Origin: Phallusia mammillata
Taxonomy: Eukaryota
DNA length: 64,000 nucleotides
Direction: 5' to 3'
Assembly (NCBI GenBank): GCA_965637545.1
Contig: OZ281500.1
Coordinates: forward strand, 2,170,001 to 2,234,000
Below are positions 1 to 64,000 of the stretch, piece after piece. A program made the translations under genes and the position numbers. Position 1 is the first letter of the stretch. Every line of letters starts with the position of its first letter. A model generated the notes under the pieces. It ran no database searches. It was not told the origin of the DNA and saw nothing but the letters and a program-made list of their open reading frames with translations.

Positions 1-84
1 AAGTAGTTTATTTGGCACAGGCAGTTAATCACTTGTTTTCAGTTTCACACATTAAACTGCTCACATGAAATCAAGTATTTATAG

Positions 85-661
85 CAGTGGTTCTCAAACT
101 CGGTTTTCGGGGCCGCATGCGGCTCTTAACTACATATATTGCGGCTCGCACCAGCCCTCAGAAAACCACCAAACATTGCTATTTTAGCTTTCAAAGTAAT
201 AATCTTTATTGATTTTCTCAGGGTTTTGTTTTTTTGCTGCTCCCTACACACTTAAAAAAAGGGTCACGTCTAAAACTGCGGGCCCGCTTGGCCCAGCACT
301 TGGCCCGCCTCATGCAAGTATAAAAACTGCGGGCCGGCTTGATAAAGCCGATTTCGACAAGATCTGAACGGCAAGCAATGGATGTAGTGGGCCCGCAGTT
401 TTTCCTTGCGATAGACGCGACAAGCACAGGATATAGTGGGCCCGCGGTTTTTTGATACGAGAGGTGGGCCAAGCACTGGATATATAGTGGGGCTACAGTT
501 TTTATACTTGCAAGAAGCGGGCCCGCAGTTTTCCAATTGCATGAGGCGGGCCAAGTGCTGGGCCAAGCGGACCAAGTGATCCAAGCGGGCCCGCAGTTTT
601 AGACGTGACGGTTAAAAAAATACTATTTGGCCCCAACAATCAAAAAGTTTGAGAACCACTG
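85..661. mobile_element. hAT (Buster/Charlie-like) MITE
   Basis: TIRs CAGTGGTTCTCAAACT / AGTTTGAGAACCACTG; perfect 8-bp TSD ATTTATAG at 77-84 and 662-669; no transposase ORF. Confidence 0.9.
263..609. repeat. GC-rich foldback (long inverted repeat) nested inside the MITE
   Basis: GTCACGTCTAAAACTGCGGGCCCGCTTGG at 263 is mirrored by CCAAGCGGGCCCGCAGTTTTAGACGTGAC ending at 609; several internal GGGCCC palindromes. The ORFs called here are by-products of the repeat. Confidence 0.8.
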
Positions 662-1594
662 ATTTATAGTAATTTGGTAGTACATACAAGTAACGCAACT
701 AACAAAGTAAATAAGCGAAGAAATAAGCAAATTAAACAGACAAAAACACTACATCGTTTGCGCAAATTGAATGATGATGTTAGCTTGGAAATACGAGCGA
801 ATTTTTTCCAAAACATATTCGCGAACTTTAAGCTTTTCTCTCAGTTTTTGTACATTAAATATTTGTATTTATCAAAACATATAGCCAATATTAACGCAAA
901 CAAAAGCCTGACACTAGTAACGTTCATCTTCACGTGTCAATCTAACGTGCGGAGATTTGCGCAATGTACGTCACACATTTATCCGCATCTACACAACCAT
1001 TTAAATGGAAATAATAGAGCTGTAATCAACCGGACATAAGAAACAGTTTGTTACCGGCGAAATTGAGTTAAATTGTGTTTTTCTGCGGATTGTGACTAAA
1101 TTTGCGGCATTTTTCCTTTCAGAATGTTGTATCCTACTGTTCATGTTTAGTGTTAAATACTGTTGCCAGAAACCAGTTTAGTTGGTTTGAGATACTAAAT
1201 GTAACTAATGTTTCAAGACTTATGTGTTTATCGCTATGAATTGTGTCCTCGAAATCCATTTTGCAAAACTCCTCACGCCGCCCATGTGCTTGGCGGAAAC
1301 GTTGTATCTATAATACTCTCCAACCATTTGACAGATAAACATTCTATCTACTTTACATGTAAAATTCACAACTGTTTATTTGGAAAGAAGTCTATAACCG
1401 TTTTTTTTATTTTACACCGACGTACTTTTATACGATTGTAAGCCGCGGCTTTGACGTTTTTGCCCTTTTGTGCGGCTTACAACCGAGTAAATACGGTATT
1501 CGATTTTTATAAGGATACATGCACTTGACTACGTGTTAACTAAAAGAGTGTAAACTGTACATCAATGGATTTACATCAAAGGGCTGTGCAGTCT

Positions 1595-3237
1595 TTAGGT
1601 CATGACCATATGCGAGGCATTTTCGCGCTTTCGTCGGACACACGCATACACGGCAGTACATAGATTCAAAAACGACACAAAGAATGAGGTCCAACCTAAA
1701 TAGATGGAATATGCAAAATCCACTACAGAATCTTGTTCTATTTTAGTGAGTTCTTTGTAGAAAGCCTCCTCGTCGATTGTGCCTGGGAAGGGTTCGTTAC
1801 GTTTTGAGCGAATGCCAATCGTTATGATTCCGTGCTGAAACTGATCGAAGAAAAGCATAGGGCTGCCGTGTTTTGCATCGACAAACAACACAGTATACAC
1901 CAACATGCCCACAAAAAGACACATCACTGCAGATAAAAAAATGTTTGCAGGTTAATATTTTCTATTACTCAAGCTTTTCCATGTTGATGGTTATTTGAAT
2001 CAGTTATTCTTTACGTGTATCTCGCATTATTCTTTAGTTGAAGTCAATACAACACTCATAATTTTGCTTGCGAAATGGGCAACTTACTACTTAGACTGAA
2101 CACGACTGTTCCAGCAACAAACAAGCTTCTGCCTTTAGAACCGGCTGGGTCCTGGTGGGAACCAAGGTTAGTTAGCAAAGTCCCTACGATATGAACTATC
2201 AAACCAATGATCATGAGAGCTGCTGTTGCGTGAAGAGTCCTCTCCTCGTTGTTGTCTGCAGATGTAAAACCAAACGTGTGAGTAAATAAGGTATAGACTT
2301 TGATTTACTCGGTAACTGTGATGCCTTGATGATAAGACTTGAATTCTTGCAGTTTATGTGTGAATTGTTGTGTCTTTAGAAGATCGTAGACAGATTTTGT
2401 TAGTTGGTGCGTTAAATTTGCCCAAAACTTTTTACATTTTATTTAAATGCTAATGTAAAATTATGTAGGCCTACTGGTCTGCACGTACCAAAATCAATTA
2501 TATCTTCGACTCTAATACTTACGCCCCATAGTCTCTGTAAAACCGGTGGAATCAATCTCTATATTAAAGAGACCAGATGCAAAACAGACGATGCCCGAAT
2601 CGTTTAACTTGTTCACCACGCTAACGTAGGCCATTGCTAGTTCGTCATCCGGATCCAAAACGGAAATGTGCAGACCGAGGAAGCTGCGCAAGTCAATGCA
2701 ACCCTAAAACAATTTAACTTATTATACGTAAATTGCAGCAACGTAGCAAGTCAAAAAATTCGGTTGTTTACATATACCACAAATATCTTTAGAATTATTC
2801 ATTTTTAATGTTTTCTTTACATTTTTGCGGAATTAATCGATTGTTTATCATACGCTTTTATGTTTTTTACACGGGCCGGACCATTCGGCCAAGTTCCTGA
2901 CGACAGCGACTGATATATACGTTTGCAATAATATGTTTAATTCTATTTGAATAAGAAACCTATGGAAAATATTTTTACATAAAACTGTCCTATTTTATTA
3001 GAAGTAATATTTAAACAACATTTTTTCTGCGTTTTTTTATGTCCATGTCCAATGTGATCTGTTTAAATTTATACTTTTGATTTGGCTTTTCGAATTTCGT
3101 AACTGCATGTTGTTTGCCAACGAGACTTCAACATACAAAAAACCCACCTTCAACCAGTTGTTGGTGGCCACTGAAATAACCCCAAACAACACGGTGAGGA
3201 CAGCCAAACAGATGATTGCAATTTTAATGTTATTCAT
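1595..3237 (-). CDS. Claudin/PMP22/EMP-superfamily four-TM membrane protein, 4 coding exons, 256 aa
   Basis: Exons 3237-3148, 2703-2523, 2255-2088, 1926-1595 join in frame through GT..AG introns (771 nt). The product has an N-terminal TM ending in W (VATNNWLK), two central TMs and a claudin-like TM4 motif FAYSIYLGWTSFFVS. Confidence 0.85.
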
Positions 3238-4154
3238 CTTTTGATCAATATTCTTCAGCTACCTGTGCAAACCTGCTGAAAACCTGTGTAACCTGCTAGA
3301 ATCAACGTAAATGTGAATTGAATAAAACTGTGCCAAAAGACACAAGTCTCAGATCGTGATAGTTCGACTTTAACGGTGATATTTCACGTTTCAGACGAAC
3401 TTACCTCTAGTTTGTTAACGATTATTTTGCACATTTAATTGCAGCGTAGTAATTTGTCACGTCGAAGGACAAACTGATACAGAAAAGAAAGTTTTTTGAC
3501 ACGTTTTAACATAACGTCACAAGGCAAAGCAAAACGACCCCAAATAGGCCAGGGTAGTCGTTTCTAAAAATCGTGGCAACATAAAAATCCCACTGCAATC
3601 GTTTTGCATAACCAGTAAAGAACAAAATAGTTACCCCTTTCTGCCGGTTCCCCCTGACGACAACGTTTTGCAACGAACTTTATGCGCAGAAGACTGTAAA
3701 ATTGCCCAAGTTTTTCTGCAGGTAACTCTTACTATATTACCGTTGTGCCTTCGAAATACGAGTAAAATTCTTTTCCAAAAGTTCACAATATAGGCTACTT
3801 ATTGGACATCACAATATTGGGAAACCCTGCTGATTTTTCCTGCTTGACGACAACCTCCCTTTTTCAACAGCATCAACAACTTCCTATAGTTTACAATTGC
3901 ACTTTGATGTTGGGTTTTTTTTTTGCTGCCCGCGCGATCATTTCGACTTTAGCATTCGCATTTCTTATCTGAAACACCTATTTTTCGAAGGATCAGTTTT
4001 AGAACTATTCAAATCCTAGAATGAGATGTTTCGGACACATTAGTAATTAGTTTAAACTGAAACGATTGTGCATACGCTAACTCCAGCTCATGTTATAAAC
4101 GAATAACTTGCATCCGACATGCATGTATTTATTAAACTTTTCTGGAAAGACGCG

Positions 4155-4280
4155 CCTAAATTTTGAGCGTGAACCCGACCTGAACCCGAAAGTGCCAGCC
4201 GGAACCAGACCCGAACCCGGCCCGAACCCGATTCGTTTTTGAGAAGCCCGTTTAGACCCGAAAGTTTGATTAAAACACCT
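4155..4280. repeat. Fragment of the CCCGAACCCGG-repeat MITE family
   Basis: CCCGAACCCGGCCCGAACCCGA...TTTTTGAGAAGCCCGTTTAG closely matches the element at 20519-20911. Confidence 0.65.
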
Positions 4281-6225
4281 TTTATCTAAAAGCACAACTT
4301 AGTAATTATTTTTCGAAACACCAATCTTAAAACTATTTGTCCGGAAATTTTACGTACACTTTTTACGTAGTTTAAACGATTTTCATGACCTCGGGCTAGC
4401 TGTAATAAAAACATGAGTAATCTTGCGTCGGTTTTGCAAGAGGGTTATTGCATAATTTGTTGATACTTGATACTTCGCTTACACTGCATTTAAGTTTTTT
4501 CATTTTCTATTTGTAAAGAGCCCAATGCGCATCTTCAGTACATTGTGAGTGGGTTTAACGTACGCAGCTATTTCCAGCTTGGTGACTGTGCAGTGTAATT
4601 GTGTCGCTAAGTGTTCTTTCACCAACCAAAATAAACCCAACCCAACTCAACTCATTACTGCTGGTAGCCTGTGTCGTATTTATGACTTCACAAATCGTTT
4701 CGCACTATGTTCGTATTTTCGCGCTTAACTTGCATAAATTACTGCATGTCTGGTGCAAGCCATCGCACTCATAATGGCACGAGTTGATGGGAAAAAGGTT
4801 AAAAATTAAAGCGTGCAGCTTCTGATAGCCATAGGTTCCATTATTTTCTCACAAATGTATGTTATCTTTTCTTTTTTTTAAAAGGCTGTACAAACAAACT
4901 TATTTTCATTTACCATTGATATCAGCATTTAGAAACTAAATATTCCATTTGCTGCCACAACGTTTTGCTGTATAGTATTAGTTACAATATAACTTTGACA
5001 AAGTAACTATAGTTTAATGCTGATACGGTGCTTAGGCGCTAATAGCCTATCAACTAAATTTTAACCAAAGCAATACAGCTGCAACCCTTCTACACAAAAT
5101 CACTGCAATGTTAATGCTTTGCGACATTAAGTTGCTCAGAGATATGTCTGGTATTGGCAGAATATTGATCAGCTAAAACCCGGTATTTCTGTTCTTAATG
5201 ATCAATGCCCAAGGCTACAACTGGACGCCCGGCTAAAAATATGTCGCGAATTTTCGCCGGTGCACGAATGTAGCGCAGCCACCGATTGTACACTCTCTGT
5301 TAGATCGGAGAATTTCGTAACTACCAAAGCTTTTTACCAAAAAAATTCGTCTGGCCCAATTTGCATTGTCTGCGACAATTGTCTTGTTTATTAGCGTCGT
5401 AAGTTTATCCAATTGGACACTGTGGCGCACTACAGTAGGTCAGCATTACTCCGGTTTACATGAGCTCCGGTTTCTGCCGTCACATGCAGGGTAAATTTTT
5501 ACTCCAAAATGCCCTCTGTTCACATGGCGAAAAAATTACCCTGATTTTAATGTAATAAAACATATTCTCGGGGATCAAATTAGCGTCGGTTGGGTGTAAC
5601 GGCCTACTGGAGAGCGCTCTTTTTTATGTACGCATTTTTGAACATGCGTTAAATTTTCAGCCTATTGTCCATTGCCTGAGCATTTAAACTTTTATAAAAC
5701 AAAACAACACGACCTTGTTGCGTAATATAATGCAAAATCAATTGCGTTTATCAGCAGTCAACAAGTTTTTAATGATCGTTGCTGTTTGCATGTTGTTAAA
5801 GTTTCTACCAACAAATTTTTAAAACACATTGCGCCTGTGAAGCCACAGACGTTGTGAGAAGAGCATCCGGTAAAATTTACCAGGTGTGTTTTTGAAATTT
5901 ACCCACCAAATTTACTCGGCTTTATGTGTGTAAAGTGATTTCCAAATGCAAATCTTACGTGAATTAAAGGTAAAGACGTATTAAGTTATTCACAATTTAA
6001 TCCTGTTAAATTTTATTACCCAAACGGAAACGCAAAGAAATATGATTTGAGCATCCATTTTGCAGTTTTTTTTCTTAAAAACTTAACAAACATTCCTATG
6101 AAAAAATTGTGATAGTTTTATAAACGTGTAAATTGTTGTGTCGCTTGGTGGGGGGCGAGAGTAACTGTTGTTGACTTTTTTTATCTGATGAACAACTTCT
6201 TCAAGAAAAGTAAAGTACGTTAGAC

Positions 6226-6838
6226 CAGGGGTGTCAAACTCGTGGGGTTCGTGGGCCACATTGCAGTTTGGAAATTATGCCAAGGGCCGGATGTGAATTT
6301 TAATCTAGTTTTATACATGTAAACAACCTTGTGCACAGTGTGAAGATCAGTCTTAACCGTTTGTAATGTCATAATTTATGTTATAACGCTTGTGGTACCT
6401 GTTTTTTCGCATTATTTTTACACAATATGCGCACAAAAGTCTGACGCATTCGGATACTAGGCTGGTAATACTCTTTTCAGTACCACAAAATCTGTTTAGA
6501 GCAGTTTGAAAATTAAAAATTTTTGGCAAAGGAGTTTTAACTGCGTCACGGCCGCCAGTACATATATTTTACTCGTCTGTGTGGCCGGACGGCTGCAGGT
6601 TGTACACCCTTGACTGACGCTGTGAGGAACGGTTTTACTATCGTTTCTACCCATAAAACACGAATGGTTATTTATTAATTAATTTTCTGTAAATGTCTGC
6701 ATAAATAATAGCTTTCACTTTGAAAAGTAAGAACAATTTATTATAATTAGATAAAAATCTAACAAAATACTACAATTGTTGTTGAGTGTTCGTGGGCCGC
6801 ATTGGAGGGCTTCGTGGGCCGCATGTTTGACACCCCTG
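6226..6838. mobile_element. hAT-type MITE
   Basis: TIRs CAGGGGTGTCAAAC / GTTTGACACCCCTG; perfect 8-bp TSD CGTTAGAC at 6218-6225 and 6839-6846. Confidence 0.9.
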
Positions 6839-8367
6839 CGTTAGACACTAGCTTGCTTCTGCTTTGTCTGCACCTATTAAAAAATAGTTTTGTAGTTTTA
6901 GGAACGTGATGTACAGCTGTTTATATTATGTTCATGAAGTTTGTGGTAAACAGTCAAAGCGGGATATAGTCGTCGTTGTTTTATTCGGTGTATGGATCCT
7001 TAAAAGATTATTCAACATAAGACCCGTTGACCACGCAAAAATATTAACTAGGTTGTTTTCGAAGCGAATCGAAAAAATTCCCTGAAATTCAAAACACAAT
7101 TAAGTGATGACGTGGCGAGCTTCGGACTCAACATTATGAAAAATTCATCATTTTTCGCGACGCTGTCAGCTTCTTTGCAAAACATCTGTTGGCTTCGGTT
7201 TTAAAGATTGTGGCTACTGTTGCTGTGTCGTGCATTTTAAATTGCTCCTGCTGACATTTTGCCTATTACTTTATGACAGAAAAAACTGAAATAAATGCAC
7301 AAAATGCGTGTCAGTATGAAATTTGTTGGATAACATCAACATATCCTTTTTTGAACTTCCATGTAAAAATATTTTACTCTGTAATCTTTACCATCGTTTT
7401 TGGTGTTTTGCCAACCCCAAACTAGAATTTTATGTTGTTGTGATTTCGTACCGGCGTTCTCAGTTTACTTTAAAGTTGATAGTTTGACTCGAGTCCATAC
7501 ATCTCAGACCACGTCGACCGGTTACCATGTGATTTTTGGAGCTCGGACCAAAACGTGCAAATCAAATTGCGTTGGCGGAAATTCTCGTGGGCGGCGTGTG
7601 AGAACGTTCTGCTCGGAACAGGAAGGCAGAGCTCACTCTGAACCAAGAAACGTGCGCGTCTCGCACTGGAGTGTGTGTGCCTGCACTCAAATGCGGTTCC
7701 GGGCTTAAAAACATCAACAAGGGGTTGTGTGTGCGCGAAAAGCAGGCGCGAGGCGTCGTGTGTTAACTTGACTTGCGGCGTGACAGTCGCATTCCAACTA
7801 CAAGGAGAGTACAACTGATTAGTTTTTTTCTTGAGACACCTGTAAAGCACCTGGCATGCTGGTAAGAGGTAGCGACCAGTGCAAATGGAAGGGTCGTCGC
7901 AGCGCAATGTAATAAACATCGAACCTCTGGCTCGATTTGAAGCTCGAATGCCTTCCCAGACAGATGGGAGACTGAATAACGTGTTTTTGTGCATTTCGTG
8001 CCAAAAAGAGGCTGGGAAACAACGATCCGCGCATGAATATTTAATGTTCCTCCGCGACAGCGCTGCAATGAGGCTAGACCCAGAGTCGCAGACTAAAGAA
8101 ACGTGATTTTGAAACTACACGCGGTGTCTGTGGTGTTGTCAGTTCACATCTTCCGTTCCGTGTCTTACATCTTGTATATCATCGTCTTTCCTCCTTAAAG
8201 TTTCACGTAAGTAAGTTACTTGGCAGGTGCTCTATGTATCAAGTTGTGTAAACTCATAGTTGAGCACCTTATCAATGCATAACAGCGCTACTACAAGCCT
8301 GCGTTCCGCAAAGTTGATAGCATAAGGTGACAAATTAAAGCAATTTTATCTAATTTTGATTTAAAAG

Positions 8368-8446
8368 AGGTCGATTTAGTGGAATATTTTTTATATAGGT
8401 CGATTTAGTGGAATATTTTTTATATAGGTCGATTTAGTGGAATATT
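8368..8446. repeat. 29-bp tandem repeat, about 2.7 copies
   Basis: Unit AGGTCGATTTAGTGGAATATTTTTTATAT starts at 8368, 8397 and 8426. Confidence 0.9.
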
Positions 8447-9793
8447 GACTTAAAAATTATTTCGTTTGCAATTAATAACTCGTTCTCAGTTCTTTCTAGT
8501 CTATTTAAGTTAAACGTTTTAACTTTCCTTCACCCTACGTTGGCGACCGCTTTGTTTAAAAACTGGATGACATGTTGCTCTATGACGTCACAATTCATCA
8601 AAAATTTATCAGTTCTCTTATGAACTTTTTCCAACACAGATTTTGAAGTTAGAACAGAAACATTTGAATCGCAACTTTGCCTTGAAGTATTTTTGCGTCC
8701 ACCCAATTTAAATTGCAAGTTTAAAAATCGTTGATTTATCGTACGGTTGATCATACATGTGGGTTTTAAATTAATAAAATTTATGGCTTTAAAGGCTGAC
8801 TTAAAATTGTAATCAACCTCCAGTTATCGGTGTAAACTAGTTTAGGTTGAAAGTCGGAAATCTACGTTGTAACCAAGTTTACATTGCCACGGGCAGACGG
8901 CGTCTTCTCATTTGAAACTTATTGCGTCACTTACTCCCGTTGTTAGGAAATGAATGGTCTGTTATATCGACCAAATACCAACCACCAATCCGGCCTATCG
9001 CCATGAACAGTACTCTGCAGGCCTGTTCAGAAGAGTCAAGTGTACGTTTGAACAGTGTGTGTTTGTATCAGCATCTGCTCATATGTGTGTTTTTAGATAG
9101 CGAAGGATTCTATTGATCACGTTTTCCACGGGGACGCGTTTTCTGGCCTTTTTGCTCCATGGGGAGTTTCATGACGGTTTTCGCTTTCAATTTCGTTCAA
9201 ATTTGACTTAAAGCCGAAGATACTCTTTTTAATGTAGTTTAATTTAACGATATTTATTATTTTTTGGCAGTGGTTTTGGGCAGCGCTAACAGCCCTCCAT
9301 TAACTAAATGTTAGTCGTCCGCTTTTAAAGTCGCTGCTATTCAATTTTGTGTTTTGCATCCAGTGGATGTTTAGACATCACGATATAATGTGGAATAAAC
9401 AAAAGCTTAGATCAACAATGTGCTGTAAGCAAAGTTTAAATGTAGCATGTTGTATACAAGTAACATCGCACTTGTAAACAAAAAATATACAACAAATTCA
9501 TTATTTGTATCTTTTTTTAACAGTTTCATGTTAAAACATATTGAAAATAACTAATATTGCTATGCGTTTTGACACTATTTGCAAAATCATTTAGGCGGTC
9601 ACGTATCTTATGCATACCATTTGGCTATATGTGTTCGAATTACATACTTAATATGTTTTACTATGCCTTGCAGGTGTCTGCCATATCTGCTTATTATTTG
9701 AAATGAATGCTCTATTGTTCGAGTGGGTTTCATAATTACAGCACATTCTTTCTTGCCTAAAGCTAGCAATTATGAGGCCATGTTGTAATGTGA

Positions 9794-10707
9794 GAATAGT
9801 TCTTAACCGGTGTTCGATCGAACCCCAGGGGTTCGACGAAGAACTTTTTGAAGTACAATACAAATACTCGTTTTTTGTCAAACTTTAGCGTCTATAGTCG
9901 CTGAAAACGGCAATTTGTATTTGCTCAATATCAAAACACTGGAAGGTCAAACCTAGGCAGGGGTGTTTTAAACTGCTCTAAACAATTTTTGTGGTACTAA
10001 AAAGAGTATTACCAGCCTAATAACCATATGTGTCAGACTTTTTGTACGCCTATTGTGTGCCAACAATGCGAACAAAACAAGTACCACAAGCATCACAATA
10101 TAGATTATGACATCATAAACACTTAAGACTGATCTCCTCGCTGTGCAGTTCAATCTGTGCACCGAGATAGAACTTAATCTGGGATTTTTTGGCGCTGTTA
10201 GATGGTAAATACATGATATCAACCAAGTATTTTAAAACAGAAATAAGCAGGTAAATGGCGGCCGTTGGTAAAATAAGAATCTGCGACGCAGTCGTCCTAG
10301 CAAAATGGTTGTGCAACCCTGCACTAAGGTTTTATTTTCTTTCTTTTTTGACGTAACAAAGAGCATTGTTCGTAAACAGAAAAACAACGAAATTTTGTTG
10401 GCAGCAAAAACTTATTACTTCATCTTTTTCATATTAGTGTAGAGATGCTAAAAATACAATGCTTTATTTTGGTAAAAACTAAAAATTGCCGGAATTAAAG
10501 CAATCCTGAAACAAGTTGCTTGTATTATGATGTCAGAATTTAACAAAATGACAAACAGTAACTGTTGCCACTACGTTTGAACAAAAACTAATTATGACAC
10601 ACCAAACAAAATGAGTTAGAAACCTGGGATGTAACTTGTTGGGGTTCGACCAAAGGCTGAAGAATATCGTATGGGTTCGGCCGTTATAAAAAGGTTAAGA
10701 ACCACTG
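9794..10707. mobile_element. Degenerate hAT-type MITE related to the 6226-6838 element
   Basis: Right TIR GGTTAAGAACCACTG is intact and followed by GAATAGAG; the left end GAATAGTTCTTAACC is eroded. Internal 9960-10090 is an inverted homolog of about 6390-6510. Confidence 0.6.
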
Positions 10708-13700
10708 GAATAGAGAATATAAAAACTTCCTGAATTCGAGTTGCGCAATAATGCCAAAGTAATAAAACTGGTTGTGGCTTTAACCTAGAGTCAAAACGAA
10801 ATTGTTTCACCCGTTAAGGTCAAATTTTGTGTATAAACCTAGCTTCACTTTGCCAATCTTGCCCAAAATACTTTTAAATTATTAATATTTCGTCACCTCC
10901 CATGTTTATGTTCGTGAAAAAACGAATGCGTCCTAATCCCAATTTAAAGGTCCTGCTAATCCACTCGCTACACATATGACCGTTTTAAAAGGGTCGTGTT
11001 TATTACAGCGCCGGTAAGCAGCTGCATTACGAACAAATAATCCGCTACTGGTGGTGTAATTTTCCTTCAGGGAGGTATATAAACTCAAGGCACAATTAGT
11101 GCAGCCATTCGTGTTTGTAGACCTAGAAGGGATTGTGTGTGTTTAAGGTTTAGGGTTTGTGCTTGTAATTGGTAATGATAGCGATTTTATTTGACTAAAC
11201 GGACTGTTTTTGTCATATATTGGCTATCGATTAAATGGAAACAGGCAGCTGTTAAAAATGTTCAGCATGTTTGCAGGGCTTTTGCTAATCGCCCACTTAT
11301 ATAGAAAAGTTGCATAACAAAACTTATGTTAAGTGTGAAATAATGGTAGATAAAGTAATATTTTCGAGCTGAAATTCGTTTACTAGCGCCTGTTTTTTGT
11401 CCATAATTACGCCAGTGGGATGTGCCTTGCGCTAAAAGGTTGTTTTTCGTGTATTAATATCTCCTTTGGGACAGTTTAAACTTCTGCTGTATTCCCAAGC
11501 GGCCCCGGGTAAATGTATTGGCGCCATAGCAAACTCACATCCGTCCTTTGAAAAACGGTCGATTTCCTACTATGACGTCACACTGTCTGCGGTCTAAGTG
11601 CGTCACAAACGTCGCTCGATGTCAAAATTTTCTGCCTGACTGAAAAACGGATGCGATTTTATGTAGGCTCATCAACTTTCAGTTCCTCGCACAGCAAAAT
11701 AGACCGTGTTTGAAATTTGCGATGTGGTAGCAAAATTGTTTAATTTACGCTTTTAGCGTTTATGTTATTGCGACCGATCTACAAAAACCGTGTTTCAGAG
11801 TTGGAGTATCGAGTGTTGTGTGAAACCGAGTGATTCATTGCAGTGCTGGGCAGCTTTTTTAAGCAGCGTGCTGTTTTGTGCAAACCAGGCCGGAAGCTTA
11901 CGAGATTAAAACAACAAACCGCTTTACAGATAGACCAGTGTGCGAACGTTTTTTATGATTGCTTTTATAGAAGCAATTCGTTTTGGGTGTCATGCGGAAA
12001 ATGCAAAACTTAATGGAGACCACGTTTAATTGTTAAAAGTTTCATTATCTTTTTTATAAATGGTTTGGTTGAATTGGGTCACTTTTTTAAGCCCTCGTTA
12101 CTGATCTTTGAAGCCTTTGTTTAATTACTCTTTCTTGACAATCTATCACGTGATCGAGTCACGTCACGAAGCGCCTATGACGTCACAATACGTTATTAGG
12201 AAAGTGCTGAAGGTGGTCGGGGTAAAATATAAGACTCGTGTATTTGATGATTCTGCTGAACCCTTTTCTGTGGAGTGAAAAAGCCCGGTTAAATCGTATT
12301 GATTGAATTCCAAAGTTTAAATGATTAGCTTACCAGTTTAATGTATTTCAGGTCACTTTCAGGAAATTGCCCTGTAATAAAGAAAAATTAGTCTGCGGTT
12401 GGATTCGAACCTACGGCCGCAGCCTAATAAAGTTAGTTCATCTATTTAAAAACTGGCAACAAAACAATCTTTAAAAACAGTCCTTTTTAACTCTTGCTAT
12501 TATAAGCTTCCAAGAACTAGCAAAAGTTTGACGTCAACGTTTCCAGGTTCTCGGGTCAAATCGGGCTAAAAATGCAACAACTGTCTCATTCCTATTGGCC
12601 AAGCACTCTGTCACGTGTTTACATAAAACTTGGAAGCTAATTCGTTCCCGGAAATCGTTGTGCATTATCCCGATGCCCTAGCCAGCGTTTGCATTTGGCT
12701 TGACTTTGTTAAACTATCAAAAACCGATCTGTACAGTTTGTTAACACAAAATTTCCATTTTAAGTTACAAAAGTCTTCGAACGACCTCAAAAAAACTGTC
12801 GCGATTGTACTAAGGATCTGTTGGAAGACATATGGTTCAACGTTTACATAATAATTTTATTGCAAACATAAGAATTTCATGGTTTGTGACAGTTTTAGTT
12901 TTATCATGTTTCGATTGAGTCAACAAAAAGCTAGTTATTTTATCAAAGGGTTCGCCTATCCCATATATTGTTTCTCGCTTAGGTCTGCAGATCAGGCCCC
13001 TGACATGGGTTTAAATCACGTCTTTGTTTAAAAGCCTAAGTGAATTTCTGATTTGCATGTAACATCTTATTTCCGGCACTCTGTACTTTTTTGGCAGCGG
13101 TTGCCTTGGTGTCAGTTAAGTAAGATTTGCATTCGGATTGCGATTTTAATACAGCGCATAGCAGAAATGCACAGTGAAGTAATAGGGGGAAATACTAGCC
13201 AGTGAAACAAGAACCGAAAACGATCTTATATTACAAAATGTCGCAATTGACTGGACGTCGATAATAAACAATACCCAGTCTTAATGGCACTTGCAAAGTT
13301 GAACACAGGCAAAGAAAACTAGCGGTTCATTTAAGAAACTATAGCTGTATATGTTTACACACTTTAATAGGCGATTTGTCAAACAGAATTTATGTGTAAC
13401 AGCCTGTTTTCTTTACCAGCCCAATACCACATGGCTTTGAATTAATGTGTAGCTTTTTGCATGCATCTATGCTGTAGCTGTGTTATAGATAACAATAGCC
13501 GTATACGGGAAACGCGACTTGAAGCGTAAACACTGCGACGTGTTGGGGCTGTGACAGTCGTGACTATGTTGAAGGCTGGCCGGTGTTGTATATCGTCGAA
13601 AAAAATCTGTGAAAAGGAACAACCCCACCCTTGATTGATCAATGCTGGTCGCTTCAGGCTCGCAGATCTAGTTAGCTCTCATTCTGCAGTGTAAGCAGAA

Positions 13701-14733
13701 AAACGTTAGTGGATGGGATGAAATTGATTGGGAAGTAAAGGTTTACTGATAGGTATGATGTGCTTGCGCTGTTGTCTTATCTTCATGTGAAGATATTAAG
13801 CGTTAAATGGTATAGCAGACTGCAAAGGCAGTGATGATTAGATCATGGGTGCTACCAAGGGCGCTGAAATTTAACAGCCAGGCAATATTTTAAGGGTGTT
13901 AAACGCGAAAGTATGCAGCATTTTCTGTAGAAATCAAAGGTTCAATTGCTAATTTCGTCCTCATACAAAGGTTTATTCGTGTTTAGCGTTTTGCGATGGA
14001 CAGTAATAAAATTTGCTAAACGCACGCGAAAAGCCGTATTGATGCGACGCATGATCTCTGGGCGGGGAAAGGCCCGGAAATTACGTCATGGCGTAGTCGA
14101 TTAGCGATTGGTCGAGAAGAGATTGGGCATATACGGAAGTAAAGCGCTCAGTCGCGTTTAACGGAGGAGCGAGCAAGACTGTTGAGACCTGGGTTCAATT
14201 AAATGCATGATGAGTGTGCCTGCGGTGTTGGTCATTTTAAGTGAAGCGTTTCCAGCAGGGTCTTTTTACAAAAGGGCGTCTGATCTACTTTAGGCTTGCG
14301 CTTTTATAAATACGCTGTTGAGTAAAACTTATTACTTACAGCATAAGGAGCGTGTAAGTTGTACACGAGTAACAGCAGGAATCTTGCACACATTCGTAGG
14401 TTATATGGTCTTTTTCTTGTCGTTAAAATGTTGTTAAACGAAGTACGCGTTGCTTTGATGTATGCAGTCGCAAAGTAACTTCACGATGAGACTAGTTTGC
14501 TGAACGTTAAGGGGTAACATAACCCACAATGCCAAACACATACTCCAGTTTTAGAATGGAAATAAAACTTGCAATGACATACTATATTAACTCTTGTTGT
14601 AATGCGAGATGTCCTGTTATCTCAACATTGCGTGTTCCTAACGTCATATTTTTTTATTCCCTGTACATTTAGGTAGTTGCAATAAATTGCTGTTAATTCT
14701 TTCTCGTGTTTTTTGTCCACAAACCGCTTCAAA

Positions 14734-16178
14734 ATGGCCACCAAACCAGACTTGTCTCAGGTAGAACAATTCGAAAAATCCAATCTCAAAAAGACTGAAG
14801 TCCAGGAGAAGAATGACGGTGCCAAGCAAGGTATTGTCAAATTATTTTATCTAAACATTAAGAATTAATGAATCGGGAAAATTTTCCTAATGTGTCATAT
14901 TGTTACTTCAAACATTAATATAATCTCGTCGCTTGTTTATGTATTTTTGGGCATTTATATCCCATGCATACAAGTCTATTTATTACATTTTTTTCTGCTG
15001 AAAACGCATAATAGCTTCACAACATAGTTTAGGATTCGCACTGACTGTAGCTTAAGTTTAACACAGCATTTGTTGACGTGGCAAAAACCTCTCTTGTTTA
15101 ATTCTATTTTGCCACTTGTATGCCTTATGCTGGGTAAATAAACACTTTTATAAATGAATAACCGTTCGAAAATACGTTTATCGGACAATCATCCGAAGCT
15201 GCTGTTGCATGCTTTTAAGCTAAAACGTGTAATCTAATCTGACTTACTGAACGTATTCCAAAAACCCAACAATGTACGGCATGAAAAGCATATGCGACGA
15301 ATCTTGTTCAATCGTAGGATTGATGTAACATACATTTAATTTTCTGTCATGTCGTTTCACACCAAAACACGGTGATATGTTTGAAACAGTGATATGGATG
15401 CTTTCTTTTGCCCTTTGCTTCCGTGTCCTACCTGTGAAATTGACCTAAGATCTTCATAATAAAGGTAGATGTAAAACAGTGACGCCTGTCACATCACACC
15501 AAGAAATACCAGGAGTCGAATTACGACTTAGTAAATTTTTTTATTGTGTTTTAGCCTACGCCCACGAAAAGACTTTAACCCAATTGTCGCAATTTCCCAA
15601 GGATAACCTTAAGCACGTATCGACTGAAGAAAAGAGCAATCTTCCCACGCAAGAAGGTAACGATTTGTCGTTTTCTGCTCGTTGTGTACCAATAAAACTG
15701 CAACCATGCACGCTTTATCGGAACAAACACCGTTTTAGGGCTGTTTGCACGACCGACCATATGAGCTAAACGTATTTTAAAAGAAAACTCATTATTCAAT
15801 GGTCGTTAGTTGCAATGTGAATCAGTATGTGGTAATGTTTTCTGTGAAAACAGGTTTTTGGTAAAAATGTGGACATTTTGTGTCAATGTAACGTTTTGAA
15901 GTCTGTGAACACTTAAACCCGACCGTTAGGGGCTAAATTTATATCTGCACGATTCTTAAATTCAATTTTGAAACGCGTTGTAGCGACCCTTGTGCATTAT
16001 TTATCACCAAACGTCACCTGTTGTGTTGAGGTACTTTTTGTTCTTAGTCGGTGATACTCGTTCCGCGCACGTATAAATATTTGTATTTGCTTCTGGGCCT
16101 TTGTTTATGTTTCAGCAAAGAAGCTAATTACTTTTGCGTATTGCAGATATCGAGGCGGAGAAGAAAAGCGGCTTCTAG
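14734..16178 (+). CDS. TMSB: Two-repeat beta-thymosin (WH2 actin-binding), 3 coding exons, 76 aa
   Basis: Exons 14734-14830, 15555-15656, 16147-16178 (phase-1 GT..AG introns) give MATKPDLSQVEQFEKSNLKKTEVQEKNDGAKQAYAHEKTLTQLSQFPKDNLKHVSTEEKSNLPTQEDIEAEKKSGF, with LKKTE and LKHVST motifs. Confidence 0.88.
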
Positions 16179-17034
16179 AAGATTCGGCAATTTTCACTTA
16201 CAGTCCCACCTTTTTTGCGTTTCAAAACTTCAAACAAAAACTTTTCCTTGCTTCATTTGGCTGCAAATCATCGCCCACCCTTAATGGCAGTCTGTGTACT
16301 CCTGTGTATATCCCCCCGCATGTAACAAACCCTCTTACCCACCCAAATGTTGTTGTTTCCTTTTCCCCTCTGCTTTGTTGTTTGTCTTTTTGCTGTAGCA
16401 GCACTGGAATAATCAATAAAACTAAGGAAAATTCTGTATTCAATCAAAACTTTCATTCGTGTAACCATTTGTCAGAAACACGCCCTGTTGAACCTTTTAC
16501 ACCCACCTTGAAATATTTTGTTGCATCACCACATTCCCTGTGCCAAACCAGGCGGTTTTTCAACACTCGTAGCTCTACTTTTGATCGTCTTGCGCTTGTG
16601 CCCCCACTGGCGGATTGTAGAATGTAGCATTTTAGCCACGTGGTGCTTCAGTAAGCCCGCACTGGCAAATGCCGTTTAGTAAATCACACCCTAATTTATT
16701 CAGAAGCAACGCGTGGATAATAAAACAACAAACAACTTGTGATTGATGGTATTTTTCAAGTGTGACTTCTACTAAACGTCAACAAAAATGTTGTATGAGT
16801 TAGCAAGTGTATAAATTATGCCGGGCATTGTCCAAATGACTAAACCATGAAGAAATCCAGCTTTGCTTATCTAACTCTAATGATCTATTCTTTAAATACA
16901 GATGAAGTTTCAACAAAATTTAATTATTTGGCAAATAATAAAACCAACACAACTAACATTGCAACAATAAATTTGAAATGGTAATGCACAAATAACAAGA
17001 TACACTGCATTTAAATCAGTTGTAACCATGAATG

Positions 17035-17766
17035 CTATTCACTTTTGGTTCTGGAACTCGAGCTAGAGGAATCCCCATACACAGACGTACTTTCACTTTC
17101 TGTGGATTTCTGTTTTGAATTCATAGGGTTGTAGTCAAGGTCAGTTCCTTGCATAAGCTCAGGTGGTGGTTGTAGTAATGATGCTTTGGTGCTTCGGTGG
17201 ATCGAAAGCACAAGGGATGCCAAAACATATCCAAATGCAGCTGAACAACTAACTACTAAACCACGTAGCCATGGCCTTGTAATAAATGCATATTCAGACT
17301 CCCAAAGCATGTCACCAATAATAAGCAAGGAACCAATAATACCAGCAATAATTGCATACTTTTTTAAGGTCCAGCGTTTCCAGTTTAGGTATTGCTCGTG
17401 CTTTAATTTTGCATCAAATAAAGCTTGTTTTAGAATTTCATCATTTGGACAAGACTTTAAACCAGCATCAAAGCTTTTAATTGCCACATGGTACATTTCT
17501 GCAGATATTTCAGCCTGTCCTTTTCTGTAGTGACCCTTTGGCCAATCAGGGATTAAGCGAATTGTGGTTTCAGCATCTTTCACAGCAAAGAAATGCTGGT
17601 CTACTTTCAAAAATGCCAACGAACGGTTGCTGTATAGAACAGGGTTGGCAGGTTCCATAGAAATCCCTTCAGAATATTGTATGATTGCTTCTACATATTT
17701 TCCTTCCTTCATTAAGGCATTGCCTTTGGCTTTTATTGAAGCAACAGTGCTTACCTTGTCAGCCAT
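17035..17766 (-). CDS. TPR-repeat co-chaperone-like protein with two C-terminal hydrophobic segments, 243 aa, intronless CDS
   Basis: Three TPR units (KAKGNALMKEGKYVEAIIQYSEGI, LYSNRSLAFLK, WPKGHYRKG), then YAIIAGIIGSLLIIG and GLVVSCSAAFGYVLASLVL, then a Ser-rich tail. Confidence 0.85.
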   Translation of the reverse strand: MADKVSTVASIKAKGNALMKEGKYVEAIIQYSEGISMEPANPVLYSNRSLAFLKVDQHFFAVKDAETTIRLIPDWPKGHYRKGQAEISAEMYHVAIKSFDAGLKSCPNDEILKQALFDAKLKHEQYLNWKRWTLKKYAIIAGIIGSLLIIGDMLWESEYAFITRPWLRGLVVSCSAAFGYVLASLVLSIHRSTKASLLQPPPELMQGTDLDYNPMNSKQKSTESESTSVYGDSSSSSSRTKSE

Positions 17767-18167
17767 AGTTAAATATTACAGAAATAATAAAACATGAGGA
17801 TTCAATTAACTAGCTGATTCTGAAACACAATTATTGTGATTAAATTAAAAATGTTAATTGCATGAATGAGTAGTTAATGCATAAGCAGATTGTCATAGTA
17901 AGTTGTAACAAAAAGATATTATGAAACTATTGCATTTCAGTATGATGTTAAATTTAGGAGGCAGTTACTTAATTCAGACAGACAAATGACTGTTTTTTGA
18001 TATATTTTAACACCAGCACACTCTGTTTCACCACAAAACTAAAACCTGATTCTAATTCTTATTCCCATACACTAGTAATCCTAACATTAGGTATTTCTTA
18101 TTGTAAACGTTCTTGAGTTTTTCAAACAAATGACTGCCTTCCATATTCCAATATAGCACAGTTAAGT

Positions 18168-18662
18168 TTATGAAAGTTCACTTTTCATAACATCCAAATC
18201 AAATCTTAGCATATGCCAGTCTTCCACTTCAGTCAGGTTAAGAGCACCATGCCTCTTGTAAAAACTCATAGCAGGGTTTGTCTTCAAGCAAGCAAAACGC
18301 ATTTGGCTACAACCGGTTTCCAAGGCAACCTTGTTGACGGCTTTCAATAAGTCAAAACCGACTTTCTGATTTCTGTATGCCTCTTTTACACAGATATCTT
18401 CAAGGTACATGATTCGGCCGTTCCATGTTGAATACTGATAGACGTACACAGCGTAGCCGAGTAACGTCCCATCGTCTTTTTCTGCAACAAACGCGTAATA
18501 ATACGGCGGATCTTTTTCAAATCCATCTCTTTCAAGAACTTGCACAGTCATGTTGTTTTGGTCCGCCATGTTTTCGGTTTCGGCCAGCTCCATTATCATA
18601 TTCTGTATTTCCGGGCAATCGCATTTTTTAGCTTTGCGCACGGTGTATTTTAGTTCAGCCAT
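18168..18662 (-). CDS. SAT2: Diamine/thialysine N-acetyltransferase (SAT2-like GNAT), copy 1, 164 aa
   Basis: ATG at 18662 (MAELKYTVRKA); motifs LERDGF, YSTWNGRIMYLEDICV, RNQKVG, NPAMSFY. Orthology with vertebrate SAT2 is not established. Confidence 0.88.
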   Translation of the reverse strand: MAELKYTVRKAKKCDCPEIQNMIMELAETENMADQNNMTVQVLERDGFEKDPPYYYAFVAEKDDGTLLGYAVYVYQYSTWNGRIMYLEDICVKEAYRNQKVGFDLLKAVNKVALETGCSQMRFACLKTNPAMSFYKRHGALNLTEVEDWHMLRFDLDVMKSELS

Positions 18663-19148
18663 TGTCTTGCAAGTTATAATCTCGACAAAAAATAAAATAA
18701 ATGCAGCTAATGCCAATCACGGTGCATCCCCTATGAGAACTCTCATTATGCCGCTTTTGGCGCTATACCCTATGCTTTTAAATACAAAAGACAAGAGCGA
18801 TTTTATGGTTTACCGTAAACTATAAGTATTTAGTGAGATAACATACTTATGAATAAAAAACAGTTCTCTTGACCTATCTTGCTTTGTTACTTTTTTTTGC
18901 GTCACACTCACCTTCACTCGGTTAAAAAAGAGCGGAGACGACTGTGTCACGGATGAATTTTTGCAAATGTGAACATGAAGTTGTTAATGGAGGACATGTC
19001 TGAGATACGGGAATAGCGGACAGACGGAAATCGGGGTCTAAAAGACGAGAGAAACGGGATTACGGGTCAGGCGGGAAAAGTGACAAACTAAAAGACGGGA
19101 GAGGCGAGACTAGGTGAAAGTTCACATGCATTTCTTAAAGCGTTAGAC

Positions 19149-19497
19149 CAGTGGTTCCCAACCTTTCGTTGACCGTGGCCCCCTAAAAGTAACTTTTGGG
19201 CCTCATGGCCCCCTAAAAGTAACCTTGTAGAACCTGCGGCCCCCTTAAAAATGTAAATGTCAATCTCGTGTTGGAATTCGGTACTATTTCGGCTTTAAAC
19301 AGGTCGAATAGCGCAAACAAGAATCCGTTATCGTGAAAAACTGCAATACAGACAAATAGTATGTGAAATAGTCGATTAAATTAGGGAATAAAGTTAAAAA
19401 GAAAACGGCTTTTAGTGGGTGTTTCAGGTGAATCTACACCCGTGGCCCCCTGGAACACAGCTCGTGGGGGGCCAAGGGCCCTGGTTGGGAACCACTG
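19149..19497. mobile_element. hAT-type MITE
   Basis: TIRs CAGTGGTTCCCAACC / GGTTGGGAACCACTG; TSD CGTTAGAC at 19141-19148 and 19498-19505. Confidence 0.9.
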
Positions 19498-19669
19498 CGT
19501 TAGACGGAACTGCGAAAAAGCATTTGATCGACATGACTAAAATACGGGACTGGTTGAAAGTTCAATCAGTTCTTATAGCGTTAGACGGGACTACGGAATT
19601 GCGCATATTTAGCATGACTAAAAGACGGGACTGGGTGAAAGTTCACAGGCACCTCTTGTAGCGTTAGAG

Positions 19670-20091
19670 TAGCGGTTCCCAGACTGGGGTCCGCTGCCCT
19701 TTAGGGGTCCGTAAAGCAATTTTGCGGGGTCCGCGAAAAGGTTGAAGTACCTTTATAATCTTATTTGGCGTCAATTTGTTTCACTGAATAAGTCAAAATC
19801 AAAGTAGAAATAAAGATCGACTATCTCCAATGCGAAACAATAGCTTTTATTTCATGACAACTATCACAAATGCAATTGTTCGCGCACCATCGTAATCTTT
19901 TCTGTCTTGTCTGTAATGTCACAAACTGTATTTGGATTATTGTAATGCGTAATTTTGCGTATTAAGCTAAAACTCTGCAAATTAACTTTCGTTTTGCTAC
20001 AATACACGTTCAGGCTTAAGGGCCGCGAGCCATCGATATAGTGGCAACGGGTCAGTTTTGCAACAATAATAAAAAAGTTCGAAAACCACTG
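19670..20091. mobile_element. hAT-type MITE
   Basis: Imperfect TIRs TAGCGGTTCCCAGACT / AGTTCGAAAACCACTG; TSD CGTTAGAG at 19662-19669 and 20092-20099. Confidence 0.8.
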
Positions 20092-20518
20092 CGTTAGAGG
20101 AACAACAAAAAAGCACAAACCCTGGGACTAGGTCCCGTCTTTTAGTCATGCAGGATATGCGTTATTTCGTAGTCCCGTCCAACGCTATAAGCACTGCATG
20201 TGAACTTTCACCCAGGCCCGTCTTTTATTCAAGTTTAATATGCGATTTTCCGTAGTCCCACCTCTTCCGTCTTTTAGTTTGGCACTTTTCCCGTCTGTCC
20301 CGTAACCCCGTCTATCCCGTCTTTTAGACATCGATTTCCGTCGTCCCGTGTTTTAGACAGATCCGTTTATGTTTCTTAGTTTCGTTTACGCTTGTTGTCT
20401 ATAAGCACCAAGTCAACTTAGGGGAAAGATAACTGATTCGAACCAGAATGCTTAGATTCCCTATTTTTCGTGTGACCGGAATGGAAAATTTTGGTAAGAC
20501 GTTTGGAAATGTTTGGGG

Positions 20519-20911
20519 CAGAGTTGCAAGCGGGCCCGAAATCTGAGCCCGAACCCGGCCCGAACCCGGCCCGAACCCGAAAGTATAAGCCCGAAGCCCG
20601 ACCCGAACCCGAAACGTTTTTGAGAAGCCCGTTTAGGCCCGAAATTTTGATTGACAGGTCTATCCACGAAAGCCTTGCAACAAAGTATGAGAAAGAAAAA
20701 AAGAGAAAAGACAACAAACACAATGAACAATAGTAGACAATGGGGTAAACAATACGTTTTAGACCAGGGTGGGCATTCGATCAAAGCGAGAGAATTGTTG
20801 CTAAAAAATGACGGAAACGGAACGTAAAGTCAGGCCCGTTTTGAGCCCGTTTTCTGACAAATACCTAAGCCCGAACCCGGCCCGAAAAGCCCGGCCCGAC
20901 TTGCTACTCTG
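20519..20911. mobile_element. hAT-type MITE with CCCGAACCCGG subterminal repeats
   Basis: TIRs CAGAGTTGCAAG / CTTGCTACTCTG; perfect TSD GTTTGGGG at 20511-20518 and 20912-20919. Confidence 0.85.
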
Positions 20912-21068
20912 GTTTGGGGTGTACTGTATAAAAAAATGACCAATGCCGTCATAACCAGCGTTTCGAGTTTAGGTAATGCCTGTGCTTTGATTTTACATCA
21001 ACTAGCGCTGTTTTCAGAATATCATTATTTGGACAAAACTTTAAATCAGCATCACAAATATGAATTAC

Positions 21069-21500
21069 CAAATGGTACATTTCTGCAGATATTTCAGCCT
21101 GGAGTGGCCCTGTGGCCAATCAGGAGGTTGGGCGAACTGCGGTTTCGACTTTTTTTCACTGCAAAGAAATGCTGGTTTACTTTCTAAAATGGGAGCGGTT
21201 GTTGCTAAGAACGGTAGAGCTACTAACACTGGAATTCGGCTGACGCCCGGTCTGGGAATTTCTGGTAGGTGGCGCAACGGAGCGTAGGAGTTTATGGTGC
21301 CGACTCAACAATTTTGGTTTATGGTAAAAATGATTGCTGAGTCAGCACCATAAACGCTTATGCTCTGTTGCGCCACTTACCAAACCAGGCGTCAGCTAAG
21401 TTCCAGTGTTAAGTGTTGGTAGTATTACCGTTAAGAACAGGGTTGGCAGGTTCCATAGAAATCCCTTCAGAATATTGTATGATTGCTTCCACATATTTTT
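21069..21500 (-). pseudogene. Degraded partial duplicate of the TPR gene
   Basis: Aligns to about 17487-17700 with indels; interrupted by the palindromic insert at 21211-21431; no intact ORF. Confidence 0.8.
21211..21431. mobile_element. Small palindromic MITE inside the TPR pseudogene
   Basis: The two halves are imperfect reverse complements (ACGGTAGAGCTACTAACACTGGAA... / ...TTCCAGTGTTAAGTGTTGGTAGTATTACCGT); TAAGA occurs on both flanks, so the exact TSD is ambiguous. Confidence 0.7.
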
Positions 21501-21790
21501 CGTTTCTTTATTATTACTCCACATATTTTCCTTTCTTAATATATTATGAAACTATTGCGTTTCAGAATGGCATTTGTTAAATCAGAAGGCAAGTACTTAA
21601 TTCATTCAGACAAATAAAATGTTCTTTGATACATTTTAACACCAGCACACTCTATGTCACCACAAAACTAAAACTTGATTCTAATCTTTATTCCCATACA
21701 CTAGTAATCTTAACATTAGGTATTTCTGATTTAAAACATTCTTAAGTTTTTCAAACAAATGACTGCTTGCATATTCAGAGACCTTACCAA

Positions 21791-23754
21791 TGTAGGGGTA
21801 AAGGTCCTGATGACGTCGTACTTTCACTGCAGAAGTATCTTTGGCTGTAAATGTTTTACACCCTTAGGTCCTTGGCTATCTGAGCTACGGCTTGTCTGTG
21901 CTTAGTCCGATATATTGGACGGCGTTGAACATTGAGGTTAGTTTATTGAGTTAGCTAGTAGCATCGCCGATATTGTAGCGAGAGAGAGAGCTAGCCTCTG
22001 ATTCTTATATCGTTACAACACACGTGAATATATATAGTGAAAAAGGTGGCGATGACGTAACTGTACAGATGGTAAAAGGTGTTAAACAGCGACAAATGAC
22101 AATCGAGGTCGAGCACTGATAAGGTGACGATGACGAAATACAACGTTCATGCAATCACAGTAACTCGTATGATATATGCGCTTATTTGTTCTGTAATACA
22201 CGATACACCACACAGGCCACCCCGCCGAAAAGTGCTTTTCCGGAGAGCTAGTCTTTCGTGTGGTGGCATGCAGGTAGAGGTGTATACAAATAAAATTCGT
22301 TTTGACATCTGGCTTGTGCTAGAAATTCGAATGTGTAAACAACTTAACGAGACATAGTACTTGGCAGGGTTGGCTAACGTACACGGTTTGGTGTGGGCAA
22401 AGTGAAAATGCACATGTGAAATTCTGGGGCAGTGCCTCCAACATGTGTTGACTGGCAGTGCGGTGCAATCTGCAGTCTTATGAAATGTGTCGCTTTGTCG
22501 GATGGTATAAAGTAAAGTAATGCTTGGCGACTAACAGCATTACTGCCTACGAGAGCGTGCTCGTAGTGAAATGTGCTCAAAATGAGCTAGCATCGGCGCT
22601 CAGTGAACGCTAGCGCGACTATGGCGCTTTGTATAAACAGTGCCCTATGCGTTTAGCTTAAACACCAGAATTACCGCTAATACGAAGCATTCCCTCTGCA
22701 TTTTTCCTTAGCACGTTTTAGCTAAATAAAATTCGTTTATCGTATAGAATTACATTGCCATGTCAAGTCTAAAATCAATTTTGTACAGTACCAACCTATG
22801 GTAGTCACTATAGGGAAGGTCGTATAACAATACTGACGAAGTCATTAGAGGTTTGGACATAACACAGGGTTAGGCGTTTTGACGTAGTCATTAAAAAGTT
22901 TTCTAACATAACACAAAGTTAGGCGTAGCTTAGTAATAAAACATGCATCAAAAATGAAACTTAACTTGTAGTGTTTTTAACAAGCAACATCGTCATCGAC
23001 GCTGTGGACCATTTTGCTTTGTCGTCTTCTTTTTTCTTGCTCTTCTTTGTCATGGCGACTTTTGTTCTTCAGATAACGGAGGTATTGCGGCTTCTCGGTT
23101 GTTCCTCCGTTAGGTATCAACGAGTACGTATTGCCCTCAGTATGTTGGCTGATAGACATGTCCGGGTAAACCATCTTGATTGCGGACGGTTGACCGATAG
23201 TTGAATTAAACCAACTGGCAAAATCGTCTTGAAGACTGTTGGTTTGAAATTGCCAAGGAACTGTAAATGGACAGCTGAGAGTTTCGTAGTTGAGTAGTTG
23301 ACCGTCAAGATCACGTCGGGTTCACCAATTTATGTAGGGGTAAAGGTCCTGATGACGTCGTACTTTCACTACAGAAGTATCTTTGGCTGTAGATGTGTTA
23401 CATCCTTAGGTCCTTGGCTATCTGAGCTACGGCTTGTCTGTGCTTAGTCCGATATATTGGACGGTGTTGAACATTGAGGTTAGTTTATTGAGTTAGCTAG
23501 TAGCATCGCCGATATTGTAGCGAGAGAGAGAGCTAGCCTCTGATTCTTATATCGTTACAACACACGTGAATATATATAGTGAAAAAGGTGGCGATGACGT
23601 AACTGTACAGATGGTAAAAGGTGTTAAATTGCGACAAATGACAATCGAGGTCGAGCACTGATCAGGTGACGATGACGAAATACAACGTTCATGCAATCAC
23701 AGTAACTCGTATGATATATGCGCTTATTTGTTCTGTAATACACGATACACCACA
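21791..23754 (-). mobile_element. Non-autonomous LTR retroelement (Gypsy-like hallmarks), 1964 bp
   Basis: Two 422-bp direct repeats (21791-22212 and 23333-23754) with TG...CA ends; 4-bp TSD CCAA at 21787-21790 and 23755-23758; PBS and a G-rich tract define minus orientation; the 1120-bp interior has no gag/pol ORF. Confidence 0.9.
23311..23327 (-). promoter_or_regulatory. Primer-binding site complementary to the tRNA-Trp 3' end
   Basis: Minus strand TGGTGAACCCGACGTGA, 5 nt inside the 5' LTR; complements ...UCACGUCGGGUUCACCA, a tRNA-Trp-type 3' end (from memory, one position differs from the vertebrate sequence). Confidence 0.75.
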
Positions 23755-23764
23755 CCAATATAGT

Positions 23765-24259
23765 TTATGAAAGTTCACTTTTCATAACATCCAAATCAAA
23801 TCTTAGCATATGTTGACCTTCCAGTTCAGTCAGGTTAAGAGCACCATGCCTCTTGTAAAAACTCATAGCAGGGTTTGTCTTCAAGCAAGCAAAACGCATT
23901 TGGCAACAACCGGTTTCCAAGGCAACCTTGTTGACGGCTTTCAATAAGTCAAAACCGACTTTCTGATTTCTGTATGCCTCTTTTACACAGATATCTTCAA
24001 GGTACATGATTCGGCCGTTCCATGTTGAATACTGATAGACGTACACAGCGTAGCCGATTAACGTCCCATCGTCTTTTTCTGCAACAAACGCGTAATAATA
24101 CGGCGGATCTTTTTCAAATCCATCTCTTTCAAGAACTGGCACAGTCATGTTGTTTTGGTCCGCCCTGTTTTCGGTTTCGGCCAGCTCCATTGTCATATTC
24201 AGTATTTCCGGGCAATCGCATTTTTTAGCTTTGCGCACGGAGTATTTTAGTTCAGCCAT
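23765..24259 (-). CDS. SAT2: SAT2-like N-acetyltransferase, copy 2, 164 aa
   Basis: Intact ORF, highly similar to copy 1; the LTR element starts 10 nt past the stop codon. Confidence 0.88.
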   Translation of the reverse strand: MAELKYSVRKAKKCDCPEILNMTMELAETENRADQNNMTVPVLERDGFEKDPPYYYAFVAEKDDGTLIGYAVYVYQYSTWNGRIMYLEDICVKEAYRNQKVGFDLLKAVNKVALETGCCQMRFACLKTNPAMSFYKRHGALNLTELEGQHMLRFDLDVMKSELS

Positions 24260-24637
24260 TGCCGTGTAAGTTATAATTTCTACAGTCTACACGTCTTCAA
24301 ATGATAAAAAAAAGTAAATAAATAAATAAACTTACCTTATACCAAATTGCAAAGGGTGCAAATTTTTTTCGCAATTTGGTACCACGCAAATTTGGTACCA
24401 GTGTAGTGTTTAAGCACACGTTATAGCTATTTCGCATATGCATTATGTGTCTCTTTCCGTATAATGCACTACCATATCGCTATTGACAGCTGTATTAGGC
24501 CTACAGGTTCCTATTTTATAAACGACCACCAAGTGTCTTAATCTTTTTGTTTATAATCTAATGATTTAAAGAAATTGATTTAAGTCACAATATCACATTT
24601 ATGGTGCCTGAACTCCAGATTAATTTATAACCAAATC

Positions 24638-25105
24638 AAAGAGTTACCAAACTTTTTTCTTCTGGGGGCCGGATAAGTTTAATTATGATTCGCGCGCGCC
24701 GCATTCCCAAGCGCCGTTTTTTATAAGGGTTCCGATTCCAAGATATGGTCTTTCTGCAATCCTATTTAAAATGTGGTCGAGCGACTGTTAAACTGTGTAG
24801 TTTCATCTTACAAGCAATACTTACGTCACAAATAACAAACGAAGACAATTGTTTGCGCACAATTAATACTTGCAGTCTTGTCTGTGACATAACAAACTGG
24901 CTTTGGATTAATCCTGGGCGTTGTAATCCTAGGACACCAGTTAATATTAATTCTACATATCGTGTCAGGAAAACTTTCGTGAGGGGTGAATTGATTTTTG
25001 AATGTTACAAAGTTATCAATACGATTTGGCAAACCAAAAGATGGCCGCGGGAAGGATAAAATGACTTCCGGATCCGGCCCACGGGCGGTAGTTTAGTGAC
25101 CCCTG
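24638..25105. mobile_element. Degenerate hAT-type MITE
   Basis: Right TIR AGTTTAGTGACCCCTG; left AAAGAGTTACCAAACT; TSD ACCAAATC / ACCTAATC (7 of 8). Confidence 0.65.
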
Positions 25106-25327
25106 ACCTAATCCATAGAGCATAGATTGAACTGTACGGTTTAATGATAAGTCTCAATTGTTAGTGACGTCACTATCTAAGTTGTTGATTTGTTTCTTGC
25201 TTCAAACTCTGTCACATATTGCTACCGAGATCTCTCTAGTAGCCCCACAAAATTGATTTAGACTGTAACGTTTCTAGTTTGCCTATTAACACTACTATAT
25301 CTGACTTAAGTCTAAACTGGCCTCACA

Positions 25328-25836
25328 AAGATGAACATAAATTCATAACTGGGATCAGCCCTGAAGCGTCTATGCAGACCAGCGATCACGGCACACTCAT
25401 ATGTAAATCACAGTACGCCAGGCCCATTGAAGGCGCTATACCGAATCAGCCGGTCACCAAGCATTCACCACCACAAGGCAAGGCGCAGGCTAGAAAAATC
25501 TAGCCTGTGGTGGGATTCGAACCCACGACAGGAGTCTTTCCGGGACTCGCGCTCTACCAACTGAGCTACACAGGCTCAGTGGAGAATCCGCCGAAAGTCG
25601 AATCACAAGCACCGTTGCCTGCCTCGTATGCTGCACATGTCAGCTTCGTAGTAGGGGATCGCCAGATTGACCAGTATCAGTTAAGATGAACATAAATTCA
25701 TAACTGGGATCAGCCCTGAAGCGTCTATGCAGACCAGCGATCACGGCACACTCATATGTAAATCACAGTACGCCAGGTGGTGAATGCTTGGTGACCGGCT
25801 GATTCGGTATAGCGCCTTCAATGGGCCTGGCGTACT
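25328..25836 (-). mobile_element. tRNA-headed retroposon (SINE-like) with internal direct duplication and terminal inversion
   Basis: Flanked by ACTGGCCTCACAAA at 25316-25329 and 25834-25847. Segment AAGATGAACATAAA...GTACGCCAGG occurs twice about 351 bp apart, and 25776-25835 is the reverse complement of about 25412-25471. Confidence 0.75.
25502..25575 (-). ncRNA. tRNA-like module with a fully paired cloverleaf (not a canonical tRNA)
   Basis: GCCTGTG-TA-GCTC AGTTGGTA GAGC-GC-GAGTC CCGGAAA GACTC-CTGTC-GTGGG TTCGAAT CCCAC-CACAGGC-T. A and B boxes intact, all four stems pair, T5 follows 3 nt downstream; C33 and a GGA anticodon with a short variable arm are non-canonical. Confidence 0.7.
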
Positions 25837-26629
25837 GGCCTCACAAATTTATACTTAGTCAAGCGTGAATTCACTCTTACGCTCATGGAACTTTGTGTAC
25901 CAAGTTCAGTTTAAATTAAAGTTAAACTTTTTTACACGTCTAAATTCATACAACCATTTACACACTACCATCGAATTTTCCTAAATGAGTTACGATATAA
26001 CACACAAGGCAAAAATGACAAATTACCTGATTACATACATAATATAAAACCAATCCTTAATATTAACCACAAATCTAAGATTATACAAATACAAGGCTTC
26101 AACAAAGGCTTAGCAAACTGTTAGTCTATGCCAGGGACCGCGGTCCACATCCGGACCTTTGGGGCGTAGGATGTGGACCTCGACGGTGTTTGGTGTTTTT
26201 ATTTCGGCCACCTGCGCAATATGGTGTGTTAATTTCTTGATCGTTGCTATGCAGCGACAGTTAACTCGAGTTCGCATAGCGATTGTCAGAGTTTCCGAGG
26301 AGCCTAAAGTACAACTTTGTGACGACAAAACGTCTGTTATTCCACTACACTATTAACAAAACGGCGATTGTTTGCACACGATTGTATCTATGACGTAATA
26401 AACTGTATTTTGTATGTCGTTGTTGCGCCTTATGCTGCCCTAATAAATCTAATGTATTGTCTTACAAACATCAGCTAGTAATTGAGTGTTATTTCTTTCA
26501 CACGATAGTCATATAGATTGCCTATCTTGAAGTAAAGTACCACGCCACTGCATTTTATACAGTTAAAAATATGTTTAGCAAAAAGACTAGTTAAAGAATT
26601 GAGTATACGCATAGAGACATGAACTACAG

Positions 26630-27233
26630 CAGTGGTTCTCAAACTTTTTTTTGTTGCGACGCCTCTGGAAAAGTTTTCTGGACTTACGACGCACCAGCAA
26701 ATAAAAGGTAATGAGGAAACTTATCAATAAACAGTAAAGAACAATTTTAGCCTAACTGTTTTTCGACAAAGTCATAACACTGCCCTCAACACTTTTTAGT
26801 GCTCTTGTCTGCTACAAGGCCTCAACAGCATCAATAACGAATTAAAATGAAAGTAAGGTTTTAGCCTTTGCTAGAAAAGTCGCCTTTGTTGCATTGTTTT
26901 GAAGACTCAGTTCACATAATCAAGTTTAATGCCAGCCAAGCGCCGCCCTAGACACGCGCCTATCACGCACATGCTGCTTGTACTGTTTGGTCTCGACGTA
27001 CATTAACGCCTTAACGGACAGCCGCGTTTTTGATCAAAAACTTTTGAGGTAAATTTACGTCAATCCGCACTCTACGCAAAAATTATTTGGACGTAGATAT
27101 ACGTTAACCGCACTGAAACCCCATTTTTATGAGATAAACTGAGTTCAGTCACGAAACGGAAATATTCTGCGACGCCCTTGGAAAATTGAAACGACGCACC
27201 AGGGCGTCGCGACGCACAGTTTGAGAACCACTG
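26630..27233. mobile_element. hAT-type MITE
   Basis: TIRs CAGTGGTTCTCAAACT / AGTTTGAGAACCACTG (same as 85-661); perfect TSD AACTACAG at 26622-26629 and 27234-27241. Confidence 0.9.
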
Positions 27234-27345
27234 AACTACAGCGATCTACAACGCAAACACCCAGTGGAGTGTATTAGTCCAAACTCTTACACTGTGTATA
27301 TACTGAAGACGAGTCAGCAATTTTTGAGAAAAAAACAGAGAGACA

Positions 27346-28332
27346 GTTACACACGACTTGGCACCGATAATGGCGTTGAACGCAGTTGTAGCAAAACATA
27401 AAATATTGCGCGCAAACCAAATACGGGCTTGACGACCTGCGTGGCGCTAAGCATAAAGTTTTCCATTACGAAATTGCGTGTTAAAGACGTACTTTTTACC
27501 AAACTAATTGAGTAGCCCTGATTTAGGCTACGGGATTTGTAACTATAGTGATGTACCGAATCGGCGAAATTTCGATTCGGCCGAAACCGAATATTCGGCG
27601 GTTTTACCGAATTATTTCGGCCGAATCAACCGAATTATTTGTGACGTCACGCGAAGTAGTACCCTACGCGTTTGACATGAAAACATAAGTTCATCTACTT
27701 GACAATTAGTGCAGAATAGTTGTGTTTCGTTCCTATTTTAGTTGTGTGGGGTTTAACATTGTCTCAAGCATGATTGCCAACCCTACAATGTATTACTGAT
27801 TTTTTTCAGTGGGAAAATTGATTATGTTTTAAAAAATATAATGATTGACGCGATTTTCGTTGGTACTAAGCAGAAAAGACAAGTTTAACGCTTTAAATGT
27901 GTGTTCGTAAAAGATTCGGTTTCGGCCGAATCACAACAAAACATTCGGCCGAAACCAAATCTTTTCAAAAGTGGCCGATTCGGCCGAATAAATTGGCAAA
28001 CCGAATATTCGGTACATCTCTAATTGTAACTGCTGCAGTTCACAAATCGACAAAATTTGAAAAAAGAGAGAGAAATGCGTTTACTTGAAAGCCCGTATTT
28101 GGTTTGCAAGCAATGCTTTATGCTTCGCTAAACTGCAAGTTCAGCTCGATAAAGACAAAGGCATTAACTCGAAAGAAGAAGGGGCCGGTTACACTCGACT
28201 TGGCACCGATAATGGCGTTGAACGCAGTTGTAGCAAAGCATAAAAATTGCGCGCAAACCAAATACGGGCTTGTCGACCTGCGTGGCGCTAAGCATAAAGT
28301 TTTTTCATTACGAAATTGCGTGTTAAAGACGT
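27346..28332. repeat. 145-bp direct repeat pair (27346-27490 and 28188-28332)
   Basis: GTTACAC(A/T)CGACTTGGCACCGATAATGGCG...GTGTTAAAGACGT repeats at offset 842; part of it also occurs inverted near 28090-28125. Confidence 0.8.
27546..28022. mobile_element. MITE with TTCGGCCGAA subterminal repeats (hAT-type)
   Basis: TIRs TAGTGATGTACCGAAT / ATTCGGTACATCTCTA; flanks TTTGTAAC(TA) and ATTGTAAC. Confidence 0.75.
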
Positions 28333-30720
28333 TGACATAAAAAACAAGAGACCAGTCACCTATAGATATACTGATTATACAAATGCGCTTTATGCATAAC
28401 CTTATGTAAAAGGGGTGAGGGTTCCGAGTGTCTTGTTACATAATTCAAATGTTCCTTTATATATACCGTGTTATGCCAAAGACGGCTTAACAGTCTTTGT
28501 GTCAATACTCTCGCGAGAAGTAAATTTATGTTTAGTGCCCAATTCAAGACCGCCAACACATATATTTCCATATACATTTTAGCGGCCATAATCTGCTTGG
28601 AGAACGCATACGGCGGCAAGTGGTGGAGCCCTGCGTGCTTGGATAACATCACGGCAAAACTTTGTATCCGATACCAGTACCAAAAGTTTGTAATCCGATA
28701 CCAGTACCCAAGATGTTAAAACTTAAAAACCGAATCGTTGTTAAAATTGTTGATTCGGCAAATCGGTTTTTCGGCTCGCCTCATATGTTCTCAGATATGA
28801 ACAGCAAACGTCCAAACCTGACGCAGAGATTGCGTTACAATGGCAACCGAGTCAAAAGTACGTATGAAGTGACTGTTCGCAAAATTAGTGGCAGAACAAG
28901 CTTACTAAAGCATGTTTTACTCGTTTACAAATGTATCGGTATTTGTTCCGATGCCACCTAAGTATGGTTGAGTACCGATACTACACATAGCGTCAGTTAT
29001 CGGCGCCGATACAATATTATCGGGCCAACCCTAACTACAACAACGTATGTTGATTTGTGTTATACGAGCATCATATGAAGACCAGACAATATGACCTCAG
29101 CTTTTTTGTTGTGGTTTTAGCGTTGACCTATTTCTGAGAGTGTAGTCTTTTTATTAAACTACAAATTACTGGATAAAAGCTGGGTAAAAAACAAGCGTGT
29201 TAATTAAAAGTGAATACGATTAGGGTGAACCTTTTTTCCCTGATACGATAACGCTATTCTGGTTACTTGGCAGATCATTGCCTAATCTCTGTTTTTATTT
29301 GCGAGTTGTGCCACTGCATCAGTGCTTTAGTAATGTTCTAAAAAATTAGTTAAAAAAGTATAAACCACCTATAATTGTGGCTGCAAGTTATGGTCGCGTG
29401 GCGCGAACCTGCAACCGTATTTTTGCACCCCTGCCTTATACCAATCACGGTGCTTAACCCATCCGCTGTCAGAACTCCCGTTTTGCCGCTTTTGGCGCAA
29501 AATCCCCACGCTTTTTAGTACAATTATAGATATTCGAAGTACATTAGTACATATTTTCAATTCCACGCGCGCCAAATTCGAGTTACCTGCAAGGCAAGAA
29601 AAGACGTTCTGTGCGTCACGTATAATTGTGCCTCTGGAAAAACGTCGAGTGTGGATTTCTGGCAACTGTTCCAGACACAAAACGATGAATAACGGACACC
29701 AGTTTTATGTGCAAGAATGTAGAGAAAAGAAGGATTGGAAAGTGTTTGGCATCAAAACTTTGGCAGCTTTTGTTTTGGTTATTTATGTGTGATGTTTGTC
29801 GTGGATTTACGCCACTACTCGGAAAATGTGTTTGTAATGTTTAATGCAGTAAATATACATAACAAGACTGAACCAATGTGGTTGTAAACACAACTCAACA
29901 TATTACAACAGTTTTTGTTTGTTTGTATACAGGTGCCAGCTTTATGTTAAAACTGCAATAGTATGGACTGGCTGCTGTATGTAACTTGTCCATAGAACTC
30001 GAAAACGACATTGATTACTTCATTTCCATACTTTTTGCCTGACATTTGGAGAATAAGACTTAGTCGTCTCACAATTGTGCAGTTCAGGACTGGATTGTCG
30101 TTTACCGCTTGCAACCGCCTTGCCAGTTATGACATAAAGAAATACCAGGTAAAGTGAAACCTTTTTTGACTGCACAACTAATATGTATGCTTTTTTACAG
30201 AGGGAGTATTAAAACACGTTTTTGAATTCAATTGATTTTTGGCGATGACTGTGTGAAAAACACTTTGGATAAACAAAAAACGGAAACCAATCCACACAAT
30301 GGAACATGGCTTGTATTGCAAAGGTATGATTTGCTTTTTTATCACACTAAAATCAAAAGATATGAGCTGTTGCTCAGGTTCGTTTGCAAACGACAGTAAT
30401 TGAACATGCTGCAATGATCATACACTGCAGTACAAACAGTATCAACGTAGAAAGTTTAATAGCAATGTCAGAATTTCTTTGGTTTTTGCGTATTAATTCT
30501 TTGAATCATTCTTTTAGTTCCAGCACCAACTTAAAAACACGATTGAATACAGGAAGACCAACACAAAGGCAAATAAAATCGCACATATAGACAGCTTGTT
30601 TAGCATTAGTTACAAGTTTGTTTTTATTACTTTAACTAGAACCAGAGCATATATAATTGCCTAAGGTGAGTTGTTGTATTCATGGAAAATGTAGTTGTCC
30701 GCGTTTTTTCATTAATGTTG

Positions 30721-30829
30721 CTAAGAAAAGTGCTTCAGCATTGCCTCTTTAGTAAACTTCAGCATATGCCGTTTTTCTGTCTTCGTCAAATCAATTGCGT
30801 CATATTTCTTGTAAAACTTCATAGCAGGG
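30721..30829 (-). pseudogene. SAT copy-4 duplicate with an internal deletion of about 390 nt
   Basis: 30721-30829 matches 34106-34214 (last ~36 codons) and then jumps to the sequence just upstream of the copy-4 ATG. Flanks 30380-31130 match 33770-34893. Confidence 0.85.
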
Positions 30830-32234
30830 ACGAAGAAAAATCCTCTGCGGATGTGAAAAATATATGATTGTAATTATGAAAGATGTTACATCATAGTGCT
30901 TTAAAAATTTAGATCGCCCAATCGTACTATTAGGCTTAAAATATCAGGGGGTACTTTTGCAACCCCCCTCCCCCTCTTATAATCCTGCACTGCCTGTGTT
31001 ACCACGTGCACACGGCCCCGATCTGAAGGTACGAGGTTTGTAAATTACGGCAAACCGAAAAGTTCAAGCTTTATTTGGCCGCTTTGGTTTCAAAAGCACA
31101 AACAAGTATTGCTGGATTAACCATCAGAAAAATTAAACTCGTGTTTAGGACGCACACTTTCTTCCGGCGCTTGAAACTATCCGACAGGGTTTCTTTCGAT
31201 GGTTTCTTTTCCTGTCCAACCCCACCCTCATTCTCTACCACGGGTGGTTAATTTATAGGGCCCGCTTGACTCGTCCCACTAACATTCTCCATCAGTCGTG
31301 TTTGTAGCGGTCACGTGCTTTCAAACCATCATTTTGGCACTTTTGGTTTGGCTAAGCATTAAGTAATGGAAAGTTTTAACTATGCAAGCATGACTTTTTT
31401 GTTCGTATGGAAATTAGATGTTGTTTTGCTACATATTGTGTTGAGTTGTGTAACTTTTACTGTTCCAGATATGTTCCAAAAGCCTGGCCATACAGTAGGC
31501 TGTTGCGCAAACCGGTTAACCGGATGTTTCGAAATAGTTGTGCAATTCATTGCAGTGCTGCATACCTTGGCAAGCGTTTAACTTAAAACAAACTAATAAC
31601 TGATGTGAGTAAAAGAAGGTACTGTTTTGCAATGATCGCAAGAAAAACGAGTATCAGTTTAAAAGCCAATGTTTTATCGTTGATCTTTCTCTTTTTCCAT
31701 CGTATCCTTTCCTCGAGATAAGTGAGACTTGATGTGTGTTGCGTAACCAGAATAAAAGACAAGGACTAAATAGATCTTTGGTGGATCATGTCAACTCTAT
31801 GCAGCAAACGTTAAGAGTCGTAATAATAAACTTACTCGCTACTGCAGACGACCGATACGAACCACGAGAAGCAGAAGAAACAATAAGCTTCCGAGTAAAG
31901 AATAACACAGTCCAAGAAGCTCAGCTGACGCAGGAGAACATTTCTAAACCAATAGTCAGCCCAGCACACACGAGTCCCCGCATGTTTGACCACAAACAAC
32001 ACCAACCTATTTTTCTTGTGAGTCCAATCACATAACGCATTATCCGGTGTAGCACAGCGTGTTCAACCATTGTCTACCAATTGTGCCGGTCACTGTTTGC
32101 ACCTCAAATTGACTTTGCGCAACATTTTCGGCTTGGTGATTGTTTTAGTGCAATTGTGTCGCTATGTTCGCCAAGCAAAATAAGCACGTCTCTCACCACA
32201 GAAATACTTTTCTGATCATAAATGAAAATTATTA

Positions 32235-32460
32235 ATTGGCAAACGGTACATTTCTGCAGATATTTCAGCCTGTTGCGTCCCTTTGGCCAATCAGGAAGTT
32301 GGGCGAATTGTAGTTTCGCCTTTTTCACTGCAAAGAAATGCTGGTCTACTTTCTGATATGCCAATGAACGGTTGCTGTTAAGAACATGGTTGGCAGGTTT
32401 CATGAAATCCCTTCAGAATATTGTATGAGTGCTTCCACATTAATTCCTTCCTTCATTAGG
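32235..32460 (-). pseudogene. Second degraded partial duplicate of the TPR gene
   Basis: Homologous to about 17485-17720 (NRSLAYQKVDQHFFAVK, LPDWPKG) with deletions and frameshifts. Confidence 0.8.
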
Positions 32461-32758
32461 ACGCTGCGTTTGTAAATTGCACAGAAGTTATTGCATGTGT
32501 TTTTGCATTTCCAGAAATGGTGCACAGAAATTATTGCTTTTCAGAATGGTTTTAGTTGAATCAGAATGCAGTTACAAGTTTCAAACTCACAACAATGAAT
32601 GTTATTTGACATATTTTGACAGAAGCACACTCTCTTTAACCACAAACTAAAAATTGTTTTCATACAATATTTGTAATTGTAAATATGTTTTACGTTTTTC
32701 AAGCAAATGACTGCCTTTCATATTCAGGGACCTTACCAGAGTAGCATTATATAGTTTA

Positions 32759-33250
32759 TTAAAGGTTACTTTTCATAACATCTAAATTAAATCTAAGCAC
32801 ATGCCAGTCTTCCAGTTCAGTCAGGTCAACAGCACCATTCCTCTTGTAAAAACTCATAGCAGGGTTTGTCTTCAAGGTAACAAAACGCATTTGGCAACAA
32901 CCGGTTTCCAAGGCAACCTTGTTGACGGCTTTCAATAAGTCAAAACCGACTTTCTGATTTCTGTATGCCTCTTTTACACAGATATCTTCAAGGTACATGA
33001 TTCGGCCGTTCCATGTTGAATACTGATAGACGTACACAGCGTAGCCGAGTAACGTCCCATCGTCTTTTTCTGCAACAAACGCGTAATAATACGGCGGATC
33101 TTTTTCAAATCCATCTCTTTCAAGAACTTGCACAGTCATGTTGTTTTGGTCCGCCATGTTTTCGGTTTCGGCCAGCTCCATTGTCATATTCTGTATTTCC
33201 GGGCAATCGCATTTTTTAGCTTTGCGCACGGTGTATTTTAGTTCAGCCAT
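32759..33250 (-). CDS. SAT2: SAT2-like N-acetyltransferase, copy 3, 163 aa
   Basis: ATG at 33250 (MAELKYTVRKA); intact GNAT motifs as in copies 1 and 2. Confidence 0.88.
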   Translation of the reverse strand: MAELKYTVRKAKKCDCPEIQNMTMELAETENMADQNNMTVQVLERDGFEKDPPYYYAFVAEKDDGTLLGYAVYVYQYSTWNGRIMYLEDICVKEAYRNQKVGFDLLKAVNKVALETGCCQMRFVTLKTNPAMSFYKRNGAVDLTELEDWHVLRFNLDVMKSNL

Positions 33251-33483
33251 TGCTTTGTATGTTATAATTTCCACAGTCTACACGTCTTAAAAAATAATTG
33301 CACTAATCACAGTGCTTATACCATCCTCTGTCGGAACCATAGGCGCCGAGTTTTACAAAAATGCAAGGTGGCGGACGTAAATTATGACGTCACTTTTTGT
33401 GACGTAACTAAAGCGTGCAACCACACGGGCTCCAACTCAAAGCAGAAATTTTTTTTTTAAAGAATGCAACGTTCGTCAAAGTC

Positions 33484-33704
33484 TAGTGGTCGGCAACCGC
33501 CGGTCCGCGCTCCGGTACAGGTCCGCGAGTAGTATGTTACCGGGCTGTATACGTTTTCAGGCCAGATGCTTTGAAACTATTTGCCCATTATAAACTAATT
33601 TATGCGTTTTTATTTCAAAATCTTTGTATTTTTTAAGGCCGGTACGCGATATAATTTCAGTTTCAAAAACGGTCCGCATTGCAAAAAAAGGTTGCCGACC
33701 CCTG
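33484..33704. mobile_element. Short hAT-type MITE with an eroded left end
   Basis: TAGTGGTCGGCAACC / GGTTGCCGACCCCTG; GTCTA occurs at both ends, TSD not clean. Confidence 0.6.
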
Positions 33705-34105
33705 GTCTACGCTACCACATTTACGTTAATATTGCCCCAAAGTCTACTTATATACCAGTTTGTTTGCAAACGACAGTAATTGAACATGCTGCATTGATCA
33801 TAAACTGCAGTACAAACAGTATCAACGTAGAAAGTTTAATAGCAATGACAGCATTTTTTTTGGTTTTTGCGTATTGATTCTTTGAATCATTTTTTTAGTT
33901 CCAGCACCAATTGAAAAATACGATAGAATACAGGAAGAAAAACACAAAGGCATATAAAATCGCATATTGAAACAGCTTTTATTTTAGCATTAGTTACAAG
34001 TTACGAATTTGTTTTTAATAAATTAACAAGCACCAGACCATATATAATTGTCTACAGGTGAGTTGTTGTATTAATGGAAAATGCAGTTTTCTGCGTTTTT
34101 TGTGG

Positions 34106-34600
34106 CTAAGAAAAGTGCTTCAGCATTGCCTCTTTAGTAAACTTCAGCATATGCCGTTTTTCTGTCACCGTCAAATCAATTGCGTCATATTTCTTGTAAA
34201 ACTCCATGGCAGGGTTCGTGTTCATGCATGATAATCTCATCATACTGCAATCATTTTCAAATGCTGCTTTGCTTACCGCCTTCATTAAAGCCATTCCAAC
34301 GCCTTTGCCCTTGAATTGCTCCCTGACACAAATATCTTCTAAATGCAAAATGCGGCCTTCCCATGAATAATAGTGGTAAACGTACAATGCATTACCAATT
34401 ATATCACCATCACTAGTTTCTGCTATTATTGCATGATAATATGGCGGGTTCTTCTCAAAGCCGTCTCTTTCTAATAACTCCAAAGTCATGTGACATTTAT
34501 CAGCAAATCCTTCAACAGCCGCCAGTTCATGGATTAATGACAAAATATTGGAACAATCCTCCTTTTTAGCCTTGCGTACTGAGTAATCAAGTTTATCCAT
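34106..34600 (-). CDS. SAT2: SAT2-like N-acetyltransferase, divergent copy 4, 164 aa
   Basis: ATG at 34600 (MDKLDYSVRKAKKED); motifs LERDGF, YYSWEGRILHLEDICV, KGKGVG, NPAMEFY. Confidence 0.88.
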   Translation of the reverse strand: MDKLDYSVRKAKKEDCSNILSLIHELAAVEGFADKCHMTLELLERDGFEKNPPYYHAIIAETSDGDIIGNALYVYHYYSWEGRILHLEDICVREQFKGKGVGMALMKAVSKAAFENDCSMMRLSCMNTNPAMEFYKKYDAIDLTVTEKRHMLKFTKEAMLKHFS

Positions 34601-37600
34601 AATACACAAAGAAAAATCCTGTGAAAAATGTATGATTGTAATTGTGAAAGACATTACATTATAGTGCTTTAAAAATTTCGGTCGCCCAATCGTACTTTTA
34701 TGCCTAAAACATATGGGGGTACTTTTGCAACCCCCTTCCCCTCTTATAATCCTGCCCTGCCTGTGTTACCACGTGCACACGGCCCCGATCTGAAGTTACG
34801 AGGTTTGTAAATTACGGCAAACCGAAAAAGTGAAGCTTAATTTTGCCGCTTTGATTTCAAACGCACAAACAAGTATTGCTGGATTAACCATCAGGTAATA
34901 ATAATACGTGCCAGGGCGTCAAGAAAAAGAGGTCACCACAGCATTGCAACACAACAACAGTAATATCAGGTTTCTGGCTTTCGTTTCGCTCGCCACCCTG
35001 CTAGTCACTCGCGAGGCACCAGGATAGTTTTAAGTACTTTGGACAGCAGGCTCACAAGACAACAACCAAAACTTCTATTTGACACGGCTGTATAAAAGTA
35101 ATTAAAGCGTTAATTGTCATCTAACTTTGGTCTTAAATGACTTTTCTGGTCCTAAATTAAATAGAAATGGAATAGTTATGTACCTATGTTTTAGAATAAA
35201 ACTCCTGCTATTATAACTACTATGGGATCGGAATCTATATTTTGCTTTCCAAAGTTGTTACACGCATAACATGAGAATTAAATCAATTAAACAATACTAT
35301 CATCTAAATACTTCCTCTCTGATGAAAATTAATAAAAGCAAGAGACAACAACTAGGTTCCACACCAAGTACGTTCAAGCTTACACATGTCTGGCATTTCT
35401 AAAGGCTACTGTACATGTTTGCACAAGTTGCCATGCAGACTGATGTGTTCAATTGCTTGTTGTGCCTGTTACTAATTTAAACTCGCGCCGGATACAATAT
35501 TACGGTTGCTTGAGGTTAACAACTGGCTGATGGCCAAAAGTGTACCAACGGCCGGCTTATTGTAGCCTTTTTTATTCTGTTTTCCCTTTTCTGATTCCTT
35601 GTACTGCTCAAAGTCGGTTTGTGCCAGGACAAAAAAACATGGTTCTGACCTATTTCAATTAGCGTACCTGAAGTAGTTCGCTGTGACACAAGTGCATCCA
35701 TCGTGCACGAACTTATGTAGTTTCGTCCTCTAGCCTACAATACATAACGTTTTCCTTTTGAGTTTCGACGCAAAAAGGTTGCTCTGTGCAGCCGGTTTAA
35801 ACAACCTTGTTGGTGCATGACTTTTACAAAACTAGGCCAAGCGCAAGCAGTCTCACATTTGATCACATCTTTGATTGGTTTTAGATTTGAATGAATAGAA
35901 AATGCCAAAATCAGTTTGTGATGTCCGTTCGGGGAAGAAAGTATGTTTTGGACCTTGGCCATTTAATTTGAAAATTCTACCAACGTAAGAACTCACATTA
36001 GAAAAAGTTGAAGGCACAAAGAGCATTCGCGAATATTTAAAAGCGAATTGTGTGAAAATGCTAACGGTTAGTGGGATAACGTGTAGGGTGATGTTTTATA
36101 ATAATAAATTAACAAGAATAATTTAAATAACTGTGCTCTTTACGCTATCTATCGGCATTGAGCAAACTTTGTCTGTTGTGAGTTCTTATGTGTATATCTC
36201 TACCTCTCAATTGCAACCATCTCCTTTTAGTTTCGTCCGCTACTGTTTTCTTTCCACCTGCAAAGATTGTAAATCCCTCCTAATCTGGCTGTTGCGTGAC
36301 ATTTAGATATCAAGGCCAAGTTTTGCTATGTTTTTTTTGTTCAGTTAGCCCGGTTTAAGACTTTGATTGGAATCAAATTCTAAATTGGAATCAAACTGAC
36401 TTGTTAGTTTGTTTGTTTTTTCTCGCTCAATAAGCTTAGTCTCATGTTTGTCTTTTGATGATTTAATTAGAGATCCGTTTACCGTTTTAGACAAGATTCG
36501 ACTGTTCGGTTTTAACTGCGCCACGAATGTTTGACTTTCTGCAAAAATGTTGCTGATGTAAAATGTGATATTTGGTGACGCTTAAATTGTTCTGGAAGGT
36601 ACCAGCGAGGCCACGCTTAAAACACGTTGGGCCATAAACATGGTAAACACACTTGTAGTATGATATAGTTTTTGTATTCCTTTGTCCAACCAGCAATGCA
36701 AGTATGATGGCGCAACATTTAATAAACCAGCCGAACTGAAACCCGATGCATGTAGTGGAACATAGTTCGTCATGTTTGCATTAGTTTAATCTGATTTTCC
36801 TTCTGATGCGAAAAAACGTTCCTATACCGGCTGCGGTTCTGCGCCGAATGAGATCTAACTTTAAACATTCACGCATAAATACGCGACCCACTTCGTTATT
36901 GACGTAAGCAGTTGATATTAAATCGAGGTGTCATGCAGGTTTTCTGCTGACAAAGCATGACGAACCACATTTCTACACAACGGCATTGTTTCTTTTTGTT
37001 ATGACGCCACCAACTTTTGACTAACTTACCGCGTATTTCCATCTGCTCGCATCATCAAATGTGGGGCAAAATGCTAAATGGGGTCAAAAAGGTTGCAAAG
37101 GGTCGACACGCAGTTGTTACACCAAACCATAGTGCGTTCGATTTATTACTTTTATCATTGCACGACCACCAGGGTACCAGCTGAACGTCGGGTACGACAA
37201 TCACCCCTAAATGTATTTGAAAATCAGATAAATTGATTTTCTTTGTAAACATTTGCTGAATACTGAGTGTTTTAACCTGGATTGCAATAGCTTGTGAATG
37301 GCTTATGCGCGTATTTAACATGGGGTTCTGCCGGTTTGCTGAAGTTGCACAAATGATGTGACCTATTTCTGTGACAACAAACATACATCTTTCCTGCTTA
37401 TCTTTGTTTCTCGATCTTATGAGAATAAATGCAGAACACGCAAACGGAAGCGCGTATTGTGATGAAAATGAAGTGAATCCGGTTACACAAAAACTGTCAT
37501 TTTACGTCAACATGATAAACGAATTACTGATATAAATGTTGTGTGCTAAGCTATATTGTGTTAGTTCTGTAAAACAGCGCAACTTTCAGAAGTAACAACC

Positions 37601-37990
37601 GAAAAAAATTGGCTAGGTTAAGGGTATTTCTTTTACTGAATGTTTTTCGCCAGAATAATTATTAATCGCCGAAATAGCTGCGTAAAGTTTTAATGTTACA
37701 AACACAAGAATTTTAAGTACAGTAGCCTACAGAAAAGATCGTTGAGGTTGAAAGTGCTGCAGGTTTACATTTTAATTGTGTTGTTGCTTTATTGTTATGG
37801 ACAAGTGTAATATAAGGTTCAATACTTTTCTTTTTGTTAACTAAGATACTTGACCTACGCACGCAATGTTGCTTGGTTTGTCATTAGATCCGAACGATTA
37901 GTCACTAAATTTTGTTGTTGCAGGAATTTATTAAAATTCTTGTGATTTTTTCATTAGACCTTTTATTGGTTTGATACAAAAACTGTTAAA

Positions 37991-38564
37991 ATGGATCCAC
38001 AAAAACAAGGTAGGTGGCTGAAAGAATAACGAATGATTTAATATTTATTATTTTACATCAAGATTATTCGCAGACAAAAATGAAATGTCAAGATTAAATT
38101 AGGAATTATGTGTCCCAACTGTGAAGTGCTTTGAAAACATCCGCATACCTCGTATTTTATAAATGGGGTTAAATTGTTTTTATACGACAAGTCAAACTAA
38201 GTTTGCTTTCACCTTTTTAGGCGAAAACCCACGAAAATTGAGCATAGAAGCGGTGAAACAATTTGACAAGACAAAACTAAATCACACTGAAACTGAAGAA
38301 AAAAACACGCTGCCTACCAAAGAGAGTAAGTATAGCAAGGTCAAAAACCATGCAAATAAACTTGTCCTAAAACTGTGCATACAATTTATCACTTTGATAA
38401 AAAATATCCCAATGATTAGTCACACCAAATTTTTGTGTAAATTCCCTTTTCCAATATGTTGTGACAAAATAACATTTTGTTTGTAACTTTGATTTTTGAA
38501 ACCAATTGTAACGAGATTTTTATTTGCATTTTTAGCTATTGATCAAGAAAAGTCCAGCAGCTAA
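37991..38564 (+). CDS. TMSB: Single-repeat beta-thymosin, 3 exons, 50 aa
   Basis: Exons 37991-38009, 38221-38325, 38536-38564 give [50 protein letters not shown], with the classic FDKTKL..TET.EKN.LPTKETI.QEK signature. Confidence 0.88.
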
Positions 38565-39612
38565 CAAGAAGAATCTATTGCAGTGATGCATTTTACATAA
38601 CCAGTTTATTTATTGTGTAATTTAATAAATATAACCGGAATCGTTTTCGTTTTGATGTTTCACAATAAAAATTCGCTGAGAAAACCTTGAAAGCACAAGA
38701 TGTCAAATTTTGTTCTTTGCGTCGGTTGAACATATTTAAACACTCCAAAAATGCATAAGGATCAACGATAAAACACATATGAAGAAAAATCTTCTGCGTA
38801 TGTGAAAAATATATGATAATAATTGTAAAAGATATTACAATACAGTACTTTTAAAATTTTGGCCGTACTATTAGGAGAGGACACTACAGAAATGCAATGT
38901 AACACAACAACAGTAATATCAGTATCAGATTGCTGGCTTTCATTTCGCTCGCTACCCTGCTATAGTCAGTCAACAGGCACCAGTCTATAATTTTTGTAGT
39001 TTTTGTATAATTTTAAGCTCATTGTAGTTAAAAACTGAAAATAGCGGGGCATTAGGTACTCCAAGACAAGGTGTATAATTAATCTATTTCTACTTAATTT
39101 ATGATCAGAAAAGTTATTTAAAAGTTAGATGACTCATAAACCGACAGAACTAAACCCAAATACATGTCGAGAAACATAGTTTGCCATTTTTACAAAAGCT
39201 TAATCTGATCTTTACTTTTGTTCTGAAAAACAGTATCGTATCGTCTTGTTGTGGTTTTGTGCAACGTGAGACCTTATTTTAAACGTCCACGTACAAATAC
39301 GCGGCCCTCTTTGTTCCTGACGCAAGTGGTTGATATCCAATTTACAGTACAATAAAGAAAAAAAAGGATTATTCAGGTTAAAGGTGCTGCGGGTATAGGG
39401 CCTTTTAATTGTGTTGTTGCTTTATTGTTATGGGCAAGTGTAATATAAGTTTTAAAAGCGTTTCTTTTGTTGAATAAGGTACTTTGTCTCGCAAAGTCGC
39501 TTTTTTTGTCCAAACAATAACAGTCACCCACTTTTTATTGTTGCAGAAATTTAACAAATTTCTTGTGATATTTAAATTAGACCTAATATTGGTTTGATAC
39601 AAAACTGTTAAA

Positions 39613-40189
39613 ATGGATCCACAAAATCAAGGTTGGTGGCTGAAAAAATAACTAATGAATAAACATTTATTAATTTCACATTAAGTTTGTTTGCAACAGG
39701 ATAAAAACCTAAATTGAGAATGCTGTATCTTAACTGTGAAAGTCTTTCAAAAATATTTGCTTTTGCCGTTTTTAAAGGGGGTAAATGTTTTAATACAACA
39801 AGTGAAATCAAGTTTTTTTTACACCTTTTTCAGACGAAAACTCGAAAAAAACGAAAATTGTGCATGGATGCTTTGAAACAATTCGACATGACAAAACTAA
39901 ATGACACTGAAACTAAAGAAAAAAACACGCTGCCCACCAAAGAGAGTAAGTAGTGCAATACTTGTTAATGTCCAAAACCATTCAAGTTAACTTGCCCTAA
40001 ACTTGTGTATAGAATTTATCACTTTGATAAAAATATTACAATAATTAGTCATACCAAATTTTTGTGTTAATTCCCTTTTCCATTATGTTGTGACAAAATA
40101 ACTTTTTGTTTGTAACCCTGATTTTGAAACCAGCTTTAGCGCGATTGTTTTTAATTTTAGCCACCGATAGAGAAAAGATTAGCATCTAA
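39613..40189 (+). pseudogene. TMSB: Tandem duplicate beta-thymosin with a +1 frameshift in an A7 run; may be rescued by an internal ATG
   Basis: Exons 39613-39631, 39834-39945, 40161-40189. Exon 2 has 10 nt where the paralog has 3; an ATG at 39864 is in frame with the thymosin core. Confidence 0.65.
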
Positions 40190-41639
40190 CCAGAACAATC
40201 TATTTAAAGTGATGCATTTTACACAACCAGTTCATTTGTTGGTGTTTCGCAATAAAATATCGCAAATAAAAATTTAAAATCACAAAATGGCATCAGATCA
40301 ACGTATATTTAAACACTCAAAAAAGCAGTTAAAAAGATCAAGGAAAAACACTTGCATTAAAACAACTTTAAAAAATAAACGCTGCGAAGGTAAAATAGGA
40401 CAAAAGGACCTGATACCCTCACTTATAATATGCGGTTTGATGTTATGTGTGTTCAGAATCTTTATGTTTCTATTTATTTTGTTATTGATTTAGTCTTATA
40501 TGTAGAATTAAATTTAATCTCACAACAAAAATTAACGACAAATCCAGAAACTATCAGCCGAGTATAATTGCGTAGCATTTTTTTGTTTCAAAACGATCGT
40601 GTTTGCTTTCACATGAAAAACAACAAGTGGTACAGGGTAAGCACTGCTGTACATATAAAGTTGTTGGAGCTCGAACACTAATAAAGCTTTGTGTACAAAT
40701 ATACAGTAACATTTATAACTTATAACAAGTCACAGACAATTAGCTCGCTGATTGCATTTGCAGTGAAAAGTATAAATAATGCTATAGCAGGCTATAGCCT
40801 ATAGTCCACAGTGCTTTCACAGCCACGGGTTTCTTGTACATTCTATTGGAAAGAGGATTTCTTGTTCAAACGTATCGAGGTTATATTATCGAGTTCTTTT
40901 AAGTTAAATTACCTTTATTTTTACCAATTAATTAATTACATTTTTAATAAATTTAATTAAATTACTTGAAAAACGTATATGTATAATAGTAACAGTACAC
41001 ACAAACAAGACAATGAAAACCCAACACTTGCCGGACTAAGGTCAAAATTTTTTATTTGGCTCTGGAGAAGTAACAGAAGAAGGACGATTCTCCTGAAACA
41101 CGCTTTGTGGTTTTACAGGTGCTAGATTGCTGGAAGTCGACATGTCGGAGAAATCTAAAGTAAAAACACACAATTGGACAAGACGAGAAAAGCTAAACGA
41201 TCAGTCACATGTCAAATTAACACAAGTATAATAAAGAAAAAATTAACTCTTAATACCTGGGTTGTGTTCTTGATTAATAAAACCAGAAAAGGGAAAAGAA
41301 GGATCCGGAGTGGAATATATTTTGTGATTTGTGTCTCTGGCACTTTGGTATTGAAAATGTCTAAAGTCAAAGCTAAAAAAAATATAAACCCAATGATTCA
41401 ACAAAAGTAAGGCAAAACTGTGAAGATTAATTCCTCGGTTTAGAATTTATTAAGTTTAAACCAATTTTGGGTCGGGGGAACATTTCGGCTGAATACACTG
41501 TTTTCCCGAGTTTCGGTTTCAACATCGCCCATCGCCAAAAAACATCAGTCTGTGTTTAGATAATAATTGTGTAGTAAAGGTTTTGTTTTGGAATTATCCA
41601 ACAAATCCTAGAACTTGGCATTACTTTTGTTTATTGTTT

Positions 41640-43310
41640 TTAGTTTAAAATGGCGCCGGAGTCATTTTTGAATGCTAAGCCAGCAATTGCGCTCTTGGCG
41701 ATGGATTTGTACTTGGCGGTTAGTATAGGACTGTTATTTTTACACTTCCGACTAAACAGTTGCCGAATTGAAATCTGCCTCTCTGCTGTATTTCAATAGG
41801 TAAACAAATCCTCAATGTACTTAGGTTTTTCGGGTAGCTTTCCTCCCAAAATTTCCATTCGGGAAAAGGAATCTACGAATAGTAACAACAGTTGATCAGC
41901 TTCACACGAAAGAAAATATAAAAGCCACTTCGCTTACCGCTTACTACAAAAGTAGGATCTGAAATTTTCAAATTCACGTATTTTGGTAAAACAAGAAAGG
42001 TCACGGTGACCCTAACATCTGGTCTGTTTTACAAACAACTCAACAAAGAATTTTACTGAATATCTTTAGCTCCATGGGCCATTTATTTTCTTTCTTTTTT
42101 CTTGACTGATAAAATGGACGAAACGGTCAATAGTGGTGTGATACGACCTTTCTTCAAACTTACGAGTTTTTAATTTAACTTTCACACTGACTTTTAACGG
42201 CAAATAAACACATAAATCAGTCTGGTCGTTTCTATTATTTTGGAAAATTGCGTGAACGGGTATTGCGTTGTATCAGAATTCCTAAATGGGTCGCAAAGAC
42301 AAAAGGTAATATATATTGCAAAGCTTACCACCTCGGGGTACTTGACGATTTGTACCAGAATATCTGGGCCGATGCTGATACATTGTCACGTCGTTTCGTA
42401 TTAGATCTGGTAAAATATAATATGAATTACTTCGGCTGTAGCAAATCTGGTTATATTATTTTCCCTTTCTTCTCACAAACACATAGAAGTTACAAATATT
42501 TAAATCAGAAAAGGTTACAGTCGTGTCGTACCCACAGATTCCATAACGAGAAAAGGACTAACATTTAATCACGTTAAGCTGCCGAGCAGAAAACCACGGT
42601 TTTTAAATCATGCAGATTTAGTAACGTCGGAGTTATATTTAAATCTAAGCGAATTGCGCTCTTGACGGTGGATTTGTATTAGTATATGGCTGTTAACTTT
42701 AAACTTTTAAATATAAAAATTGCCGGCTGGAAATCTGCCTTTCCACTTTATTTCAATGGGAAAACAAATCTTGAATGTACTTAGTTTTTCCTGGTTGCTT
42801 TCCTCCCAATTTTCCAGTGTGCCAGATGTAAACGGACCTTCATATAATAACAACAGTCGATCAGCTTTACACAAATGAAAATATAAAATCCACATCGCTT
42901 ACCGGTTACTACTACAGTAGGGTCTGATATTTGAAATTCATTTTTCCCATTTGGATCACGGTATTTGTTTCTTACATTTGGATCCGGTGAATTTTGGTGT
43001 GTGGGGTCAGTGGAAGTTCCTTTTCTATCAAAACCTAAATTGTAAACAAAATCATGTATTTTGGTAAAACAAGAAAGGTAAAAACTAACAGTCGGTCTAA
43101 ATTACAGACATAAGGTAATCCAGAGCACCGGTTTGATTCTTGTTGATTTGTGGCGCAATCGCGAGTGTGTTTTTCTTGACTTATAAAAGGGACAAAACAG
43201 TAAGAAAACTAATATTGGTGTGATACAGACTGCCTCCAAACTTACGAGTTTTTACTGTCACATTGACGTGTGACTGCAAATACACACATAAATCAGTTTA
43301 GTCCAGCGGT
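41640..43310 (-). pseudogene. Tandemly duplicated, degenerate exon-like module of an unknown gene
   Basis: About 41640-42240 resembles about 42640-43310. Both have acceptor-like sites and related translations (GKR.GFYIF..VKLI.CCYY, WEES...LST..IC.PIEI, KTRKF....YHT) broken by stops or frameshifts. Confidence 0.4.
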
Positions 43311-45034
43311 ATCCAATTGGCTCTGAGATGGTTGCTGAGGGTCCATGGAGCCAAATATGTTTAGTATATCATTAACAAACAGAAAAATATTTTTAAGTTT
43401 CTAAATCGTTTTTACAATCCTGCATACAAGTGCAAACTGTTTATCACACCCAAATTGGGCCAAGAACTATTACTTTTTGTGATTTTTCCCCTGTTTTTGA
43501 CATCATAACACACATGTACAATGGACTTTATGAGACAAGCGTTGGGTCAAGCTACATATATATATATATAAAACCTTGTGCCGTGACCGTAGATGTTAAT
43601 TGTCCATTTAAAATAATTCCCAGTATGAAAATGACAGAAACGGTCAGATTTATTATTGCATTGTTCGTCTGTAGTTCTCTGCAAAGAAGTTTTCTGCATT
43701 AAACGCCTGACTACAATTGAATAGTAAACAATCACTTTCTACCTTTGGCGGTTCCAATTTGCTGACATTGTTTGTACTTGTTGTGCCGACTGTTTCAGGT
43801 ACGGTAGAAAGGGTTTTATTTCCAATCTATGTCCCACGAACCACTTAATATCTGAATATCGGAAAATGGCTGAAGTGAATTTCAACTGCGAAAAGTTGAT
43901 TACGTTTAATTTCAAAGAAACTGTATGAGGGGTTTGTCATAACGTAACATAGTTTACGAAAACCTTTTAATAAAGAAAATAAATCAAGTCAATTGACCCA
44001 ATTAAAATACACGTGAAAAACCTAATTGGGATTTTTGATTCGACAGTACACTCTGTGGCCAGTGGGACAAGCTCCCTGAGTACACTGAGAACCATTGCAA
44101 ACAACCTTTTTTGCTACTGAAAAGATCACATAACAAAAATATTTGTTAAAGTCGTTTCCTTACTATCTTACTGAAGTCAATTTAAACTCTTTAAAATCAT
44201 AGTCTAAAGCAGAACTTAAGTTGCGTATCTCTTACTTGACCTATATTTTACCTGTTAAATGCCGCTTAAAAGTTATTTGTAGTTTTCCTTCACGACAATA
44301 ACAAATGCATTTTTGTTCAAATACAACCTATTTATATTTCTTACAAAAATTGTACAATCTTATTTGTTGCTGTTCCTTGCTTGGTCAAGTAAGTTACATC
44401 TAATCTTGTGTTTAGGCCTTCTCTTGAAAAAAGCTGCATACAGTGATGTGACGTGCAACACTAAGATTTCCTTGTCGAGTCATGGTGTTCCAATCTGATG
44501 CAACCGTGAAAGTTGCGCAACCTTTGTTTTTCTTCACTCATCCAAAACATTTTTGTTTTACCTTACACTACCTACCGCAGCGGGCTTTGTGTTCCAAAAC
44601 AAAGCTTTGCATCGAATTACAGAAGCGATAATGTCATGTGTTTATTGTGTTGGTAATGAAATATCGCCCTGTATTGAAACAGACCAACGTGTTTTGAATT
44701 AGTTTTTTTAGATTAGGTATTTTTTAAGGTTTTATTTAGGATTAATTTTTTATTGAGATTGATAAACTGATGATCTTCACACTGATCAATAAAAGCGGAC
44801 ATTGTTGTTTTATTTTACAGGCATTAGCAATAGTTGCACCATTAATAGATTAACAAAATTAGTGAATACAAAAGTGTGGAACTGTCCCAATGTTTTATGT
44901 AATACAGAAACATCATGCAAATGTTACGCACACTGATCAACGAGAGTAACACAAACAGATAGCAAGCAAGAATATGTCAGTGAAAACAAAAGTACAAATT
45001 TAAATCGTCCGATTATCAGTACCACTTTAACTTG

Positions 45035-45304
45035 TCACGTTTCGTATGTAATGACGGAAACTTTCCAAGGCTTTACAGGAAAACAGCTATCTGAACCAGT
45101 AGGGTCCATTGGCTGAATCAAACTTGTTGCTCTAGGCCATCTTGGCTCTATCCATTTTAACTCTGAAGGGCATCGTATATCATAATAACTACTGGTGCCG
45201 TACATGGGTGTGCCTGGGTCCGCATCAAAAGGCCACGGAGGGGTCAAAACTCCGAATCCAATGAGCAAAATGTAAAGAGTAATCAAAGCCAGAACCAGCT
45301 TCAT
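45035..45304 (-). CDS. Putative small secreted protein or first coding exon of an unknown gene, 89 aa
   Basis: Signal-peptide-like MKLVLALITLYILLIGFG and a Pro/Trp-rich mature part; a strong acceptor TTTTTGCATTTTTCAG ends at 45331, 26 nt before the ATG. Confidence 0.45.
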   Translation of the reverse strand: MKLVLALITLYILLIGFGVLTPPWPFDADPGTPMYGTSSYYDIRCPSELKWIEPRWPRATSLIQPMDPTGSDSCFPVKPWKVSVITYET

Positions 45305-45461
45305 TATGAATAATCAGAACAGAGTATTTCCTGAAAAATGCAAAAACTCTTTGATAAAAGTGTATATCTTGCAAAACGTAATACCAAATTGCCCCAGAAC
45401 TATTACTAAGCCGACAATAGTAGTATATATTGTGGCTTTGACCCTCCAAGTATGCTCAATT

Positions 45462-45481
45462 ACTTCCGGTATTACTTCCGG
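45462..45481. promoter_or_regulatory. Tandem ETS/GABP-type motifs (ACTTCCGG x2, 12-bp period) in the TIR
   Basis: ACTTCCGG at 45462-45469 and 45474-45481, mirrored at 59484-59503. Motif match only. Confidence 0.4.
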
Positions 45482-45484
45482 TCT

Positions 45485-45790
45485 AACCCTATAGACGGTT
45501 AGACGTTAACCCTAAGTTTAGACCTTAAGTTTAGACCCTAAGTTTAGACCCTTAGTTTAGACGCTAACCCCAACTATAACCCTAACCCTAGGTTTAGACG
45601 GTAATAACCCTAAGTTTAGACCCTTAGTTTAGACGCTAACCCCAACTATAACCCTAACCCTAGGTTTAGACGGTAATAACCCTGAGTTTAGACCCTAACC
45701 CTAACCCTAACCCTAACCCTAACCCTAACCCCAACTATAACCCTAACCCTAACCCTAGGTTTAGACGGTAATAACCCTAAGTTTAGACGT
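45485..45790. repeat. Telomere-like CCCTAA/TTAGGG array with a 72-bp higher-order unit (left TIR)
   Basis: Six perfect CCCTAA units at 45693-45728, plus many CCCTAA/CCCTAG variants interleaved with GTTTAGAC; 72-bp period between 45549 and 45621. Confidence 0.92.
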
Positions 45791-46169
45791 TAATTTGAGA
45801 TGCTAATAATTCTAACTATAACCCTTTAGAGGGTAATGAATGTAATCCTATGGATGATAACCCTAACTGTTTGGTATGTATTAGGTAGTTTGTTGCCCAG
45901 ATTGATATAATCCTAAACGGTAAAAACTGCAAGATAGCATCATCTTTACGTTTGTGGTGAGCTGGCCTCGCTTGCGGAAATTGTTTCCTGAATTGCATTG
46001 CTATTGAGGGCAATTGGATGGGAACAATTGTACGCTAGGCAATCGTGTTTACCAGGCCCATCAAAGGGCTTGGCGAAGCCAATTAATTCGCGCCTGCAGA
46101 CCTGTTTTCTGACGTAATATTGCAAAGACGGTTTTGACGCAGTCAATTGCCAAGCGCTTCGGGGAGAAT

Positions 46170-46610
46170 TTATTCATCGAATAACGTTTGTACAACCAAG
46201 TCATTTGCTATATAATTGGACGAAAAAGAGTTTACAAAGTCTTCCATTGAGATGTTTCGTGATACAGCGAATACAAACAGAATTACATAATGTCCACAAA
46301 CCGAGGATTGAAAGCTTTGGAGTTGGATATTATTGAACGTCCACTGAGTGGCGTTGTCGGACATAAAGTTGTAAAATTCGGGAAAAATCATTAATCCGTA
46401 GCTGTCAAAATAGTAACCCTTGCCGCTGTCGTCGAAATAAGCAGCACACCAGTGAGTTCCGGGTTCATCGTGGTCATCGGTATTAAAAACGTACGCGGCC
46501 GGTGCATGAACCTCGATGCCGTTTATTTGATCTTTCGGATACACTCCGCGGAAGATGCGTCTGGCTTTTTTATCTTCGTTTAAAATGCGTTTTATGGTGA
46601 GAGAATCCAT
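46170..46610 (-). CDS. Adenain-like cysteine maturation protease (PRO), 146 aa
   Basis: Catalytic motifs GTHW, YYFDSYG, QLQSFQSSVCGHY; FRGVYP..Q and NTD motifs typical of Polinton proteases. Confidence 0.95.
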   Translation of the reverse strand: MDSLTIKRILNEDKKARRIFRGVYPKDQINGIEVHAPAAYVFNTDDHDEPGTHWCAAYFDDSGKGYYFDSYGLMIFPEFYNFMSDNATQWTFNNIQLQSFQSSVCGHYVILFVFAVSRNISMEDFVNSFSSNYIANDLVVQTLFDE

Positions 46611-47918
46611 TCAGGCGGAGTAGTCAAACAGCACTGTTCTGTCTTTGTTCAATTCCAAAATATTATCAAACTCTGCATAAACGATGACGTTCACCGTTGC
46701 TGTCAGCGGCGATGCGAATTGCAATTGCAAGCGTATGTTCCCCTTCTGCTTTAAACCAAAATGACTTCCTGAATTTAAGTCTGGCGAAAGATTGAAAGAA
46801 AAAAGCGCGAAACCGTTTTTGTAATCCTTGCGAGATATGTTGTTGCCGAGATCTTCAAAGAACTTGCCAGTGGCCGTATACATGGAGGTGTAACAACGCA
46901 TGAACAGATCTTCGTCAAAATTAGGCTTTAGGACTTTCGAAGGAACAGTTTTTGCTCCGATGTGGAGGGCCATGAAATTCACTTTGAAATTTTTAAAATT
47001 GAATGGATTTTTGGATCTCGTTCCATTGTAAGCGCTGTTTTCTACGAGTCCAACAACAACCCTTTTAGGAGCCTGTCCCAGAAATAGATTCTGTTGATTT
47101 AAATCCATGTTTCCCGCTCCAATGCTTAGAATTTTCACATCGGTTCGTCGTATCGGATACAAGGCGTTGGATTTGAGTAGCGCTTTCGCGTGTGCTATTT
47201 GAACGGCAGGGCTGATTTTCACTTTTCGGATGAACAATGACATATTTTCCACGCGAATTTTGTAGTTTGCGTCATCGGCGCACATCAAAGCAAATTCATC
47301 CGAATTGCGTAGAAAACGAAATTTCAAACCAACCCCGTTCAAAACATAACGGTCTTGGTTACACAAGTCAAGATGCGGTTTCGCGTAAAGATCTACTGTT
47401 TTGCTTTCGGCGATAAAGGCTTTGCGTTTGGCATATCCGCCGTTTGCCCCTGACATAGTATCGAATTTTCCCGCTGTATCTTTGTAATACAAACCGCTTG
47501 TTAGGTAAGATTGTTTCGCTGCCGGGCCAAATGACATCAGAGTCTCAATGTACGCCCTATAGCTGTAAGTGTTTGTTGCAGAGGTAACCAATTTATCGTT
47601 GACTGATAAATCCACTTGACTAAACAGACTATGCGCAAAATTGTTGACAACCGACACTTCCGCGTCATTCGCCAAAGCAGATCCATCCGCGTTGAGGACT
47701 TTGGCGCGGATTTGAAAATGGGTGTGAAACAAGTCTATGTACTCATCGGTTGTAGGTGAAATGTGGAATTCTATCGGAGATGCTTCTCCTATGGTGCTGA
47801 TGGGTAAGTATTCGCTAAAGTAACCTTCAGTACAGGTTGTATCTGTCGGAGGAATCATAAACAAATCCAACTCGCTTTTAACACATTCTGCTGACTTGGG
47901 GTGACAGGTCATTCTCAT
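46611..47918 (-). CDS. Major capsid protein (double jelly-roll, hexon-like), 435 aa (start may be 47912)
   Basis: Polinton MCP signatures ECVKSELDLF, NNFAHSLFSQVD, YSYRAYIETL, YVLNGV.L, FNFKNF, GFALFSFNLSPD, VIVYAEFDN. Confidence 0.93.
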   Translation of the reverse strand: MRMTCHPKSAECVKSELDLFMIPPTDTTCTEGYFSEYLPISTIGEASPIEFHISPTTDEYIDLFHTHFQIRAKVLNADGSALANDAEVSVVNNFAHSLFSQVDLSVNDKLVTSATNTYSYRAYIETLMSFGPAAKQSYLTSGLYYKDTAGKFDTMSGANGGYAKRKAFIAESKTVDLYAKPHLDLCNQDRYVLNGVGLKFRFLRNSDEFALMCADDANYKIRVENMSLFIRKVKISPAVQIAHAKALLKSNALYPIRRTDVKILSIGAGNMDLNQQNLFLGQAPKRVVVGLVENSAYNGTRSKNPFNFKNFKVNFMALHIGAKTVPSKVLKPNFDEDLFMRCYTSMYTATGKFFEDLGNNISRKDYKNGFALFSFNLSPDLNSGSHFGLKQKGNIRLQLQFASPLTATVNVIVYAEFDNILELNKDRTVLFDYSA

Positions 47919-48328
47919 CCACTAAAAATGTCACGTCCTTTCGTCCGCTTTGCCTTTTTGCGACTGGCTTTGGAAGGCGCGCGTTTACGTTTTTTATTGC
48001 GTTGTCTCGGTGGTTTTTGAAGAGCATCGGCCACCAAGCCGAAAACATTTTTTCCGGCTTCTTTACTTCTTTGAATGACTGCTTTTTTCGGATTGACGCC
48101 AGAAATTAAATCGCCCGCGAATTCGACACCCGACCTGAGCAGCTGTTTTCCAACGGTTTTAGCGCCACTCTTTAACAGAGGCACCACGCTTTTAGCCAAA
48201 CCCGCAAACAAATTCCCCAATCCGTGCCCGCGTTGATAGGAAGCTCCGTGAAACACGGGGTGGCCGTTACCCGCCTGATTCAAATAGTAGGTTTGATAAG
48301 GACAAGCTGTTGCACAAACACCGTTCAT
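47915..48328 (-). CDS. Conserved Polinton virion/core protein with an amphipathic helix and basic tail, 137 aa
   Basis: YYLNQAGNG...YQRGHGLGNLFAGLAKSVVPLLKSGAKTVGKQLL, then a K/R-rich C-terminus; recognised from memory as a conserved Maverick accessory family. Confidence 0.8.
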   Translation of the reverse strand: MNGVCATACPYQTYYLNQAGNGHPVFHGASYQRGHGLGNLFAGLAKSVVPLLKSGAKTVGKQLLRSGVEFAGDLISGVNPKKAVIQRSKEAGKNVFGLVADALQKPPRQRNKKRKRAPSKASRKKAKRTKGRDIFSG

Positions 48329-49053
48329 GATTTTATTGCACGCAAAGTCAAGTTCACCACAACGCTCCCACTTTCAAATGGCACTGGTTTTCCGGTTGAG
48401 TCTCGGATATCAATTGTAATAGAATCAAATACCTTTCTTTGTACCCTGAGAAATCGAAGTTTAGCGTATTGGCGATGAATTATTTTTGTAAAGTGCACCG
48501 AATCACTTCCGACGATGGCCAATAGAGGGGCATGCGCATCGCCGACCACTCGGCTCTCCAATATATCGCAATACACATAGATCAGATGTCTTCCTTGCGC
48601 CAAATCAAGCGGTCGAGTTGAGTAATGAGCGCCTTCTGATAAATACCCGGTATCAAAGCCTGAAATGGCGGCAAGCTTGGGGCTGAGTTTGATTTGATAA
48701 TTGTCGCCGATGCTTAAACGTAGTCGATTGGTGATGCTCAAGTAGCTCACATTTGATTCTGTTTCGGACAAGCTTAAAAGGGATCGAAAGCCCTGCACGA
48801 AGGATGCAGCTGTGTAATGACCCCCGGGAAGAACCAAGCGCTGTGTTCCACCCCTAGTTTTCATTTTGAGCCAAGCTTCTCCGTTCGCAAAAGTGTTCCA
48901 TGTTTTCGGTATAAAAATTTCGTCCAGAGCGAGTTCCCACTCGCCTTGTAGTGCAAACGACCTAGGCAAGCGGGTGGTGTATTTTGTCACTGTATTATCC
49001 GGATAAAAATCCAAGCTGCTATTGCTCGGCAGGGCTAGGTTGAATTGCTGCAT
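48325..49053 (-). CDS. Minor capsid protein (penton, single jelly-roll), 242 aa
   Basis: LPSNSSLDFYPDNT...LQGEWELALDEI and IYVYCDILE...VGD..APLL, ITIDIRD..G motifs. Confidence 0.9.
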   Translation of the reverse strand: MQQFNLALPSNSSLDFYPDNTVTKYTTRLPRSFALQGEWELALDEIFIPKTWNTFANGEAWLKMKTRGGTQRLVLPGGHYTAASFVQGFRSLLSLSETESNVSYLSITNRLRLSIGDNYQIKLSPKLAAISGFDTGYLSEGAHYSTRPLDLAQGRHLIYVYCDILESRVVGDAHAPLLAIVGSDSVHFTKIIHRQYAKLRFLRVQRKVFDSITIDIRDSTGKPVPFESGSVVVNLTLRAIKS

Positions 49054-49252
49054 TCCTTTTGAACTTCAGTTTCGGGTTCGGTAAGAGGTAACCTAAGCAA
49101 CTCGACAACAAGGATATCCAAAGCTGTTTTTCTGTTTGCTGAGGCGATGAAATATTGAATATGCTGGCAATCACAACACCATAAATTAGAATTATTTGGC
49201 AAATGAAGACAATTTTACCAGAAGATGCACAAATCTTAGTGACCACTGGCAT
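49019..49252 (-). CDS. Small two-TM membrane protein (conserved Polinton accessory type), about 77 aa
   Basis: IVFICQIILIYGVVIASIFNIS and LWISLLSSCLGYLLPNPKLK; likely ATG at 49252 (an upstream ATG at 49291 is also in frame). Confidence 0.75.
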   Translation of the reverse strand: MPVVTKICASSGKIVFICQIILIYGVVIASIFNISSPQQTEKQLWISLLSSCLGYLLPNPKLKFKRNAAIQPSPAEQ

Positions 49253-50267
49253 GTTGAACGCTTGACGCCGGGATCCAACTATCGAAATCATGCGAATAAT
49301 CTTTCCATTTAACGTATAATTTATTTCTTCTTCGCTTTATTATTTTTTCAATTTGAAATGTTTCCGGCGGAGTTATTTTTTGCAGTTCCGCTTCGTAAAA
49401 CGTCCCCTGCAAGAGTTCCCCGTTTAGATCTGATAGCGTGTAAGTTGGAGGTTCGCCGGGCTGCCGCTGTTTTACATGAAAATATTCTTCGCTCCACTGC
49501 GAAACGTACCCTTTTCCAAAAACCTTTTTGAACTTAGAAATTCTAACAGCATCACCCGGTTTAAATCGTTGTCGGGTCAAAGGTTCAGGATGGCCATAGA
49601 GTTTCTGGAAGACAATTTCCTGATTGCAGTCACTTACTTCCAATGGAGCTCGCCCGATTGCACGATGATAGGATGTATTATAGGAGTGAACAAGGTCGTC
49701 AAGTACATCAATATAGCGATGGGTGTTTTGCGCGGTCATGTATCGAAATAGCTTGCTTTTAATTGTGCGATTAAAACGTTCGACCACAGAAGCCTTTGTC
49801 TCGGCGTTAAAAGTACTGTAAAAACCAATGCCGTGCTTTTTTAACAAAGCTTGAAATGGTTTTGATATGAATTCACTGCCAAGGTCTGTTTGAAGTTTGC
49901 AAGGCTTTGTTTGTTCAAGGATGCTGGAAAAGCCTTTCACCACGGAGCTAGAAGTTTTATTGCGCAAAGGAATGACATACGCCACCTTTGAAAAAACATC
50001 AATGTTGGTCAACAGAAATTTTACATTATCGTTGAAACGAGCCAATCGCTTCATATCGATTAGATCGGCTTGAAAGAGTTGGCCCATTCCCCCTACAACC
50101 ACTCTCCGGCGAGGAAAGTGACGTCGCGCAGTTCTGTGCAAGGTATAAGCCCTGCTTCCTGAAAGCCATTGTTTCACATCGGATCGGTTTTGTTTGCTGT
50201 AGCGATGCAAGGCATCAACGCCGCCCAAACTCCCCGCCTGAGAGGGTGTGTAGTATATCTTTTCCAT
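49236..50267 (-). CDS. int: Retroviral-type DDE integrase with C-terminal chromodomain, 343 aa
   Basis: D (FQADLIDM), D (LQTDLGSEF), E (VVERFNRTIK); chromodomain FQIEKIIKRR...LYVKWKDYSHDFDSWIP; first ATG at 50267. Confidence 0.96.
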   Translation of the reverse strand: MEKIYYTPSQAGSLGGVDALHRYSKQNRSDVKQWLSGSRAYTLHRTARRHFPRRRVVVGGMGQLFQADLIDMKRLARFNDNVKFLLTNIDVFSKVAYVIPLRNKTSSSVVKGFSSILEQTKPCKLQTDLGSEFISKPFQALLKKHGIGFYSTFNAETKASVVERFNRTIKSKLFRYMTAQNTHRYIDVLDDLVHSYNTSYHRAIGRAPLEVSDCNQEIVFQKLYGHPEPLTRQRFKPGDAVRISKFKKVFGKGYVSQWSEEYFHVKQRQPGEPPTYTLSDLNGELLQGTFYEAELQKITPPETFQIEKIIKRRRNKLYVKWKDYSHDFDSWIPASSVQHASGH

Positions 50268-50881
50268 TAATAGGTTTTCCAACTTGGATTCGTTTTGGTA
50301 AAATTCAAGCGGTCTTTGTTTCCGACGATATATTCGGGTGTGTTGGTTTCTTTCAGGATTTCAGCAAATGTTTTCCAACCGATTGGATCTACATTCTTAC
50401 GCTTACGAAGAGCGTCTTGAACCAAGTCAACGATATTGCTTCCGGTGATCACTTGATCATTGTAGATCAGTTGTTTGTGCGCGTCCCAATTTATGTTGTT
50501 CTGCTTTAAGTGATCTAATAGTGATCGAGCCTTTTTCTGCAGAGCTTTGGGTGCGCTTGTTACAATCATTTCCGCTGCGTCATCGAATGGCTTTGCTATA
50601 GGGTGAGTTGTTTGCTCGGCGAGATTGTCCGTTTTCAGCGCTTTGTTTTGAATTGCAGGTGCGGGGTTGCGTACGATAGGGAGTGCCAGGGGCTTCTCGA
50701 GTTTCTGGTGAAACAGCAAATACTTTTCCAACACTTCCTGGTATTGCGAGATTTTTTCTTGATCCGTCAAATCGTTCCGATTTAAAATCTGTTCCATGTC
50801 AGCATCAAGTCGTGATAGTACTTTTGTGGTCGAATCGCGGTACATGCGTGGGTCAATGAGCATCATTTTTTGCACGGACAT
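50267..50881 (-). CDS. Conserved Polinton protein of unknown function, 204 aa
   Basis: LDADMEQILNR.DL...EK..Y...L.KYL and GSNIVDL...PIGWKTF...L..N.P...GN motifs recalled from Maverick accessory proteins; ATG at 50881. Confidence 0.8.
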   Translation of the reverse strand: MSVQKMMLIDPRMYRDSTTKVLSRLDADMEQILNRNDLTDQEKISQYQEVLEKYLLFHQKLEKPLALPIVRNPAPAIQNKALKTDNLAEQTTHPIAKPFDDAAEMIVTSAPKALQKKARSLLDHLKQNNINWDAHKQLIYNDQVITGSNIVDLVQDALRKRKNVDPIGWKTFAEILKETNTPEYIVGNKDRLNFTKTNPSWKTY

Positions 50882-51231
50882 CACTTAAACAACTTGCTTA
50901 TGCCTCCAACCAGACTCGGCAAAACACTTCCTAATAATGGCGCAAGAATTGCAGAAAGGAAGCCTCCTTTTTGGTTAATCAATTTCTTCTTTTTGAGAAA
51001 GGGGGTTTGTTTTTTGGCGAGACAACGAAGTTTTTGACGATAGGGTTTCAATCGTTTCTTTTCAACGGAACTTAGCGGTACGTTTCCTCGCAGGATATTG
51101 TCTGCGCACTCGCTCAAACAGTTCACCAGAGTCTTGTCACAGCCGTTTAAAATTAAATGACGAACTCTTGCGTCGCCTTTCGCCAGAGCTTGCAAAGCCT
51201 GCTTATGTTTTTGTATCAAGGTCGACGGCAT
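50881..51231 (-). CDS. Basic core-type (pVII-like) Polinton protein, 116 aa
   Basis: K/R-rich; CLSECADNILRGNVPL and INQKGGFLSAILAPLLG with a hydrophobic C-terminal helix. Confidence 0.8.
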   Translation of the reverse strand: MPSTLIQKHKQALQALAKGDARVRHLILNGCDKTLVNCLSECADNILRGNVPLSSVEKKRLKPYRQKLRCLAKKQTPFLKKKKLINQKGGFLSAILAPLLGSVLPSLVGGISKLFK

Positions 51232-51268
51232 GCTGTAAAATGACGCACAAACGCAAATGCATTCGAAT

Positions 51269-51880
51269 TTAAGTCTTTGGAATGTAAACGTAATGGGTTT
51301 CGTCCGGAAACGCTCCGGTGCGTAACCGCAAGTTTTCCGGTGTCTCTTGACGCAAGTCTAGTAATAGATATCCATGAGGAATTCCTGTTGATTCGCGAAA
51401 CGCTTCGATTAGGGCCTTTGTATTCCCCGGATACATTTGCCGAGCTAGAACTTGTATTTGAGAACTATCCCGTGGATTTTTAAATAAAACAATATAATGA
51501 GCGTTTAACGATATGGTTCTATGCTCGCGGCCCTTGTGGAAAAGGTTTTGAATCAGGTAAACAACTGTCAACTTTCTATGATGCGATCCCCTGGTAAATA
51601 GATTAGAGATTTTTTCATTGCACTCTGTCATCAAATCGTCGATAACACACAAAGAATCTTGTTTGAGATTATTTAATTCATTTAATCCTTCTTTAAACTG
51701 TACATCGGGAAAATTGCGAAACGAATCTTGAAATTCACCGTAAAACCAATAAATGTTTTTCGGAACGGGATCAAATACTTGTTTTATATTTTGTATGAGT
51801 TTAAATGCGAATACGCTTTTCCCTGATTGACTAGGACCCGATATCACAATGGTTGAAGGATGTTTAAATTGAGCACACAT
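51269..51880 (-). CDS. A32/FtsK-HerA-like genome packaging ATPase, about 203 aa
   Basis: Walker A GPSQSGKS, Walker B CVIDDLM, RGSHHRKLTVVYLIQNLF, RTISLNAHYIVLFKNPRD; first ATG at 51880. Confidence 0.95.
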   Translation of the reverse strand: MCAQFKHPSTIVISGPSQSGKSVFAFKLIQNIKQVFDPVPKNIYWFYGEFQDSFRNFPDVQFKEGLNELNNLKQDSLCVIDDLMTECNEKISNLFTRGSHHRKLTVVYLIQNLFHKGREHRTISLNAHYIVLFKNPRDSSQIQVLARQMYPGNTKALIEAFRESTGIPHGYLLLDLRQETPENLRLRTGAFPDETHYVYIPKT

Positions 51881-51939
51881 GTCAAAATCCTTTCGAAGCG
51901 AACACAAAATGAGAGAAGAAATAGCTATACATCGCCATT

Positions 51940-52451
51940 TTATAGGCGCGATTCTCGAAACAGTTTTTCTACATTTTTGATTTCCCTTGAATCGATTGCG
52001 TGAGATTCAAAGCATGATGTATTGGAAATAACAGGTTTCAAGTATGACACCGGGGCAAACAGAATGTTTTCTTTGAAAAGCACTTCCGCATTCATTAATT
52101 TGGATTCGGTCGTTATTTCATCGACACGGGCCTGGATTTGAGAATTTGGATCCGAACAGTAAATTATTTGCACACGGAAATAGCCGTTGTTTGCCGATTT
52201 CGGAAATGCCAGAAGATATGGTAGACCTTCGAACAGGTAGGTTACGAGTTGTTTCAGTTGGTCGCAGTCGAGGTACAATCCTTTTCCCAAACGCACACTC
52301 AGCGTTGCACAGCGTAAGCGGGTATCTGCAAAAAACAATCAGTCACTCCCCTGACAATCCTCGGGGTAAGCACAAAGCATTTACCTTCCACTACATGTCG
52401 ACGAGTGATTTCAGCGAAAATAGTTTTCCCCGAACGAACTTGACGATGCAT
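51940..52451 (-). CDS. Orphan viral protein, two exons (52451-52385 and 52325-51940), 150 aa
   Basis: Removing a 59-nt GTAAAT...CTGATTGTTTTTTGCAG intron joins MHRQVRSGKTIFAEITRRHVVE to DTRLRCATL...FRESRL in frame; no family recognised. Confidence 0.6.
52326..52384 (-). other. Predicted spliceosomal intron (59 nt) in the viral orphan gene
   Basis: Donor AAG|GTAAAT, branch-like TGACTGAT, acceptor TTTTTTGCAG; phase 1 on both sides. Confidence 0.65.
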
Positions 52452-52585
52452 GCTGTTGCAATTTAATGTTCGGGGTCGACATGAAAACCTCTCCCTTTTT
52501 AAGCATTGCCGCAAAACCACACGTGTTTTGTTTGTTTTTTGGTTTCGGCAGGCAAGTCCCGACATGTGGCGCAATACAGTGACGT

Positions 52586-53401
52586 ATGTATTGCGCAATT
52601 AAAACTGAATTGACCAATACAAACAACCCTAAACAATTGCACCACGATGTCGCAAATTGCAAGGCTCTCTCGTCGTTTCCAGCCGCTGTGGATTTTTTCC
52701 CCCATGCCATGCCTTTAAGTGATCCCCACGGTTCAGTGCAATCTGTACCCAGTAAAAGCATCATGGCAAAGAATCTTGCAAGCAATGATATTATTCTTAA
52801 CTCAGACGAAGATTTTCAACCGCTGAACAAAAGTTTGCGGCGCCGCAAAACAAAGGCGATAGTGATTAGTGATAGTGGCGACAGTCCGAAACAATTGTCT
52901 AAACTAAAAAAAACCCAAAAGGTAATACGCAAAGAACGAAAGAAGAGAACATTACGCAAAAACCAAATTGATAAAGAAAAAATGACTGAAGCCAAGAGAA
53001 AGTTGGAATTCTCTCCAAAAAGCAAACGACTTATGGAAAAGTATGATTTAGATAGCGACGAAGGGAATCCATTCATCCGTTCTCACCGACCTGCGACGTT
53101 AATCTCATGCAGAAGCAAGGAAAAACCTACCAAGCATGTTTACAGGCCAGTCAGACAGATTGAGAGGCGCTACCTCGAACATCTTTTAGGAGAGTCTTAT
53201 TACAATCAAGAAGATGATCTTAGCGCAGGAACAAGTGGGCTCAATGCCGAGGCATCAAATCAAGCTGCGAATGCACCAGGGTTAGAAGATTCAGAAGATG
53301 AACAACTCATGGTCGACTTTTGTCAGAGGAAAGAAGCTACTGAAAACGCCGTGTTGGAATTAGTGAATCAAGTGGGAAAGACTTTCTCCAAAGCCAATTG
53401 A
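52586..53401 (+). CDS. Orphan viral protein, basic centre and acidic C-terminus, up to 271 aa (start may be 52709 or 52763)
   Basis: Long open frame; NLS-like LRRRKTK and RKERKKRTLRK; acidic DSEDE; lies upstream of polB in the rightward unit. Confidence 0.65.
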   Translation: MYCAIKTELTNTNNPKQLHHDVANCKALSSFPAAVDFFPHAMPLSDPHGSVQSVPSKSIMAKNLASNDIILNSDEDFQPLNKSLRRRKTKAIVISDSGDSPKQLSKLKKTQKVIRKERKKRTLRKNQIDKEKMTEAKRKLEFSPKSKRLMEKYDLDSDEGNPFIRSHRPATLISCRSKEKPTKHVYRPVRQIERRYLEHLLGESYYNQEDDLSAGTSGLNAEASNQAANAPGLEDSEDEQLMVDFCQRKEATENAVLELVNQVGKTFSKAN

Positions 53402-53544
53402 TGTGTTCATTTCACATCCAATCAAATGTGTATTGCTTGTAATCTTATAATCACGTGTATAACAATGTAACACTTGTATTCTGCATCCAATATATAATGC
53501 ATTTATTTCATACCTATTTTGTATTTCATTTAGGTCGATAGGCA

Positions 53545-56500
53545 ATGTCTTATAGCTGCCCTAATTGCTTTCGGATTTTCCGGACTGAAGCATTGTTAAA
53601 CTCTCATTTGCTACTGCACGAAGCAAGAGCTCATGCAACATGTGAATATTGTAATGGAGTATTCAGATACCCGCGCGATGTCCAACGTCATAAAACGACC
53701 TGTCGCGGTCAGCCAAAATACAGCTGTCAATACTGTGATAGTTCGTTTCCACGGTTAAACGATTTGGAGCATCATGTTTCCGAAAATCACCCGATATCGT
53801 CACGTCCGCAACAGAATTCTTTTGCAACAGATTTTGACCAACCGCGGATTATAGCCGGAACGGACGAAGCTCCTATATTCTTAGATGAAGAATTACAAGA
53901 GTTTTATTCTAGACACTGGGATTCCATTAGAACAATGCATCACATAGGACAGCCGGTAGTAGATAGTTTTAATTTCACATTTGACGACTTTGATCATTTG
54001 GAACAATTGCGAAAGTATTTATTAGAATTAATACCATACCGCGCAAAAATTTCTTTAAGCGTTGGTGCCATTCTGCGTCATCAAGAAACTGCACAACTAC
54101 GTTACTATCATTCTAATTCGGCAACACCTGCAATTGACGAGCCGATTCCAATCAATACCCCCGAGGATGTCGAGCGATTTATTGCCATGGTCAGAGAGTT
54201 GGATCTGCTGGAAATCGGAAAACTGCAACGACCTGACACCAAAAACACCGTCGAAATTATTACAAACATTACATATTATGTTTACAAGTGTGGACGTCAG
54301 TTGATTGGTGGACGAGTAACGGAACTGCCGCCTTACATCCGCCGCAACAAATCAATCGTGTGTATGCTGCGGAACAGCCAAGGTCGTTTGCACAAAGACA
54401 ATTTATGTTTTTTCCGATGCCTTCAGCTTTGGTTTCAGGACAGGCAAGTTAACTGTGAAATGATAGACTTGTATTCACGCTGGTCTCGTGAAAGAGTGGG
54501 CGATTTCGCCGGTGTTCAACTCTGTGATATTTACGCTTTGGAACAGTTGTTTAAAATCAACATTTCGGTTTTTGAACTGAAGAAATTCAACGGAGAAGTC
54601 GTTTCCAGACTCGTGCAACGCTCACCGTCTTTGTTGATGAAACAAACCTATCCCACCTGCAATTTAAATCTGTACGAAAATCATTTTAGTCTGATTCGAA
54701 ACTTCAACCAATTTTCCAATTCATTTGCATGCAAGTGTTATGGGACGAACTTCAAGAATTTTTATGAATTAAATCGACATGAGAAAAAATGCACAAACAG
54801 CGTCAAAAAAGTGTATCCCGCTGGCTCCTACCAATGTTCAAAAACTGTGTTTGAAAAATTGGAATTTGCAGGAATTGATGTGAGCGCTGTAGATCGTTTC
54901 TACGAATTTCGCGCCGTTTTTGATTTTGAGAGCTATTTGAATTCAGAAAATCTGCCGTCCAAAACCATCCAAACGGAATACACACAACGACACAAACCGC
55001 TGTCGTTTTGCGTAAGTTCCAACATACCAGGCTTTGAAAGCGCCTATTTTCAAGTGACGGATGGAAATTCTCAAGGGTTGATTGACAAATTAACGAATCG
55101 CCTCCTTGCAATGTCAAACCAAGCGTATAATCTTCTACAACCAAAATATAAAAGCTTACTGGAACAAGTTGATGACCTCTTACAAGCCCAGAGTTTAAAG
55201 GAGTCTGTTGAAGTAAAGCAATTGCCCCTGTACCAGATTAGACGGGAACTAGAAACACATCTCATGCAACTCCCTGTAATTACTTTTAACGGCGGCCGAT
55301 TTGATATGAATCTTATCAAGCCGTATTTGATCATGTCTTTGCAACAACAAGGTCAAAGAATTAGCGTTGTTAAAAAGGATCAAAGCTTTATGTGTTTGAG
55401 TACAGAGTCACTGCGGTTTCTAGACATCAGCTATTATCTGGCAGCGGGCACGTCGTACGAACAATATTTGAAAGCCTACGATTGCACTCAAATGAAAGCT
55501 TCGTTTCCGTATGAATACATAACGACGCTGGAACGTCTCCAGGAAAGAGAATTACCTCCACATAAAGAATTCTACAGTCACATTAAAGGAAGCAATATTT
55601 CCGACGAGGCTTACAAGAAGTGCCTAAACGTGAGTTGTTTTTCAAAAACATGTAAATTATTTTGTTTTTAATTTTCTAAAGAACAGTGTTTGTATTAGGT
55701 TTGGAAAGAAAAGGGAATGACATCTCTTCGAGACTACTTGGAGTATTATAATACGCTGGATGTATTACCCTTCCTGGAAGCGTTGCAAAAACAGTTTGAT
55801 TTGTACAAATCCCAGAATTGCGACATGTTCAAAGAAGCCATATCGATCCCTGGTCTAACGGCAAAAATCATGTATCGGAATTTAAAACACGGGGAAGTTT
55901 TTATGCTTTTTGGTGAAAAAAACAAGGACTTGGTTGAACTAATAAGACATCAGGTTGTGGGAGGTCCTGCGATAATCCATTCTCGGTATTGTGAAAGAGA
56001 CATCACAATCATCCGAGCTCTTGAAAATGGAAAACTACCTTGTCAATCCGTGATTGGATACGACGCAAATAGCTTGTACACTAAAGTAAGTATCGATATG
56101 GGGTTGTTTTCATTCGACCCAAATTCGATCTCATGTTTTGTGTTTAATCTTCTCAGTGTCTGATGATGGAAATGCCTACCGGTTTTGGAATTCGTCGACA
56201 ACGTAATAACCAGTTTAAACCAGAGTTCAGAAACTATCACAGTCAAATTGCTGTCGAATTTTTGGAATGGGAATCTCATCGCTCAGGTCAGACGATTTAC
56301 CATCAGTTCAACTCCAAAGAAGCTGTTTTGGGTTCAAAACGAGTTCGCGTAGATGGGTATACGTCATCGGGGAATGTATACCAATTTCACGGTGAGTTAT
56401 AAATTGCAAGCAAAATGTGGGCCCCCACAGAACTTCAATTACTTCCTTTTCCCGTGGATATAGAAATATCCAACGATGTTTTCCTGCCAAATTTTATCCA

Positions 56501-58548
56501 TTTATTGAACAAAAAGAAACATAAAAAAGCGCTATGCTAGTTTGATGTTGTAAGCGAATTGTTTCCTTGAACTATAAAAATAGTCATTTACTTGCAAAGT
56601 TCAATGAGAAATGACTTCCTTTTCGTTTGGACAAGGAAACATCCAAAGATCGGTGCGTTTTCGTGCCAAGTTTAACGCTTTTATTAAACTTACTTTACAA
56701 GTTTGGTGTTGCAATCGTTTACGTCACAAAGCGAGCTGGTAGTTTTCCAACAAATTGTCCACGCTATGGGGCCCTGGTAATACAATTAGGCCAACAATTT
56801 CCGCAATGCTGCAAGCGCGAACAGCGGTCCTATACATGTTCACTAAACTTTGTATTTTCCCAAATGCATTAATTTAAGAATTAAATGTAGTGAAATATAA
56901 AATAAACTTTGTTGAAAAAAACAACAAAACAAATCTGGTATTGCTCTTATATAATACAGAGATTAACACTTAGTTTGCTTTGCCTTGTTAGTTAAAAAAT
57001 AATTTGCTTGTTTGGTGATTTACAAACTATAAAATGAAATCGTTAACACTTTGAACTTGAACTACAGGATGTTATTACCACGGCTGTTGTAAATGTTTCA
57101 AAGATGACACTTACAACAAAAAGTTGAAGAAGACCATGTGGCAATTACGACAAGACACTCAACAAACCACCAATTACCTTCGGTCTCTCGGTTACACGGT
57201 GATTGAAATGGCGGAATGCGCTTGGAAACATCAGAAAAGAAACGACTTCCAGGTCAAACACTTTCTCAACAAACTCAATCTTTTTCATAACACCAAAGGC
57301 AAAATGTCGGAAGGCGAAATAATCGCTGATATAAAAAACGATCGACTTTTTGGTTTGGTCGAGTGTGACATTTCTACTCCTGAACATTTGAAAGCCAAGC
57401 TCGCTCAGTTTCCGCCAATATTCAAAAATACAAATGTGGGCCGAGATGACATTGGACCGCACATGAAAGCATACGCGGAAAAACACAACATTTTGAAAAA
57501 ACCGAGACGAATGTTAATCAGCAGTTTCCATGGGACAAAAATATTGCTCACTTCACCTCTCGTGAAATTTTACATGACGCACGGCTTGACTGTAGACAAA
57601 ATTCATCAATTCATCGAGTTTAAACCTGTTGCTTGCTTCGAAGGCTTTGGTGAAAAAATAGCAAATGACAGAAGGCTTGGAGATACATCTCCGAACTACA
57701 CGATTTTAGGGACGTTGGCTAAACTGCAAGCAAACTCGGCATTTGGACGGACCATAACGAACGTCGAAAAACACAAAAACATAAAATATGTGGACGCCCC
57801 AAAAGCGGCAATGTGTGTGGCCAATCGTCGTTTTAGCAGCATCAATTGTTTAGGGAATGGGCTATATGAGGTGGTAAGCCGAAAGGCTGTGTGCAAATTC
57901 AATTACCCTTCCCAAATCGGCTTTTTTATCTTTTGTTACGCAAAGCAAAGATTGTTGGCATTTGTTTATGACATGCTAGATAAATACCTTGAACGTAACA
58001 AATATCAAATTGTATTAATAGACACAGATTCTTGTTATCTTAGTTTATCTAGCAATAATTTAGACAGTTGTGTTAAAGCTCACATGCTAACTGAATTTTA
58101 CCACGAGTATGGAGAATGGTTTTTGCGCCAGTACTGCCCTGCTCATTTCAATGACTTCCTGAAAGCAAAGAAAGGGGGCTTTCCCTGGGATCTTCTGCCT
58201 TGTTGTCTAAAACAATATGCTCACGATCGTAGGTCAGCGGGGTTGTGGAAAATTGAATTCCAAGGCCATGGCATTGTTGCATTGTGTTCAAAAACGTATT
58301 TTGCATTCGGCGACTCGAGTCAAAAATTTTCTTGCAAAGGGGTGAATCGAAGACAAAATGAAATGAGAAAAGAGAACTATTTCAATGTTTTAAGATCCCA
58401 AATATCGCACACAACTAAAAATGTTGGTTTTATGGTTAAGCGCTCCGAAATTTATACGTACAATCAATACAAGTCGGGTTTAACCTACTTCTACGGAAAG
58501 CGCATTGTTCAAGGCGACGGAATTTCAACCGCGCCCAATGAACTTTGA
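53545..58548 (+). CDS. polB: Protein-primed family B DNA polymerase (pPolB), 4 exons, 1395 aa, with N-terminal zinc fingers, OTU-like domain and Vsr-like insertion
   Basis: Exons 53545-55629, 55699-56085, 56157-56391, 57068-58548 total 4188 nt in one frame. ExoI VFDFESY, ExoII TFNGGRFD, ExoIII YNTLDV, motif A YDANSLY, B KLQANSAFG, C IDTDS, SKTY, KGV. Confidence 0.93.
55630..55698 (+). other. polB intron 1 (69 nt, phase 0)
   Basis: AAC|GTGAGT...TTGTATTAG|GTT; restores YKKCLN-VWKEKGM; contains an in-frame TAA at 55669-55671. Confidence 0.9.
56086..56156 (+). other. polB intron 2 (71 nt, phase 0)
   Basis: AAA|GTAAGT...TTTAATCTTCTCAG|TGT; restores motif A context YDANSLYTK-CLMMEMPTG. Confidence 0.92.
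56392..57067 (+). other. polB intron 3 (676 nt, phase 1)
   Basis: CACG|GTGAGT...CTTGAACTACAG|GA; restores VYQFHG-CYYHGC of the Vsr-like insertion. Confidence 0.9.
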
Positions 58549-58620
58549 GCAAACAATCATTTGTGTTTTCAAGAACATGTACATATCGCAATTTTTTCGC
58601 ATGACTTTGTAAACTCTTTT

Positions 58621-59546
58621 GTGGACGTTCAATAATATCCAACTCCAAAGCTTTCAATCCTCGGTTTGTGGACATTATGTAATTCTGTTTGTATTCGCTG
58701 TATCACGAAACATCTCAATGGAAGACTTTGTAAACTCTTTTTCGTCCAATTATATAGCAAATGACTTGGTTGTACAAACGTTATTCGATGAATAAATTCT
58801 CCCCGAAGCGCTTGGCAATTGACTGCGTCAAAACCGTCTTTGCAATATTACGTCAGAAAACAGGTCTGCAGGCGCGAATTAATTGGCTTCGCCAAGCCCT
58901 TTGATGGGCCTGGTAAACACGATTGCCTAGCGTACAATTGTTCCCATCCAATTGCCCTCAATAGCAATGCAATTCAGGAAACAATTTCCGCAAGCGAGGC
59001 CAGCTCACCACAAACGTAAAGATGATGCTATCTTGCAGTTTTTACCGTTTAGGATTATATCAATCTGGGCAACAAACTACCTAATACATACCAAACAGTT
59101 AGGGTTATCATCCATAGGATTACATTCATTACCCTCTAAAGGGTTATAGTTAGAATTATTAGCATCTCAAATTAACGTCTAAACTTAGGGTTATTACCGT
59201 CTAAACCTAGGGTTAGGGTTAGGGTTATAGTTGGGGTTAGGGTTAGGGTTAGGGTTAGGGTTAGGGTTAGGGTCTAAACTCAGGGTTATTACCGTCTAAA
59301 CCTAGGGTTAGGGTTATAGTTGGGGTTAGCGTCTAAACTAAGGGTCTAAACTTAGGGTTATTACCGTCTAAACCTAGGGTTAGGGTTATAGTTGGGGTTA
59401 GCGTCTAAACTAAGGGTCTAAACTTAGGGTCTAAACTTAAGGTCTAAACTTAGGGTTAACGTCTAACCGTCTATAGGGTTAGACCGGAAGTAATACCGGA
59501 AGTAATTGAGCATACTTGGAGGGTCAAAGCCACAATATATACTACT
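58621..59546. repeat. Right terminal inverted repeat, 926 bp
   Basis: Mirror of 45419-46344; contains (TTAGGG)6 at 59237-59272. Confidence 0.95.
58622..58795 (+). pseudogene. Start-less copy of the last 57 codons of the protease gene inside the right TIR
   Basis: Translates WTFNNIQLQSFQSSVCGHY...VVQTLFDE*, identical to the protease C-terminus; lacks the catalytic His and Asp. Confidence 0.9.
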
Positions 59547-62500
59547 GACAATAGAAATAAAGATCACAATTGGTGGATATTGGCTTAATGTTCTACACTT
59601 ATACAGCTACACCGTATTACAAAGCGCTTAAACAACCGCTGTGTGCCATTAAAAAAATATCACGGTTAAAACAAACCATGCCAATCTCAATCAACAGAAA
59701 ATTGAAGCAAGTAGTAAATGCAATTTTTGATCTTTAAACAATTATCTTCAATAAAAGCCTTTTAACGTGCAAATTTTTTGACAAAAAGCTTTTCCTCCAC
59801 ACAAGTCACAAGACGTTTAACTAGTTTCACGACTTTCCGTCCTATTCCAGCTTCTGTTAAAAGAGTGTTTTCCGTTTTGTACGTTCGACCTTACCGTGGA
59901 TAATGTGTAATTTACCTGGGGGAATTGCAACAAAGTTTTCACATGGGGGTGAAATCAGTCTTACAACATACGAACACAAGAGTGGTGTAACCCTAAAGTG
60001 GGTAGCACGCAAGCCAATAAAAACTGGGTGTGTTTAGATGTCGGCTTGGGCTGAACAAGAGTGGCGATAGAAAATGCGCACACCTCTCAAAAAACATATG
60101 AAGGTTTTTTTTGTTTATTTTATGACGCAAAAGTGGAAAGCAATAAAAAAAGCTCATCTTTCCGATTATGATTTGCCTGAGACATGCCTAGACATGGCCT
60201 CAACAGCCTCTGTCGGTTATTGTAGCCGTTGAATGCTGCTTTAGTAATGTAATATTCCGAGAACAAAAAGGTATTATCGTTTCCATTGTGTCAACAAGTT
60301 TTGACGTACATTTCGCTTTTAAGTCTAATACATTTCACAATTCGACAAAGTTACCAACGTCTACGTTTGAGGGAGTTTGTTTTTTGTTGACCGTTTTTTT
60401 ACGCGTGTTCGTTTCAACAAAGAAAAATGAAAAATAAACATCAAACTTTAATTGTAGCAAAAGTATTTTAACTTAAACTTCTTAACAAAAGCTGGTTTCA
60501 TTTTATGATACCATGACAAATCAAAAACATTTTTTTTAAGTTGTACGTTTTACAGCTAAATTGAAACCAAGCTTAGGGTTCGATTCATAAAATCGACATG
60601 TGATGTTAAATGGGACCTTTACCTGACCTTTTGCTAAACGTGATATCCGTAAAAGCATGTCAAGCCAATTCTCATCAACGCGTTTAAAATGCTGTGGTAC
60701 ATTTTCCACGGAATTTTGATAACGCAAGAGAATATCATAAAACAAAACTTTCTGTCATTAAACTTGCCGTTGTATTAAGCCACAAAAATGCTTTAAAAAA
60801 CGTTTACGGTGTTTGATATTATTCGTACAATTCATTTGGGATATATTCAGTTATTGGCCGAAAGGTCGGCATCGTCTGGTTATTTGGACACATTACGATT
60901 TGATTTGCATTCAACCTTGCAACCAATGTAACAATTTACAAGACATTGCTACCCGTATATGCTGCAATAAGTAATTGGTTGGCGCTTGAACAAGCCACAA
61001 AACACTGCTAAGCACGCACAAGTAATCACGATTATTATGCAATATCATGACCGTATCCACCATCATCAAAAAGATAAAAAGGCCAAATAGTTTCTAATCT
61101 ATGCTTTGGGCAATGTTCAAGTTTTTCTAGCATGTTCTAAGTCGTGCTGACTCAGGTTAACCATCAAACCTGAAATGACTCAGCAAAAAAACATGCAAAC
61201 AAGTCCTAATTGATTTTGGTCTACCATACTATTTTGGATATCAAACACCTGATTAACGTATTGGTATATTGCCAACATTATATATAAAAGAAATACTTTT
61301 ACATACGATGCAACCTGCAAAGGTTCTAACATCCAACTATACAAGAAACCCATAAACGGAATTGAATGATGTTATTATGTTTTCATGACTAGCTTCACGG
61401 ACAGACATCTCTTTTTGCAATTTTCACCAACACGATTTTGTATTTTTATTTTTATCGCAAGGAATGGAGATTTTATTAGCGTTTTATGCGTATAAGAGCA
61501 GTCGTGCAACTCTATACAAGGATTGGCTGTGCAAAACTTGTGAGGTTCTATGAAGACGTTTTTTGCTCGAAATATATGAGATAATCTGTTGATAGTTCAT
61601 TAAACAGTTTGTCAACGATTACGTATTTCGCAAAGTAATACGGTTTGTTTCGGAAATGACACGCATTTAAGCTGGTGCCAAACCGGTTCAAACAATTTAG
61701 TGAAAGACAAAGTTTTCGTTGAGCGTGCAAACAGGAAATGTACAAGATTTTTACTGAATATAAAGTCTTATGCATAAATTCAGAAATGCGTGTCTTTCAG
61801 TAAATAGTCTTAATTTTTGTGTGTGTAGAGACATTAAAATGTTGTGCTTAAAATTCTCTAATTAGCGAAAGACTTAAATAGGCCGTAGAAAGCGAGATTT
61901 TTGAGACAAGCCATTGCTACAATACTGAAATTGTTTTGTATGTGCAAATACCCAAGAATAAAATAAACATATCCGTATTTCTATGAGCTTTCTAAAACAT
62001 GCTAAATAACAAAGCACTTATATGCAGCGAAAGTTGATTCAAAACGGACCGCGACATTTTGTTCAACATAGAAAAATTTATTTTGGCAGAGAATTTTTTC
62101 TAGTGTCACGATGCTTCAGGTGAATTCGCAAATCGTGTTACAAAGCTCCCGCTCGCTTTTCTAAACGTGAAAGCGTCACCCTGTGATGTCACAATGGATT
62201 GGCAGGTCCTTTCGTGGAAAAATTGTTCTGTAGCTAGGCATTTTTATTTCGTTGCATGTGAAGGTAAAATCTTTACTGATTACAACCGCAGAAGGAAAAT
62301 GCAGAATTTAAAACGCCAAGTAGCTTAAGAGAACTTGTATGTGATAAATGCATTTCAATGCGAATACTAGTTTATGTTTTGGTCTTTGATGTGTCTTTCT
62401 CGGACGTTTAGAACAAAATATCCAAACTGTGTTCAAGTTTTCTGGTAGTGGTTCTCTTCTAGCAAGACTAGTGTACACTACCGATAGACATTAATTATAA

Positions 62501-64000
62501 TCGGTTTTACGTATTATAAAACATTTATAATATTTGTAAATGTAATATTAGGATCGTTTCGGTTTGAAACATTTATTACGTATAGATGCATGAACATGTG
62601 GAAAATCAGAGGGAATGTATCTAAGTATGGGTTTATTTTTGTTAGTAGGCCGACATCTATCATGATAGACAAATTTAACGATAGCGTTTTGAAGATTATC
62701 AGATAAAGAATCGACATGTAACAGCTTCTAGTGATAAGCGGACAGATGTTTCGGCTTTCATGTTGTATTTAGTCTTTCGACTCCTTTGCTTTAATGTTTG
62801 TTCGGGTTTACACTTTACAATTAAAGGCATTCGGTTGGCAAGCCCCAAAGTCGCTTATTTTATAGCCCACCACCAATATACGACATATGGTATCTTATCA
62901 GTAATTTATAACTTTTCAGATTACTTAATTATTTAGGGATATTACATAAGGAGGTGCATTAGGCTTACCATAATACAACTGTAACGAGTTTTTGGTAATT
63001 TATTACGCAAAGTGCATCACGTTAACGATGCATGAATTCTTGCGTCTTTAAACCACACATCATCTTATTTACGTTGCATTTCTGTGTCAAGCAAGCCCGA
63101 TGTAATCAAAAGTGGACAGCGCTTATAATTGTTACGTCATAATACCGGGAATACGTCACTGACATTTCGGTGAACTTTTGTTTCAGTCCAAATATGGTGC
63201 TGAAGAAAATGGCAAACCTGCAATCTTTTGTATGCTTTCAATCTTATATACGATTGGCCTTTCGTTTCACTAAAGGACTGTAGGCTACATTCATTCAAAT
63301 GTTTCCACACAAAATGACCAGGTTGTTAGGCTTATTACACTGCCATGTTTAAGGATGAAATGTTGTGTGCAAAACGGTGCTCATTCAGGACTGATAAAAA
63401 CATTTAACAAAAGTTGGCATATATTACCTTATTGTCAAGCAATATGTTTTTCTCTTTGGTTTGAAGGTTTGTTCATTAACAATGCAAATATTTCAGAAAT
63501 AATCCGATAGAATAACTATATGTAGCCTACATTGTAAGACAAATCGTGAAAATAAACAGTGACAATTTTTGAAAAACTAGGATGCTGTTAATTAACAATG
63601 TCAGGATTCTTGTCAGTCATCATAATTATTTTTGCAGAAACCTTTCGATAATCCGAACTGCAAATGATGCAGTAAAACACGCTTGACATTTTCAAAAGTT
63701 TCCTTAATCAGCAAAGGCCGTCGTTATTTTATGTATTTTAAGTGGTTGGGCATAATCATCAAAATGTTGGGTCGATTCTAGATGTTTGATCTTTTCATGT
63801 TGCTTCGACTGAAGACAGCAGGTGAACATAAGTCTTCAAACGTTGCCGTGTGCTAAGACTGACAGGTGTGAAAAGAGAGATAATAGCCGGCACAGGGGGC
63901 GAGTGACCAAAGTCTGCCGCGCCTGCTGTGGCTATCTCCAGAAACAACAGACCCCTTTATCGCCCTTTCGCTATCTCTTCAGCGGGGGTCCTTGGGCTGC

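Follow-up and report, generated by a model that had tools for sequence, protein, structure and literature searches.

A probable spliced-leader acceptor before the polymerase gene of an ascidian Maverick, and the weakness of the other acceptor-like sites

The best explanation of the acceptor-like sites in the Maverick/Polinton element studied here is that the 16-nt spliced leader (SL) of the ascidian host is probably trans-spliced at the sole host-grade acceptor, 11 nt before the ATG of the polymerase gene, and that the remaining claimed sites probably do not act as acceptors. Since the host is equipped for SL trans-splicing and the acceptor of the polymerase has the behaviour of an SL site, borrowing of the leader is likely for the polymerase alone. 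A sequence-only reading of the window (the whole analysed stretch of 64,000 nucleotides) had proposed that host machinery resolves a polycistronic RNA at AGs just before the start codons. This likely holds at the polymerase, but most of the sites had low scores, were not kept in the related families B and C, or could be explained as codons, and RNA contigs run across several starts of the block. The broad trans-splicing idea is mostly a pattern of overlapping codons. The strength of the polymerase acceptor, its counterpart in family B, the SL genes of the host, three cis introns and contigs beginning at the junction all speak for the SL reading; family C, which has no matching site, and an acceptor model built on the cis acceptors of one gene count against it.

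Results

The element

45419..59546, no strand: whole Maverick/Polinton element with ends AGTAGT...ACTACT; 6-bp target-site duplication GACAAT flanking both ends
45419..46344, no strand: left terminal inverted repeat, 926 nt, with a telomere-like (TTAGGG)n block
58621..59546, no strand: right terminal inverted repeat, 100% complementary to the left one

The element is 14.1 kb long and has the terminal inverted repeats, (AGT)2//(ACT)2 ends and 6-bp target-site duplication of Mavericks/Polintons; a second copy is flanked on both sides by the duplication CAAATT. Pfam matches above the cut-off were obtained for the integrase (PF00665 and PF00385) and the protease (PF00770). The Maverick of the window, referred to as family A, is a young, transcribed and spliced element. 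RNA evidence came from four runs of one study (X1-X4) as unstranded assembled contigs, of which the RNA type was guessed and is supported by spliced joints. All 11 checked RNA letters match the copy C1, but the reading of C1 as the expressed copy was dropped, as the RNA differs from the window at far fewer positions than C1 does (227).

Host leader and scoring of the sites

The host genome carries the Ciona SL gene, with the same 16-nt leader. The SL exon followed by GT gave 4618 genome matches at no more than 2 mismatches versus 38 for the reversed control, and the SL genes form a 553-bp tandem array with a GTAAGC donor. A pattern of donor plus Ciona Sm site gave no signal (21 matches versus 40 in the control).

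An acceptor model was trained on 39 host cis acceptors, from introns of one gene called by homology, after 6 of 45 intron calls had been left out (3 wrong junctions and 3 from a duplicated segment). The pooled matrix was used in place of the noisy position-by-position matrix; with both, the polymerase site ranked first and the U, ATPase, capsid and 204-aa sites fell under every host site. The G of each quoted AG was confirmed at all seven positions (52453, 51890, 51233, 50884 and 47922 on the minus strand, 53533 and 53541 on the plus strand). Their pooled scores were:

Polymerase, first AG (53533): 5.0, within the top 0.3% of the element's 1180 AGs, equalling or exceeding 26 of 39 host acceptors
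Polymerase, second AG (53541): 1.35
116-aa gene (51233): 0.99, at or above 6 of 39 host acceptors, borderline
U gene (52453): -1.4, 0 of 39
ATPase (51890): -3.0, 0 of 39
Capsid (47922): -5.6, 0 of 39
204-aa gene (50884): -10.5, 0 of 39

Against the host acceptors, the polymerase site is strong and the 116-aa site borderline, and the remaining four lie no higher than the weakest of them. The four cis acceptors of the element confirmed by RNA scored 1.25 to 3.07. Host acceptors end in CAG (28 of 39) or TAG (11 of 39), never in AAG, which is the claimed site at both the ATPase and the 204-aa gene.

As a set, the claimed AG sites are not above chance. An AG lies within 12 nt before 9 of 12 gene starts compared with 50% of 387 other ATGs (P=0.07), and a host-grade AG before two of the 12 (polymerase and 116-aa gene) compared with 2.8% of ATGs (P=0.044). 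When the 60 nt before each start were shuffled 2000 times, the observed score was reached 29 times for the polymerase, which is non-significant after six tests, 142 for the 116-aa gene, 146 for U, 457 for the capsid, 534 for the ATPase and 1189 for the 204-aa gene.

The polymerase gene and its acceptor

53545..58548, plus strand: type-B DNA polymerase gene, exons 53545-55629, 55699-56085, 56157-56391 and 57068-58548; three GT-AG introns, frame unbroken
53510..53533, plus strand: strong 3' splice acceptor, likely SL trans-splice site, 11 nt before the polymerase ATG; junction 53533/53534
53540..53541, plus strand: second AG, possible minor acceptor, 3 nt before the ATG
53491..53498, plus strand: TATA-like box TATATAAT, upstream of the acceptor
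52586..53401, plus strand: 271-aa ORF, possible alternative starts at 52709 and 52763; likely forms a two-gene unit with the polymerase, as its upstream cistron

All three polymerase introns were confirmed as RNA joints in each of the four runs. C2H2 fingers were matched at the N-terminus (Pfam). The exons of the window gave no Pfam polymerase match, and PF03175 matched the family C homologue weakly (E=0.005); DANSLY, KxxxNSxFG and DTDS were read by eye and are taken by us to be the polymerase motifs.

The polymerase contigs of the four runs begin at 53533, 53533, 53532 and 53531, i.e., 1-3 nt before the junction, and only 1.4% of plus-strand positions lie as near to any host-grade AG. As a control, contigs of the host gene TPR, which has an unpaired-looking acceptor (score 4.8) and is itself presumed to be trans-spliced, begin in these four runs 1, 2, 0 and 2 nt ahead of its junction, and one of them carries 2 further unaligned letters; this control is a single gene. 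At two host 5' ends that lack an acceptor-type site, the contig starts are spread over 44 and 84 nt. None of the four runs showed SL letters on an element contig. In the host control no more than 2 unaligned letters were found, an indication that such contigs scarcely retain their 5' ends. The search for a leader at the listed junctions, made in contigs, gave contigs beginning 1-3 nt before the polymerase junction, with neither SL letters nor a cis joint into 53534 in any run.

The host-grade acceptor has no cis donor upstream: in the scan of 52452-53530 the best plus-strand donor scored 2.4, versus 2.5 for the host q10. On the minus strand a donor-like CAG/GTCGGT at 53090 scored 6.5, with no RNA joint from it; the claimed lack of a strong common donor stands for the plus strand. 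An in-frame stop directly before the family A ATG excludes a coding upstream exon at 53533/53534. Adenovirus-style splicing, in which one short leader exon shared by genes of the element would be cis-spliced to alternative acceptors, is very improbable. The element does use the spliceosome at four cis introns, small exons precede the family C polymerase, and the donor at 53090 might serve, but joints into 53534 or from 53090 are absent in all four runs at a depth of 11-14 over the polymerase start, the plus-strand interval holds no host-grade donor, and a leader would be missed only if about as short as the SL. This half of the sequence-only reading finds no support in the RNA at the starts that are covered, which are all but three.

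Family B, whose polymerase is 48% identical to that of family A, carries TTTTTTCAG (score 7.7) 11 nt upstream of its polymerase ATG, the spacing of family A, in both loci where the polymerase start was read. The site is preceded by a G+T-rich stretch (73% G+T), and a second AG is also present 4 nt before the ATG. Among the claimed sites, only the polymerase acceptor retained position and strength in a second family. A passing acceptor was found at one of 12 starts in family B (the polymerase) and at none of 18 in two family C elements; the family C polymerase has a string of small exons upstream and no site matching the polymerase acceptor.

A less probable account, which we consider unlikely, is that the polymerase has its own TATA promoter at 53491 and an untranslated leader of 22-24 nt; the acceptor would then be idle or used on run-through RNA only, and no gene of the element would need the SL. 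CCAAT followed by TATATAAT stands at -32 from a TA dinucleotide, and in Ciona, as far as described in PMC4691747, TATA boxes lie between -32 and -29 and transcription begins most often at CA or TA. The box predicts a start at about 53521-53523, from which a loss of 8-12 nt would yield the same contig ends. Moreover, the first letter of the X4 contig is the genomic T at 53531, although an added leader would place an A there and the alignment does clip unmatched ends; the SL letters are lacking, and there is no RNA cover just upstream. However, family B retains the acceptor at the same spacing while no TATA-like box was found 35-80 nt before its polymerase ATG, the box of the second family A copy is altered at one letter (TATATGAT), possibly by a later mutation, and the contig starts agree with the acceptor-type control TPR.

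No AATAAA or ATTAAA was found between the stop of the 271-aa ORF and the polymerase acceptor, and no RNA contig bridged that ORF and the polymerase.

The minus-strand block

51940..52451, minus strand: U gene, first of the block; exons 52451-52385 and 52325-51940; intron in RNA of one of four runs, also in family B
52453..52503, minus strand: TATA-like box and CATT before the U gene, at -52 and -16; same spacing as TATAAA/CATT in family B
51269..51944, minus strand: packaging-type ATPase, gene 51880-51269; TATAAA, which overlaps the stop codon of U, at -64; TCATTT 34 nt further
50881..51273, minus strand: 116-aa gene (PM), gene 51231-50881; borderline CAG at 51233; TATA-like box containing the ATPase stop codon
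50267..50885, minus strand: 204-aa gene (PZ); the AAG proposed as its acceptor is the Lys codon that ends the 116-aa gene, ahead of a TGATG overlap
49236..50267, minus strand: integrase with chromodomain
47915..49291, minus strand: 90-aa, 242-aa (minor capsid) and 137-aa (PW) ORFs with overlapping stops and starts
46611..47932, minus strand: major capsid, gene 47918-46611, with the proposed acceptor at 47922
46170..46610, minus strand: adenain-type protease

The names minor capsid, PW, PM and PZ were given by gene position only. The ATPase was identified by weak P-loop matches alone (Pfam). The capsid falls into atlas clusters (0.98) in which 14-30% of members carry PF21738, with a recognition value below the bar; no match was found among PDB sequences, nor any relative in the scan of viral contigs. 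The naming of the 90-aa/242-aa/137-aa region follows the gene order given in PMC8097293.

The capsid AG was correctly placed inside the last codons of the previous gene: it is encoded by Asp-Ile-Phe-Ser of the 137-aa gene, and as read from the frames both the capsid and the 204-aa "acceptors" are codons that end the preceding gene. In family C the DIF motif is retained at the capsid-site position without an AG. The claimed AG of the U gene (52454-52453) is absent in family B, and the weak AAG of the ATPase is missing in families B and C. The five claimed non-polymerase acceptors are weak, non-conserved and likely by-products of codons and promoters.

RNA contigs run across the starts of the integrase, 90-aa, minor-capsid and 137-aa genes, and probably across that of the capsid in X1. 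Cover of the integrase starts at about 50430-50480, inside the 204-aa ORF, and crosses the integrase start. The ATPase, 116-aa and 204-aa starts lie outside RNA cover, which is absent at 50849-52075 in X2-X4 and almost nil in X1, and were assessed by sequence only; this gap in cover counts neither for nor against SL addition there.

It is improbable that a single minus-strand polycistron is SL trans-spliced at each start (U, ATPase, 116-aa, 204-aa and capsid), perhaps only in an active element. The tight packing, with gaps of -35 to +59 nt, would suit it, as spacers are absent from the Ciona operons described in PMC1488885; the 116-aa site is a borderline case, three of six family B loci carry an AG 4 nt upstream of the same ATG, TTTTCAG precedes the family B capsid gene, contigs drop minor forms, and three starts have no RNA cover. 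Against this, four of the five sites score at or under all 39 host acceptors, no site was proposed at all for five of the ten minus-strand starts, only one of the ten (the 116-aa gene) has a passing, borderline acceptor, and five starts are crossed by contigs. For the 116-aa gene, use as a second SL site is doubtful, with a promoter as the alternative.

A TATA-plus-CA(T/C)T motif, defined after viewing the sites, precedes three of 12 starts and 0.3% of 387 ATGs, and 2.2% (family B) and 1.1% (family C) of all ATGs in the loci. Its spacing of 32-36 is longer than that of Ciona, and at the ATPase and 116-aa genes it shares letters with stop codons; it carries weight mainly at the U gene.

Discussion

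Under the preferred SL reading, the plus-strand transcript would start upstream, span the 271-aa ORF and the polymerase, and be split at the unpaired AG before the polymerase, as in spacer-less Ciona operons. The minus block would start from TATA-type promoters at the U gene, probably at the ATPase, and at an internal start before the integrase. Run-through RNA would serve for its overlapping downstream ORFs, with no SL added at the individual genes, their translation perhaps proceeding, as a guess, by reinitiation at the stop-start overlaps.

A wider view is tentative: in ascidian Mavericks the polymerase may occupy the downstream position in a spacer-less operon of the Ciona type, uncappable without the host SL snRNP, the 116-aa and family B capsid sites may be used when the element is active, and introns may have been gained in core genes. 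If so, a lineage of animal DNA viruses would be tied to SL trans-splicing hosts.

Expression of the closely packed Maverick/Polinton genes is barely described in the literature examined, and the literature searched yielded no published example of host SL trans-splicing being exploited by a virus-like element. The preferred reading, if true, would provide one. The confirmed introns of the polymerase, a core gene, contrast with the lack of introns described for vertebrate and nematode elements.

Comparison with known systems

In adenovirus, a related polymerase/protease/capsid module is expressed by late and E2 leader splicing with the host spliceosome. Unlike adenovirus, the element has no common cis leader joined in RNA, and most of its starts have no real acceptors.

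The vertebrate (PMC8097293) and nematode (10.1101/2022.07.12.499685) Mavericks, as described in these sources, share with the ascidian element the terminal inverted repeats, (AGT)2//(ACT)2 ends and 6-bp duplication, the polymerase, ATPase, integrase, capsid and protease genes, and the orders ATPase-x-x and integrase-x-x-capsid-protease. Their core genes are described as intronless, a trait that does not define the whole group, whereas in the ascidian element three introns are spliced out of the polymerase RNA and one out of that of the U gene. The ascidian ATPase group is also in line with the integrase group, the polymerase points away, and an unpaired acceptor precedes it, unlike what these sources describe.

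The Oikopleura Tor elements are likewise virus-like and from a tunicate, but they are LTR retroelements whose downstream gene is expressed via cis splicing or an internal promoter, the account in PMC4402516 making, in the part consulted, no mention of leader trans-splicing. The closest likeness is to the Ciona SL operons as described in PMC1488885 and PMC7986045: the same 16-nt leader is present in the host, an unpaired acceptor lies near the start codon, and an upstream gene without AATAAA ends near the acceptor. The contig signature of the polymerase is the same as that of the host GNAT-TPR pair, and the difference from the Ciona operons is that the putative target here is a gene of a mobile virus-like element.

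The element and its host

The top named relatives of a host gene in the window are from Clavelina (58%) and Ciona (51%), and the host is therefore an ascidian. The element considered here, judged by its ends, integrase and protease, is a Maverick:

45419-59546, Maverick/Polinton element with 926-nt inverted repeats, 100% complementary

Its ends are AGTAGT/ACTACT and its target-site duplication is GACAAT. Ten ORFs lie on the minus strand in the order U gene (52451), ATPase, 116-aa, 204-aa, integrase, 90-aa, 242-aa, 137-aa, capsid and protease. Beginning at the 116-aa gene, the gaps between them measure -35 to 0 nt. The polymerase and a 271-aa ORF are encoded on the plus strand. Three capsid groups (~100, 70 and 47% identity) in the genome define families A, B and C, the element in the window belonging to A. 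The terminal repeats (45499-45806 and 59159-59466) contain telomere-like (TTAGGG)n runs within 72-bp units. The inverted repeat starts within the protease gene, and therefore the 3' part of that ORF (46170-46344) is repeated behind the polymerase (58621-58795). In family C (L038, L043) the ATPase block comes first, the polymerase and U gene converge on it, and the homologue of the 242-aa protein has an in-frame insertion.

With the Ciona leader sequence given in PMC7986045, leader plus GT had 4618 matches in the genome at <=2 mismatches, versus 38 for the reversed pattern, and a 553-bp tandem array carried the exact leader with a GTAAGC donor; spliced-leader (SL) machinery is therefore present in the host. 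Exact 16-nt leader copies are also scattered over the genome, one at 2940-2955 of the window. Their flanks were unrelated in the 15/15 loci read (L089-L103), and they are perhaps reverse-transcribed leader relics.

Proposed acceptor sites before gene starts

The sequence-only reading had placed splice acceptors before the U, ATPase, 116-aa, 204-aa, capsid and polymerase starts, and every AG that it quoted was found in place. They were scored with a model from the host PRP8 gene (45 introns called by homology, 39 kept), in which the four RNA-confirmed cis acceptors of the element scored 1.25-3.07. As acceptors, the sites held up at the polymerase, which scored 5.0 (1.35 at a second AG) and was equalled by 29/2000 composition-keeping shuffles, against 142-1189/2000 for the others. 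They did not hold up at the U gene (-1.4), ATPase (-3.0), capsid (-5.6) and 204-aa gene (-10.5), each at or above 0/39 host acceptors in leave-one-out scoring; the 116-aa site scored 0.99. Any AG within 12 nt was present before 9/12 element starts versus 50% of 387 other ATGs (P=0.07), and a host-grade AG before 2/12 versus 2.8% (P=0.044).

The polymerase site recurs in family B, 11 nt before the ATG as in A, stronger (7.7) and with a second AG, at both loci with a readable start. No other start has a passing acceptor in B (1/12, the polymerase), and none does in two C elements (0/9 and 0/9). The capsid "acceptor" spells D-I-F-S, codons within the 137-aa gene, and family C has DIF but no AG; that of the 204-aa gene is the last Lys codon of the 116-aa gene, Lys in 4/4 elements compared. 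In both A and B the U gene is preceded by a TATA-like box (-52/-51) followed by CATT (-16), and B lacks an AG there. In family C, where the ATPase comes first, this gene is preceded by TATAAA at -46 and by TCATTT, again with no AG. At the 116-aa gene of both A and B, the ATPase stop codon is part of a TATA-like box, and 3/6 B loci have an AG at another offset (score -0.13); this gene may have either a promoter or a second SL site.

RNA from the element

Four assembled runs of one study (X1-X4), presumably RNA, were mapped to 46350-58600, 32 of 66 pieces being listed; the contigs are unstranded and minor forms are dropped. Three polymerase introns of this young element are GT-AG and joined in 4/4 runs, the frame being continuous over four exons:

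55630-55698, plus strand, polymerase intron
56086-56156, plus strand, polymerase intron
56392-57067, plus strand, polymerase intron

In family B a donor and an acceptor occur only at the first of these positions, the other two lying within one open frame, and the family C polymerase is a 1256-aa open frame. The U gene intron was joined in X1. At 52756-53255, X1 and X2 contigs are 90-95% or 95-99% like the 271-aa ORF, and therefore a further diverged family-A relative occurs in those samples.

Along the minus-strand block, cover starts at ~50430-50480, and among the pieces listed contigs run across the integrase, 90-aa and 242-aa starts; judged by distances to contig ends, X1 contigs would likewise span the 137-aa start and extend at least 15 nt beyond the capsid site. 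SL addition gene by gene along this block is improbable, given the low, unconserved scores, the codons that explain some sites and the starts crossed. The block would instead use its own promoters, with run-through RNA across the stop-start overlaps. Integrase cover begins inside the 204-aa ORF (50430-50510, minus strand), near CTTAAAG (50510) and CATAAATT (50495), and an internal promoter near 50495-50510 is possible.

Polymerase contigs started at 53533, 53533, 53532 and 53531, starts that lie 1-3 nt upstream of the junction (53533|53534), and depth bins suggest that upstream cover ends near 53350 or earlier. For comparison, the same runs were mapped on host 16000-19150, where a strong acceptor (4.8) lies 53 nt upstream of the ATG of a TPR gene, itself closely preceded by a GNAT gene. 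TPR contigs started at 17820, 17821, 17819 and 17821, 0-2 nt before the junction, one with two extra unaligned letters; GNAT contigs stopped 28-77 nt before the acceptor AG and none bridged it. GNAT and TPR (17035-18662, minus strand) resemble a spacer-less operon that is resolved at AG 17821-17820. Two other 5' ends in the region scatter over 44 and 84 nt, and the polymerase starts resemble the TPR pattern rather than these, the control being one gene whose trans-splicing is itself presumed. The GNAT-TPR unit is tandemly duplicated, with decayed TPR copies. Another spliced host transcript (16145-16800) adjoins TPR and differs from the assembly by 1 nt at 16446 in 4/4 runs.

Probable resolution of the polymerase transcript

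Spliced polymerase RNA, the conserved acceptor and host SL genes make it fairly probable that a single transcript containing both the 271-aa ORF and the polymerase is split by the host leader at an unpaired AG, for which spacer-less Ciona operons offer a model (PMC1488885). Host resolution of a polycistron, proposed earlier for all these genes, is likely at the polymerase and improbable at most of the other sites. Against SL addition count the polymerase contig 5' ends, with no leader or other loose letters in the four runs, and the T of X4 at 53531, which is genomic where the leader would give A. Small exons before the family C polymerase, where A and B have the acceptor, also count against SL addition. 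The four runs showed no joint into the polymerase site, and a leader of adenovirus style is very improbable. In family C (L133:2110-3830, minus strand; L051:4970-5430) about six tandem copies of a ~260-bp unit precede the polymerase, followed by more small exons; by its sequence the unit looks like a small exon plus intron (GTAAGT ... TTTTTAG). A promoter of the polymerase's own could yield the same contig ends, and TATATAAT at 53491 agrees with Ciona promoter geometry (PMC4691747); however, the second A copy reads TATATGAT at the box and family B is without one, which leaves this explanation rather unlikely.

Comparison with known Mavericks

In a literature consisting mostly of freely accessible main texts, including PMC8502044, 10.1101/2023.08.22.554363, PMC11155486 and PMC4402516, no report of SL addition to Maverick genes was found. 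Mavericks of vertebrates (PMC8097293) and nematodes (10.1101/2022.07.12.499685) are described there as intronless, whereas the Phallusia element has introns.
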